Positions 1 to 64,000 of a stretch of 64,000 nt of DNA are shown here, piece after piece; the stretch's first letter is position 1, and the number at the start of each line of letters is the position of its first letter. Below the pieces are notes generated by a model. That model saw nothing but the letters and a program-made list of their open reading frames with translations, was not told the DNA's origin and ran no database searches. The DNA comes from Dehalococcoidia bacterium. GTDB taxonomy: Bacteria; Chloroflexota; Dehalococcoidia; Lucifugimonadales; UBA3495. The position numbers and the translations under genes are program-made. The DNA is taken from contig CBDESR010000002.1 of assembly GCA_965242615.1 (NCBI GenBank), positions 136,349 through 200,348 on the forward strand, in the 5' to 3' direction.

Positions 1-1450
1 CCAGGATACCCAGCAGCCCCATCGTAACCGTCATCGTCCCCGGCGATTCGTGGGCATGACTCACCACCTCCCCAACCTTGCCGTAAAACACCACCAACAT
101 TGCCCGCGCCATATACAGCGCGCTCAGCAAAGCCGTCAGCAAAGTCAACACCAGAAAAACCGGGTTCAAGTTCCCGTTGACCGCAATCAGAATCTCATCC
201 TTGCTCCAGAACCCGGCCAGTATCGGTATGCCCCCCAGCGACAACGCCCCAATGGAAAACAAAATCGCCGTAACCGGCATTGCCTTGCGGAGTCCCCCCA
301 TCTTGCGGATGTCTAGCTCCTCCGTCCCGTGCATCACGCTGCCCGCCCCCAGAAACAGTAGCGCCTTGGCAAACCCGTGCGCCAGCAGGTGGAATATCGC
401 CGCCGTGTACCCCAACGCCCCCAGTGACAGCATCATTAACCCCAAATGACTGATGGTCGAATACGCCAGTATCCGTTTCAAGTCCGTGGACACCAGCGCA
501 ATCGTCGCCGCCCCCAACGCCGTAATCAGCCCGATAACCGCCACCACCAGCAAGGCGTCCCCGGAGGCGTAAAAAATGGGAAATGCCCGCGCCACCAGAT
601 ACACCCCGGCTGCCACCATCGTTGCCGCGTGAATCAATGCGCTGACCGGCGTCGGCCCCTCCATCGCATCCGGCAGCCAAGTGTGAAAGGGAAACTGCGC
701 CGACTTCCCCATCGCCCCCATAAACAGCAGCAATGCCGCCGCCGTAGCCACGCCCTCGCTCATCGCCCCGCTTTGGGCGGCCGCAAAGGCATCCGTCATA
801 CTGAAACTGCCCACTTCCCGCCACAGCAGCAGGATACCGATTAGCAGCCCCACATCCCCGATCCGGGTAACAATGAAGGCTTTCTTGGCTGCCTCCCGCG
901 GCCCCCGATTCTCAAACCAGAAACCAATCAGCAGGTAAGAACACAGCCCCACCAATTCCCATGCCACATACAGCAGCAGGAAGTTGTCCGCCAATACCAA
1001 AGTCAGCATCGACGCGATAAACAAGGCGTGAAAGGCATAGTACCAGTCAAAGCGCGGGTCGCCCTTCATATACCCCAAGGAATAAACCTGCACCATCAGG
1101 GCTACAAAGGTTGCCAGCCCCAGCATCGCCACCGTCAGCGGGTCGATGATATATCCCCAAGTCAGCCGCACCCGCTGGTCAATATCATTCTCCTCACCCG
1201 GGAAACCCGCCTCGAACCAGGTCCGTTCGTAGGAACAGGTCAGCGCCCCCGTTCCCTCGCCCTCAAGACAGTTGAGCAGCTCCGGACTGGCGTTCAGAAA
1301 GCCGAACAGAGTTACCCAAAACAGGATAAACCCGCCGGCCACCGCCAAAATCGCCAACGGCGACCCCTTGCCCGGCAGATACTTGCCGAACAGGATAATC
1401 AGCGGCGTTGCGGCAAAACTCAATACCGGGATCAGCCAAGCCCATTCCAT
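1..1450 (-). CDS. nuoL: NADH-quinone oxidoreductase subunit L, operon copy 1 (C-terminal part lies outside the window)
   Basis: Absent from the ORF track because it runs off the window edge. My translation of the minus strand from ATG 1450-1448 reads MEWAWLIPVLSFAATPLIILFGKYL... It contains ...GKSAQFPFHTWLPDAMEGPTPVSALIHAATMVAAGV..., almost identical to the same stretch of copy 2 NuoL, and I read the frame as open in the stretches checked, including down to base 2. Lies directly downstream of nuoK. Confidence 0.9.
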   Translation of the reverse strand, partial: MEWAWLIPVLSFAATPLIILFGKYLPGKGSPLAILAVAGGFILFWVTLFGFLNASPELLNCLEGEGTGALTCSYERTWFEAGFPGEENDIDQRVRLTWGYIIDPLTVAMLGLATFVALMVQVYSLGYMKGDPRFDWYYAFHALFIASMLTLVLADNFLLLYVAWELVGLCSYLLIGFWFENRGPREAAKKAFIVTRIGDVGLLIGILLLWREVGSFSMTDAFAAAQSGAMSEGVATAAALLLFMGAMGKSAQFPFHTWLPDAMEGPTPVSALIHAATMVAAGVYLVARAFPIFYASGDALLVVAVIGLITALGAATIALVSTDLKRILAYSTISHLGLMMLSLGALGYTAAIFHLLAHGFAKALLFLGAGSVMHGTEELDIRKMGGLRKAMPVTAILFSIGALSLGGIPILAGFWSKDEILIAVNGNLNPVFLVLTLLTALLSALYMARAMLVVFYGKVGEVVSHAHESPGTMTVTMGLLGIL

Positions 1451-1511
1451 AGCTAAGCCTTGCCCTCCCCCGGGGCGGCCGCCGCCTTATGTCCCGAAAA
1501 CAATGCCACCG

Positions 1512-1832
1512 CTACCACTTCATCAAGTTCAGTTCGTCCACATTGACCGTGGCCCGATTGCGGTACATCCGCAGGATAATCGCCAACGCCAGCCCCACTT
1601 CGGCGGCCGCGATGGTGATGATGAAAATTGCCAGTATCTGCCCGTCAAAATTGGCGAACAGCCCGTAACCCTCCCGGTGGGACGCGGCGGCAATCAGGTT
1701 GATGTTGACCGCATTCAGCATCAACTCAATAGACATCACAATCAGCACCGCGCTCCGCCGGGCCAGCACCCCGTACAGCCCAATGGCAAACAAGGCCGCG
1801 CTCAACAGCTGAAATGCCACCAACGGTACCAC
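1512..1832 (-). CDS. nuoK: NADH-quinone oxidoreductase subunit K, copy 1
   Basis: ORF 1512..1877 with the NuoK-like core LYGVLARRSAVLIVMSIELMLNAVNINLIAAA. I prefer GTG at 1832-1830, which lies 1 nt after the nuoJ stop TAA (1836-1834). That gives about 106 aa, similar to copy 2 NuoK (109 aa). Confidence 0.85.
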   Translation of the reverse strand: MVPLVAFQLLSAALFAIGLYGVLARRSAVLIVMSIELMLNAVNINLIAAASHREGYGLFANFDGQILAIFIITIAAAEVGLALAIILRMYRNRATVNVDELNLMKW

Positions 1833-1833
1833 T

Positions 1834-2322
1834 TTAAGACCTGTCCTCCCCGCTCCGGGCAATGATAATCGCCCCAATCAATGCCACCAGCAGCACCAGC
1901 GACGCCACCTCAAAGGGAATCGCCCACCGCGTAAAAAGCGAATTAGCCAAGTCGCTGAACGCCGGGCTTTGCGGCGTCGTCCCCGAAACTCCCCGCACCA
2001 AAAACGCCGCCCCCAACACTACCCCCACCCCGGCCGCTGCCGCCACTGCCAACGGCCACTGCCGGTTGTCCGAAATCCGGGGATAGTCCGGTGTTCGCGT
2101 CAGCATAATCGCAAACAGCAGCACGATGATGATGGCCCCCCCGTAAATCAGCACCTGCACCAAGGCCAGAAACTCCGCAAAGAGTATCAGGTACAACCCG
2201 GCCACCGCCACCAGCGAGACCAGCAGAAACAGGGCGGCGTGAACCACATTGCGGGTAACTACCACGCCCAAGCCGCCGCCCAGGGTGAACACCGCCAAGA
2301 CTATGAACAGAAACCAGGACAA
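1834..2322 (-). CDS. nuoJ: NADH-quinone oxidoreductase subunit J, copy 1
   Basis: 162-aa hydrophobic ORF. The segment FAEFLALVQVLIYGGAIIIVLLFAIML parallels copy 2 NuoJ (SAEFLAVVQVLIYVGAISILFIFAIML). Positioned between nuoI and nuoK. Confidence 0.88.
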   Translation of the reverse strand: MSWFLFIVLAVFTLGGGLGVVVTRNVVHAALFLLVSLVAVAGLYLILFAEFLALVQVLIYGGAIIIVLLFAIMLTRTPDYPRISDNRQWPLAVAAAAGVGVVLGAAFLVRGVSGTTPQSPAFSDLANSLFTRWAIPFEVASLVLLVALIGAIIIARSGEDRS

Positions 2323-2406
2323 GGCTCCTTACCCCGCTCCTTTCCGTTTTTCCTTACCGTTACAAACCTATTGCCGGCCCGTCATTCCCGGGCCGGCGCC
2401 AACCCC

Positions 2407-2988
2407 TTACTCCCCGGTCTCCGCCCCGGCCGCCGCCGGTTTCTTTTCCGCAGCAACAGGCGCGGCGGCGGCCGCCGCTTTAGCCGCATCCTCGGCATCC
2501 TTCTTTTGCTTGGCCAACACCGTCGGCGGTATCCACCCCGTTTCCTGCTGGTGTTTCGTACCGATTTCCAGCAGACCCGGCAAGTTCACCCGCGCCCCGT
2601 TGCGCTGATAGGCGCTCATCTCATGCTCGTGGCTCATCACGATGGCGTCAAAGTTGCACACCTCAACACAGATGCCGCACAGAATGCACCGGTTCAGGTT
2701 AATCTCGAAATAGTCCACAATCTTGCGGCGCGAACTCTGCCCCTCGGCGTTCTTGGGGTTGTCCATCATACTGGCCGACATACACTGCGTCGGGCAGTTG
2801 CGGATGCACACCATACACCCGGTACAGTACGGCTCCTCCACGCCATCATCCCAGGTCAACGCCGGAAACCCCATAAACCGCGGCTGTACCGGCGTCGGCG
2901 CCGTCGGATACTGCCGGGTTACCGGTTTCCGCAGCCCGGTAAGGGTCGAAGTCAGGGTCAGAAACATCCCTTTAACGCTGTTCAGCAT
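2407..2988 (-). CDS. nuoI: NADH-quinone oxidoreductase subunit I (2x[4Fe-4S] ferredoxin-type), copy 1
   Basis: Two CxxCxxCxxxC(P) motifs: CTGCMVCIRNCP and CILCGICVEVC. Positioned between nuoH and nuoJ. Has an Ala/Lys-rich C-terminal tail. Confidence 0.9.
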   Translation of the reverse strand: MLNSVKGMFLTLTSTLTGLRKPVTRQYPTAPTPVQPRFMGFPALTWDDGVEEPYCTGCMVCIRNCPTQCMSASMMDNPKNAEGQSSRRKIVDYFEINLNRCILCGICVEVCNFDAIVMSHEHEMSAYQRNGARVNLPGLLEIGTKHQQETGWIPPTVLAKQKKDAEDAAKAAAAAAPVAAEKKPAAAGAETGE

Positions 2989-3007
2989 TGCCGCTACTCC
3001 CTGCCGT

Positions 3008-4135
3008 CTATCCGGCCCGTTGCCCGCTCGACCGCCGCTGTGCCAGCTGCGCCGCCTGCCGCGCCCGCACCTCCGCCACCCGCCGCGCCGGCCCCATCAT
3101 CCGCCGATACACCAGCCAGCCCACTACTGCCAGCCCCGCCAGCGACATCAGCGTCAAACTCCACGCCGGCCACCCGTAAAACAGATACAAAGCCGTGATG
3201 ACGATGGAATAAAAGGACAGCGGTACCATCGCCTTCCACGCAAAAGCCATCAACTGGTCAATCCGCAGCCGGGGGAAAGTCCCCCGAATCCAGAACACCA
3301 CCAGTATAACCGCATAAACCTTGATTAGAAACCACACCACCCCCGGCAACAGCGGCCCCGACCACCCGCCCAGAAACAGCAGCGTCACCAGGGCGGCGAT
3401 GGCAAAGGTATTGATATACTCTGCCAGAAAGAACACCGACCAGTGCGCCCCGCTGTATTCCACAAACGGCCCCCCCACTACCTCCGACTCGGCGTGGTAA
3501 ATGTCAAAGGGCGTCCGTCCCACTTCGGCCAAGCCGGCGATAAAGAATACCACCATCCCCAAGGGCAAAATCAAGGCGTACGGCACCGGATTTTGCTGCG
3601 CCACAATCACCTGCAAATTCAGCGATTGCGCCAGCATCGCCACCGCTACCACTACCATAATCACCGGGATTTCGTAGCTGATTAGCTGTGCCGCCGACCG
3701 CAACCCTCCCAGTACCCCATACTTGTTAGCCGACCCCCATCCCGCCAGCACCAGCCCCAGAATCCCGATAACTGCAAAGGCCGTGATGTAAAACAGCCCC
3801 AAGTCCAGATTCCGCAGTACCAGCCCTTCCGCTCCGGGAATAGTTACCCAAATCATAAAGGCCGACATAACCACGATAACCGGCGCCGCCCAGAAAATCG
3901 CCTTGTCCGCCGAATCCGGAATAATATCCTCTTTCAGGATCAGTTTCACCGCGTCCGCAATGGGCTGCATCAACCCCATCGGCCCGGTGCGCGTCGGCCC
4001 TAACCGCAATTGCAGCCGCCCCAAGGCTTTCCGCTCCAGCCACACCATCGACAGTACCACCACCGATAGCGCCGTGAACATCGCTAGCAGCCCCGCCACC
4101 ATCCACGCCAGATCCGTCAAACTCACCGGCGGCAT
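3008..4135 (-). CDS. nuoH: NADH-quinone oxidoreductase subunit H, copy 1
   Basis: ORF 3008..4201. I prefer the internal ATG at 4135-4133, which overlaps the nuoD stop by 1 nt (TAATG). Polytopic membrane protein with the NuoH-like segments LERKALGRLQLRLGPTRTGPMGLMQPIADAVKL and EVGRTPFDIYHAESE. Confidence 0.9.
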   Translation of the reverse strand: MPPVSLTDLAWMVAGLLAMFTALSVVVLSMVWLERKALGRLQLRLGPTRTGPMGLMQPIADAVKLILKEDIIPDSADKAIFWAAPVIVVMSAFMIWVTIPGAEGLVLRNLDLGLFYITAFAVIGILGLVLAGWGSANKYGVLGGLRSAAQLISYEIPVIMVVVAVAMLAQSLNLQVIVAQQNPVPYALILPLGMVVFFIAGLAEVGRTPFDIYHAESEVVGGPFVEYSGAHWSVFFLAEYINTFAIAALVTLLFLGGWSGPLLPGVVWFLIKVYAVILVVFWIRGTFPRLRIDQLMAFAWKAMVPLSFYSIVITALYLFYGWPAWSLTLMSLAGLAVVGWLVYRRMMGPARRVAEVRARQAAQLAQRRSSGQRAG

Positions 4136-5283
4136 TACCGATCCACCTCCCCCAGCACAATATCCAGCGACCCCAGAATCACCACCGAATCCGCAATCCA
4201 CGAATCTTGCAGCAGATGCTTAATCGCCGCCAAGTTGCAGAAAGAGGGCGGCCGCACCTTCACCCGGTAGGGCCGGTCCGTACCGTTGCTGACCAGATGA
4301 ACGCCGATTTCCCCCCGGGGATTCTCCGACCGCACATACACCTCTCCGGCCGGCGGCCGAATCAGCCGCCGCCCCAGGGACGAAGTCACATTCCCCGCCG
4401 GCATTTGCGCCAACGCCTGCTCCACAATCCGCAGCGACTCGTACATCTCCTGCACCCGTACCCAATGCCGATCCCAGCAATCCCCATCCAAGCCGACCGG
4501 AATATCAAACTCAAACCGGTCATACACCGAATAAGGCTGCGCCTTGCGGACATCATACTCCACCCCGCACCCGCGCAGACACGGCCCGGTCAGCCCGTAG
4601 CCAATGGCATCCTCCCGGCTGATCGCCCCCACATCCTTGAGCCGGGACAGGAAAATCTCATTAAAAGTCAGAATTTTGTCGCTTTCCTCGACATCCGCCC
4701 GCACCACCGGCAGCAAATCCCGAATCAGCTGCTCAAAGTTATCCGGCAGCTCCTCTTTCAGTCCGCCGATGCGGAAATAGTTGTGCATCATCCGCGCCCC
4801 GGACACCGCCTCAAACAAAGCCTGAATCCGTTCCCGCCCCCGAAAAGCGAACATCGTCGGCGTCATCGCCCCGGCGTCCAGCCCGATTGTCCCAACATAC
4901 AGCAAGTGGCTGGCAATGCGGTTCAGTTCACACAGGATAACCCGCACATACTCCGCCCGCTCCGACACTTCCAACCCCATCAGCTGCTCCACCGCCCGGC
5001 AATAAGCCAACTCATTATTAAAGTTAGCCACATAGTCCAGCCGGTCAAACAGGGTAATGACCTGATGGTACTGCTCCCCCTCGCACAGCTTTTCCGAACC
5101 CCGGTGCAGGTAGCCGATATGCGGCTCGACGGCAACGATTTTCTCCCCGTCCACCCACAGCACCATCCGAAATACGCCGTGCGTCGACGGATGTTGCGGC
5201 CCCATATTCAGCAGCATCTCCATCGGCTCGGCGTCAGCCGGCCCGGCGGCAGTGGTGGTTAGGTCCGTGCGGGTCTCTATCAT
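4135..5283 (-). CDS. nuoD: NADH-quinone oxidoreductase subunit D (49 kDa), copy 1
   Basis: 382 aa with NMGPQHPSTHGVFRMVL...HIGYLHRGSEKL...LGSLDIVLGEVDR, the hallmark NuoD N- and C-terminal motifs. SD GGGGAG upstream of the ATG. Confidence 0.93.
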   Translation of the reverse strand: MIETRTDLTTTAAGPADAEPMEMLLNMGPQHPSTHGVFRMVLWVDGEKIVAVEPHIGYLHRGSEKLCEGEQYHQVITLFDRLDYVANFNNELAYCRAVEQLMGLEVSERAEYVRVILCELNRIASHLLYVGTIGLDAGAMTPTMFAFRGRERIQALFEAVSGARMMHNYFRIGGLKEELPDNFEQLIRDLLPVVRADVEESDKILTFNEIFLSRLKDVGAISREDAIGYGLTGPCLRGCGVEYDVRKAQPYSVYDRFEFDIPVGLDGDCWDRHWVRVQEMYESLRIVEQALAQMPAGNVTSSLGRRLIRPPAGEVYVRSENPRGEIGVHLVSNGTDRPYRVKVRPPSFCNLAAIKHLLQDSWIADSVVILGSLDIVLGEVDR

Positions 5284-5304
5284 CGGTCTCCCCGATACCC
5301 TCGG

Positions 5305-5574
5305 TTACAGAAAAGTCAGCCGCGGCTCCTTCGGCGGCGTCACTAGGCTGCTCATCCAAACCTCATCATTGTCATAAAACCCGGCGTCAATCAGCACCGC
5401 ATCCAGGATACCCAGCTCCTCGCAGTCCTCCAGATACGCCCCGATTTCGGCCCGCAGCGCCTGCCGCGCCGCATCCGCGCTGTCCCCAAAGCCGGTAATC
5501 ACCAACTCCGGGCAATACGCTTCCCAGCTGCTCCCCTGCTGCGACTCCTCAATTTGATAGACGATTTTATCCAC
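5305..5574 (-). CDS. Small HicB-fold (UPF0150-like) protein embedded in nuo operon copy 1 (second of a tandem pair)
   Basis: ORF 5305..5682. I prefer GTG at 5574-5572, 4 nt after the upstream TAA (5581-5579). The sequence VDKIVYQIEESQQGSSWEAYCPELVITGFGDSADAARQALRAEIGAYLED... matches the HicB-like antitoxin-fold pattern (aromatic-x-A-x-x-P-x-L...G-x-[ST]-x-x-x-A...L). The stop is 21 nt before the nuoD start. Confidence 0.6.
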   Translation of the reverse strand: MDKIVYQIEESQQGSSWEAYCPELVITGFGDSADAARQALRAEIGAYLEDCEELGILDAVLIDAGFYDNDEVWMSSLVTPPKEPRLTFL

Positions 5575-5578
5575 GCGG

Positions 5579-5836
5579 TTACTCCACGAACTGCAATTGC
5601 AGCTCCGTATACTCCTCCACTCCCGGAAACCCGGCTTGCGCCAGCGTCTCCTCCAGCGCGCTTTTCCCGTCCTGAACCTCAATCCAGGAACGCATCAGGC
5701 TAATCAAATTGTCCTGGGCTTGGGCGGCGGTTTCCCCCTCGGCTTCCAGCTCCAAGGCGTCCAGGCGGGCGATATAGCGGCCGTCGGACTGCTGCACTTG
5801 GGCGGTCAAAACCGTTGGCTCGAGGATTGGCGTCAC
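5579..5836 (-). CDS. Small HicB-fold-like protein embedded in nuo operon copy 1 (first of a tandem pair)
   Basis: 85-aa ORF starting at GTG 5836, 5 nt after the nuoC stop TAG (5844-5842). The segment ...DGRYIARLDALELEAEGETAAQAQDNLISLMRSWIE...LAQAGF aligns with the downstream paralog (...WEAYCPELVITGFGDSADAARQALRAEIGAYLE...LIDAGF). Confidence 0.55.
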   Translation of the reverse strand: MTPILEPTVLTAQVQQSDGRYIARLDALELEAEGETAAQAQDNLISLMRSWIEVQDGKSALEETLAQAGFPGVEEYTELQLQFVE

Positions 5837-5841
5837 TGTTG

Positions 5842-6381
5842 CTAAAACTCCCGGTACTCGTAAAAGGGAAACTCTTTCCGCCCCGGAAAGCCCTCAAACC
5901 CTTCATACAGCAGCAGCGGCGCCTCGTCCGGATTCCCCTCGAAAGAGACTCCGAACAAATCCCGCGCTTCCCGCTCGTACCATTCCGCCGCCGGCCAAAT
6001 CCCCGCCACCGACGGCAGGCGCGGGTCAGCATAAGGCACCTCGGCCTTGATGACCAGCATCCCCGCGGTCTCAATGGAATGGAGAAAATAAACCAGCTGA
6101 AAATAGCTTTCGTAGTCCACGCAGGAAAGACAATGCAGCATCGTCAGCGCCAACCGGGCATCCTCTTTAGCCCGCCGGCACGCCCGCTCAATCGCCGCCG
6201 CCGCCATTTTCACCTGCGGTAGGTCTCCCAATACGCCCGGCTCGGGATCCAAGTCCCCCAGAACTTCCTGCGCCGCCGTCAGCGTTTCCCGCCCCCGGTC
6301 CGACAGAACCGAATAGTCGGGTTGCGCGGCGGCATCCCCGGCTTCCCCGTGGCCGGCGGCTTGTCTAGTTGCCGCTGCCAC
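5842..6381 (-). CDS. nuoC: NADH-quinone oxidoreductase subunit C (30 kDa), copy 1
   Basis: ORF 5842..6492. The C-terminal two thirds are NuoC-like: [21 protein letters not shown]...[30 protein letters not shown]...[17 protein letters not shown], which parallels copy 2. The start is uncertain. GTG at 6381 would overlap the nuoB end by 17 nt, and the upstream part of the ORF overlaps nuoB in another frame. Confidence 0.8.
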
Positions 6382-6898
6382 TCTTGGCGTCCTGCATAAT
6401 CTTTTCCTGAAGTTTAAGGATACCGAACAGCAGCGCCTCCGGCCGCGGCGGACATCCCGGCACATAAACATCCACCGGGATGATATGGTCAACCCCCATC
6501 ACCACCGAATAGGAGCGGTAATAAGGGCCGCCATTCGTAGCGCAACTCCCCATCGCGATAACCCACTTCGGATCCGGCATCTGCTCGTACAGCAGGCGGA
6601 TAGGCTCCGCCATTTTCTTGACCACCGTCCCCGCCACAATCATCACATCCGACTGCCGCGGCGACGGCCAGGTCACTACCCCGAACCGGTCGAAATCGTG
6701 ATGCGCCATATAGGTGGAAATCATCTCGATGGCGCAGCAAGCCAAGCCGAAACTCAGCATCCACAGCGACGACTTGCGGGACAGGGCGAAAAGCTGCTCG
6801 CTGGTAGTGGTAATCACCCCCGGCGCCCTGCCAGACATAGCCTGATTCAACAGACTCGGCGCCGGCCGATTCCCCGGCCCCAGAATTATTTCTGCCAT
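6365..6898 (-). CDS. nuoB: NADH-quinone oxidoreductase subunit B (20 kDa, N2 cluster), copy 1
   Basis: ORF 6365..7021. I prefer ATG at 6898-6896 (MAEIILGP...). Motifs: [24 protein letters not shown] and [11 protein letters not shown]. Confidence 0.92.
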
Positions 6899-7281
6899 TC
6901 CAGAACCCCTTTCCGCCAGCCGTAAATGATGGCAAAGAACAGCACCCCCAGAAACAGCAGCATCGCGTAAAAGGGAATGGCATTCCCCAAATCCCGCTGC
7001 TCCAGAAAGATGACCGCCCACGGAAACAGAAACACCGCTTCCACATCAAAGATGAGGAACAGAATGGCGAAAATGTAGAACCGCAGGTTGATATTCGACC
7101 AGGAAAAGCGCGCCGGTACGATGCCGCATTCGTAGGTCGAGAGTTTCGTCGGGTTAGGGCGGCGCGAGGACAGAATGCGGGAAGCCAGAAACATCCCCCC
7201 GATAGCCACCAAGGCGACAATGGCGGCGAGAGCCACCATCGTCCAGTTGCCGAAAAACAGGTTAGGGTCGAAAGTCTGCAC
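6886..7281 (-). CDS. nuoA: NADH-quinone oxidoreductase subunit A, copy 1
   Basis: ORF 6886..7344 with the NuoA core [12 protein letters not shown]...[23 protein letters not shown] prefer GTG at 7281-7279. First, a strong promoter (-10 at 7335-7340) falls inside the longer ORF. Second, this start puts the YECG motif at the same distance from the N-terminus as in copy 2 (53 vs 54 residues). The alternative start is 7344. Confidence 0.8.
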
Positions 7282-7334
7282 TTCAGATACCGCCGGCCGG
7301 GTAAAATCCCCCGCTGGGAAAGATAACGGGGGTA

Positions 7335-7363
7335 ATAATAGCACTGGCGGGAAAGGGTGTCAA
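7335..7363 (-). promoter_or_regulatory. Sigma-70-type promoter of nuo operon copy 1
   Basis: The minus strand reads TTGACA (7363-7358), a 17-nt spacer, then TATTAT (7340-7335). This is a near-consensus hexamer pair about 50 nt upstream of the preferred nuoA start. Confidence 0.6.
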
Positions 7364-7530
7364 TTGTGATTCCGCCTAGTATTCTTATCATTAAAGTAAC
7401 AAAAGGAACCGTCGGCCCTGTCCTTCCCCCGGCATTGTTTCAGAAAGTGTTGGGAGGGAGCGGATTGCAAAAAGGCTGAACCGCCGTAGAATGGATTAAG
7501 CTCAAATCAGTTCTCCGGACGGTTCAACCG

Positions 7531-7857
7531 ATGCTTATCTTAAAACTAGCCGAGCAGCGTGTCCAGACCCAGCCCCTCCCGCCGCAGCGGTGTTCCGGTT
7601 GTGGCGGTCAAACCTGGCAAAAGTGGGGCGGTCAGCGGCAGCGCGCTTTAACTGATGTGCAGATCAAACGCATCCGGACCCAACGCTATCGGTGCGTGGC
7701 TTGCGGCAAAACCACCACGGCCCGGCCGTTGGGAGTCGGCCGGGGCCGGCGCAGCCAGCCCTTTACCGCCCTGCTGGGGATGTTGTATGCCCTGGGCTTG
7801 AGCACCGGGGTATTGAGGTCATCGCGGGTCTGCTGGGCTATTCGGTGGACCATGTGA
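7531..7857 (+). CDS. IS orfA: Zn-finger/HTH N-terminal part of the transposase
   Basis: CSGCGG...(26 aa)...CVACGK is a CxxC...CxxC zinc ribbon, followed by a helix-turn-helix-like FTALLGMLYALGLS. The frame then runs into a stop, and the sequence continues sensibly in the -1 frame (orfB). Confidence 0.65.
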   Translation: MLILKLAEQRVQTQPLPPQRCSGCGGQTWQKWGGQRQRALTDVQIKRIRTQRYRCVACGKTTTARPLGVGRGRRSQPFTALLGMLYALGLSTGVLRSSRVCWAIRWTM

Positions 7858-8531
7858 CCAGTTGGCGGGAAGTGCAGCGGTTGGGCCGGGCGGTGCGGCG
7901 GCGACTGCCGGCGGGCCGGGTGCGGATAGTAGGAGTGGACGAAACCTGGCTGCGGGTGCGCGGTAAATCCCGGCCGGTGAGGGTGGTAGTGGGCCGGGAC
8001 GGGCGTATGGTGGGATTGAAGTTGACCGGCCCGGGCTTTGACTATGGGCAATGGTTCCAGGAATTGGCGGAGCAGCTGGGGGTGGCAGTGGTGGTAACCG
8101 ATGACGCCAGCGAATATGCCGGGCCCATTGCGGACGCCGGGCTAGGGCGTCCGCAATGTATGGCGCTTATGCAGCGCACCTTGGGTCGTTGGAAAGGACG
8201 CCTGAAACTGGACTTGCGGGAAGCTTGGGGGGAATTGCTGGCGCAAATGTCCCAACTGGTCAAGGAGTTGCCCGCCGATGGTGCTGCGCGGTTGCACCAT
8301 TGGGCCCGAGACCCGGCCTTGCCTCGGGAGTTGCGCCGGTTGGCGGTGCATTTACCGGAACGCTGGCGACAGATGACCTTGCATCAAAGAGAACCCGGAG
8401 TACCCAATAGCACTAATTGGCTGGAGGGACGGTTCGGACGGATTAAACCCCGCTATCGGTTGCCCCGGGGGCTGAAAAGCGCCGCCGGGGCGGCTAACTT
8501 TATGGCGGTGTTGGGCGATGTATTGAAATAG
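7692..8531 (+). CDS. IS orfB: DDE transposase catalytic part
   Basis: Candidate DDE triad context: VGVDETWLRV, VVVTDDASEY and NSTNWLEGRFGRIKPRYRLPRGLKSAAGAANF (N-x-x-E-G-x-x-x-x-I-K...R motif, as in ISL3/IS1-type transposases). The homology-bearing part starts near HRGIEVIAGLLGYSV, which joins orfA at about 7800-7815. Confidence 0.7.
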   Translation: MRGLRQNHHGPAVGSRPGPAQPALYRPAGDVVCPGLEHRGIEVIAGLLGYSVDHVTSWREVQRLGRAVRRRLPAGRVRIVGVDETWLRVRGKSRPVRVVVGRDGRMVGLKLTGPGFDYGQWFQELAEQLGVAVVVTDDASEYAGPIADAGLGRPQCMALMQRTLGRWKGRLKLDLREAWGELLAQMSQLVKELPADGAARLHHWARDPALPRELRRLAVHLPERWRQMTLHQREPGVPNSTNWLEGRFGRIKPRYRLPRGLKSAAGAANFMAVLGDVLK

Positions 8532-8614
8532 GCCAGCGACTGTTGACCGCCTAACCCGACCGCCGCCCGGACTGCCAACATTTTTGGGAACAGTGCCAGT
8601 CGGGCTCGGCCAAG

Positions 8615-9858
8615 TTGGAGCACTTTGAGCTTTTTACTGGGCAAAGGGACTTGGAGAGGGTTTTCGCGGAGTTGAACTTGCCATCCTTAGCTCAGAGATT
8701 AGAACCAGAGTGCCCCGACCCGAGGGGGCGGCCGCGGTACTCGCGGTTGGCGTTTCTGCAGGCCTTTTTCCTGGCTAGGGCCAGGGGCTGGGAGAGCACG
8801 GCGCAATTGGTAAGGGAGTTACAGTTGAACGCGGCATTTGCATATTTCTGCGGCTTCACGGAAGTGGGCGTCGGACAGGCTGTCGTTATCAGGGTACCGC
8901 ATCGGACTACTTTCTCCCGGGCCTTTGCCGAGGTTTGCCGAGGGCTTCCTCTGTTGGAAGCCCAGCTCCGAGAGATTGCGCGGGAGTACGCTTCCCTTGT
9001 CGAGGGTTTCGGGGAAGATTTAGTAGTAGATGCTTCGGTTGTGCCGACCAATGCCAACCCTACTAAGCGGCCTAAGGGCGGGCTGTCCCGGTATACTGAT
9101 CCAGATGCCGGCATTGCGGTGAAGAACTCGCCGCGTTCTCTGGACGGCAAGGTAAAAGTACTTGGCTACAGCTGTCATTCGGCAGTGGATGCGAAGACCG
9201 GTTGTTTGCTGGACCTGGTAGTTTCGCCGGGCGGAGTCCATGAAACGACATTGCTGGGCGGGGTGGTTGACCGACTGCTGGAGCGGCATCCGCAACTGCC
9301 TTTCCGTTCTTTGATTACCGACCGGGGCTACGACTCCAAGCTGAATAACGAGATGTTGTATAAGATAGGGATTAACCCGGTGATTCACAAGCGGCGGCCG
9401 CGGGGAGGAGGCTTGCACGACGGGATTTATACTACCGAAGGGACTCCTACTTGTGTCGGCAGGCAACCAATGATTTTGCGGGTACCGACCCGCGGACCAA
9501 GCAGCGGTTGTATCGGTCTTCTCCAGAAGGCTGTCATTTGAAAGGCCAGGTTCTGTTCACCAGGTTCTGCGATAGTGAGGTAAGGGTGAACCCGGAGGAT
9601 GACATTCGTCTGTTCGGAGGCGCGTTGCGTCGGGACGGGACGGAGTGGCGGGCCAAGTACCGGATGCGCTGGACGGTGGAGCGGCTGTTTTCCGAGTGGA
9701 AAAGGGAGGGGCATATCGAGCGACACCATTTCCGGGGGAAGGATAAAATCGAAACTCTGGTTATCCTTCAAGCCGTGTTCTCAGCAGCCAAAGTTTTGAG
9801 TCGGTTGCGTCAGGGAGAGACTGCCGGGCTGCATCGGGGGATATGGACGGTAAAGTGA
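8615..9858 (+). mobile_element. IS4/IS5-superfamily transposase gene, split by a -1 frame change (8615..9541 and 9451..9858); probably inactivated
   Basis: The N-terminal part resembles the InsH-type N-terminal domain (RGRPRYSRLAFLQAFFLARARGWESTAQLVRELQLNAAFAYFCGF). DDE region: VVDASVVPTN, LITDRGYDS. The C-terminal Y-x2-R-x3-E-x6-K-type motif (YRMRWTVERLFSEWKREGHIERHHFRG) is found only in the second frame. The junction is near 9465-9480. I could not define the element ends. Confidence 0.7.
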
Positions 9859-9981
9859 GTGCGGGTCACGGAAACGTGTCTTGGCGAGTGATTAGTCGCC
9901 TGTCCCAAGCGATCGGAACTGTCTGAAGGCATGTCGGGGTAGTCTGGGTGTTTGATTTAGACAAGGACTTTATGTTTTACG

Positions 9982-10012
9982 GGGCGTCTTAAAGACGTCC
10001 TGTATTTTTGTG
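9982..10012 (+). terminator. Hairpin plus T-run (possible intrinsic terminator or IS-end remnant)
   Basis: GGGCGTCTT-A-AAGACGTCC can pair (with one G-U), followed by TGTATTTTTGTGG. Lies in a conspicuously A/T-rich noncoding stretch (9860-10190). Confidence 0.35.
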
Positions 10013-10190
10013 GCGCGATGCCAGTATTTTCAGATTCTGGAGAATTACGGATTTCGTCACAATAGGTTAATAATTTTCTTGAGGTGCTGTTTTTTGCACT
10101 GAGCTAACGCCGCGTCTCCGGCTTGACGCCGGCACCTTTTCTGCTTATCCTTACCTTGAAAATCGGCATCCTGACATTTAAGGAGCAGCT

Positions 10191-10622
10191 ATGACGCAGC
10201 AAGCCGCCCCCGCCATTACGCCGCCGGTGCCGCAGCCGGAGTCGGATTTCTATTGGGAGAAGTGCCAGGAGCATCAGTTGTGGCTGCGGTACTGCCGGGA
10301 CTGCAACACCGCCTACTTCTACCCCCGGGATCTTTGCCCGGCGTGTTTTTCCCGCAACACCGCCTGGATCCAGAGCAGCGGGCGCGGCACGGTGCACACT
10401 TTCTGCATCGTCCACCGGGCGCCCACGCCGGCTTTCCGCGACCGGACGCCCTATGTGCCGGCGGTGGTGGAACTGGACGAGGGCGCGCGCATCTGCACCA
10501 ACCTGGTGGAAGTGGCGCCGGAACCGACCGCCATCCGCTGCGGTATGGCCGTGGAAGTGGTCTTTGAGGATTTGACCGACGCCATCAGCCTGCCCAAGTT
10601 CCGCCCGGCGGCGACGGCATAG
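10191..10622 (+). CDS. Zn-ribbon/OB-fold protein (DUF35 family)
   Basis: 143 aa. LRYCRDCNTAYFYPRDLCPACFS is a four-Cys rubredoxin-like ribbon, followed by an OB-fold-like GRGTVHTFCIVHRA...YVPAVVELDEGARICTNLV. Strong SD AAGGAG before the ATG. Confidence 0.75.
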   Translation: MTQQAAPAITPPVPQPESDFYWEKCQEHQLWLRYCRDCNTAYFYPRDLCPACFSRNTAWIQSSGRGTVHTFCIVHRAPTPAFRDRTPYVPAVVELDEGARICTNLVEVAPEPTAIRCGMAVEVVFEDLTDAISLPKFRPAATA

Positions 10623-10677
10623 CAACTCCGGGCAATACCCGGCCCAGTACCCCAAAATGCAATCCGGAGGAAGGATT

Positions 10678-10983
10678 ATGACTACCCCCAATCCGGCGCG
10701 GGAAGTCGCCCCGAAAATGGCGGAACTCAGTGCCAATGTCCTCTTTGGCGATGTTTGGGAACGCCCGGAGCTGTCCAAGCGGGACCGCAGCCTGATTACC
10801 GTGGCTACCTTGGTGGCTTTGTACCGCACCGACCAGCTGCGCGGCCATATCAACCGCGCCCTGGACAACGGCGTTACCCAAGAGGAAATTGGCGAGGTCA
10901 TCACTCACATTGCCTTTTACGCCGGCTGGCCGACCGCCGCCAATGCCGTGCGGGTGGCTAAAGAAGTTTTTGACTCCCGGTAG
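10678..10983 (+). CDS. Carboxymuconolactone decarboxylase (CMD/AhpD-like) family protein
   Basis: ORF 10657..10983. I prefer ATG 10678, preceded by GGAGGAAGG. Family-typical segments: FGDVWERPELSKRDRSLITVATLVAL...EEIGEVITHIAFYAGWPTA. Confidence 0.75.
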   Translation: MTTPNPAREVAPKMAELSANVLFGDVWERPELSKRDRSLITVATLVALYRTDQLRGHINRALDNGVTQEEIGEVITHIAFYAGWPTAANAVRVAKEVFDSR

Positions 10984-10996
10984 GCGCAAATCCCGG

Positions 10997-11866
10997 TCAG
11001 CCCCTTCCCCTTAAACCGGCGATTACCTGCTGCGCCGCCGCATAGTTGCGCCGGCCGCCGGGTAGGATACCCGGCACCAGGTAGATGTTCAGTAACCCGG
11101 CGGCGCGGAAAGCGGCGTACAGTTCCAATGCCTGGTCCACGGGAGAACGCCCGGCGGCGATTTCCGCCCAAGCCGCCGCCGGCGTGGGGCCAAAGGCAAT
11201 CCCGCCCGGCTCTAAAATCTGCAATCCATAAAAAACCGGCGCCGGCAACCGCTCCCCGGCAAGGGCGGCGTAAGCCTCTTGAAACCGTATAGCAATTGCT
11301 GGGTCATAAATCGGCTGGGTGATGAGGAAATGGGCCCCGGCGGCGATTTTGCGGCGGGTCAACCTTACTTCCCGTTGCCAGTCCCGGCCCAAGTCGACGG
11401 TAGCGCCAATGCAAAAGTCGGTAGGCGCAACCAGTTCAGCATTGCGGAAATCCCGCCCCCGGTTCAGCGCGGCTATAGCGGCGATTAGTTCCGTAGGCCG
11501 GTAATCGGCAACGGTTAGCGGCCGTCCCGGGTCGGCGGGATGGAACGGGTCGCCGGCGGCCACCACTACATTGCTCAACCCCAACAACTGCGCCCCCAAT
11601 AGCTGGGATTGCAGGGACAAGCGGTTCGCGTCCCGGGTAATCAGGGTAAAAGCCGTTTCCCGCCCGGTCTGCCGCCGGATGTGCGCCGCGACCATCGCGG
11701 AGTCGGCCCGCACCGCCCGGCCGGGGCAGTAGCCCACCAGCAGAAAGTCGGCATCCGGGAAAGACTCGGGCAAGTCCGCCGCATTGCCGGAACGCGGCGG
11801 GGAAATATCACAGATGATTACCGGCCGCCCGGCCGTTTCCGCGCAGCCGTCGGTAACTTTTACCAT
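10997..11866 (-). CDS. Methylenetetrahydrofolate reductase (MetF)-like TIM-barrel protein
   Basis: ORF 10997..12139. I prefer ATG 11866 (MVKVTDG...), after the upstream gene stop at 11902. Resemblance to the MTHFR family comes from pattern recall (ICDISPPRSG..., LLGLSNVVVAAGDP, AGAHFLITQPIYD). Not verified by alignment. Confidence 0.5.
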   Translation of the reverse strand: MVKVTDGCAETAGRPVIICDISPPRSGNAADLPESFPDADFLLVGYCPGRAVRADSAMVAAHIRRQTGRETAFTLITRDANRLSLQSQLLGAQLLGLSNVVVAAGDPFHPADPGRPLTVADYRPTELIAAIAALNRGRDFRNAELVAPTDFCIGATVDLGRDWQREVRLTRRKIAAGAHFLITQPIYDPAIAIRFQEAYAALAGERLPAPVFYGLQILEPGGIAFGPTPAAAWAEIAAGRSPVDQALELYAAFRAAGLLNIYLVPGILPGGRRNYAAAQQVIAGLRGRG

Positions 11867-11901
11867 AGCAATCCGGGCGGGCAAAACGGCGGGATGGCGG
11901 C

Positions 11902-12651
11902 TTAACTTTCCAGCTTTTCCAGATATTCCCGGAAAATCCGGATGGACTTCTGCTCCGACATCCCCAAGTAGTAGCGGATACCCTGCACATACTCCACCAC
12001 ATCCCGGGGCAGCATCAGCAGGTTCTCCCGGGGTTCGGAAATGTGGTACAAGTGGTCCACGCCATCCTCCAACCCCACATAAAGGGTATCCTCGAGGATG
12101 GCTAACGATTTGGAATCCACATCGGTACGCGCCATCCAACGGGCGATGACCAAAGGCAGGCGCAACCAGTTATACCACTCCTCGCCCAAGTCGTAGCGGT
12201 GGGGAAAGCCGCGGGCGCCCCGCCGCTGCCGCAAGCCGGCATCGCCGCTGACCACAAAGGCGGTATGCTCCTCCTGCCGGGATACATAGGCTTGCGGCCG
12301 GATGGCGTACTTCTGCTCCAGCAGCACCCGCAGCAGCTGCCCCGCCGTTACCGACTCCGCGGGAATGGCAATGCGGGCGTCAGTCAGTTCGGCGATGGGA
12401 CTTTGGGAATAGAGGAACATACTGCCGGCCCGGTCGGTGCTGGCAATGCAAAACCCGCCGACCGGCTGAAAAATGCCCTCTTTGCCGAAAGTGTCCACAA
12501 TCGGCACCGGGGCGGCGTCGATAAGCCCCTGCTCCAGATCGGCGGCCGCCCGCTGCGGCGTGGTATCCACCAGTTGCAGCCCCCGCCGCACCGTGTCAAA
12601 GTAAAAGGGTTCGCAAATCATATAGGGGACACGCCCCACTTTCAGCGTCAT
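11902..12651 (-). CDS. MqnA/MqnD-like (periplasmic-binding-protein fold, futalosine-pathway family) protein
   Basis: ORF 11902..12714. I prefer ATG 12651 (MTLKVGRVPYMICEPFYF...), the typical N-terminus of the MqnA/DUF178 family. Assignment is by pattern recall only. Confidence 0.5.
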   Translation of the reverse strand: MTLKVGRVPYMICEPFYFDTVRRGLQLVDTTPQRAAADLEQGLIDAAPVPIVDTFGKEGIFQPVGGFCIASTDRAGSMFLYSQSPIAELTDARIAIPAESVTAGQLLRVLLEQKYAIRPQAYVSRQEEHTAFVVSGDAGLRQRRGARGFPHRYDLGEEWYNWLRLPLVIARWMARTDVDSKSLAILEDTLYVGLEDGVDHLYHISEPRENLLMLPRDVVEYVQGIRYYLGMSEQKSIRIFREYLEKLES

Positions 12652-12766
12652 ACACCGTTCCCAACTTTCAGATTCCGGCTGGTCGGCTACCGATTCTAGG
12701 GAAACTCCGTCCACTGGTCAAGGGAATAGCCGGCAAGCCAGGGTTTCCCTTGGGCTAGGGACTGGA

Positions 12767-13804
12767 TTAGGCGGGTTTGGCAGCCGCCGCAACGACTTCG
12801 GCAATATGCCGCAAGCTGTCCACCACGCTGTTCAAAGCTTCCGAGTACTCGACCTCCCTTTTCAGGTTGACCGGCGCATAATCATCGTGGGTTGCTCCCA
12901 ACTGGGCGCGTACCTGGTCCATATCGAGCTTGCTCAGGTCGTCGACAAATCGCACCCACAAGGGAGATTCACCGGTACTCTCGAACCGTTCCAATTGGAT
13001 TCCGAACCAGACCCAAGCTAATCCGGAAAGATGGATGTAGCGGCCATATTCTCCGCTGTACCGCATTACCCGCGAGCCTTTCCGGCTGGCCCAACCTTCC
13101 TCAACCCCGCGCCAGGTAGCCCCTTCAATCAGCTGCTCGAAGTCCCGCTTACGCTGTTCCGAATCCTCCCCAACCAGCTCATCCCGAAGGATAGGCTTGA
13201 AAACTCCCGTACCCGCATAGCGGGCAAGACTTCGCAATTGCCGGATTTCGACGCCGATGCCGGCCGGTTCCTCAGCGTCACCGGAGCGGGCTGCCATACT
13301 GTCCAGCAAACCCGTCCAACTGACGAGCATCAAATGACGCTGGGTGTCGCCAATACGAAAGCACTTGCGCTCCGCTTCAGCCAAGGCCAGGGCGTATTGA
13401 CCCTCGACACGGCCGCGCAATTCAGGCCAAAGCCACCTAATCCGGTCATCCGGCGCAAGAAACACCAGCGCCGCCGGGCCATCATCCGGCAACCGGTTAA
13501 GGTAGGCATTGGGCTGATTGTCGGTAAGGCCGGCCCAGAATTTGACCTCGACAATTACCCGTTCTTTCTGTTCATCATCGAAGCCAACCATATCGGGAAT
13601 CGAGCTGCCGGCGTCAAGTACCTGCGTCCGCACGGCCTTAATCGGCTTTACACCCCGGACGCCGGACTGAACTACTTCGTTCAACGCCTCGATAGAGGCG
13701 TAGGAGTTCGCCAAGATGTGGGCTAGGGCTTCCGTAGCAATATCCTCCTGGTTCCCGGGAAACCGCCCCGCCAGGTGCGCCAACAAAGTATCGCTCTCCG
13801 CCAT
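12767..13804 (-). CDS. PD-(D/E)XK nuclease-like hypothetical protein
   Basis: ORF 12767..14116. I prefer ATG 13804, preceded by a strong SD AAGGAGG. The long N-terminal extension overlaps the upstream gene. IPDMVGFDDEQKERVIVEVKFWAG fits the PD...(D/E)xK restriction-endonuclease-fold motif. The C-terminal 200 aa have no recognisable domain. Confidence 0.6.
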   Translation of the reverse strand: MAESDTLLAHLAGRFPGNQEDIATEALAHILANSYASIEALNEVVQSGVRGVKPIKAVRTQVLDAGSSIPDMVGFDDEQKERVIVEVKFWAGLTDNQPNAYLNRLPDDGPAALVFLAPDDRIRWLWPELRGRVEGQYALALAEAERKCFRIGDTQRHLMLVSWTGLLDSMAARSGDAEEPAGIGVEIRQLRSLARYAGTGVFKPILRDELVGEDSEQRKRDFEQLIEGATWRGVEEGWASRKGSRVMRYSGEYGRYIHLSGLAWVWFGIQLERFESTGESPLWVRFVDDLSKLDMDQVRAQLGATHDDYAPVNLKREVEYSEALNSVVDSLRHIAEVVAAAAKPA

Positions 13805-13902
13805 CAGAAACCGCCTCCTTGAAAATGTCAGGTTTAGTTTAACCGCCCCGCGCCGGTTGAGCAAACCGGCCGGGGCCGCCAAGTTCCGGTTGGGCCGGGT
13901 TG

Positions 13903-14283
13903 CTACTCCCGGGCCGGTTCCGCCGGGTAGTTCTCCCGCATCCCGGTGTCGCCGGGCTGCACCACGAAGTCCCGGCGATCCCGGTACAGCCGGGCCCGGT
14001 TCAGCACATAGTCCCCGCCATCCCGGTAGGGGTCGATTTTGGCGTAGTCGTCCATCAGCCAATACTTGTGGTCGCCGATGAACAGGTAGGTGTTCCGCAT
14101 CGTGAAAAAGCGGCAAGCCACCCCTTCGCAGGCCCGGAACCGGGCGCAGACCGCCGCCAGCAAATCCCGCTGGTCATCCTTTTCGGTCAGCACATACTCG
14201 TGCGGCCAGGTTTCCCGGTAAGTAACCGCCTCCCGCCAGGGGGCAGCGGCAATCAGCCCGGTCAAGTTCAGTTCGGCATCCAT
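13903..14283 (-). CDS. Hypothetical protein (126 aa)
   Basis: ORF with SD GGGAGAGG and ATG 14283. Normal-looking composition and no overlapping better ORF. No domain recognised. Confidence 0.55.
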   Translation of the reverse strand: MDAELNLTGLIAAAPWREAVTYRETWPHEYVLTEKDDQRDLLAAVCARFRACEGVACRFFTMRNTYLFIGDHKYWLMDDYAKIDPYRDGGDYVLNRARLYRDRRDFVVQPGDTGMRENYPAEPARE

Positions 14284-14300
14284 AAACGCACCTCTCCCTA

Positions 14301-14325
14301 AACAAAAATCCCCGCCGGAACGGGG
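14301..14325 (-). promoter_or_regulatory. 5'-leader stem-loop followed by a U-run, immediately upstream of the RBS
   Basis: The minus strand reads CCCCG-TTCCGG-CGGGG then ATTTTTGTTT, then GGGAGAGG and the ATG. It looks like an intrinsic terminator, yet it sits at the predicted 5' end of the transcript. Confidence 0.35.
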
Positions 14326-14334
14326 TATATACGG

Positions 14335-14363
14335 GTTTTATCCAAAGTGGCCGCAGTTGTCAA
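14335..14363 (-). promoter_or_regulatory. Candidate promoter for the 14283-start gene
   Basis: The minus strand reads TTGACA (14363-14358), a 17-nt spacer, then TAAAAC (14340-14335). Confidence 0.4.
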
Positions 14364-14541
14364 GGGGACGGCTTGCCCGGCGGCCCAAAAGGGGATTTGC
14401 CGGGAATTTCCGATAATCGGGCAATCGTGCCGGCAAGTCCGAAACTCCTCGATCAAGCGTAGCATTTAAGGGCCGGTTATCCGATAATATATAAGGAAGT
14501 TTCCCACAACCCCAACTAACCTGCCAACAAAAGGATTGCCG

Positions 14542-16077
14542 ATGCGCTTGCTTTTAACCCTTGCCCTTATCGCCGCCGGGGGCGGCCTTGCCCTGTTATT
14601 CCAACTGACCGCCGCGCCGGCCCAAGCCCAGACCGCTGACGAAATCCGGCTCCTGTCCCACCGGGTCGAAAGCCGCTTTCCCGACAGCGTCCACTTCTTT
14701 GTCGAGGCGGCCGGCCCGGACGAAATCAACGACATCCGGGTCTATCTGAAAACCATCGGCCAAGTCAGCCGCAGCGCCTACCGGCAGGTGGAGTTTGCCC
14801 CGGGAACCCGCATCAGCGGCGAAGCCGAACTGCTCAGCGGCGGCAATAACTACTTTCCCCCCGGCACCCGGATGGCTTATTCCTTTGAGATTAGGGATAC
14901 TGCCGGCCGCCGGCTCCGCACGGAGGAGCAAATCTTTGTCTATCTGGATACCCGTTTCCAGTGGCTTACCCTGACCGACGGGCTGATTACCGTCTATTAC
15001 AACAACCCCCTGGCGCAAAGCCGGGCGCAGCACGTGCTGGAAACGGCGGCCGCGACCCTGGACTATATGGGGCCGGTGCTGGGTATCCAGCCGGAGTATC
15101 CCCTGCACATCGTTACCTATCACAACTACCGGGATATGTCCGGCGCGCTGCCTTTCCGCTCCCAAGCCGTCCGGGAGCAGCTGATAACGGCGGGAATGGC
15201 TTTCGACGAGGAGCGGGTGCTGCTGGTTTATAGTGGCGGCCCGGGCGTAACCGGCACTACCGCCCACGAGTTCGTCCATCTCCTGGTCGGCGATGCTACT
15301 GGCCGCGCCTATTCCCAAGTGCCGGCATGGTTGAACGAAGGCTTGGCCGAATACGGCGATTTCAGCGCGGACGCCGACCGGGAACGCTACCTGCAACGCG
15401 CCCTCCAGCAAGGCAAAGTGCGCCCCCTGTGGCAGCAAGCGGCCTTCAGCGGCACCCCGGAGGACATCCTGATCGGTTACGGGCAAGGCTTGTCCGTAGT
15501 CAACTTTCTGGTGAAAAACTACGGCACTGCGCCCCTTGCCGATTTGATGCAAGCAATGCGGCGCACTCTGGACATTGACGCCGCCCTGCTCGAAGTTTAT
15601 GGCTTCGACCAGTACGGGTTGGATGCCCTGTGGCGGCAGTCCTTGGGCTTGCCGGCTTTGCCGCGCCCGGAAACGCCGGAGCCGTCCCGGCCGCAAGCCC
15701 CGGCGCAACCCCGGGCCACCGCTACACCGCGGCCTACTCTAGCCTTGGCCGCTTTCCCGGTGGCATCGCCCACAGCCACCCCAGTGCCGTCGCTCCCCAC
15801 TGTTGCCGTACCGGAACCGGCGGCCACGGCCGCCCCCACGGCCACCGCAACACCGCCGGCAGCGGATACCCCTATGCCTACCCCGACTCCGCTCCCCTTG
15901 GCCGCCAACCGTACGCCTGTGCCGCCGGCCGCAACGCCCGCAACGCCGGCCGCTGAGCCCGGCGGCGGCTGCAACCCGGCGGCCGCGCCGGCCTCGGGCG
16001 GCGAACTAGCCTTAATCCTGCTGCTGGTCAGCCCGGCGGCAATGCTGGCGGCGGCCCGACGGCGGCTATTCCGGTAA
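14542..16077 (+). CDS. Secreted zinc metallopeptidase (peptidase MA-type, HExxH) with Pro/Ala/Thr-rich linker and C-terminal anchor-like tail
   Basis: ORF 14536..16077. ATG 14542 is preceded by AAGGA. Signal peptide MRLLLTLALIAAGGGLALLFQLTAAPAQA. Motifs HEFVH (HExxH) and the downstream NEGLAEY. The C-terminus is GGGCNPAAAPASGGELALILLLVSPAAMLAAARRRLFR. Confidence 0.8.
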   Translation: MRLLLTLALIAAGGGLALLFQLTAAPAQAQTADEIRLLSHRVESRFPDSVHFFVEAAGPDEINDIRVYLKTIGQVSRSAYRQVEFAPGTRISGEAELLSGGNNYFPPGTRMAYSFEIRDTAGRRLRTEEQIFVYLDTRFQWLTLTDGLITVYYNNPLAQSRAQHVLETAAATLDYMGPVLGIQPEYPLHIVTYHNYRDMSGALPFRSQAVREQLITAGMAFDEERVLLVYSGGPGVTGTTAHEFVHLLVGDATGRAYSQVPAWLNEGLAEYGDFSADADRERYLQRALQQGKVRPLWQQAAFSGTPEDILIGYGQGLSVVNFLVKNYGTAPLADLMQAMRRTLDIDAALLEVYGFDQYGLDALWRQSLGLPALPRPETPEPSRPQAPAQPRATATPRPTLALAAFPVASPTATPVPSLPTVAVPEPAATAAPTATATPPAADTPMPTPTPLPLAANRTPVPPAATPATPAAEPGGGCNPAAAPASGGELALILLLVSPAAMLAAARRRLFR

Positions 16078-16085
16078 CAGCAAAC

Positions 16086-16107
16086 GGGCAACCCTTTGGG
16101 GTTGCCC
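16086..16107. terminator. Hairpin between convergent genes
   Basis: GGGCAACCC-TTTG-GGGTTGCCC, a perfect 9-bp stem, lies between the peptidase stop (16077) and the permease stop (16144). There is no clear U-run. Confidence 0.45.
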
Positions 16108-16143
16108 GCAATGCTTGGCAGAGAGACGCCCCTTGATACCCGG

Positions 16144-17118
16144 TCAACGGGCCCGGGGGTTAAAGGCGTCATTCACCCCATCCCCCAAAAGGCTGAAAGT
16201 GAACAGCAGCAGCACAAACACCATGGACGGGACCAAGGTTAGATGCGGGTCGCTACGCAATACCGAAATAGTGCCGTTCTCCCATATCATCACCCCGAGG
16301 CTGGGAGTCGGCGGCTGAATACCGATGCCCATCCAACTGAGAAAAATCTCAGTCCCAGCGACTGTGCCCAAACTCGCCGAAACCGACACAATGACCGGGC
16401 TGATGATATTAGGCAAAAGATGAACTCCCAGTATGCGGGAGGTGGATGAACCTACCGCGCGCGACGCCTCGATATACTGATTCTCCCGAGCCTGCAACAC
16501 CTGCCCCCGTACCAACCGCGCCATCCCGAACCAGGAAAATATGGCCAGAGCCAAGGAGATTACCAGATAGTCCACAATTCCCAAGCGCACAATCCAGTCA
16601 ATGCCTGAGGCATCCTCAAAGTTCCTTACCCATTGCAGAACTCGAGGTTTCACCGTCGCAACGATTATCAGCACCAGGAAAATATCAGGAAAGGATGAGG
16701 TTACTTCGCCAACCCGCATAATCACCCCATCCGCCCAGCGGCCGAAATAGCCGGCTATCAGACCCAAGGTGATCCCCAATATCAAAGTGCCGGTCGCCAA
16801 AGAAACGACGGTGATAATTACGGTCGTACGCAAGGCGTACATCACCCGGCTCAGCAGATCCCGCCCCAGCCGGTCAGTGCCTAATGGATGGCTCAAACTT
16901 GGCCCTTGTTTAGCTACCGACAAGTCTTGGTCGTCGTAGCCGTAGGGGGAAACTACGGGGGCAAAGACGCCTGACCCGTACATCAGGACGATAATGACCA
17001 GACAAGCCATTGCCAACTTTTTCCGGGACAACCGCCGCATCGAAAGATACAGGTAACCCCGGGAGCGGCGGGACTGCTCCGGTAGAGCAAGCCGTTGCTC
17101 ATCCTGCAATGTAATCAC
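16144..17118 (-). CDS. ABC transporter permease (peptide/nickel type, DppC/OppC-like)
   Basis: 324-aa polytopic protein. The EAA-loop region reads YIEASRAVGSSTSRILGVHLLPN. Overlaps the upstream permease by 20 nt. Confidence 0.85.
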   Translation of the reverse strand: MITLQDEQRLALPEQSRRSRGYLYLSMRRLSRKKLAMACLVIIVLMYGSGVFAPVVSPYGYDDQDLSVAKQGPSLSHPLGTDRLGRDLLSRVMYALRTTVIITVVSLATGTLILGITLGLIAGYFGRWADGVIMRVGEVTSSFPDIFLVLIIVATVKPRVLQWVRNFEDASGIDWIVRLGIVDYLVISLALAIFSWFGMARLVRGQVLQARENQYIEASRAVGSSTSRILGVHLLPNIISPVIVSVSASLGTVAGTEIFLSWMGIGIQPPTPSLGVMIWENGTISVLRSDPHLTLVPSMVFVLLLFTFSLLGDGVNDAFNPRAR

Positions 17119-18046
17119 CTCCCAATCGAATGCGCGGGTCCAGCACCGGGTAAATCAAATCCACTACCAGATTCGCCAGCACGAACATGGTAGTTGCCAA
17201 TAAAGTAACTGCCATGATTATGGGGTAATCTCGCGCAAAAAGGGACTCCACGGTTAATCGACCTACTCCGGGGATACCGAAGTAAAGCTCTATTACCAGT
17301 GAGCCGCCGAATAGCCCCGCTAGAGAAAATCCCAACGTAGTTGCTACTGGAATAAGAGAGTTCCGCAGGATGTGCCGCACCCGCACCAACCGCTCCGGCA
17401 GCCCCTTAGCCCGGGCCGTGCGGATGTAATCTTGTCCAATGCAATCCAAGGTGCTGGCACGGGTCAGTCGTGCCAGTCCAGCAACAGCAGGGATACCCAA
17501 CAGAAAAGCCGGCATAATGGTAGTGGTCGAAAAGAACCCGTCCCAGCCGTGGCTGGGCAGCCAGCCCAAGCGTAGGGAAAAGATATACAAGGCAATGGGG
17601 ATGGTCAGAAACAAGTGCATGGACTGACCGACTAGGGCCAGAGAAACGGTTGCGCTGTCCCACCAAGAACCTTGTCGCAAAGCCGCAAAGAGCCCGGCAG
17701 GAATTCCTATACTCATCGCAATAATAAAAGCCGCCAGGTTCAACTGAGCCGAGACCCAAATGCGGTTTTTCAGCAATTCAGTTACGCTGCGGCCCCGGTA
17801 CTGGTAGCTCTCCCCGAAGTCCCCCCGCAAGACATTCCCCAAGTAGCGGACATACTGGGTGGCAATGTCGTCATCCAGCCCCTGCACGGCCCGAATCCGC
17901 TGGGCCACTTCCTCGCTGAAGTGCTGCCCCAGCAGGATTTCCACCGGGTCGCCCGGCCCAAAGCGGCCCAAGGCAAAGGTAACAAAGGTCGTAATCAGCA
18001 ACAGAACCGGCACCCACAGCAGCCGGCGCGCAATGTAAGTACCCAC
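17099..18046 (-). CDS. ABC transporter permease (DppB/OppB-like)
   Basis: 315 aa. Typical N-terminus MGTYIARRLLWVPVLLLITTFVTFAL and EAA region DYIRTARAKGLPERLVRVRHILRNSL. Confidence 0.87.
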   Translation of the reverse strand: MGTYIARRLLWVPVLLLITTFVTFALGRFGPGDPVEILLGQHFSEEVAQRIRAVQGLDDDIATQYVRYLGNVLRGDFGESYQYRGRSVTELLKNRIWVSAQLNLAAFIIAMSIGIPAGLFAALRQGSWWDSATVSLALVGQSMHLFLTIPIALYIFSLRLGWLPSHGWDGFFSTTTIMPAFLLGIPAVAGLARLTRASTLDCIGQDYIRTARAKGLPERLVRVRHILRNSLIPVATTLGFSLAGLFGGSLVIELYFGIPGVGRLTVESLFARDYPIIMAVTLLATTMFVLANLVVDLIYPVLDPRIRLGGDYIAG

Positions 18047-18076
18047 GCTTTGCTCCCCTTGCCCCGGGCCGCTTGG

Positions 18077-19939
18077 CTACCCCTGCTCCATCCAGATGTA
18101 GCGGAACTTGGGTATCGTCATCGGCAGCAGCAGGTAATCGTGGACTTGGGGCTTGACCAGGAAGTACCAATCCTCATCGTTCCACAGCAGCACCCAAGGG
18201 GCATCCTCCAGGATCTGCCGCTCGATGTCCTGGTACATTTGCAGGCGGGTCGCCGGATCCCGTTCTACCGCCGCTTGCTCCAACTGGGCGTCCACTTGCG
18301 GATTGCTGTAGCTGGTGTTGTTGCCCTCGCTGTCGCTGTGGAACAGGATGTCCAGGAAGTTCTGCGGGTCGGGATAGTCCGCCCCCCAAGCAATGGAAAA
18401 CATCTGAAGTCGTTTCTGGTTCACATCCTGCAGGAAAGTAGCCCATTCCGTTTGCTGAATTTCCACCGGCAAGCCCAACTCCTCCTGCCAGGAATTGAGG
18501 ATTACCTCCAAGCCCAAAGGCACCGCCGCCCCGAAACTGCCGGTGATGCTCAAAGTCATCCGCGGCAGGTTGTCCAAGTCATCCCCGTACTTGGATTGGC
18601 CCAGCAGTTCCCGGGCCAAATCCGGGTTATAGGGGTAGGGATCCAGGTCCGGGTTGTAGCCCGGAAAGCCCGGCGGCAGGATGGTCTTGGCCGGCCGCAC
18701 CGCCCCCTCGTAGGCGATTTCCGCAATGCTCGCCCGGTCGATGGCCAAGTTCAACGCCTTGCGGAAGTTGGCATCGTCCAGCGGCGGCTCGTTCACATTC
18801 AACCCGATGTAACTGACGCTGAACCGGGCCGGATAGGGTTTCACCTGGGCGTTCAAGGGACTGGTCGGATCCAACACCCGCTCCAAGTCGGGCAAGCCCA
18901 CGCCGGTCACATCAATTTCATCATTCTCATAGAGAATCATCCGCGACCCGCCGCTGAGAATCATCTCCACTTCGTCCAGATGCGGCGGCCCCAAGTGATA
19001 GTATTCGTTGCGCGCCAGCCGCAGGGTCTCGCCGACCGTATACTCGGCCAAGCGGAACGGCCCGGTGCCGTTAGGTTCCTGAATCCAATCCTCGCCGCCC
19101 TCGACATTGGACTGGTCGAGGACAAAACTGGTGGGATAAGTCAGCTTGGACAGGAAATAGGCTTTGGGGGCGTCAACAGTAAGGGCTACGGTGCGGTCGT
19201 CAATGACCCGCACGCCGGAAACTTCGCTGACGGCCCCACTAAGCTTGTCGGAAACGCCAACAATGTCGCTGAGGTACTGATCCACCACCGGGGAAAGGGT
19301 ATCCGGGTCGGCTACCCGCTCCAGAGACCATTTCACATCCTGAGCCGTAACCGCCTTGCCATCGTGGAACCGGGCTTCCGGGCGCAGGTAAAAGGTGTAG
19401 GTAGTCCCATCCTCGCTGATTTCCCAGCGTTCCGCCAAATCCAGCGCCACCGAAAAGTTGAACGGCTCAATAGTTACCAGCCCGCCGAACACTTCGTTGA
19501 CCAGCAAGCCGGAGCGGCTGTCCTCCGCCAAGTGCGGATCCAAAGTCGGCGGGTCGGCAAAGAGCAACCGCAAAGTGCCGCCATCGGTAGCCGTGCCGTT
19601 GCCGCTGTTAGCCGGCCGGGTGCCGGGAACAAAATCACCACCGCCGCCATTGCCGCCGGACGCCGCCGGGGCGGCAGTCGCTACCGCTTCCCTAGGCGCA
19701 ACCGTCATCGCCGGAACCGCCGTAGGCACCGCCTCGATGGCCGGAGCCGCCGCGCCCGGCGTACCCGAAACAGAGCCGCCGCCGGCCGCGCCATCAGTAA
19801 CCGCCGGTGCCGCAACAGTGGCCGCGGCGGGCGCCCTTTCAACGACTTCCGCCGCCGGCGCCACCGCCGGAGTATTCCCGCTGCACCCCGCCAGGAAAAG
19901 AGCCACCAAGGCCGGGAGTATCAGAGCTTTCCAACCCAT
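18077..19939 (-). CDS. ABC transporter substrate-binding lipoprotein (family 5, peptide/nickel)
   Basis: ORF 18077..20005. I prefer ATG 19939 (SD GGAAGG), giving MGWKALILPALVALFLAGCSGN with lipobox LAGC. A long Ala/Gly/Pro/Thr-rich linker is followed by an SBP family-5 body (...FADPPTLDPH..., ...RNEYYH...). Confidence 0.85.
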   Translation of the reverse strand: MGWKALILPALVALFLAGCSGNTPAVAPAAEVVERAPAAATVAAPAVTDGAAGGGSVSGTPGAAAPAIEAVPTAVPAMTVAPREAVATAAPAASGGNGGGGDFVPGTRPANSGNGTATDGGTLRLLFADPPTLDPHLAEDSRSGLLVNEVFGGLVTIEPFNFSVALDLAERWEISEDGTTYTFYLRPEARFHDGKAVTAQDVKWSLERVADPDTLSPVVDQYLSDIVGVSDKLSGAVSEVSGVRVIDDRTVALTVDAPKAYFLSKLTYPTSFVLDQSNVEGGEDWIQEPNGTGPFRLAEYTVGETLRLARNEYYHLGPPHLDEVEMILSGGSRMILYENDEIDVTGVGLPDLERVLDPTSPLNAQVKPYPARFSVSYIGLNVNEPPLDDANFRKALNLAIDRASIAEIAYEGAVRPAKTILPPGFPGYNPDLDPYPYNPDLARELLGQSKYGDDLDNLPRMTLSITGSFGAAVPLGLEVILNSWQEELGLPVEIQQTEWATFLQDVNQKRLQMFSIAWGADYPDPQNFLDILFHSDSEGNNTSYSNPQVDAQLEQAAVERDPATRLQMYQDIERQILEDAPWVLLWNDEDWYFLVKPQVHDYLLLPMTIPKFRYIWMEQG

Positions 19940-20222
19940 AAACAACCTTCCAGTCAAAATCAGGAAATGGATAACGTATAATGAATAGGGTTCCTGTCCC
20001 CCCAAGAACGGTCAACTTACGGTTCCGGACCATCTACATCAACTTACCCCCGGCATTATAGTAGCTGCCCCCGTTGATAGCAACTTTTATAAGGGAACTA
20101 TATGCCCTGCTACCGGACAACTTGAAACTTCGCTTTTGCGGTTAAGCCGGCAAAGCCTATGGGAAATAGTATATAATTCCCTAACTAAAGGATACCCCAT
20201 CCACCATACCGGAGGCGCCGCT

Positions 20223-20723
20223 ATGACCTACAAACCCCAATACTTGGGCCATGTGAACCTTTTTGTCCGCAACGCGGAACGCTCCCAGCAGTGGTACGCC
20301 GATGTGCTGGGCCTCCATACCTACGACTTTATGCCCGGCCGCGCCGCCTTTATGTCCGCGGACCTTGAGCAGTCCCACGAAATCGCCCTCATCGAAGTCG
20401 GCCCGGACGCCCCCGGCCTCCAGACCCGTCAGGTGGGGCTGAACCACATGGCGTGGATGATGGGCAGCCTCGACGACCTCAAGGAGTTCTACCACCGCCT
20501 CCAGGCAAAGAACATCCCCATCGACCACATCTCCGACCACGGCATTTCCATCGGCATCTACTTTCACGACCCGGACGGCAACGGCATCGAAGTTTCCTAC
20601 GAACTCCCCCGCAGCCAGTGGCCTCGGCAGGAAAACATCTTTATGGGCGAAGGCCGGCTGAAAGGCCAGTTCCCCGGCCCTTGGGACAATGAGCCGGCCG
20701 CTCAACCGGCCGCCGCCCGTTAG
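20223..20723 (+). CDS. VOC family protein (glyoxalase/extradiol dioxygenase fold)
   Basis: ORF 20136..20723. I prefer ATG 20223 after GGAGG. HVNLFVRNAERSQQWYADVLGL...HMAWMM...GISIGIYFHDPDGNGIEV is the typical paired beta-alpha-beta-beta-beta module pattern. Confidence 0.75.
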   Translation: MTYKPQYLGHVNLFVRNAERSQQWYADVLGLHTYDFMPGRAAFMSADLEQSHEIALIEVGPDAPGLQTRQVGLNHMAWMMGSLDDLKEFYHRLQAKNIPIDHISDHGISIGIYFHDPDGNGIEVSYELPRSQWPRQENIFMGEGRLKGQFPGPWDNEPAAQPAAAR

Positions 20724-20866
20724 CCCCTTCTTTACCCTATGGAGAAACCGCATTTGGCGGCGTTTCCCCATCCTTCCCAAACCGCCAACCTTCCCGCCTT
20801 TGTCCCCTGCCCTTTTTCCCTTTATAATGATGGGTAAATCGAGACCCGGAACGCAGGAGGGATACT

Positions 20867-22270
20867 ATGCCCAACCCGGACGACATTGCTTTAATGGCGC
20901 ACCTGATGCGGCGCGCCGGCTTCGGCGCGCCCCGCGCCGAACTGGAGCAGCGCGCCGCCAAAGGCTACGCGGCCACCGTCGAGGAACTCCTCAATCCCGG
21001 CCCGGAACCCGGCATCGACGAGGATGAACTGGTCCGCTACTTTCCCCAATTCGAGAGTTCCCTGGCCCCGGTAGCCGCCCAGACCGAGTGGGTCTATCGG
21101 ATGATTAACACCCGTTGGCCCTTGCAGGAAAAGATGGCGCTGTTCTGGCATCAGCTTTTCGCCACCGGCAACTCCAAAGTGGACAACCCGCCGGAACTCT
21201 CCGCCCAAATCGCGATGTTCCGCCGGGAGGGGCTGACTACCTTTCCCAACCTGCTGGTGCAGTTGGCGCAAAGCCCGGCGATGATTTACTGGCTGGACAA
21301 CAACGGCAATCACTACGGCTCCATCAACGAAAACTGGGGACGGGAACTGCTCGAGTTGTTCAGTATGGGCGTCGGCCACTACTCCGAGGATGACATCAAA
21401 GAGGCTTCCCGCGCCTTTACCGGCTGGACGATCGGCCCCAAGCCGCCCCGTCAGCCCTTGGGCCGCTTCTACTGGAGCTTCGACTTCATCCCCAGCGACC
21501 ACGACTACGGCGAAAAGCATTTCCTCGGCCACACCGGCCACTTCGACGGCGGCGACATCATCGACATTATCGTCCAGCAAGAGGATACCGCCCGTTTCCT
21601 GGCCCGCCATCTTTACAACTTCTTTGTGGCCGATGAACCGCAGGTGCCGGCGTGGAACATTACGCCGCCCAATGACCCGGATGCCATTGACCACTTGGTC
21701 CAGGCGTATCTGGACTCCGGAGCAGACATCAAAGCCATCCTGCGGGCGTTGTTCAACTCCGACTTTTTCCAGGCGGCCCGCTTTGCCCATATCAAAAGCC
21801 CGGCGGAACTGGTGGTTGGCACGGCGCGCTTGGCCGGCAATTATAACGCCCCGCGCACCGGCTTTACGGCGCTGGCTTTCGAGTGCAACTGGCAAGGGCA
21901 GGAACTGATGAACCCGCCCAGCGTGGAAAGTTGGCACACCGGCGCCGAATGGATTGACGGCGGCGCGCTGGTGCGCCGGGTCAACTTCGCCGCCAAACTG
22001 CTCTCCGACACTTCCCTCCCCGGCGTCCAAGCCATCCTTGCCGGGCTGAAAGAACGCGGCGCCCTTTCCCCCGCCGAGTTTGTCCGCGCTTGCCTCGACT
22101 TGGCTGGCCCGGTGCAAGTGGACGCTGGCACTTTCGACGAACTGCTGGCCCAAGCTCAGCAAGGCGGCGATCTTGCTTGGGATACCGATGAACAAGCCCA
22201 AGAATCCGCGCGGCGGGCCGGCGCAATGCTGGCGATGATTGCCGCCACCCGGGAGTATCAATTCGCCTGA
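20867..22270 (+). CDS. DUF1800 family protein
   Basis: 467 aa. LMRRAGFGAP...LFWHQLFATGNSKV...MIYWLDNNGN... matches my recollection of DUF1800. Paired with a DUF1501 gene downstream, as is usual for this family. Confidence 0.7.
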   Translation: MPNPDDIALMAHLMRRAGFGAPRAELEQRAAKGYAATVEELLNPGPEPGIDEDELVRYFPQFESSLAPVAAQTEWVYRMINTRWPLQEKMALFWHQLFATGNSKVDNPPELSAQIAMFRREGLTTFPNLLVQLAQSPAMIYWLDNNGNHYGSINENWGRELLELFSMGVGHYSEDDIKEASRAFTGWTIGPKPPRQPLGRFYWSFDFIPSDHDYGEKHFLGHTGHFDGGDIIDIIVQQEDTARFLARHLYNFFVADEPQVPAWNITPPNDPDAIDHLVQAYLDSGADIKAILRALFNSDFFQAARFAHIKSPAELVVGTARLAGNYNAPRTGFTALAFECNWQGQELMNPPSVESWHTGAEWIDGGALVRRVNFAAKLLSDTSLPGVQAILAGLKERGALSPAEFVRACLDLAGPVQVDAGTFDELLAQAQQGGDLAWDTDEQAQESARRAGAMLAMIAATREYQFA

Positions 22271-22357
22271 TTGCCCTGAACCCTTGAACCACAACCGGGG
22301 ATTAACCTCCTTTCGGATTAGTCCCCGGCCCATGCAGTCATAAAGGAGGACAACCTG

Positions 22358-23494
22358 ATGGTAGCTACCGGAAAAGACCCGGCGCTGGTAGTTTTGCAGC
22401 TCTCCGGCGCCAACGACTACCTCAACACGGTGATACCGTTCACCGACCCGCTCTATCGGGATTACCGCCCCAACTTGGGCATCCCGGAGAGGGACATCAT
22501 CCAGTTCACCGACGACCTCGGCTTTCATCCCAGTATGGGCCCGGTCAAAGACCTGTGGGAACAGGGCAACCTCGCCATCATCCACGGCATCGGCTACGAA
22601 AACTCCTCCCGTTCCCACTTCCGTTCGATGGACATCTGGCACACCTGCGAGCCGGATACGGTTGGCACCGAGGGCTGGTTGGGCCGGGTCATCCGCGACC
22701 TGGATCCCGCCGGTGAAAATGTCCTCAAGGGCGTCAACTTCGGCCAGGGTTTGCCCCGGGCCATGGCCCTGCGCGGCGTGCCGGTTACTTCCGTCTCCGA
22801 CCTGGCTTCCTACGGCGTCCTTACCGATGTTCCGTCCATCAGCGACGCGGCGGAACGGGAGCGAATGCTGGAACTCTTTTCCCGCGTCTATTCCCCGGCT
22901 ATCGGCAGCGGCCCGGTGATGGACTACTTGGGGCAGACCGGGCGGGATGCCCTCAAGGGCGCGGACATCATCAAAACCGCCCCGGAACGGTATTCGTCGC
23001 CGGTGGAGTATGCCGACAATCCCATCGCCAAAAGCCTGCGGAGCGTAGCGCAGGTTCACCTGGCAAACTTGGGAACGCAGGTTTTCTATACCCAGTACGG
23101 CAGCTTCGATACCCATTTTAACCAGCTGCCCACCCACGCCAAGCTGTGGACCGATGTGGCCGGGGCCATCAGCGACTTCTTTGACGACCTGCGGGAGCAT
23201 AACGCCGCCGACAATGTAACAATGCTCGTCTTTACCGAGTTCGGGCGGCGGGTGCAGGATAACGGCACCGGCTGCGACCACGGCCGCGGCGGCGTAGCCT
23301 TTGCCATCGGCGACCGGGTCAAGGGCGGTATGTACGGCCAATATCCTTCCCTGAAAGCCGCGGATTTGATTGAGGGCGACTTGGCCCCCGATTACGATTT
23401 CCGCGGCTTTTACTCCACCTTTGCCGAGCGGTGGCTGGGCCTCGACGCCAAGCCCATCGTCGGCGGCCAGTTCGAGCAACTGGACTTCCTGTAG
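22358..23494 (+). CDS. DUF1501 family (sulfatase-fold-like) protein
   Basis: 378 aa. VLQLSGANDYLN...RSHFRSMDIWHT...GSFDTH...DHGRGG is the DUF1501 pattern. SD AAAGGAGGA. Confidence 0.7.
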   Translation: MVATGKDPALVVLQLSGANDYLNTVIPFTDPLYRDYRPNLGIPERDIIQFTDDLGFHPSMGPVKDLWEQGNLAIIHGIGYENSSRSHFRSMDIWHTCEPDTVGTEGWLGRVIRDLDPAGENVLKGVNFGQGLPRAMALRGVPVTSVSDLASYGVLTDVPSISDAAERERMLELFSRVYSPAIGSGPVMDYLGQTGRDALKGADIIKTAPERYSSPVEYADNPIAKSLRSVAQVHLANLGTQVFYTQYGSFDTHFNQLPTHAKLWTDVAGAISDFFDDLREHNAADNVTMLVFTEFGRRVQDNGTGCDHGRGGVAFAIGDRVKGGMYGQYPSLKAADLIEGDLAPDYDFRGFYSTFAERWLGLDAKPIVGGQFEQLDFL

Positions 23495-23538
23495 GCCGCC
23501 GGCTATTCCCGTTCCACCGGAGCCCTGCCAATAAATAC

Positions 23539-23566
23539 CGTCATTCCCGCGCCGGCGCGGGAATGA
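23539..23566. repeat. Perfect 28-bp palindrome (14-bp arms, no loop)
   Basis: GTCATTCCCGCGCC|GGCGCGGGAATGAC lies 45 nt after the DUF1501 stop. Possibly a terminator-like or REP-like hairpin, but there is no U-run. Confidence 0.5.
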
Positions 23567-23626
23567 CGGTAGCCGTACAATCCATTAGCCCATCAATCCA
23601 ACCAATCCAGCAAAGGAGACCGCGCA

Positions 23627-24625
23627 ATGCTGACCACTATCGCCGCTGGGCGGGTGTTTGACTTCAGCCATTGTATCGGGATGTATTCCACTTCCGGCGT
23701 CGGCTTTCTGGTTCCCCAAGACTTTGCCCTCGGCGCTGGGGATACCCTTTATGTGCTGAACCGGGGCGTCGACGAACTGACCCTCCGCATCAGCAAGTGC
23801 CGGCTGAACCACGAATTCATCGCCGACATCGGCCGCTACGGCACGGGGGACGGGCAATTTGTCTGGCCCACTGCGCTGGCACTGGACACGGCCGGCAATA
23901 TCTATGTGGCTGACGAAAACCTGCACCGCATCACGGTTATGGACGCTGACGGACAGTTTCTCCACAAGTGGGGCATCCCGGGCAGTGAATTGGGGCAGCT
24001 GCAAGGCCCTTCGGGGCTGGCTTTTGACCAAGAGGATAACCTGCTGGTCGTGGACAGCCTGAATAACCGGGTGCAGCGGTTCACCAAAGACGGGCAGTTT
24101 ATCGCCGCTTGGGGCAGTTACGGCAGCGGGCCGGGGCAGTTCAACAAACCCTGGGGGATCTGCCTTGACCGGCACGGGGCGGTATATGTCGCCGACTGGA
24201 AAAATGACCGGGCGCAAAAGTTCTCCCCGCAGGGTGAGTTTCTAGCCCAATTCGGCGGCACCGCCGAGGGCGTGGGCGCGTTGCGCCGACCGACCGGCGT
24301 TGCGGTAGATTCCGATGGGGATGTGTATGTGGCTGATTGGGGCAACCATCAGGTCAAAATCTACGAACCGGATGGCAAGTTTATCGCCGCCTTGGTAGGG
24401 GACGCCGAACAGCCCTCCCCTTGGGCGCAGGATTACATTGACGCCAACCCGGATGTCGCCAAAGCCCGGCGGCGGACCAATATGGAAGTGGAATGGCGGT
24501 TCAACCGGCCGATTGCGGTAAAGGTTGACGCCCAAGACCGGCTGTTTGTGGCCGAGGCGGTGCGCCACCGCATCCAGATTTACACCAAGGAAAGGAACTA
24601 CGCCGAGGCGGCGTTGAACCTGTAA
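23627..24625 (+). CDS. NHL-repeat beta-propeller protein
   Basis: 332 aa with about six repeats of the pattern G-x-G-x-GQF-x-x-P-x-G-[IL]-A-x-D-x-x-G-x-[IV]YVAD-x-x-N-x-R-[IV]-Q-x-F. Confidence 0.8.
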   Translation: MLTTIAAGRVFDFSHCIGMYSTSGVGFLVPQDFALGAGDTLYVLNRGVDELTLRISKCRLNHEFIADIGRYGTGDGQFVWPTALALDTAGNIYVADENLHRITVMDADGQFLHKWGIPGSELGQLQGPSGLAFDQEDNLLVVDSLNNRVQRFTKDGQFIAAWGSYGSGPGQFNKPWGICLDRHGAVYVADWKNDRAQKFSPQGEFLAQFGGTAEGVGALRRPTGVAVDSDGDVYVADWGNHQVKIYEPDGKFIAALVGDAEQPSPWAQDYIDANPDVAKARRRTNMEVEWRFNRPIAVKVDAQDRLFVAEAVRHRIQIYTKERNYAEAALNL

Positions 24626-24633
24626 AATCAGTG

Positions 24634-24655
24634 CTGTCTCTCTTCGGAGAGACAG
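24634..24655. terminator. Bidirectional terminator hairpin between convergent genes
   Basis: CTGTCTCTC-TTCG-GAGAGACAG is a perfect 9-bp stem with a TTCG tetraloop, followed by TTCATTT. Lies between the NHL gene stop (24625) and the S9 peptidase stop (24697). Confidence 0.65.
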
Positions 24656-24696
24656 TTCATTTAGAAACTGTGAAATGGGCCCCGGCTATCACGGCC

Positions 24697-26712
24697 CTAC
24701 CCTATGGGCAAACTTCTCCTGTGAATCGGAGTTTGGCGAATTTCTTCCTCTTCAGCGAGGGCCGCCGCCAACCCCGGCACATACTCCGCCCCGGCTGGCG
24801 CGGTCAGCGATGAGCCGGCCAAATCATCCCCCGCCGGCTCATATCGCCCGCCCAAGTGTTCCGCCAGAAATGCCTCGGCTACCGCAAAGAAGGACAAGTT
24901 GTTTTCCGGGCGGGCAAAACCGTGTCCCTCGTCCGGGTAAAGAACATAAGTAACCGGGATGTTCTTTTCCTGCATCGCCGCCACTATCTGGTCCGACTCC
25001 GACTGCTTGACCCGGGGGTCGTTAGCCCCTTGTCCAATCAGCAACGGCCGGCGGATATTGTCCACATAGGTCAGCGGCGAGCGTTCCGTCAGAAATGCCC
25101 GGCCTTCCTCAGTGCGGTAATCCCCCACCCGGCTGGTGAACAGGTCAATCTGCGGCTGCCAGTACGGGGGTATGGTGTTCATCAGCGTTATCAGGTTGGA
25201 CGGCCCGACGATGTCCACCCCGCAGGCAAAGACTTCCGGGGTGAAAGTCATCCCCACCAGCGCGGCATAGCCGCCGTAGCTGCCGCCCAGAATGCCCACC
25301 CGCTCCGGGTCGGCAATGCCCTGCGCCACCGCCCACTGCACGGCGTCCACTAGGTCAGTGTGCATCTTGCCGCCCCATTCCCGATTGCCGGCATTGCTGA
25401 ATCCCTTGCCAAACCCGGTAGAACCCCGAAAGTTGACGCTCAACACCGCGTAGCCCCGGTTCGCCAGCAGCTGAAAAACCGGGTTGTAACCCCATTCATC
25501 CCGCGCCCAAGGGCCGCCGTGTACCAGCAGAGCCAGCGGCAACGGCTTGTACGGCAAGCCGGTATTATCCGGGTCCGCCTCCCGGGGCAGGGAATAGTAG
25601 CAAACCAGGTTCAGCCCGTCCCGGGCCGGAATAGTAACCGGGTAATTTTTGACCAGCGGTTGCCCTTCCAACGCCGCCCGGTTGGTGAACAGGAATTGCG
25701 CTTCCCGCCTTTCCCGCAAGTAGCGATAGTAGCGCACCGGCCCATCATCCAGCAGATAAGCCACAATCCAGCAACTATCGTCCAGAGTGCGGCTCAGCAC
25801 CTCAATATCCCCCTCCGCCACCGTATCCAGAAACTCCAGGTCGGCGGCAATAGCCGCATCCAATACCTGCCATTCCTTGCGCTCGTAGGTAAAGGCCGCC
25901 GCCTGCACCGTCCTTTCCGTGGGATGGGTCAGGGTATCGCTGACATCGGCCCGGGCGTCCGATGCCAGAATAGTCGCAGCGCCGCTAGCCAGATGAACCG
26001 ATTGCAGCGCCGCCGTATCCCGCCCCCGGCTGTCGGTCAAAAACAGCGTTTCTCCGGAACGGTCAAAGCCCACCGGCCCGGTAGTCAAACTATCCTCTTG
26101 CCCCACGGTGATGAACGGTTGCCAGCTGCCATTATCATCCCTTTCCAGATACTCCGCGCCCCCGTCGGCAGTCATCCGCACCGCAAAGCGCACCTTAAAG
26201 TCGGCATCGGTAACGAACCCGGCAAAACCGTCATTCTGCAATACCAGAGAGCGCTCCCCGGTTGCCAAGTCAATGCGGTAAATATCGTGAAATTGGGCGT
26301 CCCGGTCGTTCAAGGCCGCCAGAATATGCCCCGGTTGTTTGGGGCTGACTTCCTGAATCTGGGCGTGGATACCCTCCAACGGCGTCAAGTCCAGGATAGC
26401 GTCCGATTCCAGATGAACGGCGTAAAGATGCCAATTTTCATCCCCACCCGCATCCTGCAAATAGATGATCTGCGCCCCGCTATAAGCCCAGCCGTAAAAG
26501 CGGATGCCGCGCCCGGTATCCCGGGTAACCGGCAGGGCCGCCGCCGGGTTATCCGCCGGGGCGACCCAAACATTCAGTACGCCCTCCCAAGGGGCTAGCC
26601 AGCTAATCTGCGCCCCGTCCGGGCTGATTTGGGCCGACGCCCGATCCGGGTTGCCGAAAAGCAGTTTGCGGGGAATCAGCGGGGAAACTTCCCCGGCGGT
26701 GGGCAAAGTCAT
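24697..26712 (-). CDS. S9 family serine peptidase (prolyl oligopeptidase / acylaminoacyl-peptidase type)
   Basis: ORF 24697..26853. I prefer ATG 26712 (MTLPTAGEVSPLIPRKLLFGNPDRA...). An N-terminal beta-propeller region is followed by a C-terminal alpha/beta hydrolase with the nucleophile elbow GGSYGG and ...DPRV...DEGHGF. Confidence 0.88.
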   Translation of the reverse strand: MTLPTAGEVSPLIPRKLLFGNPDRASAQISPDGAQISWLAPWEGVLNVWVAPADNPAAALPVTRDTGRGIRFYGWAYSGAQIIYLQDAGGDENWHLYAVHLESDAILDLTPLEGIHAQIQEVSPKQPGHILAALNDRDAQFHDIYRIDLATGERSLVLQNDGFAGFVTDADFKVRFAVRMTADGGAEYLERDDNGSWQPFITVGQEDSLTTGPVGFDRSGETLFLTDSRGRDTAALQSVHLASGAATILASDARADVSDTLTHPTERTVQAAAFTYERKEWQVLDAAIAADLEFLDTVAEGDIEVLSRTLDDSCWIVAYLLDDGPVRYYRYLRERREAQFLFTNRAALEGQPLVKNYPVTIPARDGLNLVCYYSLPREADPDNTGLPYKPLPLALLVHGGPWARDEWGYNPVFQLLANRGYAVLSVNFRGSTGFGKGFSNAGNREWGGKMHTDLVDAVQWAVAQGIADPERVGILGGSYGGYAALVGMTFTPEVFACGVDIVGPSNLITLMNTIPPYWQPQIDLFTSRVGDYRTEEGRAFLTERSPLTYVDNIRRPLLIGQGANDPRVKQSESDQIVAAMQEKNIPVTYVLYPDEGHGFARPENNLSFFAVAEAFLAEHLGGRYEPAGDDLAGSSLTAPAGAEYVPGLAAALAEEEEIRQTPIHRRSLPIG

Positions 26713-26836
26713 AATTGGGCTGCTCCTCAAGTTGATGGGGTTAAGCGGGAATAAATCTTGACCGCTATTCTTGGCGCAATGAGAATGACGGGAAAACCGG
26801 TAATAATCCGGCGCTATTGGTATCCCGTCCCGACCG

Positions 26837-27511
26837 TCAGCTGTCCACCCCACCGATCGGGATGGCCGACAAATCGGCGCCGGTTTCGGTCAGCAGGTTG
26901 CGGATGTGCAATTCCGTCTCCAGATACGCCCCTTCGCCAATATGGTGAAAGCGGATGACGCCTTGAGCATCGATAAGAAACTTGTGCGGCCAGTAGCGGT
27001 TGTTGTAAGCCCGCCAAGTCCGAAAATCGTTGTCCATTGCCACCGGCCAAGTTACCTTAAGCCGCGGCAGGGCTTCCCGCACATTTTCCTCTTTTTTCTC
27101 AAAGTCAAACTCCGGGGAATGGACGCCGACCACTACCAACCCTTGGCCGGCGTACTTGTCATACCAGTCCCTTACATACGGCAGGGTACGCTGGCAGTTG
27201 ATTCAAGAGTAAGTCCAGAGATCCACCAGCACCACCTTGCCCCGCTGCTCCACCATCAAAAGAGGCTCGCTGTTGAGCCAAGCAGTGACGCCGCGGAATT
27301 CCGGGGCCGCTTCCGTACCCGGCGGGGTAACTATGGCCGGAACCGGCGTCGGTTTAGGCGTGGATTGGGGCGGCGGAGTTACTTCCGCTGACACCGGCGC
27401 ACCGGTCGGAGCCGCCGCCGGTTGAAACGCCCACAAGATACCCACCAAGGCAGCGATAAAGGCGATGGCGGCGGCCAAGGGCAAACCGGCTTTGATTTTG
27501 GAAATGCCCAT
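26837..27511 (-). CDS. Membrane-anchored thioredoxin-fold redoxin (TlpA/DipZ-C-terminal type) with in-frame TGA at the first CxxC position: candidate selenoprotein (U-I-N-C)
   Basis: Two same-frame ORFs in the track (27203..27511 and 26837..27139) are separated by a single TGA at 27205-27203. Read-through gives ...KVVLVDLWTYS[TGA]INCQRTLPYVRDWYDKYAGQGLVVVGVHSPEFDFE...YWPHKFLIDAQG.... Family members carry WxxxCxxC at this point. A SECIS-like hairpin lies downstream. Confidence 0.7.
27164..27194 (-). promoter_or_regulatory. Candidate bacterial SECIS element
   Basis: In the mRNA, CCAG at +9..+12 after the UGA pairs with CUGG at +36..+39, and CCCU at +17..+20 pairs with AGGG at +31..+34. G21-U29 and C22-G28 can extend the stem, leaving an apical CGUAU loop with GU about 24 nt after the UGA. 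The structure was folded by hand only. Confidence 0.45.
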
Positions 27512-27644
27512 TTTTGACTGCCCACGCCGCCTTTGCTGTTGCTGGGTTGGGGCTGTTACTACCCGGCTTTTACGCCGGGGAACAAGGGTTTGGATGCGGT
27601 GCCGGGACGGTTCAGTAACCCCTATCGGCTAACTGAACCGTTGG

Positions 27645-28844
27645 CTAGTCCGCCAGAACCGGCTCCACTACCCGGGCTTCCCGGCCGGTAAAAGCCGGCA
27701 TTACCTCTTTAGCCAGCCACTCCAGTTGCTCCACGATAACCCGCTGCGGCGTCCCTACCGGGTGGCTCATTCCAACCCGGTCGAGACCGGGGTAAGTTGC
27801 CTCGAGTTCTTGCAGCTGCTCAATAATAAGTTCCGGCGGCCCGCAGAGGAAACCTTGCCGCTCTACCGCCCGCTCAATAGTTGGCAAGCCGGCCGTCGGC
27901 GCGCGCTTCGGGTCGCCCATTGCATCAATCTGCTCATCGCTCAAAGACCGCACCAAGCGCAACGGACCGAACATTTTAAGGTTTTCCTCATAATACTTGG
28001 CCGCTTCCTTGATGGCTTGCTCTTGGGTATCCGCCAAATAGAAGTGAAAGCCAATGCTCAAATCCTCGCCCAATTGGGCATCCTCCCGACCGTGCCGCGC
28101 CAGAGCGTCCCGGTAGGCGGAGATGACATCATAGATAGCGCCGCCCTCGGAAACGCCGCCGCCAATCATCCCTTTGATGCCGTGCTTTGCCATAAAGTCC
28201 AAAGCCCGCGGCGTGGCGCTCTGGATGGGCTGCCAAGTCTCCACCGGCAAGTTGCGCGGCCGCGGCACTAGGGTTATCTCCTCCAGTTGATAACCCCGAT
28301 AAGGCACCTGCGGCGGCACGGTGTAATACCGGCCTTTATGGGCAAAGGAACGCTGGTTAAAGGACTTGAAAATCAGCTCGACCTGTTCCTCGAACAAATC
28401 CCGGTTCGCCGCTTGATCCAGCAGCGGCGCGCCAAAGGTTTCCACTTCCCGGGTATGGTATCCCCGGCCCACGCCAAAGATGACCCGCCCGTTGGTCAGG
28501 ATGTCAGCGGTAGCAAAATCCTCAGCCAGACGCAGCGGATTCCACATCGGCGCAATGTTAAAACCGCAGCCGAACTTGAGCTTGCGCGTCAAATGCGCCA
28601 AGTGGACATTCAACATCAGCAGGTTGGGGATGCACTCGTACCCCTCGGGTTGGAAGTGGTGTTCCGCCATCCACAGCGTATCGTAGCCGCCGGCGTCCAT
28701 CGTTTCCGCAATGGCCTGCGCCTTGTCAAAGGCCGTGGTCAAATACTCGTCGGAAAAGGAACGCTCGTTCACCGCCGTACCGCCGTAGCCCACATTGTCC
28801 ATATCGACATGGCCGGCGTACAGGCTGTCAAACTTGGTAATCAT
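27645..28844 (-). CDS. LLM-class flavin-dependent oxidoreductase (luciferase-like monooxygenase family)
   Basis: 399 aa. YDTLWMAEHHFQPEGYECIPNLLMLNVHLA...RVIFGVGRGYHTREVETFG is the typical LLM TIM-barrel pattern. Confidence 0.8.
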   Translation of the reverse strand: MITKFDSLYAGHVDMDNVGYGGTAVNERSFSDEYLTTAFDKAQAIAETMDAGGYDTLWMAEHHFQPEGYECIPNLLMLNVHLAHLTRKLKFGCGFNIAPMWNPLRLAEDFATADILTNGRVIFGVGRGYHTREVETFGAPLLDQAANRDLFEEQVELIFKSFNQRSFAHKGRYYTVPPQVPYRGYQLEEITLVPRPRNLPVETWQPIQSATPRALDFMAKHGIKGMIGGGVSEGGAIYDVISAYRDALARHGREDAQLGEDLSIGFHFYLADTQEQAIKEAAKYYEENLKMFGPLRLVRSLSDEQIDAMGDPKRAPTAGLPTIERAVERQGFLCGPPELIIEQLQELEATYPGLDRVGMSHPVGTPQRVIVEQLEWLAKEVMPAFTGREARVVEPVLAD

Positions 28845-28899
28845 TGCCCTGCCCCCTTGCTTTATGTTAAGGGGATTATACCGGATTCTGGTAAGATTC

Positions 28900-30183
28900 C
28901 TAGAGGCGGCGCAGGCGAGGAAGGATTACCCCCATCAGCAGGGCCAGGGTAATAAGGGCAGCGCCGTTGACCAAGAGGGCGATACGGGCGTTGGTGACTC
29001 CCGCCAGGTAGCCGCCTTCGAGTTGACCCAAGGGGGCGGCGCCGATGCCGATTATCCACGAACCCATCGCCCGGCCGCGTTCCTGATTGGATACGCTGAA
29101 CTGCATCAAAGCGTGATGCAGAATGTCCGTAGCCGATGCCATCAGGTTGATGAATACCACAAAAATCACGGCTACCCAGAAAGTGGGTGCTTGGGACAGC
29201 ATAATCTGACCCAAGCCGAACAGGGCAATGACGGTCAAGAGGAGCAAGCCCCGGCGCCGCACCCGCTCCAAACCCACTACGGCAAAGACGCCCAAGGCGC
29301 TGCCCAGGAACCGAAAGGCGGTCAGCAAGCCCAAGCCCACCGCCCCAACGCCCAAAACTTCCACCGCCAGAATGGGCAAGAGCGCCTGATGGGAAAAGCC
29401 CAGAATTTCCGCGCCGGCCGTAGAAATTATCAGGCTGAGCATCACCCGGTTGTTTTTGAGGGCGCGGAAGTAGTTGAGCAGGTTTTGCAGCAGCGGCTCC
29501 CGTTGCCGCGGCGCGGCGGCCCCAGCGCGCCGCAAGCCATACATCAGCGCTACACCAACCAGATAAGTCAAGCCCATAGCCAGGAAAGCGGAGGCCGGCC
29601 CCTGCCAGGCAATAAGTCCGCCGGTGAGCAGGGAGCCGATAATGCCGCCGACCCATTGGGCCAGGGATACCAAAGCGATGCCGTTGACCGCGCGGCGGGG
29701 GCCGACAATGTCATAAACATAGACCTGCCGCGCCGTCATATAAAAGGCTTGGGCTACCCCCATCAGGAAAGTGGAAAGAAGTAGCAGCCAGACCAGCAGG
29801 CTCAAGCCGCCCATTTCCGCCGTCAACCGCCCGTCAAACAAAGCCCACGCCATCAGCAGGGACAACAGGAGCAGGGCGGCACAGGAGTAGCGCATTATCC
29901 GCCGCCGGTCGAAGCGGTCAGTGATGGAGCCGGCCGCCAATCCTACCACCAAATTGGGCAAAGAACGGACAGCGTAGATGACGCCGACCATCGCGGCGGA
30001 GCCGGTAATGTCGAGAATCAGCCAGCCCAACAAGACCTGCTGCATTCCCCAACCCAGCTGGTTGGCGACGGTGGAAAGCCACAAGGTACGAAAGTCCGGG
30101 TAGCGCAGGGCGGCTAACCGCCGGGTCAAAACAGAGGGACGGCGGCGCGGCCGGGACAAGGCATCAGAGGGCGGGCGGGACAT
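28900..30183 (-). CDS. MFS transporter
   Basis: 427 aa with about 12 predicted hydrophobic helices. The MFS-like loop GSITDRFDRRRIM follows TM2. Confidence 0.8.
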   Translation of the reverse strand: MSRPPSDALSRPRRRPSVLTRRLAALRYPDFRTLWLSTVANQLGWGMQQVLLGWLILDITGSAAMVGVIYAVRSLPNLVVGLAAGSITDRFDRRRIMRYSCAALLLLSLLMAWALFDGRLTAEMGGLSLLVWLLLLSTFLMGVAQAFYMTARQVYVYDIVGPRRAVNGIALVSLAQWVGGIIGSLLTGGLIAWQGPASAFLAMGLTYLVGVALMYGLRRAGAAAPRQREPLLQNLLNYFRALKNNRVMLSLIISTAGAEILGFSHQALLPILAVEVLGVGAVGLGLLTAFRFLGSALGVFAVVGLERVRRRGLLLLTVIALFGLGQIMLSQAPTFWVAVIFVVFINLMASATDILHHALMQFSVSNQERGRAMGSWIIGIGAAPLGQLEGGYLAGVTNARIALLVNGAALITLALLMGVILPRLRRL

Positions 30184-30268
30184 AGGGCAAGGATAGGGGG
30201 ATAACCGGGGATTTTCAAGTTGGCGCGGCCACTTGAATTACGGCGGCTTTTCTGGCAATATATGGGGT

Positions 30269-31171
30269 ATGCGTATTGGAGCTTTTGAACTGGTTGAGCC
30301 GCTGCCGGAGCTGCGCGACCCTCACGCCTTTGCCATGATTCGCCCGTGGGTGGATGTGGGCAGCGTGGGGACGCTGACTTTGAGCCGGCTGGAGCGGCAT
30401 CTCCATTCCCGGGAGTTGGGCAAGCTGGCCCGGCCGGGGAACTACTTTGACTTTACCCGCTACCGGCCCAACATCCGCTTGGCGCAAGGGGAGCGGCAAG
30501 TTACCGTCCCCAACAGCTACCTGCGCTACGCCCGCACTCAGGAAGGGCCGGACTATATCTTTCTGCACCTGCTGGAACCCCACGCCGGCAGCGAGGAATA
30601 CACCGACTCCATCCTGGAAGTGATTCAGCATTTCGGGGTGCAACGGTACTGCCGGGTAGGGGCAATGTATGACGCGGTGCCGCATACCCGGCCGCTGCTG
30701 GTTACCGGTTCTTTGGGAAATGTACCGCAATTGAATGCGGTGCCGAACCTGAAGCTGCGGCAGAGCAACTATCAGGGTCCGACCACGATTATGAATCTGG
30801 TTGCCACCGGCATTGACCGGCTGGGGATCGAGACCATCAACTTTATGGTGCATCTGCCCCAATACCTGCAACTGGAGGAGGATTACACCGGCACTTCGCG
30901 GATGATTGAGTGCTTGGCCTCGGTCTATGCGAATATCCCCCCGGAACTGGCGCCGGTGCGGCGGGGACAACGGCAGTATCGGGAATTAAGCACGGCCGTG
31001 GACCGCAATTCCGAGCTGAAGTCACTGATTCAGCAGATGGAAGCCTATTATGACGCGCAACAGGATGAGGAGGATGCGGCGGCCGGTGGTGCCTCGGAAG
31101 TGAACTTGTCGCCGGAAATTGAGCGTTTCCTCAGCGAATTGGGGGAACAGATGGACAACGGGGAAAGGTGA
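30269..31171 (+). CDS. PAC2 (proteasome assembly chaperone 2-like) family protein
   Basis: ORF 30233..31171. I prefer ATG 30269 (MRIGAFELVEPLPELRDPHAFAMIRPWVDVGSVG...). The pattern matches my recollection of bacterial PAC2-family proteins. Acidic C-terminal tail. Confidence 0.55.
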   Translation: MRIGAFELVEPLPELRDPHAFAMIRPWVDVGSVGTLTLSRLERHLHSRELGKLARPGNYFDFTRYRPNIRLAQGERQVTVPNSYLRYARTQEGPDYIFLHLLEPHAGSEEYTDSILEVIQHFGVQRYCRVGAMYDAVPHTRPLLVTGSLGNVPQLNAVPNLKLRQSNYQGPTTIMNLVATGIDRLGIETINFMVHLPQYLQLEEDYTGTSRMIECLASVYANIPPELAPVRRGQRQYRELSTAVDRNSELKSLIQQMEAYYDAQQDEEDAAAGGASEVNLSPEIERFLSELGEQMDNGER

Positions 31172-31196
31172 TCGTTGCCCCGGCTTTTCCTTGGAA

Positions 31197-31535
31197 TTAG
31201 CCCCCGGATATGGCACAGCCGGGGGTTTTGCTTTGGGGGAAACGGCGGCAGCGGCCGGGGCGGTTCGCATAAATCCGGCAGGCAAAGGTATCCCGGTCCA
31301 GCATCGGGCAACGTTCCCCGGGATGGTCAGCAAAACGGAGCCAACCGCTTCCGTCGGGTCGGCGGGTAATGCTTACAGCAATGTCGGCCGCAGTGGCCCG
31401 CTGCCGAAAATCCGCCACTTCCGCCGCCGTCAACTCCAGTAGCAGCGGGCCGCGGCAGCAACCGGCTTGGCACCGGGTCATACAGATATGGCTGGCTTGT
31501 TCTGCCGTTAAGCCGGGAATGCGAAAAAAGGACAT
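31197..31535 (-). CDS. YkgJ-family cysteine-cluster protein
   Basis: 112 aa. CQAGCCRGP and ERCPMLD...FACRIYANRPGRCRRFP are the typical CxxxCC / C...C...C arrangement of UPF0153/YkgJ. Confidence 0.7.
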   Translation of the reverse strand: MSFFRIPGLTAEQASHICMTRCQAGCCRGPLLLELTAAEVADFRQRATAADIAVSITRRPDGSGWLRFADHPGERCPMLDRDTFACRIYANRPGRCRRFPQSKTPGCAISGG

Positions 31536-31591
31536 TACGGCCCCTGCCGGAAAAAATGGGGGAGAATAGCAGCAGAGGAAAGGGTTAGGGA

Positions 31592-31666
31592 TGGTGGCGA
31601 CGGATGGATTCGAACCAACGACCTAGCGCTTATGAAGCGCCCGCTCTGCCGCTGAGCTACGTCGCC
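31592..31666 (-). tRNA. tRNA with anticodon CAT (elongator tRNA-Met; tRNA-Ile2 via lysidine not excluded), CCA encoded
   Basis: Hand-folded cloverleaf: acceptor GGCGACG/CGTCGCC, D-arm GCTC-AGCGGCA-GAGC, anticodon arm GGCGC-TTCATAA-GCGCT, variable loop AGGTC, T-arm GTTGG-TTCGAAT-CCATC (one U-U mismatch), discriminator A, then CCA. The 1:72 pair is G:C, so it is not an initiator. Confidence 0.85.
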
Positions 31667-31713
31667 ACCGGGGGAGATGCCGGCCAGCCGCCTTGCCCTC
31701 TCCCGGGGTATCT

Positions 31714-31743
31714 ATAATAAACCTGCCGGCGTATAGCTGTCAA
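31714..31743 (-). promoter_or_regulatory. Candidate promoter of the tRNA gene
   Basis: The minus strand reads TTGACA (31743-31738), an 18-nt spacer, then TATTAT (31719-31714), about 45 nt upstream of the tRNA 5' end. Confidence 0.45.
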
Positions 31744-31824
31744 TGCGCCGGGGTCGGGGAAATTGACCGGGCGGCGTTCCGGGCCGCCTTTGCCTTGCCC
31801 TCACCCGGCCACTATGATGTTGCT

Positions 31825-32211
31825 ATGACCGAGCAAAACAGAACCGCCGACCAACTGGCTACCGCGGCCCAATCTGCCCTGAACGAAACGGCGGCTGCCC
31901 TGAGCCAAACCCTAGCCGAATTAGCCGCCCAACTGCGCCCATTCCCCGCATTCATGGGAATGGCGTCGGTGCAGGCGGTAGAGATAGAGCCGACTTTGAC
32001 GCCGACCCGGGATTTGGGCTGCCTGGTGGTAACGCCGGAGGGTCGCATCTGCCAACTGGATTTGCGGGCAATAGCCGGCGTCGCGGGTTTTACCGAAACG
32101 GAACAGGTAGAGGAGTTTGTGGAGCCGGAGTTGAGCGCCGCCGAGTATATTGTTTATGCAGCGACAGCGATTGAACTGCTGGCGGCGGAATTACGGCGGC
32201 GGGGGCAATAG
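31825..32211 (+). CDS. Hypothetical protein (128 aa)
   Basis: ORF 31693..32211. I prefer ATG 31825 (MTEQNRTADQLATAAQ...) because the extension overlaps the tRNA promoter region. No domain recognised. Confidence 0.45.
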   Translation: MTEQNRTADQLATAAQSALNETAAALSQTLAELAAQLRPFPAFMGMASVQAVEIEPTLTPTRDLGCLVVTPEGRICQLDLRAIAGVAGFTETEQVEEFVEPELSAAEYIVYAATAIELLAAELRRRGQ

Positions 32212-32239
32212 CAAACCAATTAACCCGGTCATTCCCCGG

Positions 32240-32764
32240 TCATTCCAAAGTGATGTCGCCGCTTTGCCCGCCCCGCTTGCGGACGAGGCGCACTTCACTA
32301 ATCCGCATTCCCCGGTCAACGGCTTTGCACATATCGTACACCGACAGGGCGGCGACGGTTACGGCGGTCAGGGCTTCCATTTCGACGCCGGTTTTGCCCG
32401 AAGTGCTGGCCGTAGCCGTTATGTTCACCCGGCTTTGGGCGGCGTCGAGTTCCAGCTCCACATCCACTTTATTCAAGGGCAAAGGATGACACAGGGGTAT
32501 CAGTTCGGCGGTGCGCTTGGCCCCCATAATGCCGGCCAGTTGGGCAATAGTCAGCACATCGCCCTTTTTGACCAAGCCGGCTTGAATCCGGTTAAGGGTA
32601 TCCCGCTGCATCAGCACCGAACCCCTAGCTACCGCTTCCCGGTCAGTAACCGGCTTCCCGCCCACATCCACCATTCGGACGCGGCCCTGTTCGTCGAGGT
32701 GAGTCAAGGATTGTCCGGCCGGCGGGCCGGCGGCGGCGTCAACGGGGGCATCAAAGTTAGTCAT
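32240..32764 (-). CDS. moaC: Cyclic pyranopterin monophosphate synthase MoaC
   Basis: [25 protein letters not shown]...[21 protein letters not shown]...[26 protein letters not shown] are MoaC signature stretches. ATG 32764 is preferred over TTG 32782. Confidence 0.92.
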
Positions 32765-32825
32765 AGCAACGGACTCCGGCAATCAAGCGGACTTTCCCGG
32801 GTTTAGCGGGCGGCGCAACCCGCGG

Positions 32826-33353
32826 CTAGATAATACAACGCTCACAAATCCGGTAACCGGCTTCCTCCGCTGCCGCCCGGTCGGCAAACTCGAGAAAGTC
32901 AGTCCCGGAAGCCATAATGCGGGGAGCGTAACGGCAGGAGCGAAGGTGATAGGTCTTGGCGCCCCGGGTCTTGTTGCTGGCGATATAGCCGACGGTGGCA
33001 GCGCCATCCTCCGCGCACCGCCGGCAGGGTTTGTAGCCGGCCGCTGCCGCCGCTTCCCGGGTGGGGTAGGAACGGAAACCCCCGGCTATCCTCAGGAACC
33101 GCCGGGTGTGGTAGCAGCCTCGGTAGTGATAGGACTTGAATCGGTTGCCCCGGCGCGCGGCAACATAATCCCCGATGCCGCTTTCCGCAACGGCCGCGGT
33201 GGGTTCTACCGGAGCCATTGCCGCTGCCGGTTCTACCGGAGTCCCTGGCGGTGCCGCTGACAGTTGCCCGCCCTGCTCCAGCAGCCGGATCCGCCGGCGC
33301 AGTTCGTCCACTTCCTCCTGCAATGCCTGCAATGCCCGGTCGCGATTCAGCAT
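32826..33353 (-). CDS. Coiled-coil protein with two tandem Ada-like Cys-rich (putative Zn) domains
   Basis: 175 aa. The N-terminus LQALQEEVDELRRRIRLLEQ is followed by two repeats: YHYRGCYHTRRF...SYPTREAAAAAGYKPCRRC and YHLRSCRYAPRI...EFADRAAAEEAGYRICERC. They resemble the Ada N-terminal metal-binding domain pattern (...C...A...AG[YF]RPCKRC). Confidence 0.55.
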   Translation of the reverse strand: MLNRDRALQALQEEVDELRRRIRLLEQGGQLSAAPPGTPVEPAAAMAPVEPTAAVAESGIGDYVAARRGNRFKSYHYRGCYHTRRFLRIAGGFRSYPTREAAAAAGYKPCRRCAEDGAATVGYIASNKTRGAKTYHLRSCRYAPRIMASGTDFLEFADRAAAEEAGYRICERCII

Positions 33354-33399
33354 AGTTCCAAACCTCCGATGGCTACTTTACTGGAGAGTCCGGGTTAAA

Positions 33400-34419
33400 T
33401 CAGCCGCCAATCTGATACATTTCCACTTTGGGACGGTCGTTCTGCAAAGGGGCCAGTTCCGTCCGTTCCTCGGAGTAGCGGTCGCTGCGGCGGCCCCAGA
33501 CGCCTATAATCTGGTCAACCAATTCCCCATCGGAAGCCCCGGCCCGCATCGGCCCCCGCAAGTCCAAGCCATCGGCGGCAAAAAGGCAAGTGTAGAGTTT
33601 CCCATCGGTGGACAGTCGGGCCCGGGTGCAGTCGCCGCAGAAGGGCTGGGTTACCGATGCGATAACGCCGATTTCGCCCGTCCCGTCCCGGTAGCGGTAG
33701 CGGTTAGCCACTTCCCCCCGATAGTTGCTTTCCAGCGGCTCCAGGGGCAGCTCGGCGTCAATGCGGCGGATGATTTCGGCGGCCGGCGTCACTTCATCCC
33801 ACTTCCACCCGTTGCGGTTGCCCACATCCATATATTCAATGAACCGCACAATGTGGCCGCTGCCTTGGAAATGGCGGGCCAAGTCAACAATGGTGTGGTC
33901 ATTGACCCCTTTCTGCACTACGGCGTTGATTTTGATGGGCGACAAGCCCACGGCCGCGGCGGCGGCGATGCCCTCCAAAACCCGCTGCACCGGAACGCCC
34001 CGGCCGTTCATCTCCCGGAAAATAGCATCATCAAGAGTATCCAGACTGACGGTTATCCGTTGGAGACCGGCGTCTTTCAGCTGCTGGGCTTGCTGCGGCA
34101 ACAAATAGGCGTTGGTGGTCAGCGTCAAATCCAAGGCGGAGTCAATGGCCGCCAGCATCGCGATAAGACGGTGCAGGTTGGTACGCAGCAGCGGCTCCCC
34201 GCCGGTTATCCGCAGTTTGTTGACGCCCAAACCGACAAACAAGCGGGACAGCCGGGTAATTTCCTCAAAGGTCAAGATTTCCCCTTTGGGCAGAAACTGG
34301 TAGCTTTCCCCGAAAATCTCGGCCGGCATACAGTAGGCGCAGCGAAAGTTGCACCGGTCAGTAACCGAAATCCGCAAGTCCCGCAAGGGACGGTTAAAGC
34401 TGTCGGTAATTCCTGCCAT
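33400..34419 (-). CDS. moaA: GTP 3',8-cyclase MoaA (radical SAM)
   Basis: ORF 33400..34497. I prefer ATG 34419 (MAGITDSFNRPLRDLRISVTDRCNFRCAYCMP...) with the CxxxCxxC radical-SAM motif. C-terminal cluster: FCGDCTRARLSTDGKLYTCLF. Confidence 0.93.
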   Translation of the reverse strand: MAGITDSFNRPLRDLRISVTDRCNFRCAYCMPAEIFGESYQFLPKGEILTFEEITRLSRLFVGLGVNKLRITGGEPLLRTNLHRLIAMLAAIDSALDLTLTTNAYLLPQQAQQLKDAGLQRITVSLDTLDDAIFREMNGRGVPVQRVLEGIAAAAAVGLSPIKINAVVQKGVNDHTIVDLARHFQGSGHIVRFIEYMDVGNRNGWKWDEVTPAAEIIRRIDAELPLEPLESNYRGEVANRYRYRDGTGEIGVIASVTQPFCGDCTRARLSTDGKLYTCLFAADGLDLRGPMRAGASDGELVDQIIGVWGRRSDRYSEERTELAPLQNDRPKVEMYQIGG

Positions 34420-34438
34420 TGCAGTATCCGTCAGAGAG

Positions 34439-35056
34439 TCAGGAAGCAAAAGATGAAAGAAGCCGCCGCAACGCCGGTACCGCCCGGCCGGCGGCATCCG
34501 CCCGGTGGCTGATCCGGTTCTTTTCCGCCAAGGGCAATTGCGCCATCGTTCGCCCTAAGGATGGCAGATAGAAAACCGGGTCATAGCCAAAGCCGTCAGC
34601 GCCCTGCGGAGCATATTGTATCATCCCGGCCACGGCCCCTACTACCGAAGCCTCCGCCCCTTGCGGATGATGCAGCGCAATAAAGCAGCGAAAGCGGGCG
34701 GTGCGCCGCTCCCACGCCACCCCTTGCAGGTTTGCCAGCAGCAGATTCACCCGCTCCCCATCAGTAGCGCAAGCGTCGCCGCCATAGCGGGCCGAGTGTA
34801 TCCCCGGCGCGCCGCCCAAGGCGTCCACTTCCAACCCGGAGTCGTCAGACAAGGTAAGCAGCCCGGACGCGGCGGCATAAGTCCGGGCTTTAAGCCAAGC
34901 ATTTTCCGCGAAGGTAAGCCCGGTTTCCGCAACCTCTTGAGTAATGCCCACATCCGACAGGGATACCAACGGCAAGTCAATATCCCGCAGCAACTCCCGA
35001 TATTCCCGCACTTTGCCCGGGTTATGGGTGGCGATAAGCAGTTTGGATTCAGTCAA
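34439..35056 (-). CDS. rdgB: Non-canonical purine NTP pyrophosphatase (RdgB/HAM1 family)
   Basis: 205 aa. LLIATHNPGKVREYRELL...SGLEVDALGGAPGIHSARY...GFGYDPVF...FAQL...KNRISHRA are family signatures. Confidence 0.9.
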   Translation of the reverse strand: MTESKLLIATHNPGKVREYRELLRDIDLPLVSLSDVGITQEVAETGLTFAENAWLKARTYAAASGLLTLSDDSGLEVDALGGAPGIHSARYGGDACATDGERVNLLLANLQGVAWERRTARFRCFIALHHPQGAEASVVGAVAGMIQYAPQGADGFGYDPVFYLPSLGRTMAQLPLAEKNRISHRADAAGRAVPALRRLLSSFAS

Positions 35057-35099
35057 AGCGTATCCTTATACGGCGGGAACAGGCCGGGCTAACCCGGCG

Positions 35100-36353
35100 T
35101 CAGATAATTCCCTTAGCCGTCAGTTCCCGCAGAGTTTCCCCGTCATAGCCCAGCCAAGAACCATATACTTGCCGGTTATATTCACCCAGCCGGGGGCCGG
35201 CATACCGGACGGCGCCGGGAGTCTGGCTGAACTTGGGGATGATACCCGGCATCAGCGTCTTGCCCAATTCCGGGTCATCCACTGCCAGCACATCCTCCCG
35301 GGCTTGATAGTGAGGGTCTTGGACGATTCGCGCGCTGTTATAGACCGGGCCGACAACGCCGCCGGCCGGCACCAGTTGCTCCAGCAGTTTAGTCAAGGAA
35401 CGCTGCCCCAGCCAATACTGGAGAATTTCGTTCAGGGCATCCTTGTTTTCCAACCGGGCGGCGTTGTCCTTAAACCGTTCATCCTCCAGCAGTTCCGGCA
35501 ACTCCATAGCTTGCACCAGCCGTTCCCAAGTGCTTTGGGAAGTAGCCGACAAACCCAGCCATTGGTCATCCCCGGTGCGGTACAGACTCCGCGGCGCGGC
35601 GTCGGGAAAATCGTTGCCCACCCGTTCCCGGACAATGCCCAGCAGGTCATACATCGGAATATGCGGAATGCACAACCGAAACAGCGGCTCAAAGAGGCTG
35701 ACATCGATAACCTGACCCGGCCGGGGTTCGCCGCCAACCCTTTCCCCGAATGCGGCGGTATCCCGGTGATACAAAGCCATCATCCCGGCCAAGGCCCCGA
35801 AAACCCCGGCAATTTCATCCGCCAGCGGAATCGGCGGCAAGACCGGCGGCGTATCGGGAAAGCCGGTCATTCCGATATAACCGCTCATACACTCGGCAAT
35901 AGTGCCAAAGCCGGGCCGGTCTTTATACGGCCCGGTCTGCCCGAAACCGGAGTAGCGCAGGATGACCAATCCCGGGTTGACCCAGCGCAAATCCTCCGGC
36001 CCCAACTGCCACCGCTCCAAAGTGCCGGGACGAAACCCCTCAATCAGCAAGTCGGCTTGCCCGGCCAGGGCTTTCAGCATTTCCTGCCCCTCGGCGCGTC
36101 CCAAGTCGAGGGTAATGGACTGCTTGTTGCGGGAATGGACTTTCCACCACAGGGACACGCCGTTGACGAAAGGCCCCCAATTCCGCAGCGGGTCGCCGCC
36201 GCCGGGCCGTTCCACCTTGACCACTTCCGCGCCAAAGTCAGCCAGCAAGCTGCTGGCAGTGCCGCCGGCCACGATAATGGACAAATCCAGAACCTTTAAG
36301 CCGGCCAACGGGCCGAATTGCCCGGCGGCATTGGCATTGCCGTTTTCAGTCAT
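35100..36353 (-). CDS. CaiB/BaiF family (class III) CoA-transferase
   Basis: 417 aa. LAGLKVLDLSIIVAGGTASSLLADFGAEVVKVERPGGGDPLR is the typical N-terminus of the family. Confidence 0.85.
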   Translation of the reverse strand: MTENGNANAAGQFGPLAGLKVLDLSIIVAGGTASSLLADFGAEVVKVERPGGGDPLRNWGPFVNGVSLWWKVHSRNKQSITLDLGRAEGQEMLKALAGQADLLIEGFRPGTLERWQLGPEDLRWVNPGLVILRYSGFGQTGPYKDRPGFGTIAECMSGYIGMTGFPDTPPVLPPIPLADEIAGVFGALAGMMALYHRDTAAFGERVGGEPRPGQVIDVSLFEPLFRLCIPHIPMYDLLGIVRERVGNDFPDAAPRSLYRTGDDQWLGLSATSQSTWERLVQAMELPELLEDERFKDNAARLENKDALNEILQYWLGQRSLTKLLEQLVPAGGVVGPVYNSARIVQDPHYQAREDVLAVDDPELGKTLMPGIIPKFSQTPGAVRYAGPRLGEYNRQVYGSWLGYDGETLRELTAKGII

Positions 36354-37215
36354 CAGCCGCCTCGAGTTCAGGATTGAAAAAAGCGCGGATTTCCCGCAAA
36401 ACCGCCGCCGGATGTTCCAGCGGCAGGAAGTGGCTGCCCATGCCCATCGGCTTAACCCGCGCCCCGGCTACCAATTCCTGAAAGCGGCGGACGCCGGTAT
36501 CCGGCAAAGTCTGCGCGCCGGGGTAGTTGCCCAACAGCAGCAGAAAATCCCCGGTCAATCCCTGGAGATAGCGGGATACCGGTAGTTCATCCCGCTGTTC
36601 GTAAAATACCGCTTCCACTTCCGGCGGGCATTTCAACTCGACGCGTCCATCGGGCAGCAGCCGAGCGCCGCCCTCGATAAAGGCATTGAAAGCCCTTTCC
36701 TGCCAATCCTTAAATGCGGCCCGGGGACGGTAGGCGGCGGCCATCGCTTCCCGGCTTTCCCAAATTGCCCGCTTCAACCGGGTGCGTTGCGCCCGCTGCT
36801 TCAATTCCCCCGGCGGCGCATTAGCCGGGCTTTCACCAACTCGAGTTTCCACTAACACCGCCTGCTCAATGCGCCCCGGCAGCAGGGCGGCAGCGATAAT
36901 AGTCGCCAACCCCCCGGAGGAATGGCCCACTACCCTTAACTCGGACAGCCCCATAGAATTGATGATTTCCGCCAAATCCTGCCCCGCCAACTCGAAACTG
37001 TAGCCCCGGTCCGAGGGTTGGGTATCCCCATGCCCCCGCTGGTCGAATGCCAGTACCCGGTAATCCCGGGCCAACTCTTGCGCGATGGGCTGCCAAGGAG
37101 CAGCGCACAAGCCGGTAGCGTGGAGCATCAGCAGCGGCGGGTTAGCCGGGTCGCCCCATTCCAGGTAGTGGTGTTTTATGCCGTTGGCGGCAATGTACCG
37201 GCTGGCCGGTTTCAT
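36346..37215 (-). CDS. Alpha/beta hydrolase
   Basis: 289 aa. LMLHATG... (oxyanion region), nucleophile elbow GHSSGG, C-terminal ...GSHFLPLEHP. Overlaps the CoA-transferase start by 8 nt. Confidence 0.85.
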   Translation of the reverse strand: MKPASRYIAANGIKHHYLEWGDPANPPLLMLHATGLCAAPWQPIAQELARDYRVLAFDQRGHGDTQPSDRGYSFELAGQDLAEIINSMGLSELRVVGHSSGGLATIIAAALLPGRIEQAVLVETRVGESPANAPPGELKQRAQRTRLKRAIWESREAMAAAYRPRAAFKDWQERAFNAFIEGGARLLPDGRVELKCPPEVEAVFYEQRDELPVSRYLQGLTGDFLLLLGNYPGAQTLPDTGVRRFQELVAGARVKPMGMGSHFLPLEHPAAVLREIRAFFNPELEAADD

Positions 37216-37254
37216 CCCAGTTTCCCTTGCCTTTACAGTAATACTGCGGCGTAT

Positions 37255-37287
37255 ATTCTAGGCGTTCATTCTAGTCGTTTATTCTAA
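37255..37287. repeat. Three direct repeats of ATTCTA(G/A) with exact 13-bp periodicity in a divergent promoter region
   Basis: ATTCTAG at 37255, ATTCTAG at 37268 and ATTCTAA at 37281. Their contexts are tatATTCTAGgcg, ttcATTCTAGtcg and tttATTCTAAtgg. They lie between the hydrolase start (37215, minus) and nuoA copy 2 (37415, plus). Confidence 0.6.
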
Positions 37288-37367
37288 TGGCGCTTGCCCC
37301 GGTTAGCCACTGCCCGACCCAATCTCTGAATTCCGCCGCCTTTCTCTAATCCGCTCCCAATGCCGTG

Positions 37368-37376
37368 TGGTATAAT
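37368..37376 (+). promoter_or_regulatory. Extended -10 promoter element of nuo operon copy 2
   Basis: TGGTATAAT fits the TGnTATAAT pattern. It lies 39 nt upstream of the nuoA ATG (37415). There is no good -35 hexamer. Confidence 0.5.
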
Positions 37377-37414
37377 CACCCGGCACAACCGCCAGCGAGG
37401 TTCAACAAAAAAGT

Positions 37415-37801
37415 ATGCTTGAGGATTACTTTCGGCAGTATGGGCTGATCGCCATTCTGGCGGTAGTCGCCATTGCCGTTCCGGTCAGTATGCTCACCAT
37501 GTCCTGGCTGGCTTCCCGGGTTGGCATCCGCCCCAAGAACCCGACGCCGGTCAAGCTGGAGACTTACGAGTGCGGGGTAGAAACCATCGGCGGCCCGTGG
37601 AACCGCTTTAACTTCCGCTACTACCTTTACGCCATCCTGTTCGTCATCTTCGACGTGGAAGTGGTGTTCCTGTACCCTTGGGCTACCAAATTCATCAGCT
37701 TGGAGCTGTTCGCCCTCATTGAGATGGGCGTATTCGTTGCCATCCTGCTGGTCGGCTGGGCGTATGCTTGGCGCAAGCGGGATTTGGAATGGGGCAGTTA
37801 A
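37415..37801 (+). CDS. nuoA: NADH-quinone oxidoreductase subunit A, copy 2
   Basis: 128 aa with the NuoA core VKLETYECGVE...FRYYLYAILFVIFDVEVVFLYPWA. Confidence 0.9.
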   Translation: MLEDYFRQYGLIAILAVVAIAVPVSMLTMSWLASRVGIRPKNPTPVKLETYECGVETIGGPWNRFNFRYYLYAILFVIFDVEVVFLYPWATKFISLELFALIEMGVFVAILLVGWAYAWRKRDLEWGS

Positions 37802-37813
37802 GGACGGGTTGAA

Positions 37814-38452
37814 ATGCCGGATTTGCCGCAAACCGGTGAGCCGCTGCCAGACCGCACTTGGGAGCTTGACCGCGCCGAAGGCAATACGGTCAACGACCTG
37901 ATAGCGGTCTCCGCCGCTCCTCTGGAAACCCCGTCCATCGAAGTGCCGGAGGACTTGCAGCAGAACTTGCTGGTTACTTCCGTGGATGCCTTAGTCAATT
38001 GGGGCCGCAAGTCAGCCCTGTGGCCGGTTTCCTTCGGCTTGGCTTGCTGCGCCTTTGAGATGATGGCTACGGCGATGGGGCGCTTTGACATTGCCCGCTT
38101 CGGAATGGAAGCCTTTCGCGCCTCCCCCCGCCAAGCCGACTTGATGATTGTAGCCGGCACCGTTACCTGGAAAATGGCGCCCCCCATCAAGCGCATCTAC
38201 GACCAGATGGCCGACCCCAAGTGGGTTATCGCTATGGGCGTCTGCGCCACCAGCGGCGGCCCCTATTATGGCTCCTACAGCGTCGTACCCGGCGTTGACC
38301 ATATCGTCCCGGTGGATGTCTATGTCCCCGGCTGCCCGCCTCGTCCCGACGCCCTGCTTTACGGCATTATGGAACTCCACGAAAAGATAAAAAAGTACCA
38401 GCACCTCCGCAAGCCGGCCGCGCCGGAAATCACCGGGAACGGGCAATCCTGA
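37814..38452 (+). CDS. nuoB: NADH-quinone oxidoreductase subunit B, copy 2
   Basis: Motifs [24 protein letters not shown] and [11 protein letters not shown]. Has an N-terminal extension of about 50 aa relative to copy 1. Confidence 0.92.
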
Positions 38453-38895
38453 TGGCATTGCCGGAACTGACCGGGCCGGAATTGTCCGCCAAGCTGACCG
38501 CCGCCCTGCCGGACGCGGTAGCCGGCTGCGATGCCGCCGCCGTTTGGGTCAATCCCGACCAACTGGCCGCCGCCGCCGCCTTGCTCAAGGATGACCCGGC
38601 CCTCGACTTTCAGTTTCTCAATTCGGTCAGCGCCGTGGACTTCATCGAGTATTTTGACCTGGTCTATCACCTGACTTCCCTGCGCCGCCGGCACACCGCC
38701 GTAATGAAAGCCCGGCTGTACGGGCGGGAGGAATTGACCGCGCCGTCGGTGTACCCCATCTGGCGGGGTGCCGACTTTCAGGAACGGGAAATCTGGGACT
38801 TGATGGGAGTGCGCTTTGAGGGACACCCCAATATGAAACGCATTATGCTGTGGGAAGGCTTTGCCGGCCATCCCCTGCGTAAGGATTTCCTCTAG
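38452..38895 (+). CDS. nuoC: NADH-quinone oxidoreductase subunit C, copy 2
   Basis: 147 aa. FLNSVSAVDFIEYFDLVYHLTS...PSVYPIWRGADFQEREIWDLMGVRFEGHPN...LWEGFAGHPLRKDF. The start overlaps the nuoB stop (TGATG). Confidence 0.9.
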   Translation: MALPELTGPELSAKLTAALPDAVAGCDAAAVWVNPDQLAAAAALLKDDPALDFQFLNSVSAVDFIEYFDLVYHLTSLRRRHTAVMKARLYGREELTAPSVYPIWRGADFQEREIWDLMGVRFEGHPNMKRIMLWEGFAGHPLRKDFL

Positions 38896-38920
38896 GCCGG
38901 GCCGCCCAGCCGGAAGTGTT

Positions 38921-40027
38921 ATGACCCTGCGTACTGAACCGATGACCGTCAATGTGGGGCCGCAGCACCCCAGCACCCACGGGGTGTTTCGGGTGCGGAT
39001 TACCTTTGACGGCGAGGAAATCGTCGAGGTGGAACCGGTTTTCGGCTACCTGCACCGCGGCACCGAAAAGCTGGCCGAGGAGCGCAACTATGTCCAGATA
39101 GTTACCCTCACCGACCGCCTGGACTACACTTCCTCGATGATTAACAATCAGGCTTACTGCCTGGCGGTAGAGCAGCTGCTGGAAGTGGTGCCGCCTCCTC
39201 GGGGCAAGTACCTGCGGACTTTGACCGCCGAGTTGCAGCGCATCGCCAGCCATTTGATTGCCGTCGGGTTCTTTGTGCAGGAGTTGGGCGCGCTGGGGAC
39301 GCCGCTGATGTATAGTTTCCGCAGCCGGGAGCGGATCCTCGAGCTTTTCGAGATGCTGTGCGGGGCGCGCATTACCGTCAGCTATATGCGCCCCGGCGGC
39401 GTCTTTGCCGACGCCCCCCCGGAGTTCTGGCCGGCTTTGGAGCGGTTTCTCACCGACTTTGCTGTCGAGTTTGCCGAAATCGAGCAACTTTTGCTGGAAA
39501 ATGAAATCCTGATGATGCGAACCCGGGGCGTCAGCCCCCTGCCGGCGGAAGTGGCAATCAACTGCTCGGTCAGCGGGCCGGTACTGCGGGCCAGCGGCGT
39601 CAACTGGGACTGGCGCAAGCAGGAACCCTATGACGCCTACGACCGAATGGAATTCGAGGTGCCGGTAGGCGTCAACGGCGACAACTACGACCGCTTTTGG
39701 GTGCGGATGCAGGAAGTCCACCAAAGCCTCCGCATCATTCGCCAGTGCATCGCGCAGATTGAACCCGGCCCGGTGCGACTGGATTTGCCCCTGGTACTGC
39801 GGCCCGAAGCCGGGCGCGAAGCCTACGGGCGGGTCGAGGCGTCCAAGGGGGAACTGGGCTTTTACTTGGTCAGCGATGGCGGCGTTGCCCCCTATCGCTG
39901 CAAAATCCGCTCTCCCTCTTTGCTTAACTTGACGGTTACCGAACACCTGCTGGTAGGCTGGAAACTGGCGGATATGATTGTCTCCCTGGGTAGCGTGGAC
40001 ATCAATATGGGCGAGGTTGACCGGTGA
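38921..40027 (+). CDS. nuoD: NADH-quinone oxidoreductase subunit D, copy 2
   Basis: ORF 38861..40027. I prefer ATG 38921 (MTLRTEPMTVNVGPQHPSTHGVFRV...GYLHRGTEKL...LGSVDINMGEVDR). Confidence 0.92.
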   Translation: MTLRTEPMTVNVGPQHPSTHGVFRVRITFDGEEIVEVEPVFGYLHRGTEKLAEERNYVQIVTLTDRLDYTSSMINNQAYCLAVEQLLEVVPPPRGKYLRTLTAELQRIASHLIAVGFFVQELGALGTPLMYSFRSRERILELFEMLCGARITVSYMRPGGVFADAPPEFWPALERFLTDFAVEFAEIEQLLLENEILMMRTRGVSPLPAEVAINCSVSGPVLRASGVNWDWRKQEPYDAYDRMEFEVPVGVNGDNYDRFWVRMQEVHQSLRIIRQCIAQIEPGPVRLDLPLVLRPEAGREAYGRVEASKGELGFYLVSDGGVAPYRCKIRSPSLLNLTVTEHLLVGWKLADMIVSLGSVDINMGEVDR

Positions 40028-41247
40028 ACTGTCAGTTGTCTCCCGACAACATCCTCTACGCCAACGGCCTTTACCGCCTGATTTATGACGGGGCCGGGTT
40101 GTTGTTGCCCTGCTGGATGGCTTATGTCATCTCCGGGCTGGTCATCATCTTTATCCTGGTCAACGCCGTACTATTGGGCGCGGCGGTGATTACCTGGACC
40201 GAGCGGCGGCTATTGGGTCGCTTTCAGAACCGGGTTGGCCCCAACCGTTGGGGGCCTTTCGGCTTGCTGCAACCCATCGCCGACCTGGTCAAACTGCTAA
40301 CCAAAGAGGACTTGACCCCGGCCGGCGCCGACCGCATCGTCTTTGCCCTGGTGCCGGTGGCAATGATTGCGCCGCTCATCCTGATGACGGCAGTGATACC
40401 CTTTGCCCGGGATACGGCTTTGGCTGGGCTGAATGTCGGCGTCCTGTACCTGCTGGCGATCAGTTCGGTAACGACCGTAGCCATCTTTATGGCTGGCTGG
40501 GCCTCCAACAACCGCTACGCAATGTTCGGCGCGGCCCGGGCCGTGGCCGTGCTGATTAGCTACGAAGTGCCGGTAGTCCTTTCCCTGCTAGGCGTGGTGA
40601 TGGTCGCCGGGTCAATGTCCCTCGGCGATATAGTATCCGCCCAAGGTTTGCCTTTCCTGCTGGTGCAGCCGCTGGCTTTCTTGGTCTTTCTGGCCGGGAT
40701 GTCCGCCGAATTGAACCGCACGCCCTTTGATGTAGCCGAAGCCGAATCGGAAATCATTGCCGGCTACCATACCGAATACAGCGGCATCAAGTTCGCGCTG
40801 ATTCAAGCCGCCGAGTTCGGCGGCGTCGCCGTAGTTTCCGCCATCATTGCCACCCTGTTTCTCGGCGGGTGGGCTGGGCCCCAGTCCGAATACTTGGGCT
40901 GGCTCTGGTTCCTGATCAAGACCGGCGCGGTGGTATTCGTGTTCATCTGGATCCGCGCCACCTACCCCCGGCTGCGGATTGACCAGATAATGGCTTTTTC
41001 CTGGAAGTTCCTGCTGCCGTTGAGCTTGATTAACCTGCTGGCGGTCAGCTTGGAAGTCTTTTTCCTGCGGGACGCCGCCGGCCGGTTGTCCACCGGGGAT
41101 TTGGGTATAATGGCCGGCATAAACATCGCGGTTACTATTGCGGCCATCGCCCTGTTCGGCCGGTTGATTAGCCGCCGGGTATCCTTTGCCCCCGGACGCC
41201 CGGCCCAACCGCTGGCCCCGGGCGTATCCACTATTGAGGCCAACTGA
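40024..41247 (+). CDS. nuoH: NADH-quinone oxidoreductase subunit H, copy 2
   Basis: 407 aa. TERRLLGRFQNRVGPNRWGPFGLLQPIADLVKL and LNRTPFDVAEAESE. The GTG start overlaps the nuoD stop (GTGA), so there is no room for nuoEFG. Confidence 0.92.
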   Translation: MNCQLSPDNILYANGLYRLIYDGAGLLLPCWMAYVISGLVIIFILVNAVLLGAAVITWTERRLLGRFQNRVGPNRWGPFGLLQPIADLVKLLTKEDLTPAGADRIVFALVPVAMIAPLILMTAVIPFARDTALAGLNVGVLYLLAISSVTTVAIFMAGWASNNRYAMFGAARAVAVLISYEVPVVLSLLGVVMVAGSMSLGDIVSAQGLPFLLVQPLAFLVFLAGMSAELNRTPFDVAEAESEIIAGYHTEYSGIKFALIQAAEFGGVAVVSAIIATLFLGGWAGPQSEYLGWLWFLIKTGAVVFVFIWIRATYPRLRIDQIMAFSWKFLLPLSLINLLAVSLEVFFLRDAAGRLSTGDLGIMAGINIAVTIAAIALFGRLISRRVSFAPGRPAQPLAPGVSTIEAN

Positions 41248-41258
41248 GGTAAGCAGAA

Positions 41259-41954
41259 ATGTACGGCTTGGCTATGGCCAAGGGTCTGCTGGTTACGCTG
41301 AAAAACCTGACCCGCAAGCCCTTTACCATCCAATACCCCGAGGAGCGGGCGCAGCAGCATCCCCGGTTCCGGGGCGAGGAGTTTGCTTGGTACGAGGAAC
41401 GCTGTACCGGCTGCGCCTCCTGCGCCAAATACTGCCCGCTGGGTATCATCAAAATCGTGACCAGCCCCAGCGAGACGGCCATTCCCCAAGGGGACAAGTA
41501 CCGCTTGGAAGTCTTTGACATCGAGTTGCAGCGGTGTATGTTCTGCGGGCTATGCGTGGAAGCCTGCCCCTACGATGCCCTGTTTATGGGCAGCGGCTTC
41601 GAGGAAGGCCAATACCGCCGCAAGGACCTGGTCATCACCATTGACCAGCTGCGGCAAGCCGAAAAACGCCCCAGTGCCTGGTTTCGGCCGCAGTTGGAAG
41701 CGATGCCCCCGGAAGGGCGGGAAAGCCGGGACGGGCAGATTACCCGGGGCGAATCCCAAGTCGGTTATGACCCGCGCGGCGGCCCGCCCTTGGGATGGCG
41801 GGATGTCGGCCGGGAAAGCTGGCGTTGGCACCGGCGGGAAAAAGCCGGGATGCGGCTGGAACCGACACCCACCCAAGCGGCTAACGGCGGCGCCGCTCCC
41901 GACGCTGACGGCAACCCCGGCGGCGACAATGAAATCCGGGCGGAAAAAGCCTAA
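41259..41954 (+). CDS. nuoI: NADH-quinone oxidoreductase subunit I, copy 2, with C-terminal extension of about 80 aa
   Basis: CTGCASCAKYCP and CMFCGLCVEACP form two 4Fe-4S motifs. The tail after about residue 145 is charged and Gly/Arg/Trp-rich with no recognisable domain. Confidence 0.9.
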   Translation: MYGLAMAKGLLVTLKNLTRKPFTIQYPEERAQQHPRFRGEEFAWYEERCTGCASCAKYCPLGIIKIVTSPSETAIPQGDKYRLEVFDIELQRCMFCGLCVEACPYDALFMGSGFEEGQYRRKDLVITIDQLRQAEKRPSAWFRPQLEAMPPEGRESRDGQITRGESQVGYDPRGGPPLGWRDVGRESWRWHRREKAGMRLEPTPTQAANGGAAPDADGNPGGDNEIRAEKA

Positions 41955-42545
41955 ATGCTGTTTCAGGATATTGTTTTCTGGATACTGGCCATCGCCGCCA
42001 TCGGCGCCGCCTTGGGCGTGGTGCTGGTTAAGGACTTGTTCCGTTCCGCCCTGCTGCTGGCCGTGGTGTTTATCGCCGTAGCCGGGTTTTTCGCCCTACT
42101 CAGCGCCGAGTTTCTGGCGGTGGTGCAGGTGCTTATCTATGTGGGGGCTATCTCCATTCTGTTCATCTTTGCCATAATGCTCTCCCGCAATGTACCGGAA
42201 GGCAATCAGCCCAACCGCCTGCAACTGCCGGCCGTGCTGTTTCCGGCTCTGCTGCTGGCCGCCCTCGTCGTAACCGCATTGGCTACCGATTGGCAGCCCA
42301 TCCCTATTGCGGAGCAGGAACGGGCCGCCCTGGCTCAAACCCAAGCGGTCAGCGCCGTCGATGCGGAAACTTTAGCGGCGGCCGGTTTCCAATCCAATGC
42401 GGATGGCGCGGCCGCCCCGCCGCCGGGCTTGGCTGAACTGCTGATCGGCCGGTTTGTCCTGCCCTTTGAGGCGGTTTCCCTGCTCCTACTAGCCGCCCTT
42501 ATCGGCGGATTGGCTTTAGCCCGCAGCCGGGGAGGGCAACCCTGA
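41955..42545 (+). CDS. nuoJ: NADH-quinone oxidoreductase subunit J, copy 2
   Basis: 196-aa hydrophobic protein. SAEFLAVVQVLIYVGAISILFIFAIML. Confidence 0.9.
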   Translation: MLFQDIVFWILAIAAIGAALGVVLVKDLFRSALLLAVVFIAVAGFFALLSAEFLAVVQVLIYVGAISILFIFAIMLSRNVPEGNQPNRLQLPAVLFPALLLAALVVTALATDWQPIPIAEQERAALAQTQAVSAVDAETLAAAGFQSNADGAAAPPPGLAELLIGRFVLPFEAVSLLLLAALIGGLALARSRGGQP

Positions 42546-42874
42546 TGTCCCTGGAAAGTATGCTGATTGTCGCCGCCATCATCTTTGCCATCGGGCTGTA
42601 CGGCACTTTGGCCCGCAGCAATGTCATCGTGGCGCTGATGTCCCTGGAATTGATGTTTAACGCCGTCAACCTCACGGTAGTGGCCTTGGCCCGCTACGCC
42701 GCGCCCTTGGCCGTGCGGGAAAACATTGCCGGCGTCTTGACCGGCCAAGTCTTTGCCGTGTTTATCATCACCGTAGCGGCGGCGGAGATTGCCCTGGGCT
42801 TGGGCATCGTATTGGCAATGTACCGCAACACCGAATCCATCGACCTGAGCGAAGCCAACCGGCTGCGCCACTGA
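42545..42874 (+). CDS. nuoK: NADH-quinone oxidoreductase subunit K, copy 2
   Basis: 109 aa. LYGTLARSNVIVALMSLELMFNAVNLTVVA...AAAEIALGLGIVLAMYR. Confidence 0.92.
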   Translation: MSLESMLIVAAIIFAIGLYGTLARSNVIVALMSLELMFNAVNLTVVALARYAAPLAVRENIAGVLTGQVFAVFIITVAAAEIALGLGIVLAMYRNTESIDLSEANRLRH

Positions 42875-42890
42875 CCGCAACCAGGCAGCT

Positions 42891-43085
42891 ATGTGGATTG
42901 AGTTCAAGCGCGCCCCCAACCTGATGGCGGCGGAGATGTGGCAGGAAGTCCTCGAAGGGGAAGGGCTACCCGCCCGCATCCTGCCGGAAGGCGACATTCG
43001 GGATTGGGCCGAGCGGAAGCCGTTCCGCATCTATGTCCCCAAGGGCCGGGAACACGTCGCCGACGAGATACTGAGGAAACTGTAG
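42891..43085 (+). CDS. Small DUF2007-like (putative signal-transducing, PII-fold-like) protein embedded between nuoK and nuoL of copy 2
   Basis: 64 aa: MWIEFKRAPNLMAAEMWQEVLEGEGLPARILPEGDIRDWAERKPFRIYVPKGREHVADEILRKL. The pattern (..eAe.....Le.eGIpa.i......V.V......A..iL) fits my recollection of DUF2007. The stop abuts the nuoL ATG at 43086. Confidence 0.5.
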   Translation: MWIEFKRAPNLMAAEMWQEVLEGEGLPARILPEGDIRDWAERKPFRIYVPKGREHVADEILRKL

Positions 43086-45155
43086 ATGGTTACCGAACCG
43101 CTGGTATGGGCGGTTTTTTTCCTGCCCCTGGCCGCCTTTCTGCTGATTGGCCTAGTGGTTCGGCCCTTTCTGAACCGCTACGCCCTGCCTTTGAGCGGCG
43201 GGATACTGATTGCCGCCCTGTCGGTCTCGTTCATCCTTTCCCTCTGGCTGCTGTTCCTGCTGGACAGCGGCGGCGGCATCCCGGACTTTGCCCCCCATAC
43301 TTGGCTGGATTTAGGCAGCGCTACCATCGAAATGGGCTTACTCCTCGACCCGCTGACCGGCATTATGCTGGTAGTGGTTAGCGGCGTCAGCCTGCTGGTG
43401 CAGGTTTATTCCCTGGGCTATATGCGCCACGACCGCAGCGCAGCCCGCTACTACGCTTATATGGCCCTCTTTACGGCGGCGATGCTCGGACTGGTACTGT
43501 CGGCCAACATCATCCAGCTTTACGCCTTTTGGGAACTGGTCGGCGTATCCTCTTACCTGCTTATCGGGTTCTGGCACGACCGGCCGGCGGCCGCAGCGGC
43601 CGCCAAAAAAGCCTTTATCGTTACCCGTATTGGCGATGTGGGCTTTCTACTGGCAATCATCTATCTCTTTTTCCAAGCCGACCGTTTTGCCGCTGCCGGT
43701 CTCAACCCACTGCACATCCCGGACCTTTGGCAGGCAGCCCAGCCCATAGCCGCCGGCGGCGCCATCTTGGGCGGAGCGGCCTTGACCTGGGTTGCCTTGG
43801 GCATCTTTGCCGGGGCCGCCGGCAAGTCGGGCCAATTCCCCCTGCATACCTGGCTGCCGGACGCTATGGAAGGCCCCACGCCGGTCAGCGCGCTGATTCA
43901 CGCCGCCACTATGGTCGCCGCCGGCGTCTTTCTGGTCGCTCGTTTCTACCCCCTCTTTCAGGAAAGCCGCGAAGCCTTGACCGTAGTAGCCCTGATTGGC
44001 GGGTTCACCGCTTTTATGGCGGCGACCTTGGGCTTGGTGATGAACGATATAAAGCGGGTGATGGCTTACTCCACCGTCAGCCAGTTGGGCTATATGATGG
44101 CGGCCTTGGGGATGGGCGCTTTCGGGCCGGCTTTATTCCACCTCTTTACCCACGCCTTTTTCAAGGCATTGCTGTTCCTCGGGGCGGGCAGCGTCAACCA
44201 CGCCAGCGGTACCTTTAATATGCGCTATATGGGCGGACTGCGCCGGGTTATGCCCTGGACTTACGCCCTTACCCTCATTGGCGGGCTGAGTCTGGTCGGC
44301 ATCATCCCCTTGGCCGGGTTTTGGAGCAAAGATGAAATCCTCACCGGCGTTTGGCTGAGCGGCGGGCCGGTAGCGTCGGAAGTAGGTATGCTGGTCTTTG
44401 CATTGTTGGGATTGGGCGTGCTGCTGACCGCCTTTTACACTTTCCGAATGATTTTCCTGACCTTTCACGGCACCTTTCGCGGCGGCGGCCGGCAGGAAAT
44501 AGCCGATGCGACCGTGCGGCGGGAATCTATTCCATCATCGGTATCCCCGGAAGTCCACCGGGCGGAATCCCCTTGGGTAATGGTCGGCCCAATGCTTTGC
44601 CTCGGCATCGCGGCGATCGTTGCCGGCTACCTGACAAACCCCCAATGGGTCAAAACTTTTATCGTCATTCCGGGCCACTGGTTCAGCCACTACATCGAGG
44701 CGGCGGTAGTGTTCGACCAGCCGGAAACGCCGCCCTTCAACTTTGCCATTGCCCTGCTCTCCACTTTGACAGCGGCGGTAGGCATTGGCTTGGCTTGGGT
44801 GCTGTACCACTACCGCCCAACCCGCAGCCGGCTGGATTTGCGGCAAGAGGAACCGTTGACCAAAGGGGCGCAGTTGCATACCCTCTTGACCCGCAAGTAT
44901 TACGCCGACGAACTGTATGAGAATTGGCTGGTGCGGCGCGGCTTTTACCGGGCCTTGGCCCAAGCCGTGGACTGGCTCGACCGCAATTGGGTTGACCGCT
45001 TGGTGGACTTTACCGCCGGCGTCTTTCGCAACGCCGGACGGCCGCTAGCCCAACTTCAGACCGGGCAAGTGCAGTTTTACGGCGCGGTTATAGTTCTGGG
45101 CGGTGTGCTGATGTTGGTAGGCTACCTGATTTTCGGGGCCGGACTGCGAGGTTAG
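43086..45155 (+). CDS. nuoL: NADH-quinone oxidoreductase subunit L, copy 2
   Basis: 689 aa. GKSGQFPLHTWLPDAMEGPTPVSALIHAATMVAAGVFLV, plus the long C-terminal amphipathic region typical of NuoL. Confidence 0.93.
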   Translation: MVTEPLVWAVFFLPLAAFLLIGLVVRPFLNRYALPLSGGILIAALSVSFILSLWLLFLLDSGGGIPDFAPHTWLDLGSATIEMGLLLDPLTGIMLVVVSGVSLLVQVYSLGYMRHDRSAARYYAYMALFTAAMLGLVLSANIIQLYAFWELVGVSSYLLIGFWHDRPAAAAAAKKAFIVTRIGDVGFLLAIIYLFFQADRFAAAGLNPLHIPDLWQAAQPIAAGGAILGGAALTWVALGIFAGAAGKSGQFPLHTWLPDAMEGPTPVSALIHAATMVAAGVFLVARFYPLFQESREALTVVALIGGFTAFMAATLGLVMNDIKRVMAYSTVSQLGYMMAALGMGAFGPALFHLFTHAFFKALLFLGAGSVNHASGTFNMRYMGGLRRVMPWTYALTLIGGLSLVGIIPLAGFWSKDEILTGVWLSGGPVASEVGMLVFALLGLGVLLTAFYTFRMIFLTFHGTFRGGGRQEIADATVRRESIPSSVSPEVHRAESPWVMVGPMLCLGIAAIVAGYLTNPQWVKTFIVIPGHWFSHYIEAAVVFDQPETPPFNFAIALLSTLTAAVGIGLAWVLYHYRPTRSRLDLRQEEPLTKGAQLHTLLTRKYYADELYENWLVRRGFYRALAQAVDWLDRNWVDRLVDFTAGVFRNAGRPLAQLQTGQVQFYGAVIVLGGVLMLVGYLIFGAGLRG

Positions 45156-45159
45156 CGGG

Positions 45160-46707
45160 ATGTACGCTGTACCGGGACTGCTCTCCCTTACCGTGTTCCT
45201 GCCGGCTGCCGGAGCTTTGGTCATCCTGACCCTGCTGCGTGGCGACCGGGTCATCCGCGCCTTTGCCTTTGCCATCGGGCTGATTACCCTGCTGCTCTCC
45301 TTGGTGGTGTTCCTGCTCTTCGACCGCAGCGCCGTGGCTGCCCGTTTCCAACTGATTGACCGTTTCGACTGGATTTCCAGCCAAACCCTGAACGCCAGTT
45401 ATTTCTTGGGCGTGGACGGATTGAGCGCGCCCCTAGTGCTGCTGACCGGCTTGCTCGGTTTCTGCGCCGTCATCGTATCTTGGCACATCCAGCTACGGGT
45501 AAAAGAGTATTTCATCTGGCTGCTCCTGCTGCAAACGGCGGTAATGGGCGTCTTTACCGCCTTGGATTTCCTGCTGTTTTTCCTGTTCTGGGAGTTGGAA
45601 CTGGTGCCGATGTATATGCTCATCGCCACTTGGGGCACCGGCCGCAAGGAATACTCGGCGATGAAGTTCCTGATATTTACCATCCTGGGCAGCGCCTTTA
45701 TGCTGGTGGCAATCATCGCCCTTTTCCTGAGCCAGCCCGGCGGCTCCTTTGATATGACGCAGCTGCTGACCCCGGGCTCAATGCTGACCGGAGCCAGCGC
45801 CGCCCTGCCTTTGGGCTTGATGTTCTGGCTTTTCTTTGCCGCCTTTGCCATCAAACTCCCCACTTGGCCGGTGCATACTTGGCTGCCCGACGCCCACACC
45901 GACGCGCCTACCGCCGCCAGCGTAATGCTGGCCGGGGTAATGCTGAAAATGGGCGGCTACGGCTTGCTGCGGGTCAATGTGGGGATGTTCCCGGGAGAAG
46001 TAACTGCCTTCGCTTGGGCAATAATTGCCTTGGGCGTCATCAGCGTCCTTTACGGGGCGATTGTTACCATCCGACAAACCGACCTGAAACGCCTGATTGC
46101 CAACTCCAGCGTCAGCCACATGGGATTGGTCCTGGTCGGCATCGGTTCGGTAGGAACGGCCGCCGGGGATTTGAACGCCGCCGGGCTGAACGGGGCGGCC
46201 ATGCAGCTATTCACCCACGGCACCATTACCGGCCTGCTGTTCGCCGGCGTGGGACTGATTTACGACAAAGCCCACACCCGCTACATCCCCGATTTAGGCG
46301 GGCTGGCCGGACGGATGCCCCTAGCGGCCATTGCCTTGGCCGTTGCCGGGTTCGCCTCTCTCGGCCTGCCGGGGTTAAGCGGCTTTGTCTCGGAAGTGCT
46401 GGTATTCTTTGGCGGATTCCGGGCTTATCCTTGGCCCACCGCCTTTGCCGTCTTGGGTATCATCCTGGCCGCCGGCTATATCCTGTGGATGTTGGAGCGT
46501 TCCTTGTTCGGGCCGACGCGGGAGCGGTTTGCCGAGTTGACCGACGCCTCTTTGCTCGAAGCGGTGCCACTGGCTCTACTGGTCATCAGCATTATCGTGG
46601 TCGGCGTCTATCCGGCTATCCTTACCGAAGTTTTCAACGCCGGCATTGCGCCAATGGTAGAAGTAATCAACCAGGGGACAACCGCCCCGGTGGGCGTTTC
46701 CCGCTAA
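45160..46707 (+). CDS. nuoM: NADH-quinone oxidoreductase subunit M, copy 2
   Basis: 515 aa. AIKLPTWPVHTWLPDAHTDAPTAASVMLAGVMLKMGGYGLLR. Confidence 0.92.
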   Translation: MYAVPGLLSLTVFLPAAGALVILTLLRGDRVIRAFAFAIGLITLLLSLVVFLLFDRSAVAARFQLIDRFDWISSQTLNASYFLGVDGLSAPLVLLTGLLGFCAVIVSWHIQLRVKEYFIWLLLLQTAVMGVFTALDFLLFFLFWELELVPMYMLIATWGTGRKEYSAMKFLIFTILGSAFMLVAIIALFLSQPGGSFDMTQLLTPGSMLTGASAALPLGLMFWLFFAAFAIKLPTWPVHTWLPDAHTDAPTAASVMLAGVMLKMGGYGLLRVNVGMFPGEVTAFAWAIIALGVISVLYGAIVTIRQTDLKRLIANSSVSHMGLVLVGIGSVGTAAGDLNAAGLNGAAMQLFTHGTITGLLFAGVGLIYDKAHTRYIPDLGGLAGRMPLAAIALAVAGFASLGLPGLSGFVSEVLVFFGGFRAYPWPTAFAVLGIILAAGYILWMLERSLFGPTRERFAELTDASLLEAVPLALLVISIIVVGVYPAILTEVFNAGIAPMVEVINQGTTAPVGVSR

Positions 46708-46722
46708 CGGCTGGCTGCGCTT

Positions 46723-48327
46723 ATGTCATTGCAAGACCTGTACCTCGTATCGCCGCAGCTGGCTATGGCCGGCTTGGGCCTCCTAGTCATCCTGCTCGAC
46801 TTGCTGACCGGCCGCAAGGGTTGGCTGGCCGCCGTAGCCTTTATCGGCTTGGCTGCGCCCCTGGCCCTGACCGCGGCGCAGCTCTATCAACTGGAGCAAC
46901 TGAACTTTCTGGCCGGCCTTTCCGGCGGCGCCGGGCTGAACAATTTGACGCCCGCCGACAGCATCCTGTCCGCCAGCCTTTCCGTGGACCGGTTCGGCAT
47001 ATTCTTTAACCTGTTGGTCATCACCGCCGCCGCCCTGGTCATACCGGCCTCCGTCGATTATGTCCGCCGGCTTACCCGCTTGACCGGCGAATTCTACGGC
47101 CTGCTGCTACTATCGGCCAGTGGAATGATGCTCTTGGCATCAGCAACAGAATTGATAACCATTTATGTCGCCTTGGAATTAACTACCCTGCCCTTGGTCG
47201 CCTTGGCCGCTTTCCTGCGGAACACTCCCTCCGGCGAAGCCGGGATGAAATTCCTGATTATCGGCGCTATCAGCTCCGCCCTGACCTTGTACGGGATGGT
47301 ATTGATTTTCGGCTATACCGGCGCCACCAGTTTATCGGAAATCGCCGTTAGCATCGGGCAAACTAATGCCGACCCGGGCTTGCCCTTTGGCAGCTACGCC
47401 CTGCTGCTGGGCATCGTCCTGGTTACCGTCGGCATTGCCTTCAAGCTGTCCGCAGTACCCTCCCATACATGGGTGCCGGATGTGTACGAAGCCGCGCCCA
47501 CCCCGATGGTCGCTTTCCTGTCGGTAGCCAGCAAAGCGGTAGCCTTTGCCCTGCTGCTGCGCGTAATTTATACCGGTTTTCCGGAAGTAGCCGGTGAGTG
47601 GTCTTTGTCCTTGGCGGCACTGGCGGCCGTTTCTATGACCCTGGGCAACTTGGTCGCCATCACCCAAAGCAACATCCGCCGGCTTTTCGGCTACAGTACC
47701 ATTGCCCACGCCGGCTATATCCTGGTCGGCGTGGCGGCCGTAACCCAATATGAAACCGCTGCCGGCGGCGCCGGGTGGAGTGGCAACCCCGCCTTTGGCC
47801 CCGGCAGCGTTCTCTTTTACTTGGCCGCCTACACCGCCGCCAACTTGACCGCCTTTTTCGCCATCATCGCCATCAGCCGGCGCATAGGCAGCGACCAAAT
47901 TGAGGACTACGCCGGTATGCTGCGCCGCGCCCCTTTCCCAGCCATAGCCTTGGCCTTGGCCTTGATTGCCCTCATTGGCGCGCCGCCCACCGGTATTTTC
48001 TTTGCCAAGATTTATGTCTTTACGGCGGCCGTGCAGAACGGCTTGGCGTGGCTGGCCATCCTCGGCGTCATCAACAGCGTAATCTCCGCCTACTACTACA
48101 TCCGCATCATCCGGGTAATGTTCCTGCAACCGCCCCCGGAACCGCCGGCGACAACGGCTGAAACCGGCACTGACCCCGAACCGGCGGACACCGCAAGTCC
48201 GGCCGCCCGCTTAACCGAAGTGATGCTGGGAATAGCCGCCGCGGCAACGGTAGCCTTGGGCCTAGCCCCCGGCCCCCTGCTGACCGCTGCGGAAAGGGCA
48301 GTAACCACGATGCTAAGGCTTGCATAG
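46723..48327 (+). CDS. nuoN: NADH-quinone oxidoreductase subunit N, copy 2
   Basis: 534 aa. FKLSAVPSHTWVPDVYEAAPTPMVAFLSVASKA. Last gene of the operon. Confidence 0.92.
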   Translation: MSLQDLYLVSPQLAMAGLGLLVILLDLLTGRKGWLAAVAFIGLAAPLALTAAQLYQLEQLNFLAGLSGGAGLNNLTPADSILSASLSVDRFGIFFNLLVITAAALVIPASVDYVRRLTRLTGEFYGLLLLSASGMMLLASATELITIYVALELTTLPLVALAAFLRNTPSGEAGMKFLIIGAISSALTLYGMVLIFGYTGATSLSEIAVSIGQTNADPGLPFGSYALLLGIVLVTVGIAFKLSAVPSHTWVPDVYEAAPTPMVAFLSVASKAVAFALLLRVIYTGFPEVAGEWSLSLAALAAVSMTLGNLVAITQSNIRRLFGYSTIAHAGYILVGVAAVTQYETAAGGAGWSGNPAFGPGSVLFYLAAYTAANLTAFFAIIAISRRIGSDQIEDYAGMLRRAPFPAIALALALIALIGAPPTGIFFAKIYVFTAAVQNGLAWLAILGVINSVISAYYYIRIIRVMFLQPPPEPPATTAETGTDPEPADTASPAARLTEVMLGIAAAATVALGLAPGPLLTAAERAVTTMLRLA

Positions 48328-48332
48328 CCTAT

Positions 48333-48361
48333 TTGACACCACCCATCCCCCAATGCTAGAC
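48333..48361 (+). promoter_or_regulatory. Candidate promoter of nadK
   Basis: TTGACA (48333-48338), a 17-nt spacer, then TAGACT (48356-48361), just after the nuoN stop. Confidence 0.4.
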
Positions 48362-48414
48362 TGCCTTTCCCAAACCCCGGTGGACTCAAAACTCTGCCCT
48401 ATGGGGTCTCCAGC

Positions 48415-49287
48415 TTGACCACTCCGATAAAAACCGTCGGCATCATCTACAACGCCAGCATCCCCGAGGCTTTGGACTTGAGCACCGCCATCGTCAACGA
48501 GTTGTCCCTCGAACAGCGCAGTTGGATTTCCCCGGCGGAAAACCCGGAAAGCCTCCGGGAACAAGTAGCCGACACCGACTTGGTCATAACCGCCGGCGGC
48601 GATGGCACTATGCTTCGCGCCGTGCGGGTCACCGCCCCTTGCCAAGTACCCCTCGTTGGCATCAATATGGGCCGCCTCGGTTTTATGACCGAGTTGCAGG
48701 TTCACGACGCCCTCGAAAAGCTCCCCCGCTACTACTCCGGCGATATGCGGCTGGACGCCCACAATATGCTCCAAGCCCGTATCCTCCGCGGCCGCAACAG
48801 CGACGCAACGGCAGACGAAACCGTCGCCGGCCCCTTTCACGCCCTCAACGATGTAGTCTTGTCCCGCAGCAATGTCTCCCGCGTCGTTACCATCCGCACC
48901 ACCGTGGACGGCGCTGAACTGGCATCCCTCCGCTCCGACGGCATCATCCTGGCTACCGCCACCGGCAGCACCGGCTACAGTCTCGCCGCCGGCGGCCCCA
49001 TCCTCGACCCCCTTTCCGACAGCCTGGTGCTGAAACCGGTCGCCGCCCATGTCGGAATGACCGCCGCCCTGGTGTTGTCCGCCACCGCCAAAGTCTGCTT
49101 TTACTTGGAAGGCGCGCAAGACGCCGTGTTAAGCGTCGACGGCTACCTCGACCTGACCCTGGAGCCGGGCGACCGGGTGGAAGTGGAACAAAGCCCTCTG
49201 AAAGCCCGCTTTCTCCGCGCCAACCCGCCCAGCCATTTCTACGCCACCCTCACCCGCCGCCTCGGTTTCAGCATCCGCGGCCAATAA
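48415..49287 (+). CDS. nadK: NAD+ kinase
   Basis: 290 aa with a TTG start. Motifs DLVITAGGDGTMLRA (GGDG), NMGRLGFMTE and ATATGSTGYSLAAGGPI. Confidence 0.92.
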   Translation: MTTPIKTVGIIYNASIPEALDLSTAIVNELSLEQRSWISPAENPESLREQVADTDLVITAGGDGTMLRAVRVTAPCQVPLVGINMGRLGFMTELQVHDALEKLPRYYSGDMRLDAHNMLQARILRGRNSDATADETVAGPFHALNDVVLSRSNVSRVVTIRTTVDGAELASLRSDGIILATATGSTGYSLAAGGPILDPLSDSLVLKPVAAHVGMTAALVLSATAKVCFYLEGAQDAVLSVDGYLDLTLEPGDRVEVEQSPLKARFLRANPPSHFYATLTRRLGFSIRGQ

Positions 49288-49317
49288 CCCCCATCCGGCC
49301 TTTAAGGAATCGCCATC

Positions 49318-49893
49318 GTGAGTGACCAAACGCCCACCCAACCGGCCGCCGACTTGACCGAAGTAACCCTCGCCTCCACGCCCATTTACCAGGGCAAGCT
49401 GCTCAGCGTCCGCCGGGATGAAGTGCGGATGCCGAACGGACGCCTGACCACCCGGGAAATCGTCGAACACTGCGACTCGGTGTGTATGGTGCCTTTGGAC
49501 ACAGCCGGCAATGTAGTGCTGGTGCGCCAGTACCGCAAGTCCGTGGCGGCGGCGTTGCTGGAAGTCCCCGCCGGCGGCATCGAGGAAGGCGAGGAACCGG
49601 AAGCCGCCGCCCTGCGCGAACTCCGCGAGGAAATCGGCCACACCGCCGGCCAGTTGCGCCCCTTGGCCGGCTACTATCTGGCCCCCGGTTGGTGCGACGA
49701 GTATATGTACGCTTACTTGGCAACCCAACTCAGCCCCGACCCCATGAGCCAGGACTACGATGAAATCGTCGAAACCCGGCGCGTCCCCTTGCCCGCTACC
49801 CTCGACTTCATCGCCCGGGGCGAAATTCGGGACGCCAAAAGCATCGCCGCCCTCTTGTTGGCAATGCAAGTTATCGCCGCCGGAGAGCAGTAG
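49318..49893 (+). CDS. NUDIX hydrolase (ADP-ribose pyrophosphatase-like)
   Basis: Nudix box GGIEEGEEPEAAALRELREEIGH. The N-terminus IYQGKLLSVRRDEVRMPNG is typical of ADPRase-type Nudix proteins. Confidence 0.85.
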   Translation: MSDQTPTQPAADLTEVTLASTPIYQGKLLSVRRDEVRMPNGRLTTREIVEHCDSVCMVPLDTAGNVVLVRQYRKSVAAALLEVPAGGIEEGEEPEAAALRELREEIGHTAGQLRPLAGYYLAPGWCDEYMYAYLATQLSPDPMSQDYDEIVETRRVPLPATLDFIARGEIRDAKSIAALLLAMQVIAAGEQ

Positions 49894-49982
49894 CCGCATC
49901 CCTGCCGGGATACTATAATATCCCCGGCAAAAATCGGTCGGCGTCCCCCAACAAGCCGGCTATCAGGAGAAAAGTAAAGGGT

Positions 49983-51662
49983 ATGCTGGAGCATGATGTT
50001 CTGGTAATCGGCGCCGGCTTGGCCGGTATGCGCGCGGCCATCGCCGCCCGGGCCAACGGCGCCAACACCGCCATAATCAGCAAAGTTCATCCGGTACGCA
50101 GCCACTCCAACGCCGCCCAGGGCGGTATTAACGCCGCCCTCCTCGACCGCGGCGACGATTGGGAGGACCACGCCTACGACACCATCAAGGGCAGCGATTT
50201 CCTCGGCGACCAGGACGCCATCGAGGTTATGTGCCGCTCCGCCGGCAAAGCCCTCATCGATATGGAACACATGGGCGTTACCTTTAACCGGGACGACGAG
50301 GGCAAACTCGGCACCCGCGCTTTCGGCGGCCAGCGCCGCGCCCGCACCTTCTTTGTCGGTGATTTCACCGGCCAAGCCCTGCTCCATGTGATGTTCGAGC
50401 AGCTCATCAAATCCGGCGTCCGCAGCTACGAGGAGTGGTTCGTTACCTCCCTCATTATGGAGGACGGGCAGGTAGCCGGTGTAATGGCTCTCGAAATCCG
50501 CACCGGCCAAATCCACGCCATCCGCGCCAAAACCATCATTTTCTGCACCGGCGGCTGCGGCCGGCTCTTTGAACCCTCCACCAACGCCCTTATCGTTACC
50601 GGCGACGGTATGGCCTTGGCCTACAACGCCGGCGCCGGCTTGATGGATATGGAAATGGTGCAGTACCATCCCACCACCTTAGCCGGCAGCGGCGTCCTGC
50701 TCTCCGAAGCCGCCCGCGGCGAAGGCGCTTACCTCCGGGACAAAGACGGCAACCGCTTTATGGAAAAGTACGCCCCCAATATGATGGAACTGGCCTCCCG
50801 CGATGTCGTCTCCCGAGCCGAGCAAACCGAAATCAACGCCGGCAACGGCGTCAACGGCTGCGTATTCCTCGACTGCACCCATTTGGGCGCAGCCCTGATT
50901 ACCGAAAAGCTCAGCCAAATTCGCGAAATCGGCATTGACCTGGCCGGCGTCGATATGGTGCGCGAACCGGTGCCGATCCGCCCCGGAATGCACTACATTA
51001 TGGGCGGCATCAAAACCGACATCGACGGCCAGACCACCATTCCCGGCGTCTATGCCGCCGGCGAATGCGCCAATGTCAGCGTCCACGGCGGCAATCGCTT
51101 GGGCGCCAATTCCCTGCTGGACACCATCGTTTTCGGTGAGCGTTCCGGCAATCACGCCGCCGCCGCCAGCCGCGACCTCGACTTCATCCCCTTTGACGAA
51201 GCCGCCGCCGTCCGCAAAGAGGAACAGCGCATCCAGCAAATGCTCGACCGCCCAGACAACGGCGACCGCTGGGGCAGCATCCGCCTCGGTATGGGCGAAT
51301 CGATGGTGCGAAACGTCGCCGTCTATCGCGACCATCAAACCATCGAGGAAGCCATCCGCGACCTCGGCGAAATGCGCGACCGCTACGCCCAAGTCCCCGT
51401 GCATAACAAAAACCGCATCTTTAACACCGACCTGGTCTTTGCCCTCGAATTGGGCTATATGCTCGATGTAGCGGAAACTATCGCCGTCAGCGCCCTCGAC
51501 CGCAAGGAAAGCCGCGGCGCCCAGGCCCGCACCGACTACCCGGAACGGGACGATGCCAACTGGCTCAAGCACATCGTCGCCAAAAAAGGCGAAGTCGGCC
51601 CCGAAGTCTCCTACCTGCCGGTTACCATCACCAAGTGGACTCCCGAAGTGAGGAAGTATTAG
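49983..51662 (+). CDS. sdhA: Succinate dehydrogenase / fumarate reductase flavoprotein subunit
   Basis: 559 aa. DVLVIGAGLAGMRAAI (FAD fold), RSHSNAAQGGINAA (His for covalent FAD), HYIMGGI. Confidence 0.93.
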   Translation: MLEHDVLVIGAGLAGMRAAIAARANGANTAIISKVHPVRSHSNAAQGGINAALLDRGDDWEDHAYDTIKGSDFLGDQDAIEVMCRSAGKALIDMEHMGVTFNRDDEGKLGTRAFGGQRRARTFFVGDFTGQALLHVMFEQLIKSGVRSYEEWFVTSLIMEDGQVAGVMALEIRTGQIHAIRAKTIIFCTGGCGRLFEPSTNALIVTGDGMALAYNAGAGLMDMEMVQYHPTTLAGSGVLLSEAARGEGAYLRDKDGNRFMEKYAPNMMELASRDVVSRAEQTEINAGNGVNGCVFLDCTHLGAALITEKLSQIREIGIDLAGVDMVREPVPIRPGMHYIMGGIKTDIDGQTTIPGVYAAGECANVSVHGGNRLGANSLLDTIVFGERSGNHAAAASRDLDFIPFDEAAAVRKEEQRIQQMLDRPDNGDRWGSIRLGMGESMVRNVAVYRDHQTIEEAIRDLGEMRDRYAQVPVHNKNRIFNTDLVFALELGYMLDVAETIAVSALDRKESRGAQARTDYPERDDANWLKHIVAKKGEVGPEVSYLPVTITKWTPEVRKY

Positions 51663-51666
51663 CCCT

Positions 51667-52629
51667 ATGGATGTCACTGTAAAAGTCCGGCGCTTCGACC
51701 CGGAAGCCCAGCAGCCCGAAAGCTACTGGCAGGAATACGCCGTTTCCCTGCCCGACAACGCCACCGTCCTCGACGCCCTGATTCAGATTCGCGAGGAACA
51801 GGACGGCACCCTGACCCTCCGCTGCTCCTGCCGCAGCGCCATCTGCGGCTCCTGCGCCATGCGGATTAACGGCCACGCCGGCCTCGCCTGCAAAACCCCC
51901 CTTTCCCGCGTCCTCGCCGACGACGATTCCGTAGTCGTCGAGCCGTCCGGCGTTATGCCGGTGGTCAAAGACCTCACCGTCAACTTCGACCCCTTCTGGC
52001 AGAAAATCCGCGCCGTTGAACCCTATCTCCAGCCCCAAGGCCCCGAACCCGAAGGGGAATACATCGCCTCCAACGAATCGATGCTCCATCTCTCCGGCGT
52101 TACCGCCTGCATTATGTGCGGCGCTTGCGTCTCCGACTGCACCGTCCTGGAAGTTGACCCCACCTTCCTGGGCCCGGCGGCCCTGGCCAAAGCCTACCGT
52201 TTCACCGCCGACCCCCGGGACGGCGACGCAAACGGCGTATCCCAGGAACGGCTGCGGCAATTGAGCGAAGCCACCGGCATTTGGGACTGTACCCGCTGCA
52301 ACGAATGCGTCCAGGCTTGCCCCAAGGGCGTTGCCCCTATGGACCGCATTATGGCTTTGCGCGAGCAAGCCGTGAACGCCGGTTTTACCAACAACAACGG
52401 CGCGCGCCACACCACCGCTTTTACCGACTCCGTAGGCCACAGCGGCCGCCTCGACGAACTGCGCTTGCCCATCAAATCCGTTGGCGGCATCACCAACATT
52501 GGCGCAATGCTCAGCTACGCCCCAGTCGGCTGGCGCGCCTTCACCCACGGCAAAATGCCGCCCCTCTTTCACAAAAATATCGAAAATGTGGAAAATGTCC
52601 GCCGCCTTTTCCATAAACTGGAAGGCTAG
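51667..52629 (+). CDS. sdhB: Succinate dehydrogenase / fumarate reductase iron-sulfur subunit (C-terminally extended)
   Basis: CSCRSAICGSCAMRINGHAGLAC (2Fe-2S), CIMCGACVSDC and CTRCNECVQACPKG (4Fe-4S / 3Fe-4S). About 70 extra C-terminal residues. Confidence 0.9.
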   Translation: MDVTVKVRRFDPEAQQPESYWQEYAVSLPDNATVLDALIQIREEQDGTLTLRCSCRSAICGSCAMRINGHAGLACKTPLSRVLADDDSVVVEPSGVMPVVKDLTVNFDPFWQKIRAVEPYLQPQGPEPEGEYIASNESMLHLSGVTACIMCGACVSDCTVLEVDPTFLGPAALAKAYRFTADPRDGDANGVSQERLRQLSEATGIWDCTRCNECVQACPKGVAPMDRIMALREQAVNAGFTNNNGARHTTAFTDSVGHSGRLDELRLPIKSVGGITNIGAMLSYAPVGWRAFTHGKMPPLFHKNIENVENVRRLFHKLEG

Positions 52630-52677
52630 GCCCTTTCCCGTCCCCCCCATAACCCGCCATCATCCTGGAGGATTAGC

Positions 52678-53562
52678 TTGAAGTACGCTTTCTTTCCCGG
52701 CTGTGTATCCCAGGGCGCGGCCCCGGAACTCTACCCGGCGGCCCGCCTCATCTGCCAGAAGTTGGGCATCGAACTCGATGAGATCCCTGCCTGGACTTGC
52801 ACCGGCGCCGGCGTCTTGCAAGAGAAAAATCAGCTCTTTGGCGATGTCCTGAACGCCCGCAACTTCGCCAAAGCCGAGCAAATGGGCTTGCCCATCCTCA
52901 CCATTTGCAGTACCTGCCAGGGCGTAATGGGCCAAGCCAACCTCCGGATGCGCCGCGACCCGGAGTACCTGGCGCAAATCAACTCCCACTTGGCCGAGGA
53001 GGGCTTGGAATATAAAGGCACCGCCGAACCCAAACATCTCCTCTGGATCCTTATCGAGGATGTCGGTCTGGACAAACTCCTCGCCCTGGTTACCCGTCCC
53101 CTCAACGGCATACGGATGGCCCCCTTCTACGGCTGCTACATCGTCCGCCCCACCGAAGCCCTTGACATTGCGGAACACCCGGAACGGCAAACCTCTCTGG
53201 AAACCCTGATCGCCACTTTGGGCGCAACGGTAGTGGACTTTGCCGGCAAAACCCGCTGCTGCGGCTTTCCCATTCTGACCATCAACGAAAAGAACTCGAT
53301 GGCTATGGTCGGCAAGCACACTTCCGAAGCCAAAGACCTGGGCGCGGACGCTATGGTAACGCCCTGCCCCCTGTGCCACCTCAACCTCGACGGCTACCAA
53401 CCCAAAGCCGCCGCCCAACTCCGCCGCAAAGTTGACCTGCCCATCCTCCACCTGCCCCAGCTAATCGGCTTGGCAATGGGCATCTCCCCCCGCGAACTGG
53501 GCTTGCAAAAGCACATTATGAACACCCAGCCTCTGACCGTGAAAGTCGGGGCCGCCGGCTAG
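52678..53562 (+). CDS. HdrB-like CCG-domain subunit (SdhE / type-E succinate:quinone oxidoreductase or thiol:fumarate reductase-type)
   Basis: 294 aa with a TTG start. Begins [10 protein letters not shown]. Two Cys-rich CCG-type modules (...CSTCQG..., ...KTRCCGFP..., ...[11 protein letters not shown]). Immediately follows sdhAB. No heme b membrane-anchor genes are present. Confidence 0.8.
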
Positions 53563-53594
53563 AACCGCCATCCCGACCGAAAACCGGAGCGTCA

Positions 53595-54347
53595 ATGCAA
53601 GAAACCCCTACCATACCGGCAATGCCCGAAAACTGGCAGAAAGCCTTGGCTATCGTCGCCCACCCCGACGACCTGGAGTACGGCGGCGCCAGTGCCGTAG
53701 CCAAGTGGACTGCCCAAGGCAAAGAGGTCATCTACTTGATGGTCTCCAGCGGCGAAGCCGGCATTGACGCTATGCCCCCGTCCCAAGTCGGCCCGTTGCG
53801 CGCTCAAGAGGAAATCAACGCCGCCGCCGTAGTCGGCGTCAGTACCGTCGATTTCCTGAACTACCCCGACGGCATCATCGAGTACGGGTTGCTCTTGCGC
53901 CGGGATTTAAGCCGCGCCATCCGCCGCCATCGGCCCGAAGTTCTTATCACCCTGAACTACCACTTGAAGTTTGTCTCCGGCCACTTGAATATGGCTGACC
54001 ACCGCAGCGTAGGCTTGGCAACCCTTGACGCCGCCCGGGATGCCGGCAATCGCTGGATTTTCCCCGAACTGCTCGACGAAGGCTTGTCCCCGTGGCCCGG
54101 CGTCCGTTTTGCCGCCGTCTTGGGCGTAGGCCCGGCCGCCGCCAGCCATGGCATCGATGTCAGCGGCTATTGGGAGCTAGGGATGGACTCCCTGCGCCAA
54201 CATCAAGCCTACCTCGACAACCTCGGCCCGGCCGCCGCCAACACCTTCCAAAATCTTACCAACCACGCCCTCCAATCCGGGCAAACCTTCGGCTGCCACT
54301 ACGCCCTGTTAGTCGAGCTGATACTGATTAACGAACCCCGCAGTTAG
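53595..54347 (+). CDS. PIG-L family deacetylase (LmbE-like)
   Basis: 250 aa. ALAIVAHPDDLEYGGASAVAKW is the AHPDD motif, plus a downstream HxDH-type motif (MADHRSVG). Confidence 0.85.
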   Translation: MQETPTIPAMPENWQKALAIVAHPDDLEYGGASAVAKWTAQGKEVIYLMVSSGEAGIDAMPPSQVGPLRAQEEINAAAVVGVSTVDFLNYPDGIIEYGLLLRRDLSRAIRRHRPEVLITLNYHLKFVSGHLNMADHRSVGLATLDAARDAGNRWIFPELLDEGLSPWPGVRFAAVLGVGPAAASHGIDVSGYWELGMDSLRQHQAYLDNLGPAAANTFQNLTNHALQSGQTFGCHYALLVELILINEPRS

Positions 54348-54501
54348 CCGGTTAGCAAAAAGCCGGGGCGGCCTTGCGGGACCCGTGGCAGCCGTTGGTG
54401 GTTTTGGCTAAAATGCGGGACCGCTTGACGCGGGATTTGCCGGCGGATTCTTTGCAAGGGCTGGTTGGGACGGCGCATCGGTAAGCCGGCGGTGGAAAGT
54501 A

Positions 54502-54537
54502 AAAAGCCCCGCCCTCGTTAGCGAGGGCGGGGCTTTT
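54502..54537. terminator. Strong bidirectional intrinsic terminator
   Basis: AAAAGCCCCGCCCTCG-TTAG-CGAGGGCGGGGCTTTT is a perfect GC-rich stem flanked by an A-run and a T-run. Lies between the convergent PIG-L gene and the lipoprotein gene. Confidence 0.85.
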
Positions 54538-54545
54538 GTTGCCGG

Positions 54546-55343
54546 TTACCAGTAATGCCCGTAGTTACCGTTAGCCAAGCTGTCAAACAGCTTCTTCACA
54601 ATCGCTTCCCGGTCCGGGCTCCGGTTGTAGGCGCAGATGTCGAGTCGGATAAAATAGTAGAAGGGACCTATCCGCTTGCTCATGCCGTATCCCTCTACTT
54701 CCTCACCAGTCACGCCGTACCGGAACTCTGCGCGGTGGTCCTGTATGGTTGGCAAGTTTCCGGGATTTGCACCCGATAATCGCAGAGGTCGTAGTGGTTT
54801 CGGTTCCTCTATCCACTGTCGGACTAGACGATAGTTCGGTACAGCGTCCCCATCGTCCTCGATGGCCAACAGGTTTTCTTGGGTGAACTCTTCCCAAGTC
54901 AGACCCAGCGTCTCGCTAACTGTCCTCTCGTAATAGCCGTAAAAAATCAACGCCGCCGACCATTGATTGTCCCCAGCCCCAACGGACGGCAGGCTATAAA
55001 CCGAAAACCCTTCGGATTCGTATTGATTTTCCCACTGGTCTGACGGCAACTGGATTGTAGCCCAGTGGATTGGTGCTAAGTCCACTCGGTGGTTCTCCGG
55101 CCACGGCTGATATTCTGTCCACTCGTCTCTCTCGAAAAGGGATGGAGTGTCTGCGCTACAGTATAAATCGCCGGATGATTCTACAGGTTCCGCTACGGCA
55201 GTTTCCCCCGCAGGGGTTACCTCAGACGTTACGGCAACCGTCGTGGCCGCAGGCTCCGGCGTAGCCGGGGCTACGCTACTGCTACAGGCCATAATCAGCA
55301 CCGCCAGTAGCAAGAGCAGGATAATCCGAATGCCAGTCAACAA
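54546..55343 (-). CDS. Hypothetical lipoprotein
   Basis: 265 aa. Signal/lipobox MLTGIRIILLLLLAVLIMAC|SSS, then a Thr/Pro/Ala linker and a Trp/Tyr/Glu-rich body with no recognisable domain. Visibly more A/T-rich than its neighbours (by eye). Confidence 0.65.
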   Translation of the reverse strand: MLTGIRIILLLLLAVLIMACSSSVAPATPEPAATTVAVTSEVTPAGETAVAEPVESSGDLYCSADTPSLFERDEWTEYQPWPENHRVDLAPIHWATIQLPSDQWENQYESEGFSVYSLPSVGAGDNQWSAALIFYGYYERTVSETLGLTWEEFTQENLLAIEDDGDAVPNYRLVRQWIEEPKPLRPLRLSGANPGNLPTIQDHRAEFRYGVTGEEVEGYGMSKRIGPFYYFIRLDICAYNRSPDREAIVKKLFDSLANGNYGHYW

Positions 55344-55370
55344 AGCAAACCTCCTGATGACTTTCCCCCG

Positions 55371-56675
55371 CTAACCGTCGCGAAGCGTCGGTGCCACTTC
55401 CCGAAAAGCGTTAAGCGTCTGCTCCACATCCCCATCCGTATGCGCCAGCGACGGGTAAAACTTCTGCGGCCAGCCCTTCAGTACGCCCCGTTCCAGCATC
55501 CCCGTATTGAACCGGGCCAGCATTGCCGCATCCGCCGCCAAGCCGTCCCGGTAATTCCGCACCGGCTGGTCGGTAAAGTAAATGTCAAAAATGGCATCCT
55601 CCCCGCTGCTCTGCACTTCCAGCCCATACTCCGAGCCAATATCCACCAACCCCTGCCGCACCCGGCCGCCAACGCTGCGGATGTGGTCATAAGCCCCTTC
55701 CCGCCGCAACTCCGCCAAAGTCGCCAACCCGGCGGCGCAGGCGATCGGATTGCCGTTCAGCGTGCCAACCTGGTTCACATAGTCATCCGCCGCCGCGGCC
55801 GACTGGTCATAGACCGACATTAGGTCCGCCTTCCCCATTATCGCCGCCAGCGGATACCCGCCGCCCATCACCTTGCCCATCGCGCACAAGTCGGGCGTTA
55901 CCCCATAAAACTCCTGCGCCCCGCCGTAAGCCAGCCGGAAACCGGTAACCACTTCGTCGAAAATCAGCGGCAGGTCATACCGCTCGGTCAACTCCCGCAG
56001 CCCTTGCAGAAACCCCGGCCGGGGCGCGATGATGCGCTGCAACGGCTCAATAATTACCGCCGCCAACTCATCGTGATGGGCCTGGATAATCGCCGCCGTA
56101 GTTTCCAGGTCATTAAAGGGGGCAATCAGCATCAGCTCCTGAATGACGCCGGGGATGCCGCCGCCATTGGCCACCGCTTGGGGGAATTCGGCCGCCGCCG
56201 CCGGAGCCGGGGTAACACTCATCAAAGCATAGTCGCTGGTGCCGTGATACCCGCCCTCGAACTTCAGCACCTTGTCCCGCCGCCGATAAGCCCGGGCCGC
56301 CCGCATACATTGAAAGCAAGCGTCAGTGCCGCTGGTCGTAAAGCGCACCTGCTCCGCGCAAGGCACCGCCCTAACCAGTTCCTCAGCCAGTAGCACCGCC
56401 TTTTCGCTGGTGGTAAAGAAAGTGCTGCCTTGGCCCACCGCTTCGGTAACCGCGGCCACCACCGCCGGGTGCGCGTGGCCCAGCAGCATCGGCCCCGAAC
56501 CCATCAGCCAGTCCACATACTCATTCCCGCTCACATCCCAGATGTGCGACCCGCGCCCTTCCCGGGCCAGAAACTTGAGAGCCTCGGGAAAGTTGGTATT
56601 GCCGGAACTCCCCGCCGGAAAAAACCGGGCGGCCTTGTCCAGAAGTTCCATCTCCCGCAAATTGCGCTCAGCCAT
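55371..56675 (-). CDS. Class III (aspartate aminotransferase fold type I) aminotransferase, glutamate-1-semialdehyde aminomutase-like
   Basis: 434 aa. DWLMGSGPMLLGHAHPAVVAAV, FDEVVTGFRLAYGGAQEFYGVTPDLCAMGKVMGGGYPL (PLP lysine context). Confidence 0.85.
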   Translation of the reverse strand: MAERNLREMELLDKAARFFPAGSSGNTNFPEALKFLAREGRGSHIWDVSGNEYVDWLMGSGPMLLGHAHPAVVAAVTEAVGQGSTFFTTSEKAVLLAEELVRAVPCAEQVRFTTSGTDACFQCMRAARAYRRRDKVLKFEGGYHGTSDYALMSVTPAPAAAAEFPQAVANGGGIPGVIQELMLIAPFNDLETTAAIIQAHHDELAAVIIEPLQRIIAPRPGFLQGLRELTERYDLPLIFDEVVTGFRLAYGGAQEFYGVTPDLCAMGKVMGGGYPLAAIMGKADLMSVYDQSAAAADDYVNQVGTLNGNPIACAAGLATLAELRREGAYDHIRSVGGRVRQGLVDIGSEYGLEVQSSGEDAIFDIYFTDQPVRNYRDGLAADAAMLARFNTGMLERGVLKGWPQKFYPSLAHTDGDVEQTLNAFREVAPTLRDG

Positions 56676-56701
56676 AGTTCAGCCCTCCCCCCTTGCGAAA
56701 A

Positions 56702-57115
56702 TTAGAGGCCATCCTCTACCAGCACCACCGGGTCGCCAATTTTGACGAAACTCTTGGTCTCGTCCATAGGCTCCAGATAAAGCCCGCCATCCGGCCTTAA
56801 AGTGCGAATCCGGGTAACTTCCCTGCTCCGACCAAAAAGGTAGGAAAAATCCGGTATCCCGCCACCGCCTACGGTTACCTTGTAAGTCTCATAGGTGCTA
56901 CCCACCGAATATTTGGGATTAACCTCAAGTATCCGCACCCGGACTTTTTCCCGCTCGAAAGTACCCAAGGTCTCTCCCGTGTCCGGGTCGAGAATCTGAC
57001 GGCTGGGTTCCACGACCTTGAACTTCATCCCTTCGGCCACCCCAGCCTCAGAACCCAAGTTCACCACTAGTTCCCGCTCGTTGAGGATGGCCGCAACTTT
57101 GCCTTCCAGCGTCAT
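56702..57115 (-). CDS. Hypothetical soluble beta-rich protein (137 aa), translationally coupled to the upstream membrane protein
   Basis: ORF 56702..57166. I prefer ATG 57115 (SD GGAGAGGG), 1 nt after the upstream TAG (57119-57117). MTLEGKVAAILNERELVVNLGSEAGVAEGMKFKVVEP... No domain recognised. Confidence 0.55.
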   Translation of the reverse strand: MTLEGKVAAILNERELVVNLGSEAGVAEGMKFKVVEPSRQILDPDTGETLGTFEREKVRVRILEVNPKYSVGSTYETYKVTVGGGGIPDFSYLFGRSREVTRIRTLRPDGGLYLEPMDETKSFVKIGDPVVLVEDGL

Positions 57116-57116
57116 A

Positions 57117-57725
57117 CTACCCTCTCCAATGCAGAGTAACCTTCTCCGCAAAATCCCAAAAGCCATCAGGAATCTCTCGGGAAAATACTACTCCTTGGGG
57201 CGGAGAAAAATCCCTTCGCTTCCGGCCTTCCAGTGCCTCCCAAAACTCTAGTCGATCCATACGGTCGGCAACCAGACACAAGCACGATGCCTCTCTTACT
57301 TCCACCGGTTCGACAACACCCAGGACTTCCCCCGTGGCCGCATTAGACGCCAGAATTCTCTGACCGCTCAATGTGCCGCCAGCCGCGCCCAAGGGTAATT
57401 TGATGACCACGCTTCCCTCTTGCTCACCAATGCTATGGGCTTGCACCGGCTTGGAATAGGCTATAATCGCCCGCCTCAACGTAAACAGTGTAACCCGGGA
57501 CAAGCTCTTACGCCATAGCCGGCTCAAACCCCAGCCCGCCATCATCAGAATCGCCGTGGCCCCTCCCGCCGACACCACGGCCAACACCCCATTAACCGCC
57601 AAGAGCGTGGGCGACAGAGCCGGCAAATCCAGCCGCGCCCCGAATAGAAACAAAGCAACCGTCAAACAGACCGGAAACAGGACGATTGCCCGTTTCCAAG
57701 CTATGGCTTTCAGCGCCGCCGACAA
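57117..57725 (-). CDS. Hypothetical membrane protein (2 predicted TM helices plus a cytoplasmic/extracytoplasmic beta-rich domain)
   Basis: 202 aa with a TTG start, 5 nt after the mdh stop. Hydrophobic segments AIVLFPVCLTVALFLFG and TLLAVNGVLAVVSAGGATAILMMAGWGL. No domain recognised. Confidence 0.5.
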   Translation of the reverse strand: MSAALKAIAWKRAIVLFPVCLTVALFLFGARLDLPALSPTLLAVNGVLAVVSAGGATAILMMAGWGLSRLWRKSLSRVTLFTLRRAIIAYSKPVQAHSIGEQEGSVVIKLPLGAAGGTLSGQRILASNAATGEVLGVVEPVEVREASCLCLVADRMDRLEFWEALEGRKRRDFSPPQGVVFSREIPDGFWDFAEKVTLHWRG

Positions 57726-57730
57726 CTTTC

Positions 57731-58678
57731 CTACCCGGCCCCCTCCCCTTTAGCCCTCCGCATCACCTCCACCAATTCCTGCACGCTGGCCGCCGAACTG
57801 TTCAATGCCGCCTGTTCCTGCGGCGTCAGCTTTATCTCAATTACCTGCTCCATACCGCCGGCCCCCACCTTCACCGGCACCCCCACACACAAGCCGTTGA
57901 TACCAAACTCCCCTTCCAGATAAGCGCAGCCCGGCAAAATGCGCTTCTTGTCCAGCAAAATGGCTTCCACCATTTGAGCAATCGACGCCGACGGAGCGTA
58001 GTAGGCGCTCCCCGCCTTCAGTAAAGCCACAATTTCCCCGCCGCCCTGCCGGGTGCGCTGCACCAAAGCATCCACCCGTTCCTCCGGCAGCAACTCGCTG
58101 ATGGGAATGCCGCCGACAGTGGTATAGCGCACCAACGGCACCATATCATCCCCGTGACCGCCCAGCACATACGCCTGCACATCCTCCACCGAAACCTCCA
58201 GTTCCTGGGCAATGAAAGTGCGGAATCGGGCCGTATCCAGAACCCCGGCCATCCCCAACACCCGATTACGCGGAAAGCCGCTGGCCTCAAAGATATTCTG
58301 GCACATCGCATCCAGCGGATTAGTCACCGCCAGAATGACGCAGTTCGGCGAATACTTGACCACCTGCTCCGTTACCGCCGTGGTGATGTTCATATTGGTA
58401 ATCAGCAGGTCATCCCGGCTCATCCCCGGTCGGCGGGCAATGCCGGCCGTGATTACCACCACATCAGACCCGGCGGTGGCTTCGTAGTCATTGCTGCCCA
58501 CCACCTGGGCATCCGAACCGATAACCGGCCCCGACTCCAGCATATCCAACGCCTTGCCCTGCGGCAGATCCTCCACCACATCCACCAGCGTCGTATCGGC
58601 ATAGCCCAACTGGTGAATGCGCTGCACGGTAGTAGCGCCCACATTCCCGGCGCCCACTACGGTCACTTTACTACGCAT
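57731..58678 (-). CDS. mdh: Malate dehydrogenase (LDH-like family)
   Basis: ORF 57731..58729. I prefer ATG 58678 ([17 protein letters not shown]...) after SD GAGAGGAG. ...[17 protein letters not shown]...GGHGD... are typical. Confidence 0.92.
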
Positions 58679-58880
58679 CTGGTTAGCGCTCCTCTCTTTA
58701 TTTCCTCGGTTTGGCAACCCACCGGACAAGCGCGAACAAGCCTTGGCGGTACCCCTTAGCTCCGACCGGTAAAACCGGCACTGCTACCGCGGCTTGCGGA
58801 GATGGATTTCCTCCCCCAAGCAATCTAGCCCCGATAAGCCGCCCGGCTGAGGCGCAGCCTTAAGCCGGCCGGTGGGTTTG

Positions 58881-61109
58881 CTACATTGCATCCACAATCG
58901 CGTTCAGGGTGGCGCTGGGCCGCATCGCCTTGGCTGCCAGCCCGTTGTCCGGCCGGTAATAGCCCCCGATGTCCACCGCCTGACCCTGCGCCTCGTTCAG
59001 TTCCTGGACAATCTGGGACTCCTTTTCCGTCAACTGACGCGCCACCTCAGTAAAACGGGCTTGCAGCTCCGCATCCTTATCCTGCTTCGCCAGCATTTGT
59101 GCCCAATACAGCGCCAGGTAGAAATGGCTGCTCCGGGTATCCAGCTCATTCACCCGCCGGGAAGGCGCCCGGCGGTACTCCAGGTGTTCGCCAATGGCTT
59201 GGTCCAAGGTCTCCGCCAGCAACTTGGCCCGTTCGCTGTTGAACGCCTCGCCAAAATGCTCAAAGGAGGCCACCAGAGCGCAGAATTCGCCCAGCGAATC
59301 CCAGCGCAGATGTCCCTCCTCCAGAAACTGCTGCACGTGCCGCGGCGCCGACCCGCCGGCGCCGGTCTCGAACAACCCGCCGCCATTAAGCAGCGGCACC
59401 ACCGAAAGCATCTTGGCGCTGGTACCCAACTCCAGGATGGGGAAAAGGTCGGTCAAATAATCCCGCAGGACATTGCCCGTAACCGCAATGGTATCCTGCC
59501 CGGCCCGGCTCCGCTCCATCGTAGCTTTGATGGCAGCGACCGGAGCCATTACGCTGATGTCCAAGCCGGTCGTATCATACTGGGGCAGGTATTGTTCAAC
59601 CTTCTTGAGCAACTCCGCATCGTGCGCCCGGTTCGCGTCCAGCCAGAAAATCGCCGCCTGGCCGGTGAGCCGGGCCCGCGCGACTCCCAACCTGACCCAG
59701 TCCTGAATCGGCGCATCCTTGGTCTGACACATCCGGAAAATGTCCCCTTCCTCAACCCCCTGCTCCATCAGCACGGTTCCCGTAGCGTCAACTACCCGAA
59801 TAGCCCCATTGCCCGGTGCCTCAAAAGTCTTGTCGTGGGAACCGTACTCCTCCGCCGCCTGCGCCATCAGCCCCACATTGGCAACGCTGCCAATAGTAGC
59901 CGGGTCAAAAGCCCCGTTCTCTTTGCAATCCTCAATTACCGCTTGGTACAAGGTGGCGTAAGAGCGGTCGGGAATCATCGCAATCGTGTCGTGCAGCTCG
60001 TTATCCGGCCCCCACGAGCGGCCGCCATCCCGGATAATCACCGGCATCGAGGCGTCAATAATCGTATCGCTCGGCACGTGCAGGTTAGTAATTCCCCGCG
60101 CCGAATTCACCATCGACAACGCCGGGCGACTAGCGTACACCCCCCGGATGTCCGCCTCGATTTCCGCCCGCTTCTCCTCCGGCAGAGCCTGGATTTTCGT
60201 CAGCAGTTCCGCAACCCCGTTATCCGGATCCACCGCCAGTTGCGCCAGTTCCGCCCGGTGCTTCTCAAACACTTCCTGGTAATAGACCGCAACGCAATGG
60301 CCGAAAATTATCGGGTCCGACACCCGCATCATCGTAGTTTTCAAGTGCAGCGAGAGCAGCACATCCTCAGCCTTGGCCTGCGCCATTTCCTCAGCATAAA
60401 ACTGGCGCAACGCCCGGACATTCATCACGGCGCAGTCGATAATTTCCCCGGCTTGCAGCGGGATGCCGGCCTTCAGCTCCGTAACCGTCCCGTCGCCCGC
60501 CACAAACTCGATGGCCGCTGACCCGGCTTCCCCGGTAGTGACCGCTTGCTCGCTGCCAAAGAAATCCTGCCCGGTCATGTGTCCCACCCGCGTTTTAGAC
60601 ACCTCCGGCCAATCCCGCATCATCCGATGCGGATTCCGTTTGCCATGCTCCTTCACCGCCGTCGAGGAGCGGCGGTCCGAGTTCCCTTCCCGTATCACCG
60701 GATTGACCGCGCTGCCCAGCACCCGGGAATAGCGCGCTTGGACTTGCCGCTCGGCCTCCGTCGCCGGTTCATCCGGGTAGTCCGGAACAGCGTAGCCCTT
60801 GCCCTGCAACTCCGCGATGGCCGCTTTCAGCTGCGGAATCGACGCGCTGATATTGGGCAGCTTGACCAGGTTCGCCGACGGCTCCAGGCACAACTCCCCA
60901 CACATCCGCAGATAATCGGGGATTTTCTGCTCCTCCGTCAGATTGTCCGGGAAGTTGGCTAGCACCCGCCCGGACAACGAAATGTCCCAAGTCTCCAGCT
61001 CAATCCCCGAACCCCGGGTAAAAGCCTGGAGAATGGGCAACAGGGAGTGCGTGGCCAAAGCCGGCGCCTCATCCGTCTCGGTATAAATAATCTTGGCTGC
61101 TTCTGGCAT
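58881..61109 (-). CDS. icd: Isocitrate dehydrogenase, NADP-dependent, monomeric type
   Basis: ORF 58881..61127. I prefer ATG 61109 (SD GGAGA). About 742 aa. The N-terminus [25 protein letters not shown] and the length are characteristic of monomeric IDH. Confidence 0.92.
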
Positions 61110-61143
61110 ACTAAATCTCCTGAGCAAAGCGGAAAGTCGCTTG

Positions 61144-61149
61144 ATTATA
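61144..61149 (-). promoter_or_regulatory. Candidate -10 box of the icd promoter
   Basis: The minus strand reads TATAAT about 35 nt upstream of the icd ATG. There is no convincing -35. Confidence 0.3.
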
Positions 61150-61249
61150 CAATGAAAACCGCCCGCTGGGTAGTGCCGTCAGCGAAATCAGCGTTGAACC
61201 AACTTTGCGCGTCTGGACGGAAAATTAAAAGACCCCGCCCAGTGCCACC

Positions 61250-61390
61250 GGCACTGTTTCAGAAAGTGTTGGTTGGGAAAATATGCCTTAAAATGAGCAA
61301 ATTTCCGCCGTCTCACGTATCTGCCTGACTCGGAATTGAGGCCGTAAAAATGCCGTCCGAACCAGTGCCAACACTTTCTGAAACAGTGCC
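61250..61390. mobile_element. 141-bp MITE with perfect 23-bp terminal inverted repeats, flanked by a 9-bp target-site duplication
   Basis: GGCACTGTTTCAGAAAGTGTTGG (61250-61272) and its exact reverse complement CCAACACTTTCTGAAACAGTGCC (61368-61390). AGTGCCACC occurs at 61241-61249 and again at 61391-61399. The TIR matches the left end of the IS at 7431 in 22 of 23 positions. No ORF inside. Confidence 0.85.
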
Positions 61391-61452
61391 AGTGCCACCC
61401 CGTTCCTTGACGCTGGGGTAACACTGCCCTAGAATGCGATGGCGTTGAACGA

Positions 61453-62565
61453 GTGCCGTTGCCCCATTGCCGGCGCAACCGGACGCCCCAGGAAAGAACT
61501 TTGACCGATACCGCCCGCAAATCGACCGGCGCAGAACGGGTTATCACCGGGACGGCGCGCCCGGATGATGAGAACCTGGATCTTTCCCTGCGCCCCCGGC
61601 ATTTGGCGGAGTTTGTGGGGCAGGCCCAAGTCAAAGACAACTTGAACATTGGCATCCGGGCGGCCAAGCTGCGGGGGGAGCCGCTGGATCATATCGTCCT
61701 TTACGGGCCGCCGGGATTGGGCAAGACTACTTTGGCGCACATCATCGCCGAGGAAATGGGAGTCAATATCAAGGTAACTTCCGGGCCGGCTATTGAGCGG
61801 GCCGGGGATATGGCAGCCATCCTGACCGCCTTGCATGCGCAGGATATTCTCTTTATTGACGAAATCCATCGGTTGAATCGGACGGTGGAGGAAGTGCTGT
61901 ATTCGGCGATGGAGGATTTTTTCCTGTCGTGGATGGTGGGCAAGGGGCTGGCGGCGCGGAGTATCAACCTGCGAATTAACCCCTTTACGCTGATTGGGGC
62001 GACTACCCGGTTTTCCCTACTGAGCGCGCCGCTGCGGGATCGGTTCGGTTCAGTGTTCCGCTTGGACTATTACGAGCAGGCGGATATGGAGGTGGTAGTC
62101 AAACGGTCGGCGGGGATTTTGGGCGTGGCCGCCGAAGCTGAGGGCATTGTGGCCGTGGCGGCCCGTTCCCGGGGGACGCCGCGCATTGCCAACCGCCTGC
62201 TGCGGCGGACGCGGGATTATGCGCTGGTGGAAGCGGACAATCGGATTACCGGGCCGGTGGCGCAGGAAGCGTTGAACCGGCTGGGTGTGGACGGCTTGGG
62301 GCTGGACGATGCCGACCATCGGCTTTTGTCCAGTATCATTGACAAGTTTGACGGCGGGCCGGTGGGACTGGATACGCTGGCGGCATCGTTGAGCGAGGAT
62401 TCGGATACGGTTATGGAAGTGCTGGAGCCGTATCTGATGCAGTTGGGGTTTCTGGAGCGGACGCCGCGGGGGCGTACCACTACACGGCGGGCGCACGAAT
62501 ACTTGGGGCGGCCGTGGCAGGGATTGACCGAACCCAGCGACCAGGGGCGGCTTTCCGGTATCTGA
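61453..62565 (+). CDS. ruvB: Holliday junction branch migration DNA helicase RuvB
   Basis: [19 protein letters not shown]..., Walker [20 protein letters not shown] (Walker B), [13 protein letters not shown]. The start is uncertain: GTG 61453, or TTG 61501 preceded by AGGAAAG. Confidence 0.92.
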
Positions 62566-62605
62566 CCGCTATCCCCGGACTGACCGGGATACTTTGGGAG
62601 GAAGG

Positions 62606-62929
62606 ATGATTTACGAACTGCGGATTTACGAAACCATCCCCGGCCGGTTGCCGGCGTTGAACGAACGGTTTGCCAACCACACCCTGGGCTTTTTCGAGAA
62701 GCACGGCATCCATGTGGTTGGGTTCTGGACCGAGGAAATCGGCACCAGCAACCAGTTGGTGTATATGCTGGGCTTTGACAGCTTGGCGGACCGGGAGCAG
62801 AAGTGGAACGCCTTTCAAGCCGACCCGGGGTGGCATCAGGTACGGGCGAATTCGGAGTTGGATGGGCCGATTAACGCCCGGGTGCGGAATATGATTCTGC
62901 GGCCGACCAGTTATTCGCCGATGCAGTAG
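62606..62929 (+). CDS. NIPSNAP family protein
   Basis: ORF 62594..62929. I prefer ATG 62606 (MIYELRIYETIPGRLPALNERF...VGFWTEEIGTSNQLVYMLGFDSLADRE). Confidence 0.75.
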   Translation: MIYELRIYETIPGRLPALNERFANHTLGFFEKHGIHVVGFWTEEIGTSNQLVYMLGFDSLADREQKWNAFQADPGWHQVRANSELDGPINARVRNMILRPTSYSPMQ

Positions 62930-63053
62930 CCGGCATAACTCGGGCAGTGGCGGCGGCCGACCCCGACTCCGACAGCACCCCGGCCGCCGCCGAAACCGTC
63001 TGAAAAGCGATGAACTCCTGCCGGCAAAGTGTGCGAAATAGACTCCCGCCGCC

Positions 63054-63266
63054 TCACACCTCAATGCTCACTACTTCATACTCCCCGGTAGCCGCCGCCA
63101 CGGCCTCCGCCTGGTTCATCTCCAGCGCCTCCCGCAACGCTGAACGCAGGTTCTCCAGCAACTCCCCCCGGGTCTCCCCTTGCGAATTCACCCCGGGAAC
63201 CTCCTCAATCCAGCCTACCCTCTACTTGCCATTGGGCTGAATTATCGCTGTATAAGCGGTTTTCAT
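63054..63266 (-). pseudogene. HicB-family (UPF0150) antitoxin-like gene interrupted by an in-frame TAG at codon 15
   Basis: Not in the ORF track. My translation from ATG 63266 (SD GGAGGG 8 nt upstream) gives MKTAYTAIIQPNGK*RVGWIEEVPGVNSQGETRGELLENLRSALREALEMNQAEAVAAATGEYEVVSIEV, with a stop at 63056-63054. The internal TAG is at 63224-63222. I found no adjacent HicA-like ORF. Confidence 0.6.
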
Positions 63267-63313
63267 CGACCGATTCCCTCCTACCTTCAGGCTTTCCCAC
63301 ACTACCCAAAAAC

Positions 63314-64000
63314 CTACCCCGACAGCGTCCGCTCCTCCAACGCCAGCACCCGCCGCAGCTCAAAAATCTCATCCCGCACCTGCGCCGCTTTCTCAAACTC
63401 CAAGTTCCGCGCCGCATCCTTCATCTGCACCTCCAAATCCTTAATCACCCGGAACATATCCTCCCGCGACATCTCCTGCCGCACCGTGCGGTAGCTCCCC
63501 CGGCTCTCCCCAATCCCCTTAATCCCCTCCGTTATGTCATGCACCGCCTTATGGATGCTCTGCGGCTCAATCCCGTGTTCCCGGTTATACACATCCTGGA
63601 TACGCCGCCGCCGATAAGTCTCGTCAATGGCCCGCTTCATCGAATCGGTAACCCGGTCGGCGTACATTATCACATGACCCTCCGCATGACGGGCCGCCCG
63701 CCCGATGGTCTGAATCAGCGCGGTAGTCGAGCGCAGATACCCCTCCTTATCCGCATCCAGAATCGCCACCAAACTCACCTCCGGCAAGTCCAGCCCCTCC
63801 CGCAGCAGGTTAATCCCCACAATCACATCGTACACGCCCAACCGCAAATCCCGCAGGATTTCCACCCGCTCCAAAGTGTGAATGTCCGAGTGCAGGTAAT
63901 GATTGCGGATACCCATTTCCGACAGAAAATCCGCCAACTCCTCCGCCATCCGCTTGGTCAGCGTCGTTACCAGACACCGCTGCCCCAAGTCAACTCGAAC
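63314..64000 (-). CDS. uvrB: Excinuclease ABC subunit B, C-terminal part (5' end outside the window)
   Basis: [82 protein letters not shown]...GRAARH, plus the C-terminal UVR domain ([17 protein letters not shown]). The frame stays open to the window end. Confidence 0.93.

Follow-up and report, generated by a model that had tools for sequence, protein, structure and literature searches.

Results

Two small genes lie between nuoC and nuoD in one of two nuo operons

The 64-kb stretch of DNA analysed here, referred to below as the window, carries two nuo operons. Copy 1 is encoded on the minus strand. Its visible part, at 1512-7344, consists of nuoA, nuoB, nuoC, two small genes designated X1 and X2, nuoD, nuoH, nuoI, nuoJ and nuoK, as assigned from ORFs and self-tblastn, and the operon extends leftward into nuoL. 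Gene calls in relatives give the order as A-B-C-X1-X2-D-H-I-J-K-L-M-N. The nuoA ORF spans 7344-6886 on the minus strand, nuoB ends at 6365 and nuoH occupies 4135-3008, both likewise on the minus strand. The minus-strand nuoC, at 6381-5842, is taken in its 179-aa form, the length also called in relatives, and matches Pfam Complex1_30kDa with E=3.7e-33; the longest mechanical ORF reaches 6492. On the same strand nuoD (5283-4135) encodes a protein of 382 aa that matches Complex1_49kDa with E=3.3e-95. Between nuoD and nuoH of copy 1, nuoE, nuoF and nuoG are absent, and none of the three was found in either operon or among the large ORFs of the window.

X1 (minus strand, 5836-5579) and X2 (minus strand, 5574-5305) encode acidic, HicB-derived proteins of 85 and 89 aa, respectively, each gene beginning with GTG and ending with TAA; X2 has the conserved tail AGFYDNDEVWMSSLVTPPKEP. 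Both are co-oriented with nuoC and nuoD and are packed against them with spacers of 4-21 nt. The nuoC stop codon, TAG at 5844-5842, is followed by 5 nt (caaca) and the X1 GTG at 5836. The TAA of X1 is followed by 4 nt (ccgc) and the X2 GTG at 5574, and the TAA of X2 by the 21 nt ccgagggtatcggggagaccg, GGGGAG within it, and the nuoD ATG at 5283. Shine-Dalgarno-like GGAG or GGGAG motifs lie upstream of all three starts (X1, X2 and nuoD). On three other metagenome contigs with an identical X2, gene calls give the same 85-aa and 89-aa products, again placed between nuoC and nuoD. The two ORFs had been described in an earlier note as tightly embedded in the operon, and their coordinates and spacers are exactly as given there.

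A scan revealed no convincing promoter or terminator inside the nuoC-nuoD junction, and Rfam identified no RNA element at 4000-8000. A promoter-like site found by consensus scan only lies at 7335-7363 on the minus strand, with TTGACA, a 17-nt spacer, TG and TATTAT (11 of 12 matches). It overlaps 7344, the first start codon of the longest nuoA ORF, and precedes the start that gives a 117-aa NuoA in the gene calls of relatives. Also upstream of nuoA, at least 45 of 80 relatives have a flavin-reductase-like protein (PF01613). This protein was considered as a donor module and rejected; it is missing from the entire window and is therefore not obligatorily linked to the operon.

Copy 2 (37394-48327, plus strand) contains nuoA, B, C, D, H, I, J, K, L, M and N, and has neither X1 and X2 nor nuoEFG. 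Here nuoB (37814-38452) and nuoC (38452-38895) are followed by a nuoD whose ATG lies near 38921, all on the plus strand. About 25 nt separate nuoC from nuoD and hold no X-like ORF, in agreement with the earlier observation that the two genes are directly adjacent in this copy. Proteins of the two operons share 31-64% identity by tblastn. NuoD of copy 1 is 48% identical to that of copy 2 and 78-92% identical to NuoD of the X-containing operons of relatives. Within the window, X1 and X2 are specific to copy 1.

X1 and X2 are conserved at the same junction across relatives

In a large protein collection, homologs form 284 clusters for X2 and 48 for X1; of the X2 clusters listed, most are exactly 89 aa long. 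A pattern scan with one genome per species identified an X2 relative in 100 species, of which the best 80 were kept. All of these 80 are titled Dehalococcoidia, Chloroflexota or SAR202 MAGs, and the closest among them, OZ251531.1, shows 97-98% identity. The first set of loci, retrieved via X2 relatives, comprises 86 loci, 80 of them from reference species, and co-occurrence was counted among such loci. By tblastn, all 86 have the arrangement nuoA-B-C-[X1]-X2-D-H. HMMs of the two proteins identified both ORFs as intact in every one of the 86, including all 80 reference-species loci, so that the nuoC-x-x-nuoD arrangement for which the earlier note had proposed a survey is general among them. The gap between X1 and X2 ranges from 1 to 172 nt (median 28 nt) and never has room for another gene.

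A divergent X2 subgroup (P0171-P0176) surfaced in an exhaustive profile search and was traced in marine metagenomes. Wherever the contig reaches, it too has the order nuoB-C-X1-X2-D, in 27 of 28 loci; the one that departs from it, L121, holds a hicB-hicA pair instead. Marine and sponge-associated metagenomes are among the environmental ones in which the locus recurs. The presence of X1 and X2 at one junction in the 86 loci and in 27 of the 28 marine loci is far beyond chance, and among loci retrieved via X2 the pair is inherited strictly with one type of EFG-less nuo operon.

In relatives the junction is also visibly a hot spot for insertions. Immediately after X2 comes nuoD, except in a few relatives that have unrelated insertions there. 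Loci L001 and L007 contain an extra D12 methyltransferase and an HNH gene, L078 contains MNT-like and HEPN-like ORFs (identified by eye), and L055 has an extra ORF of 324 aa.

Both genes are under purifying selection. Over 582 species pairs, median dN/dS was 0.02 for NuoB, 0.07 for NuoD, 0.12 for X2, 0.17 for NuoC and 0.25 for X1; these NG86 values are rough, dS being near saturation (median 1.0-1.6), and we rely on no more than their order and on omega being well below 1. X1 and X2 are thus real genes, held by selection comparable to that on the core subunit NuoC. The earlier note had named decay or lack of conservation in relatives as grounds for dropping a functional reading, and the intact ORFs and their low dN/dS speak decisively against such decay. 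In 81 species-level X2 sequences, 23 positions are invariant, including Cys21, Cys51, most of 61-68 (L, I, A, G, F, Y, D), W73, S75, P80 and P84. Many residues of the X proteins are invariant even though NuoC identity between the species is only 43-60%.

X1 and X2 derive from a toxin-antitoxin family

Pairwise BLASTP identified no similarity between X1 and X2. Their profiles, however, align over 69 collinear columns with a probability of 95% (E=2e-8), and the HMM of X1 matches X2 ORFs and vice versa. Judged by these profiles, the two proteins are distant paralogs, a relationship that had been read from the sequences before and that is detectable only at the profile level.

Exhaustive searching with the X2 profile recovered a tight X2 group, surrounded by a large halo of proteins 80-120 aa long that carry the family motif ...Y.A.CPEL.VSSFGDT.EEA...L.EA...FLEECE..GTLEEVLEEAGF...W..P.... 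This ~88-aa HicB-type family aligns end to end with both X proteins; hhalign gives a probability of 99.8% (E=2e-27) for X2 and 97.6% (E=4e-12) for X1. It comprises more than 2,100 clusters from many phyla, is named HicB family antitoxin by NCBI, and its members match UPF0150, HicB_lk_antitox and DUF7387 weakly. X1 resembles this toxin-antitoxin (TA) outgroup at least as closely as it does X2, so a duplication after capture and two separate captures are indistinguishable.

Domain databases say little about the pair itself. X1 matches Pfam UPF0150 with 14.7 bits, below the cutoff of 27.3, X2 has no HicB-type match in Pfam, and NCBIfam has no match for either at E up to 1. Other sub-threshold Pfam matches, PHD_like and a chance match to Phage_sheath, were rejected. 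A few X1 orthologs bear a precomputed PF21748 match, and some sources label X2 homologs "HicB family antitoxin" or "RNase H-like HicB family nuclease".

Outside nuo operons, a HicA_toxin ORF directly follows the hicB-like gene in all six pairs examined, which come from five loci (L090, L091, L092 with two, L093 and L121). A HicA HMM, which recovered HicA in all control loci, identified no hicA in the window or in 89 nuo loci, each searched in all six frames. The earlier note had argued that, with no HicA present, the pair is not a TA insertion. The premise stands. The conclusion does not, given the hhalign matches and the relatives that precede hicA, by which the pair is TA-derived. On this sequence evidence, X1 and X2 are toxin-less derivatives of a single-domain HicB antitoxin.

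Predicted structures show a HicB-like core with conserved tails

Both AF2 models are confident. That of X2 (pLDDT 86.8) has four short strands, two helices (33-54 and 57-63) and a hairpin (66-75), with a tail of low confidence; that of X1 (pLDDT 86.3) has three strands and one long helix (37-67), with a tail modelled as coil. The tightest Foldseek superpositions of these models on PDB structures are with HicB N-domains and UPF0150 proteins (6g1c, 6g1n, 6g26, 3k6q and 2yzt), with an rmsd of 1.5-2.4 Å over 46-51 residues and Foldseek probabilities of 0.89-0.99, although all Foldseek E-values against the PDB are above 0.03. The HicB structures 6g26 and 4p78 are among the matches, and weak sequence matches link the proteins to 2yzt and HicB chains. 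Matches to dsRBDs were set aside as reflecting a generic alpha/beta layout. The models thus predict a HicB-like beta-beta-beta-alpha core (partial RNase-H-like) with conserved C-terminal tails in both proteins, consistent with the HicB/UPF0150-type fold proposed in the earlier note.

The search for a likeness to known complex I components was negative. No complex I, NDH-1 or hydrogenase subunit is among the Foldseek top 50 for X1 and X2, and a PDB sequence search with their profiles returned nothing meaningful and no complex I relative. The lack of similarity to solved complex I subunits, in sequence and in structure, counts against the reading of the pair as subunits.

A C-terminal RHH or Xre-HTH domain, used for autoregulation, is found in many but not all HicB proteins. 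By Pfam, X1 and X2 have no such DNA-binding domain, and in the models the core is followed by a helix or hairpin and a tail; the ~88-aa TA-linked outgroup likewise has no C-terminal DNA-binding domain. HicB of HicAB systems holds the small, basic HicA with its N-domain, which acts as a protein-binding module. X1 and X2 are themselves strongly acidic, with a pI of ~4.1 and a net charge of ~-13 each, family-wide. Apart from the two cysteines of X2 they carry no cofactor-binding motif. Cys21 and Cys51 are invariant in 81 of 81 X2 sequences, variable in the TA outgroup and absent from X1. The most conserved block of X2 is 61-80, where AF2 confidence is lower, and that of X1 is 71-80, C-terminal and modelled as coil. 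Strong conservation combined with lower model confidence is a common mark of stretches that fold upon contact with a partner, and suggests a binding segment.

Discussion

The single-domain HicB antitoxins TTHA1756 (2yzt) and the N-domain of Burkholderia pseudomallei HicB (6g1c, 6g26) resemble X1 and X2 in length (~88 aa), in collinear architecture and in core fold. The differences lie in the genetic context and in constraint. HicB antitoxins belong to a mobile two-gene cassette with hicA, whereas X1 and X2 occupy a fixed position in a respiratory operon, with no hicA. Unlike those antitoxins, they form a tandem of diverged paralogs and are much more strongly conserved, and in X2 the cysteine pair and the C-terminal motif are invariant.

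Small lineage-specific proteins have been added to complex I elsewhere. In cyanobacterial and plastid NDH-1, NdhM, N, O, S and V are small soluble additions to an EFG-less 11-subunit core, and they bind the module equivalent to NuoB/C/D/I, NdhM stabilising it and NdhS, V and O forming the ferredoxin site (PMC10272980). The three-strand, two-helix layout of NdhM loosely resembles that of X1 and X2, in topology only (PMC10272980). The X proteins have no Pfam match to NdhM, N, O or S at E up to 1 and no PDB sequence match to them. The NDH-1 subunits also belong to a different lineage and have a different origin, X1 and X2 stemming from a TA antitoxin, and for the X proteins association with the complex is putative. 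In Campylobacter and Helicobacter, Cj1575c and Cj1574c (NuoX and NuoY) are thought to mediate electron entry from a donor other than NADH, flavodoxin (PMC4178425). Like X1 and X2, these are two small lineage-specific genes in a nuo operon without the NADH-oxidising subunits. They occupy the nuoE and nuoF slots in an operon that keeps nuoG, however, whereas X1 and X2 lie between nuoC and nuoD in one without E, F and G; the likeness is functional, and nothing suggests homology.

Thermus thermophilus has two further lineage-specific small accessory subunits on the peripheral arm of complex I, Nqo15 and Nqo16. Both are encoded outside the nqo operon, and Nqo15 has a frataxin-like fold. No T. thermophilus complex I chain is among the Foldseek top 50 for X1 and X2. 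Our literature searches turned up no paper that mentions a HicB-like gene within a nuo operon, in keeping with the earlier note, which knew of no such subunit being described. For the 11-subunit complex I, the donor is described as unknown and extra subunits as "not excluded" (PMC3144371; PMC11238625). Prokaryotic accessory subunits of complex I were surveyed in 2025, but for the mitochondrial type only (PMC12361115). Makarova et al. found HicA and HicB to be strictly paired and considered exaptation possible for solo TA genes (PMC2701414).

The operon position, the strict co-occurrence and the pattern of selection together make a role as subunit or assembly factor a reasonable proposal. X1 and X2 probably assist the complex-I-like enzyme or belong to it as an extra, hitherto undescribed subunit, and we infer that they associate with it physically. 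As to how they came to be so, the account that we lean towards, by a modest preference, is an ancient capture of hicB with loss of the toxin, followed by exaptation as an accessory subunit or assembly factor of the 11-subunit complex I. A hicB(A) cassette would have been captured between nuoC and nuoD in the ancestor of a large Dehalococcoidia lineage that includes SAR202; the HicA partner would then have been lost and two diverged antitoxin copies retained. X1-X2 would now be a small, very acidic protein-binding module, probably a heterodimer, in which the HicB core that once gripped HicA, together with the conserved C-terminal tails, may bind the peripheral-arm subunits NuoB/C/D/I. It might be a supernumerary subunit present in stoichiometric amounts, or else a factor for assembly or stabilisation, and could possibly shape the entry site for the electron donor. 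A narrower form of this proposal, in which the antitoxin was duplicated and the resulting heterodimer represents dedicated peripheral-arm subunits that form or gate a donor docking site, possibly via the cysteine pair of X2, is in our view unlikely. The charge of ~-13 per protein makes it less likely that an acidic ferredoxin or flavodoxin docks by simple electrostatic attraction.

The operon position could also be a frozen accident of insertion. X1 and X2 might then be orphan antitoxins, protecting against HicA toxins from the genome, plasmids or phages by anti-addiction or immunity, with the nuo site merely an inherited landing spot. Their closest relatives are indeed genuine HicB antitoxins, each followed by hicA, their acidic charge suits the binding of a basic HicA, and in relatives selfish genes have entered the junction more than once. 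Antitoxins without a toxin gene are common, and exaptation is the presumed explanation (PMC2701414). However, TA components usually have a patchy distribution, are mobile and evolve fast (PMC2701414), whereas X1 and X2 are fixed at one junction in every locus covering it, and X2 is more conserved than NuoC. The absence of hicA within the 64 kb and the retention of both diverged paralogs also argue against such a role, as do the X2 cysteines, now invariant where the outgroup varies, which suggests a new constraint. We therefore regard orphan antitoxins as a fairly unlikely explanation. A decaying and functionless TA remnant would account for the TA-family origin and the missing toxin, but hardly for two ORFs that are intact and of near-constant length in every locus covering the junction, with dN/dS of 0.12-0.25 and many invariant residues. 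That idea, and with it the notion that the ORFs are spurious, is effectively refuted.

The same invariant cysteines, variable in the TA outgroup and absent from X1, raise the possibility of a regulatory or sensor module, in which a thiol or metal switch in X2 tunes assembly, turnover or activity of the enzyme, or in which the pair sequesters a small basic protein in step with nuo expression. The predicted co-transcription with a redox enzyme would fit such a function. Two cysteines alone, however, bind no standard cofactor, the proteins have no DNA- or RNA-binding domain, and a pI of 4.1 argues against nucleic-acid binding; we find a role of this kind quite unlikely.

X1 and X2 represent a domesticated HicB subfamily and a candidate lineage-specific accessory pair of complex I that had previously gone unremarked. 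For some 300 protein clusters the name used in some public annotation, "type II toxin-antitoxin system HicB family antitoxin", is misleading. The pair provides concrete, testable candidates for lineage-specific subunits of the widespread EFG-less 11-subunit complex I and, if the proposed history is true, a clean and datable case of a TA component domesticated into core energy metabolism. SAR202 is among the most abundant bacterial groups of the deep ocean. Should the donor-docking reading prove true, X1 and X2 would identify how the 11-subunit complex I of SAR202 and other Dehalococcoidia is fed.

Genes upstream of nuoA and around the second operon

In relatives, the region 5' of nuoA contains a conserved block on the same strand as the nuo operon. 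In the relative's locus L002 (2537-5961), three genes make up this block. The first product is PD40/Tricorn-like, the second is a 191-aa member of Flavin_Reduct (PF01613), and the third, of about 390 aa, is cytidylyltransferase-like and questionably CinA-like. Equivalents are present in at least 45 to 61 of the 80 reference loci, the best 80 of 100 species with an X2 relative. One possible candidate for the donor is the flavin-reductase-like gene. None of these three genes was found anywhere in the 64-kb window. Directly 5' of the promoter region of copy-1 nuoA, where relatives have their upstream neighbours, stand transposase-like ORFs (window 7531-9858): a DDE_Tnp_1/DUF772 match (8615-9541) flanked by ORFs at 7531-8531 and 9451-9858.

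Copy 2, an EFG-less A-N operon without X1 and X2, shares 31-64% identity with copy 1 and, together with its downstream genes, occupies window 37394-54347. Those genes encode an NAD kinase (48415-49287), a flavoprotein of the succinate dehydrogenase/fumarate reductase type (49983-51662) and a CCG/HdrB-like protein (52678-53562).

Variation in X1, X2 and NuoI

In a divergent marine subgroup of X2 (proteins P0171-P0176; metagenome loci L094-L120), the N-terminus is extended by Lys-rich or strongly acidic stretches, and the motif FYFDGE.W.SNEV.P replaces FYDNDEVWMSSLV.P. The position of the gene, between X1 and nuoD, is unchanged. X1 of some lineages (L055, L078, L083, L084) has roughly 25-30 aa inserted after the second strand. 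NuoI of copy 1 (window 2407-2988, minus strand) ends in a low-complexity tail rich in Ala, Lys and Glu (...AKQKKDAEDAAKAAAAAAPVAAEKKPAAAGAETGE), and the whole NuoI protein ranges from 165 to 198 aa among relatives. It is conceivable, as pure speculation, that this partly basic tail is a partner of the acidic X proteins.

Insertions at nuo junctions

In the closest reference genome, OZ251531.1 (97-98% identity to the window), the X2-nuoD spacer holds two inserted genes (L001 8381-11245; the same as L007), a D12-class DNA methyltransferase and an HNH-domain gene. The nuoD of this locus is present as two called ORFs of 174 and 190 aa, suggesting a frameshift, an assembly error or an inactivated operon. 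Extra ORFs also occur in the nuoC-X1 and X2-nuoD spacers of L078 (2530-3408, 4275-5149), assigned by eye as a nucleotidyltransferase (MNT)-like and HEPN-like pair. L055 (intervals 4382-5356 and about 2070-2450) has an extra ORF of 324 aa and, like L069, an insertion at the nuoA/nuoB junction. These intergenic sites look like insertion hot spots for putative selfish-gene ORFs.

Other genes of the window

At 58881-61127 on the minus strand, the window further encodes an isocitrate dehydrogenase of the monomeric type (PF03971), and at 27645-28844, on the same strand, a luciferase-like monooxygenase. Long ORFs of 449, 769 and 862 aa (12767-14116, minus strand; 17672-23479) had no Pfam match at E<=1e-5. 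A VitK2_biosynth gene on the minus strand (11902-12714), MqnA-like and of the futalosine pathway, is consistent with a respiratory chain that uses menaquinone.

What the first reader, a model, noticed from the sequence alone, without database searches (positions are those of the whole stretch)
26837..27511. In-frame TGA at the first Cys of a redoxin CxxC motif: candidate selenocysteine (UxxC) thiol-disulfide oxidoreductase with a SECIS-like hairpin
The ORF track shows two minus-strand ORFs in the same frame, 27203..27511 and 26837..27139 (27511-27139 is divisible by 3). They are separated by one TGA at 27205-27203, and I read the gap and found no other stop.

Read-through gives a single 224-codon protein. 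It has an N-terminal membrane anchor (GLPLAAAIAFIAALVGILWAF) and a Pro-rich linker. Then comes ...KVVLVDLWTYS-[TGA]-INCQRTLPYVRDWYDKYAGQGLVVVGVHSPEFDFEKKEENV...WPVAMDNDFRTWRAYNNRYWPHKFLIDAQGVIRFHHIGEGAY.

This is the thioredoxin-fold redoxin sequence type (TlpA/ResA, DipZ C-terminal domain) that carries W-x-x-x-C-x-x-C. The TGA sits exactly at the first, nucleophilic Cys, giving U-I-N-C. A Cys/Sec swap at this position is the classic hallmark of bacterial thioredoxin-fold selenoproteins.

Downstream, the mRNA can form a stem-loop. CCAG at +9..+12 pairs with CUGG at +36..+39, and CCCU at +17..+20 pairs with AGGG at +31..+34. G21-U29 and C22-G28 can extend the stem, leaving an apical CGUAU loop with GU about 24 nt after the UGA. 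That placement is expected of a bacterial SECIS.

Splitting the locus into two genes would leave the second half without a signal anchor or active site. Automated annotation would probably miss or truncate this gene.
Basis: partly seen in the sequence, partly recalled or inferred. Interest (0 to 1): 0.8.

Follow-up and report, generated by a model that had tools for sequence, protein, structure and literature searches.

The report
Selenocysteine redoxin gene split by TGA
This is almost certainly a real gene for a membrane-anchored, thioredoxin-like redox enzyme whose catalytic cysteine is replaced by selenocysteine (encoded by TGA); it belongs to a known kind of bacterial selenoprotein, and gene finders routinely cut it in two.

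Summary
The minus-strand ORF 27511..26837 has one in-frame stop, TGA at 27205-27203. Read-through gives a 224-aa protein: TM anchor, Pro-rich linker and a DipZ-C-terminal-like thioredoxin-fold domain.

The TGA sits on the first Cys of an invariant WTY[S/T]-C-INC motif. All 24 closest full-length homologues have Cys there, including syntenic positional orthologues.

I found 22 further genes in independent genomes and metagenomes with TGA at this codon. All keep the frame open on both sides. dN/dS downstream of the TGA is about 0.06-0.10, so pseudogene, sequencing error and split-gene readings are rejected.

The hairpin is only partly supported. Its stability is no better than shuffles, synonymous recodings or Cys-form orthologues, and its lower stem breaks in sister lineages. 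However, the 21 nt covering the upper stem and loop (27187-27167) show no synonymous change in nine orthologues, against a background rate of about 0.45 (permutation p = 4e-5). The Cys-forms use different codons there.

The Sec machinery of this genome could not be checked. No selA/B/D or tRNA-Sec lies in the window, though relatives clearly use Sec.

Verdict: a genuine UxxC selenoprotein, a new member of a known kind, of moderate interest.

The parts
26837..27511 (-). Complete selenoprotein gene: 224 codons including Sec103, plus a terminal TGA stop at 26839-26837
   Evidence: Searches show a single internal TGA. One search gives the Pfam redoxin domains. Searches show collinear orthologues with the same start (MG[IL]SKIKAGLPL in L138).
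27203..27205 (-). In-frame TGA, the proposed Sec codon (residue 103), at the first position of U-I-N-C
   Evidence: It aligns with an invariant Cys in 24 homologues and in DipZ 2HYX, WAYSCINCQR. TGA sits at the same codon in 22 other genes.
27194..27196 (-). TGC, the resolving Cys106 of the UxxC motif
   Evidence: Invariant column C106.
27425..27487 (-). N-terminal hydrophobic segment GLPLAAAIAFIAALVGILWAF (residues 9-29), a signal anchor or signal peptide
   Evidence: Read directly from the sequence. An equivalent hydrophobic segment is kept in L135-L138 despite sequence divergence. The topology is inferred, not tested.
27311..27424 (-). Pro/Thr/Ala-rich linker (residues 30-67)
   Evidence: This region is variable in length and sequence among homologues.
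26933..27310 (-). Thioredoxin-fold redoxin domain (residues 68-193), DipZ-C-terminal-like
   Evidence: Pfam Redoxin covers residues 68-193. The match to M. tuberculosis DipZ 2HYX/5CYY has E = 2e-46 over residues 68-210.
27167..27187 (-). Invariant 21-nt block ACC CUG CCG UAU GUA AGG GAC (codons +6..+12, nt +16..+36 after UGA), the proposed SelB-binding core of the SECIS
   Evidence: There are 0 synonymous differences in 244 pairwise comparisons among 9 orthologues, against a background of about 0.45 (permutation p = 4e-5; p = 1e-4 with 5 sequences). It uses the rare codon AGG (5% of Arg) and GTA (17% of Val). Cys-form orthologues use CCC TAC GTG CGG/CGA there and vary.
27169..27186 (-). Upper stem and apical loop. 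The 5' arm CCCUGC is 27186-27181, the loop CGUAU is 27180-27176, and the 3' arm G-U-(A bulge)-AGGG is 27175-27169.
   Evidence: It is 100% paired in 8 distinct sequences. Five pairs never vary and one changes C-G to U.G. In L139 that change allows a contiguous 6-bp stem with a 5-nt CGUAU loop.
27162..27196 (-). Full local hairpin including the lower stem (UGCCAG 27196-27191 with CUGGUA 27167-27162)
   Evidence: The local MFE is -11.2 kcal/mol. The lower stem is kept in the closest relatives L135-L138. Pair C13-G41 (alignment columns) is broken in 5 of 8 distinct sequences, and the lower stem is also present in Cys-forms, so its role is doubtful.

Best explanation
The locus is one gene for an extracytoplasmic, membrane-anchored thiol-disulfide oxidoreductase of the TlpA/DipZ-C-terminal type. 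In it, the N-terminal nucleophilic Cys of the CxxC motif is replaced by selenocysteine (U103-I-N-C106).

Proposed mechanism:
1. The ribosome reaches UGA at 27205-27203.
2. SelB.GTP.Sec-tRNA(Sec) is recruited by an mRNA element starting about 16 nt downstream. Its core is the invariant ACCCUGCCGUAUGUAAGGGA, with upper stem CCCUGC/G-U-AGGG and a GU-containing CGUAU loop 22 nt after the UGA.
3. Sec is inserted and translation continues for another 121 codons.
4. The N-terminal hydrophobic segment targets the protein to or through the membrane, so the redoxin domain faces outward.
5. Sec103 attacks substrate disulfides (or sulfenates). The resulting selenenylsulfide is resolved by Cys106, and the U-C pair is re-reduced by a membrane electron shuttle of the CcdA/DsbD type.

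Shown here: the single gene, Sec/Cys equivalence at the active-site column, conservation of the TGA, selection on the downstream half, and RNA-level constraint on the 21-nt block.

Inferred only: that the constraint reflects SelB binding, the topology, the substrates, the electron donor, and the presence of selA/selB/selC/selD in this genome.
For: - Single internal TGA in an otherwise open 224-codon frame.
- Redoxin, AhpC-TSA and Thioredoxin_8 domains span the TGA. The best solved relative is DipZ 2HYX (E = 2e-46), whose SCINC aligns on S-U-INC.
- All 24 closest full-length homologues have Cys at the TGA column. P0001, P0002 and P0006 are positional orthologues with luciferase-like/redoxin synteny (MFS also present in P0001's locus).
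- TGA at the same codon, with both flanks open, occurs in 8 species genomes, 8 metagenome contigs and 6 further distinct contigs. L135 is collinear with the window over about 17 kb at roughly 78-87% nucleotide identity.
- Downstream of the TGA, dN is 0.14 and dS is 1.4-2.5.
- TGA is an ordinary stop in 10 of 25 window genes, so there is no code reassignment.
- Synonymous-site silence is confined to codons +6..+12 (p = 4e-5). Rare codons are used there, and Cys-forms use other codons. The only variant, C19 to U in L139, preserves pairing.
- The lineage uses Sec. UGSC-family genes are interrupted by TGA at ...VCL-U-GSC... next to the Cys-form orthologues. Chromosome OZ253548.1 carries this redoxin (L058) and also a C-U-INC Trx-NHL gene (L005), from a family with a covarying canonical SECIS.
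- Dehalococcoidia MAGs are among the richest known selenoproteomes (BSepDB, PMC13326102).
Against: - No selA, selB, selD or tRNA-Sec was found in the 64-kb window or in about 1 Mb of related loci. The source genome is not on record, so the machinery is unverified.
- Hairpin energy is not significant: z = -0.54 and codon-resampling p = 0.31. Cys-form orthologues fold as well or better, at -12.5 to -15.6 kcal/mol.
- A strict reading of the bSECIS consensus is not met. That reading requires a 3-9 nt loop closed by at least 4 contiguous bp with G in loop position 1 or 2. Here the loop is 10 nt, or 5 nt only if a 1-nt bulge is allowed.
- No compensatory double changes were seen.
- There is no consensus structure across all 16 Sec-forms. 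Clade B and L141 favour a different GUAC-N6-GUAC hairpin.
- There is no experimental evidence of selenium incorporation.
Confidence: 0.88

Rival explanations
1. Pseudogene or sequencing/assembly error: a TGC/TGT codon was hit by a nonsense change, real or artefactual, and the gene is dead or the base call is wrong.
For: A Cys codon becomes TGA by a single base change. Only one sequence of this exact organism is available.
Against: The same TGA is found in 22 other independently assembled genes, with no frameshift or further stop. dN/dS is about 0.06-0.10 downstream of the TGA. The window shares the Sec-form-specific codon block CCG TAT GTA AGG with the other TGA-forms. Cys-forms lack it.
Confidence: 0.02
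2. Two separate genes: a small anchored peptide ending at the TGA, plus a C-terminal protein started internally (for example at TTG 27139). This is how gene finders call it.
For: Public annotations of the relatives call exactly such pairs, with N-terminal fragments of 89-133 aa and C-terminal fragments of 98-116 aa.
Against: The 21 codons between the TGA and the first possible start (INCQRTLPYVRDWYDKYAGQG) are highly conserved at the protein level. They include the resolving Cys. The fold would be cut through its active-site helix. Cys-form orthologues are single polypeptides.
Confidence: 0.03
3. UGA read-through without selenocysteine: near-cognate or suppressor decoding inserts Cys or Trp at position 103, and the conserved downstream block stimulates read-through independently of SelB.
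For: The Sec machinery is unverified for this genome. The conserved block does not fit the strict bSECIS model.
Against: The position is the catalytic Cys of a CxxC motif, the classic Sec/Cys exchange site. Relatives carry other TGA-interrupted selenoprotein genes: UGSC and C-U-INC with a canonical covarying SECIS. The GU-containing loop 22 nt after the UGA matches the spacing and loop rule of the published model (PMC13188914).
Confidence: 0.05

Closest known systems
C-terminal thioredoxin-like domain of Mycobacterium tuberculosis DipZ (PDB 2HYX, 5CYY)
   Same: It is the best solved relative (E = 2e-46 over residues 68-210). It shares the motif W-x-Y-S-C-I-N-C-Q-R and flanking blocks such as GVH.PE..FEK and NRYWP. 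It is also an extracytoplasmic redoxin domain.
   Different: DipZ has Cys, not Sec. It is fused to an N-terminal CcdA-like multi-pass membrane domain and carries a further C-terminal domain (PF17991). The window protein has a single hydrophobic anchor and lacks PF17991. It is a stand-alone paralogue or orthologue of the domain, not a DipZ.
Catalogued UxxC thioredoxin-fold bacterial selenoproteins. [quoted passage not shown]
   Same: The same kind of protein: a Trx-fold oxidoreductase with Sec in place of the first Cys of CxxC, abundant Cys homologues and an in-ORF SECIS.
   Different: I could not obtain the catalogue's reference sequences, so identity with any listed family is untested. GOS 'Prx-like 3' matched pfam08534 only at E > 0.001, whereas this protein matches at 1e-9. 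It is therefore probably a different, DipZ-like subfamily with the motif WTY[S/T]-U-INC.
NCBIfam NF041054, 'ResA-like WAxxUGC motif-containing protein'
   Same: A ResA/TlpA-like selenoprotein with Sec in the active-site motif.
   Different: The match is only 18 bits against a cut-off of 300. It has a different motif (U-G-C) and length, so the window protein is not a member.
Trx-like domain of NHLRC2 (PDB 6GC1) and plant SOQ1 (7DJJ), and their bacterial Trx+NHL homologues
   Same: They are the next-closest solved relatives (E = 1e-19 to 5e-23), with the same ...WTY-x-C-INC motif. Their bacterial homologues carry TGA at the same column (WTYC-U-INC) in at least 105 species genomes.
   Different: They are about 500 aa long with a fused NHL beta-propeller and Cys before the Sec. 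They have a different, canonical SECIS (7-bp stem, AGUU loop). They form a separate family.
Bacterial SECIS consensus (bSECISearch model; E. coli fdhF as prototype)
   Same: The element lies inside the ORF just after the UGA. It has a G followed by U at loop positions 2-3. The UGA-to-loop spacing is 22 nt, within the 16-37 range. The MFE in the window is -8.3 to -11.2 kcal/mol, below the -7.5 threshold.
   Different: The upper stem needs a 1-nt bulge, otherwise the loop is 10 nt and exceeds the 9-nt limit. There is no covariation. Other clades of the same family appear to use other hairpins.

Membership tests
Bacterial selenoprotein gene (UGA recoded as Sec) | In-frame UGA aligning with Cys in non-selenoprotein homologues | tested here: met
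   All 24 closest homologues have Cys at that column. Syntenic Cys-form orthologues have TGC. DipZ has Cys.
Bacterial selenoprotein gene (UGA recoded as Sec) | UGA conserved in orthologues, with the reading frame intact and under purifying selection on both sides | tested here: met
   22 further TGA-forms were found. dN/dS downstream is about 0.06-0.10.
Bacterial selenoprotein gene (UGA recoded as Sec) | SECIS stem-loop immediately downstream that fits the consensus model (3-9 nt loop, at least 4 bp upper stem, G in loop position 1 or 2, 16-37 nt spacing, MFE at or below -7.5) | tested here: inconclusive
   Spacing, the GU loop rule and energy are met in the window. A strict scan fails because of a 10-nt loop or a 1-nt bulge. 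Energy is no better than controls. Strong synonymous constraint lies on the upper stem and loop, and the one change seen preserves pairing.
Bacterial selenoprotein gene (UGA recoded as Sec) | selA, selB, selD and tRNA-Sec present in the same genome | not testable with these tools
   None lie in the window (ARAGORN; tblastn with E. coli SelA/B/D; Pfam scans of 30 window ORFs). The rest of the genome is unavailable. Indirect support: relatives carry other TGA-interrupted selenoprotein genes.
Bacterial selenoprotein gene (UGA recoded as Sec) | Selenium demonstrated in the protein | not testable with these tools
   This needs 75Se labelling or mass spectrometry.
Thioredoxin-fold TlpA/ResA/DipZ-C-terminal-like redoxin | Domain match above curated thresholds | tested here: met
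   AhpC-TSA 43.7 bits (cut-off 26), Redoxin 38.7 (26.6), Thioredoxin_8 35 (27).
Thioredoxin-fold TlpA/ResA/DipZ-C-terminal-like redoxin | CxxC active-site motif at the canonical position after the beta1 strand (W-x-x-x-C-x-x-C) | tested here: met
   DLWTYS-U-INC aligns with DFWAYS-C-INC of 2HYX and with the invariant motif of the family. The first position is Sec.
DipZ (Rv2874-type fusion protein) | N-terminal CcdA/DsbD-like multi-pass membrane domain fused to the redoxin domain | tested here: not met
   Only one hydrophobic segment precedes the domain in the 224-aa protein. It is therefore not a DipZ, only related to DipZ's C-terminal domain.
DipZ (Rv2874-type fusion protein) | C-terminal PF17991 (Thioredoxin_10) domain | tested here: not met
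   It is absent from the window protein and the short-form relatives. It is present in many 350-390-aa homologues, and the ~280-291-aa tails of the long Sec-forms (e.g. L013, L103, L106) are consistent with it.
Catalogued 'Redoxin family protein, PF08534, UxxC' selenoprotein family (PMC13188914 Table 1) | Sequence identity or family membership with the catalogue's reference (HEU0032618.1) | not testable with these tools
   The reference sequence is not retrievable here. The PF08534 and UxxC descriptors fit. The original GOS family matched PF08534 only weakly.

The most novel reading that the evidence does not exclude
The DipZ-like WTY[S/T]-U-INC redoxins, together with the much larger WTYC-U-INC Trx+NHL (NHLRC2/SOQ1-like) proteins found with the same motif search, could be selenoprotein subfamilies that are not yet individually catalogued. 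No NCBIfam model exists for them, and no paper in the library links DipZ, NHLRC2 or SOQ1 to Sec. The DipZ-like clade would then use a lineage-specific SECIS that departs from the consensus (a bulged or 10-nt-loop hairpin). Different clades of one family would have evolved different SelB-binding hairpins over the same conserved peptide.
Probability: 0.3. Interest if true: 0.45.

Novelty: new member of a known kind. Interest (0 to 1): 0.38.

Why it matters
In practical terms, this gene and all its relatives are mis-annotated in public data as two meaningless ORFs of about 100 aa. Extracytoplasmic redox capacity and selenium dependence are therefore under-counted in Chloroflexota-type marine and sponge-associated bacteria.

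Biologically, it adds a DipZ-like, membrane-anchored redoxin to the set of enzymes where Sec and Cys alternate between true positional orthologues. That makes it a clean natural pair for asking what Sec buys an extracytoplasmic disulfide reductase.

The synonymous-site footprint gives a precise 21-nt candidate for the SelB-binding element in a lineage where SECIS rules are poorly known.

This does not change the general picture. UxxC thioredoxin-fold selenoproteins have been known since 2004-2008.

Tried and rejected
- Rfam: no SECIS or any other family over the locus at gathering threshold or at E <= 10 (one meaningless sRNA hit).
- Thermodynamic tests of the hairpin were uninformative: dinucleotide shuffles, synonymous codon resampling and comparison with Cys-forms. 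The 76-nt fold even prefers a different structure.
- RNAalifold over 16 Sec-forms gave no consensus pairs.
- My strict bSECIS scanner found no compliant hairpin in clade A.
- Covariation counting found no double changes.
- Searching for the source genome through exact protein look-ups of the N-terminal fragment and of the neighbouring luciferase-like protein found nothing on record.
- ARAGORN found no tRNA-Sec, and tblastn with E. coli SelA/SelB/SelD found no hits, in the window plus 128 loci.
- A scan of the window for other TGA-interrupted genes gave only spurious antisense or adjacent-gene cases.
- The synonymous-constraint test in clade B (L069, L082, L121, L122, L125) had too little divergence to be informative (p = 0.82).
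- The alternative GUAC-type hairpin (C13-G28) was considered for the window and rejected for clade A. Arg codon +5 varies freely there and breaks it. It may be the functional one in clade B and L141.
- Genetic-code reassignment was rejected, because TGA ends 10 of 25 window genes.
- A functional link between the redoxin and the nearby NHL-repeat protein was considered. Only generic repeat similarity to the Trx-NHL family was found.
Full report
**Observation**

On the minus strand, the frame opened by ATG 27511 runs to the stop at 26839-26837. It has a single internal stop, TGA at 27205-27203. Read-through gives 224 residues:
- a hydrophobic N-terminal segment (residues 9-29);
- a Pro/Thr-rich linker;
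- a domain matching Pfam AhpC-TSA, Redoxin and Thioredoxin_8, all above their curated cut-offs.

His exact structure evaluates to -8.3 kcal/mol, and the 46-nt local MFE is -11.2 kcal/mol with the same two stems. Same-frame ORF pairs separated by one TGA are frequent in this 60% G+C window. This is the only one where the TGA lies on a catalytic residue.

**What the protein is**

The best solved relative is the C-terminal thioredoxin-like domain of M. tuberculosis DipZ (2HYX/5CYY, E = 2e-46). Its WAYS-C-INCQR aligns on WTYS-[TGA]-INCQR. The next relatives are the Trx-like domains of SOQ1 and NHLRC2, then YkuV and ResA. No NCBIfam model claims the protein. Unlike DipZ, it has one anchor rather than a CcdA-like membrane domain. 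It also lacks the PF17991 C-terminal domain that many 350-390-aa homologues carry.

**Is the TGA translated?**

- All 24 closest full-length homologues (50-71% identity) have Cys in that column, within an invariant D-[FL]-W-T-Y-[ST]-C-I-N-C motif.
- Of the four Cys-forms I fetched as DNA, three (P0001, P0002, P0006) are positional orthologues with the luciferase-like/redoxin order seen in the window (the MFS gene is also present in P0001's locus); P0007's locus lacks that upstream synteny.
  - About 105 of those belong to a different family, described below.
  - Eight are orthologues of this redoxin, with WTY[S/T]-TGA-INC.
- A narrower pattern found eight more orthologues in metagenomes.
- Searching the protein database with only the part downstream of the TGA returned about 37 fragments of 92-116 aa at 71-92% identity as top hits. 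These are the truncated C-terminal gene calls of Sec-forms.
- I fetched six of these fragments as DNA, giving eight loci of which L140 and L142 duplicate L139 and L141. All have TGA at the same codon and an upstream fragment called as a separate gene.
- L135, a 547-kb contig, is collinear with the window from the CoA-transferase gene to DUF1800, at roughly 78-87% nucleotide identity.

In total there are 22 additional TGA-forms, none with a frameshift or a second stop. Between the window and four relatives, dN is about 0.14 and dS is 1.4-2.5 downstream of the TGA. The 21 codons between the TGA and the first possible internal start are among the most conserved in the protein. TGA terminates 10 of 25 confident window genes, so the code is standard. 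Pseudogene, sequencing-error, split-gene and reassignment readings are therefore rejected.

**The SECIS question**

Energy is not evidence here:
- the hairpin is no better than dinucleotide shuffles (z = -0.54);
- it is no better than synonymous recodings drawn from the window's codon usage (p = 0.31);

The lower stem is kept in the closest relatives (L135-L138). One of its pairs is broken in 5 of 8 distinct sequences, because Gln CAG becomes Lys AAG/AAA. RNAalifold finds no consensus over the whole family. A strict implementation of the published bSECIS model is not satisfied in this clade. That model requires a 3-9 nt loop, at least 4 bp, G in loop position 1 or 2, 16-37 nt spacing and MFE at or below -7.5 (PMC13188914). 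Here the CCCU/AGGG stem closes a 10-nt loop, or a 5-nt CGUAU loop only if A30 is bulged.

What does discriminate is synonymous-site conservation. In a codon alignment of nine orthologues, the pairwise synonymous difference rate is about 0.45 along the gene. It is 0 of 244 comparisons in codons +6..+12, ACC CTG CCG TAT GTA AGG GAC (27187-27167). The permutation p is 4e-5, and 1e-4 with five sequences.

The block uses AGG (5% of Arg codons here) and GTA (17% of Val). Cys-form orthologues encode the same peptide with CCC TAC GTG CGG/CGA and vary among themselves. A tenth sequence, L139 from a TARA scaffold, carries the only substitution seen in the block, CTG to TTG. This turns C-G into U.G, or in a shifted register gives a contiguous 6-bp stem with the 5-nt loop CGUAU, which then meets the consensus model at -8.0 kcal/mol.

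Its G24-U25 lies 24-25 nt after the UGA. A SelB-binding SECIS core is the simplest explanation. The lower stem is probably incidental. No compensatory double changes were observed, so the structure itself remains inferred. Other clades (L069, L082, L121, L122, L125, L141) conserve CGU ACC GUG/UUG CCG UAC instead. They favour a GUAC-N6-GUAC hairpin, which in the window's clade is broken by free variation of Arg codon +5.

**Sec machinery**

The window contains one tRNA (Met) and no Rfam hit apart from it. tblastn with E. coli K-12 SelA, SelB and SelD found nothing in the window or in about 1 Mb of related loci. ARAGORN found no tRNA-Sec there. Pfam scans of 30 window ORFs show housekeeping genes only: nuo, sdh, icd, mdh, moaA, ruvB and others.

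Indirect evidence is good:
- Next to the Cys-form orthologues in L131, L133 and L134, two adjacent 'UGSC' gene calls are really one gene interrupted by TGA at ...AGVCL-U-GSCTSGS..., a known selenoprotein family.
- Chromosome OZ253548.1 carries both this redoxin (L058) and a C-U-INC gene (L005).
- BSepDB lists Dehalococcoidia MAGs with 46-49 selenoprotein genes (PMC13326102).

**Comparison with what is known**

UxxC thioredoxin-fold selenoproteins have been catalogued since 2004-2008. Examples are the Prx-like thiol:disulfide oxidoreductase, the thiol-disulfide isomerase-like protein, 'Prx-like 3/Redoxin family' and the UGC-TlpA family (PMC1088965, PMC2398784, PMC13188914). This gene is the same kind of thing.

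Whether its DipZ-like subfamily is already among BSepDB's 111 families could not be checked. The GOS PF08534 family matched that Pfam model only at E > 0.001, against 1e-9 here. No paper in the library links DipZ or NHLRC2 with selenoproteins. I therefore class it as a new member of a known kind.

**Side finding**

The motif search also uncovered a much larger TGA-containing family. These are proteins of about 500 aa with Thioredoxin_8/AhpC-TSA plus NHL repeats, the architecture of human NHLRC2 and plant SOQ1, and the motif WTYC-U-INC. They occur in at least 105 species genomes of Dehalococcoidia, Thermomicrobia, NC10, Planctomycetota and Armatimonadota, including the cultured Ca. Fervidibacter sacchari PD1.

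Their SECIS is textbook. It has a 7-bp stem that is 91% paired, against 33-67% when the partner is slid. U-A/C-G swaps occur at two pairs, and the loop is AGUU in 89 of 102 distinct sequences, 25 nt after the UGA.

**Verdict**

This is a real selenoprotein gene with high probability (0.88). It is ordinary in kind, useful for annotation, and of moderate interest.

Noticed in passing
L001-L120 (for example L011:2485-2514, L002, L005); not in the window: A separate and much larger TGA-containing family. These are proteins of about 500 aa with a thioredoxin-like domain plus NHL repeats (NHLRC2/SOQ1-like) and the motif WTYC-U-INC, found in at least 105 species genomes across Dehalococcoidia, Thermomicrobia, NC10, Planctomycetota and Armatimonadota, including cultured Ca. 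Fervidibacter sacchari PD1. They have a canonical SECIS with a covarying 7-bp stem and an AGUU loop. No NCBIfam model exists, and no paper in the library links NHLRC2 or SOQ1 to Sec.
   Followed up: partly
L131:6370-6777, L133:4931-5503, L134:5934-6482: Two adjacent gene calls annotated PF24696 'UGSC' are one gene interrupted by an in-frame TGA (...FMVAGVCL-U-GSCTSGSMLDG...). This is a split UGSC-family selenoprotein, 1-2 kb from the Cys-form orthologues of the redoxin. No homologue is present in the window.
   Followed up: partly
window 23627-24625 (+): A stand-alone NHL-repeat beta-propeller protein (332 aa) lies about 2.2 kb from the redoxin, across the S9 peptidase gene. The arrangement is conserved in L135. 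The sister selenoprotein family fuses a Trx-like domain to NHL repeats, but similarity here is only generic repeat similarity at 26-29%.
   Followed up: partly
L135-L142 and proteins P0121-P0154: Public gene calls split every Sec-form relative into an N-terminal ORF of about 90-130 aa and a C-terminal ORF of 98-116 aa, with no Pfam annotation on most fragments. About 37 such C-terminal fragments top the protein search.
   Followed up: yes
window 24697-26853 (-): The longest ORF of the S9 prolyl-oligopeptidase-family gene starts at GTG 26853 and overlaps the end of the redoxin gene. Orthologues are called at about 655 aa, so the true start is probably the ATG near 26712. The two genes would then be adjacent, not overlapping.
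   Followed up: no
window 8615-9541 (+): A DDE transposase (DDE_Tnp_1/DUF772) sits beside nuo genes (nuoH-, nuoD- and nuoC-like at 3008-6492, minus strand). A second, plus-strand nuo gene cluster lies at about 38.4-48.3 kb, so the window appears to hold two partial sets of complex I genes.
   Followed up: no
L069, L082, L121, L122, L125, L141 (nt +13..+28 after the UGA): In other clades of the same Sec-redoxin family, the conserved downstream sequence is CGU ACC GUG/UUG CCG UAC. It forms a GUAC-N6-GUAC hairpin (loop CGUGCC or CUUGCC) instead of the CCCU/AGGG hairpin. This suggests clade-specific SECIS solutions over the same peptide.
   Followed up: partly
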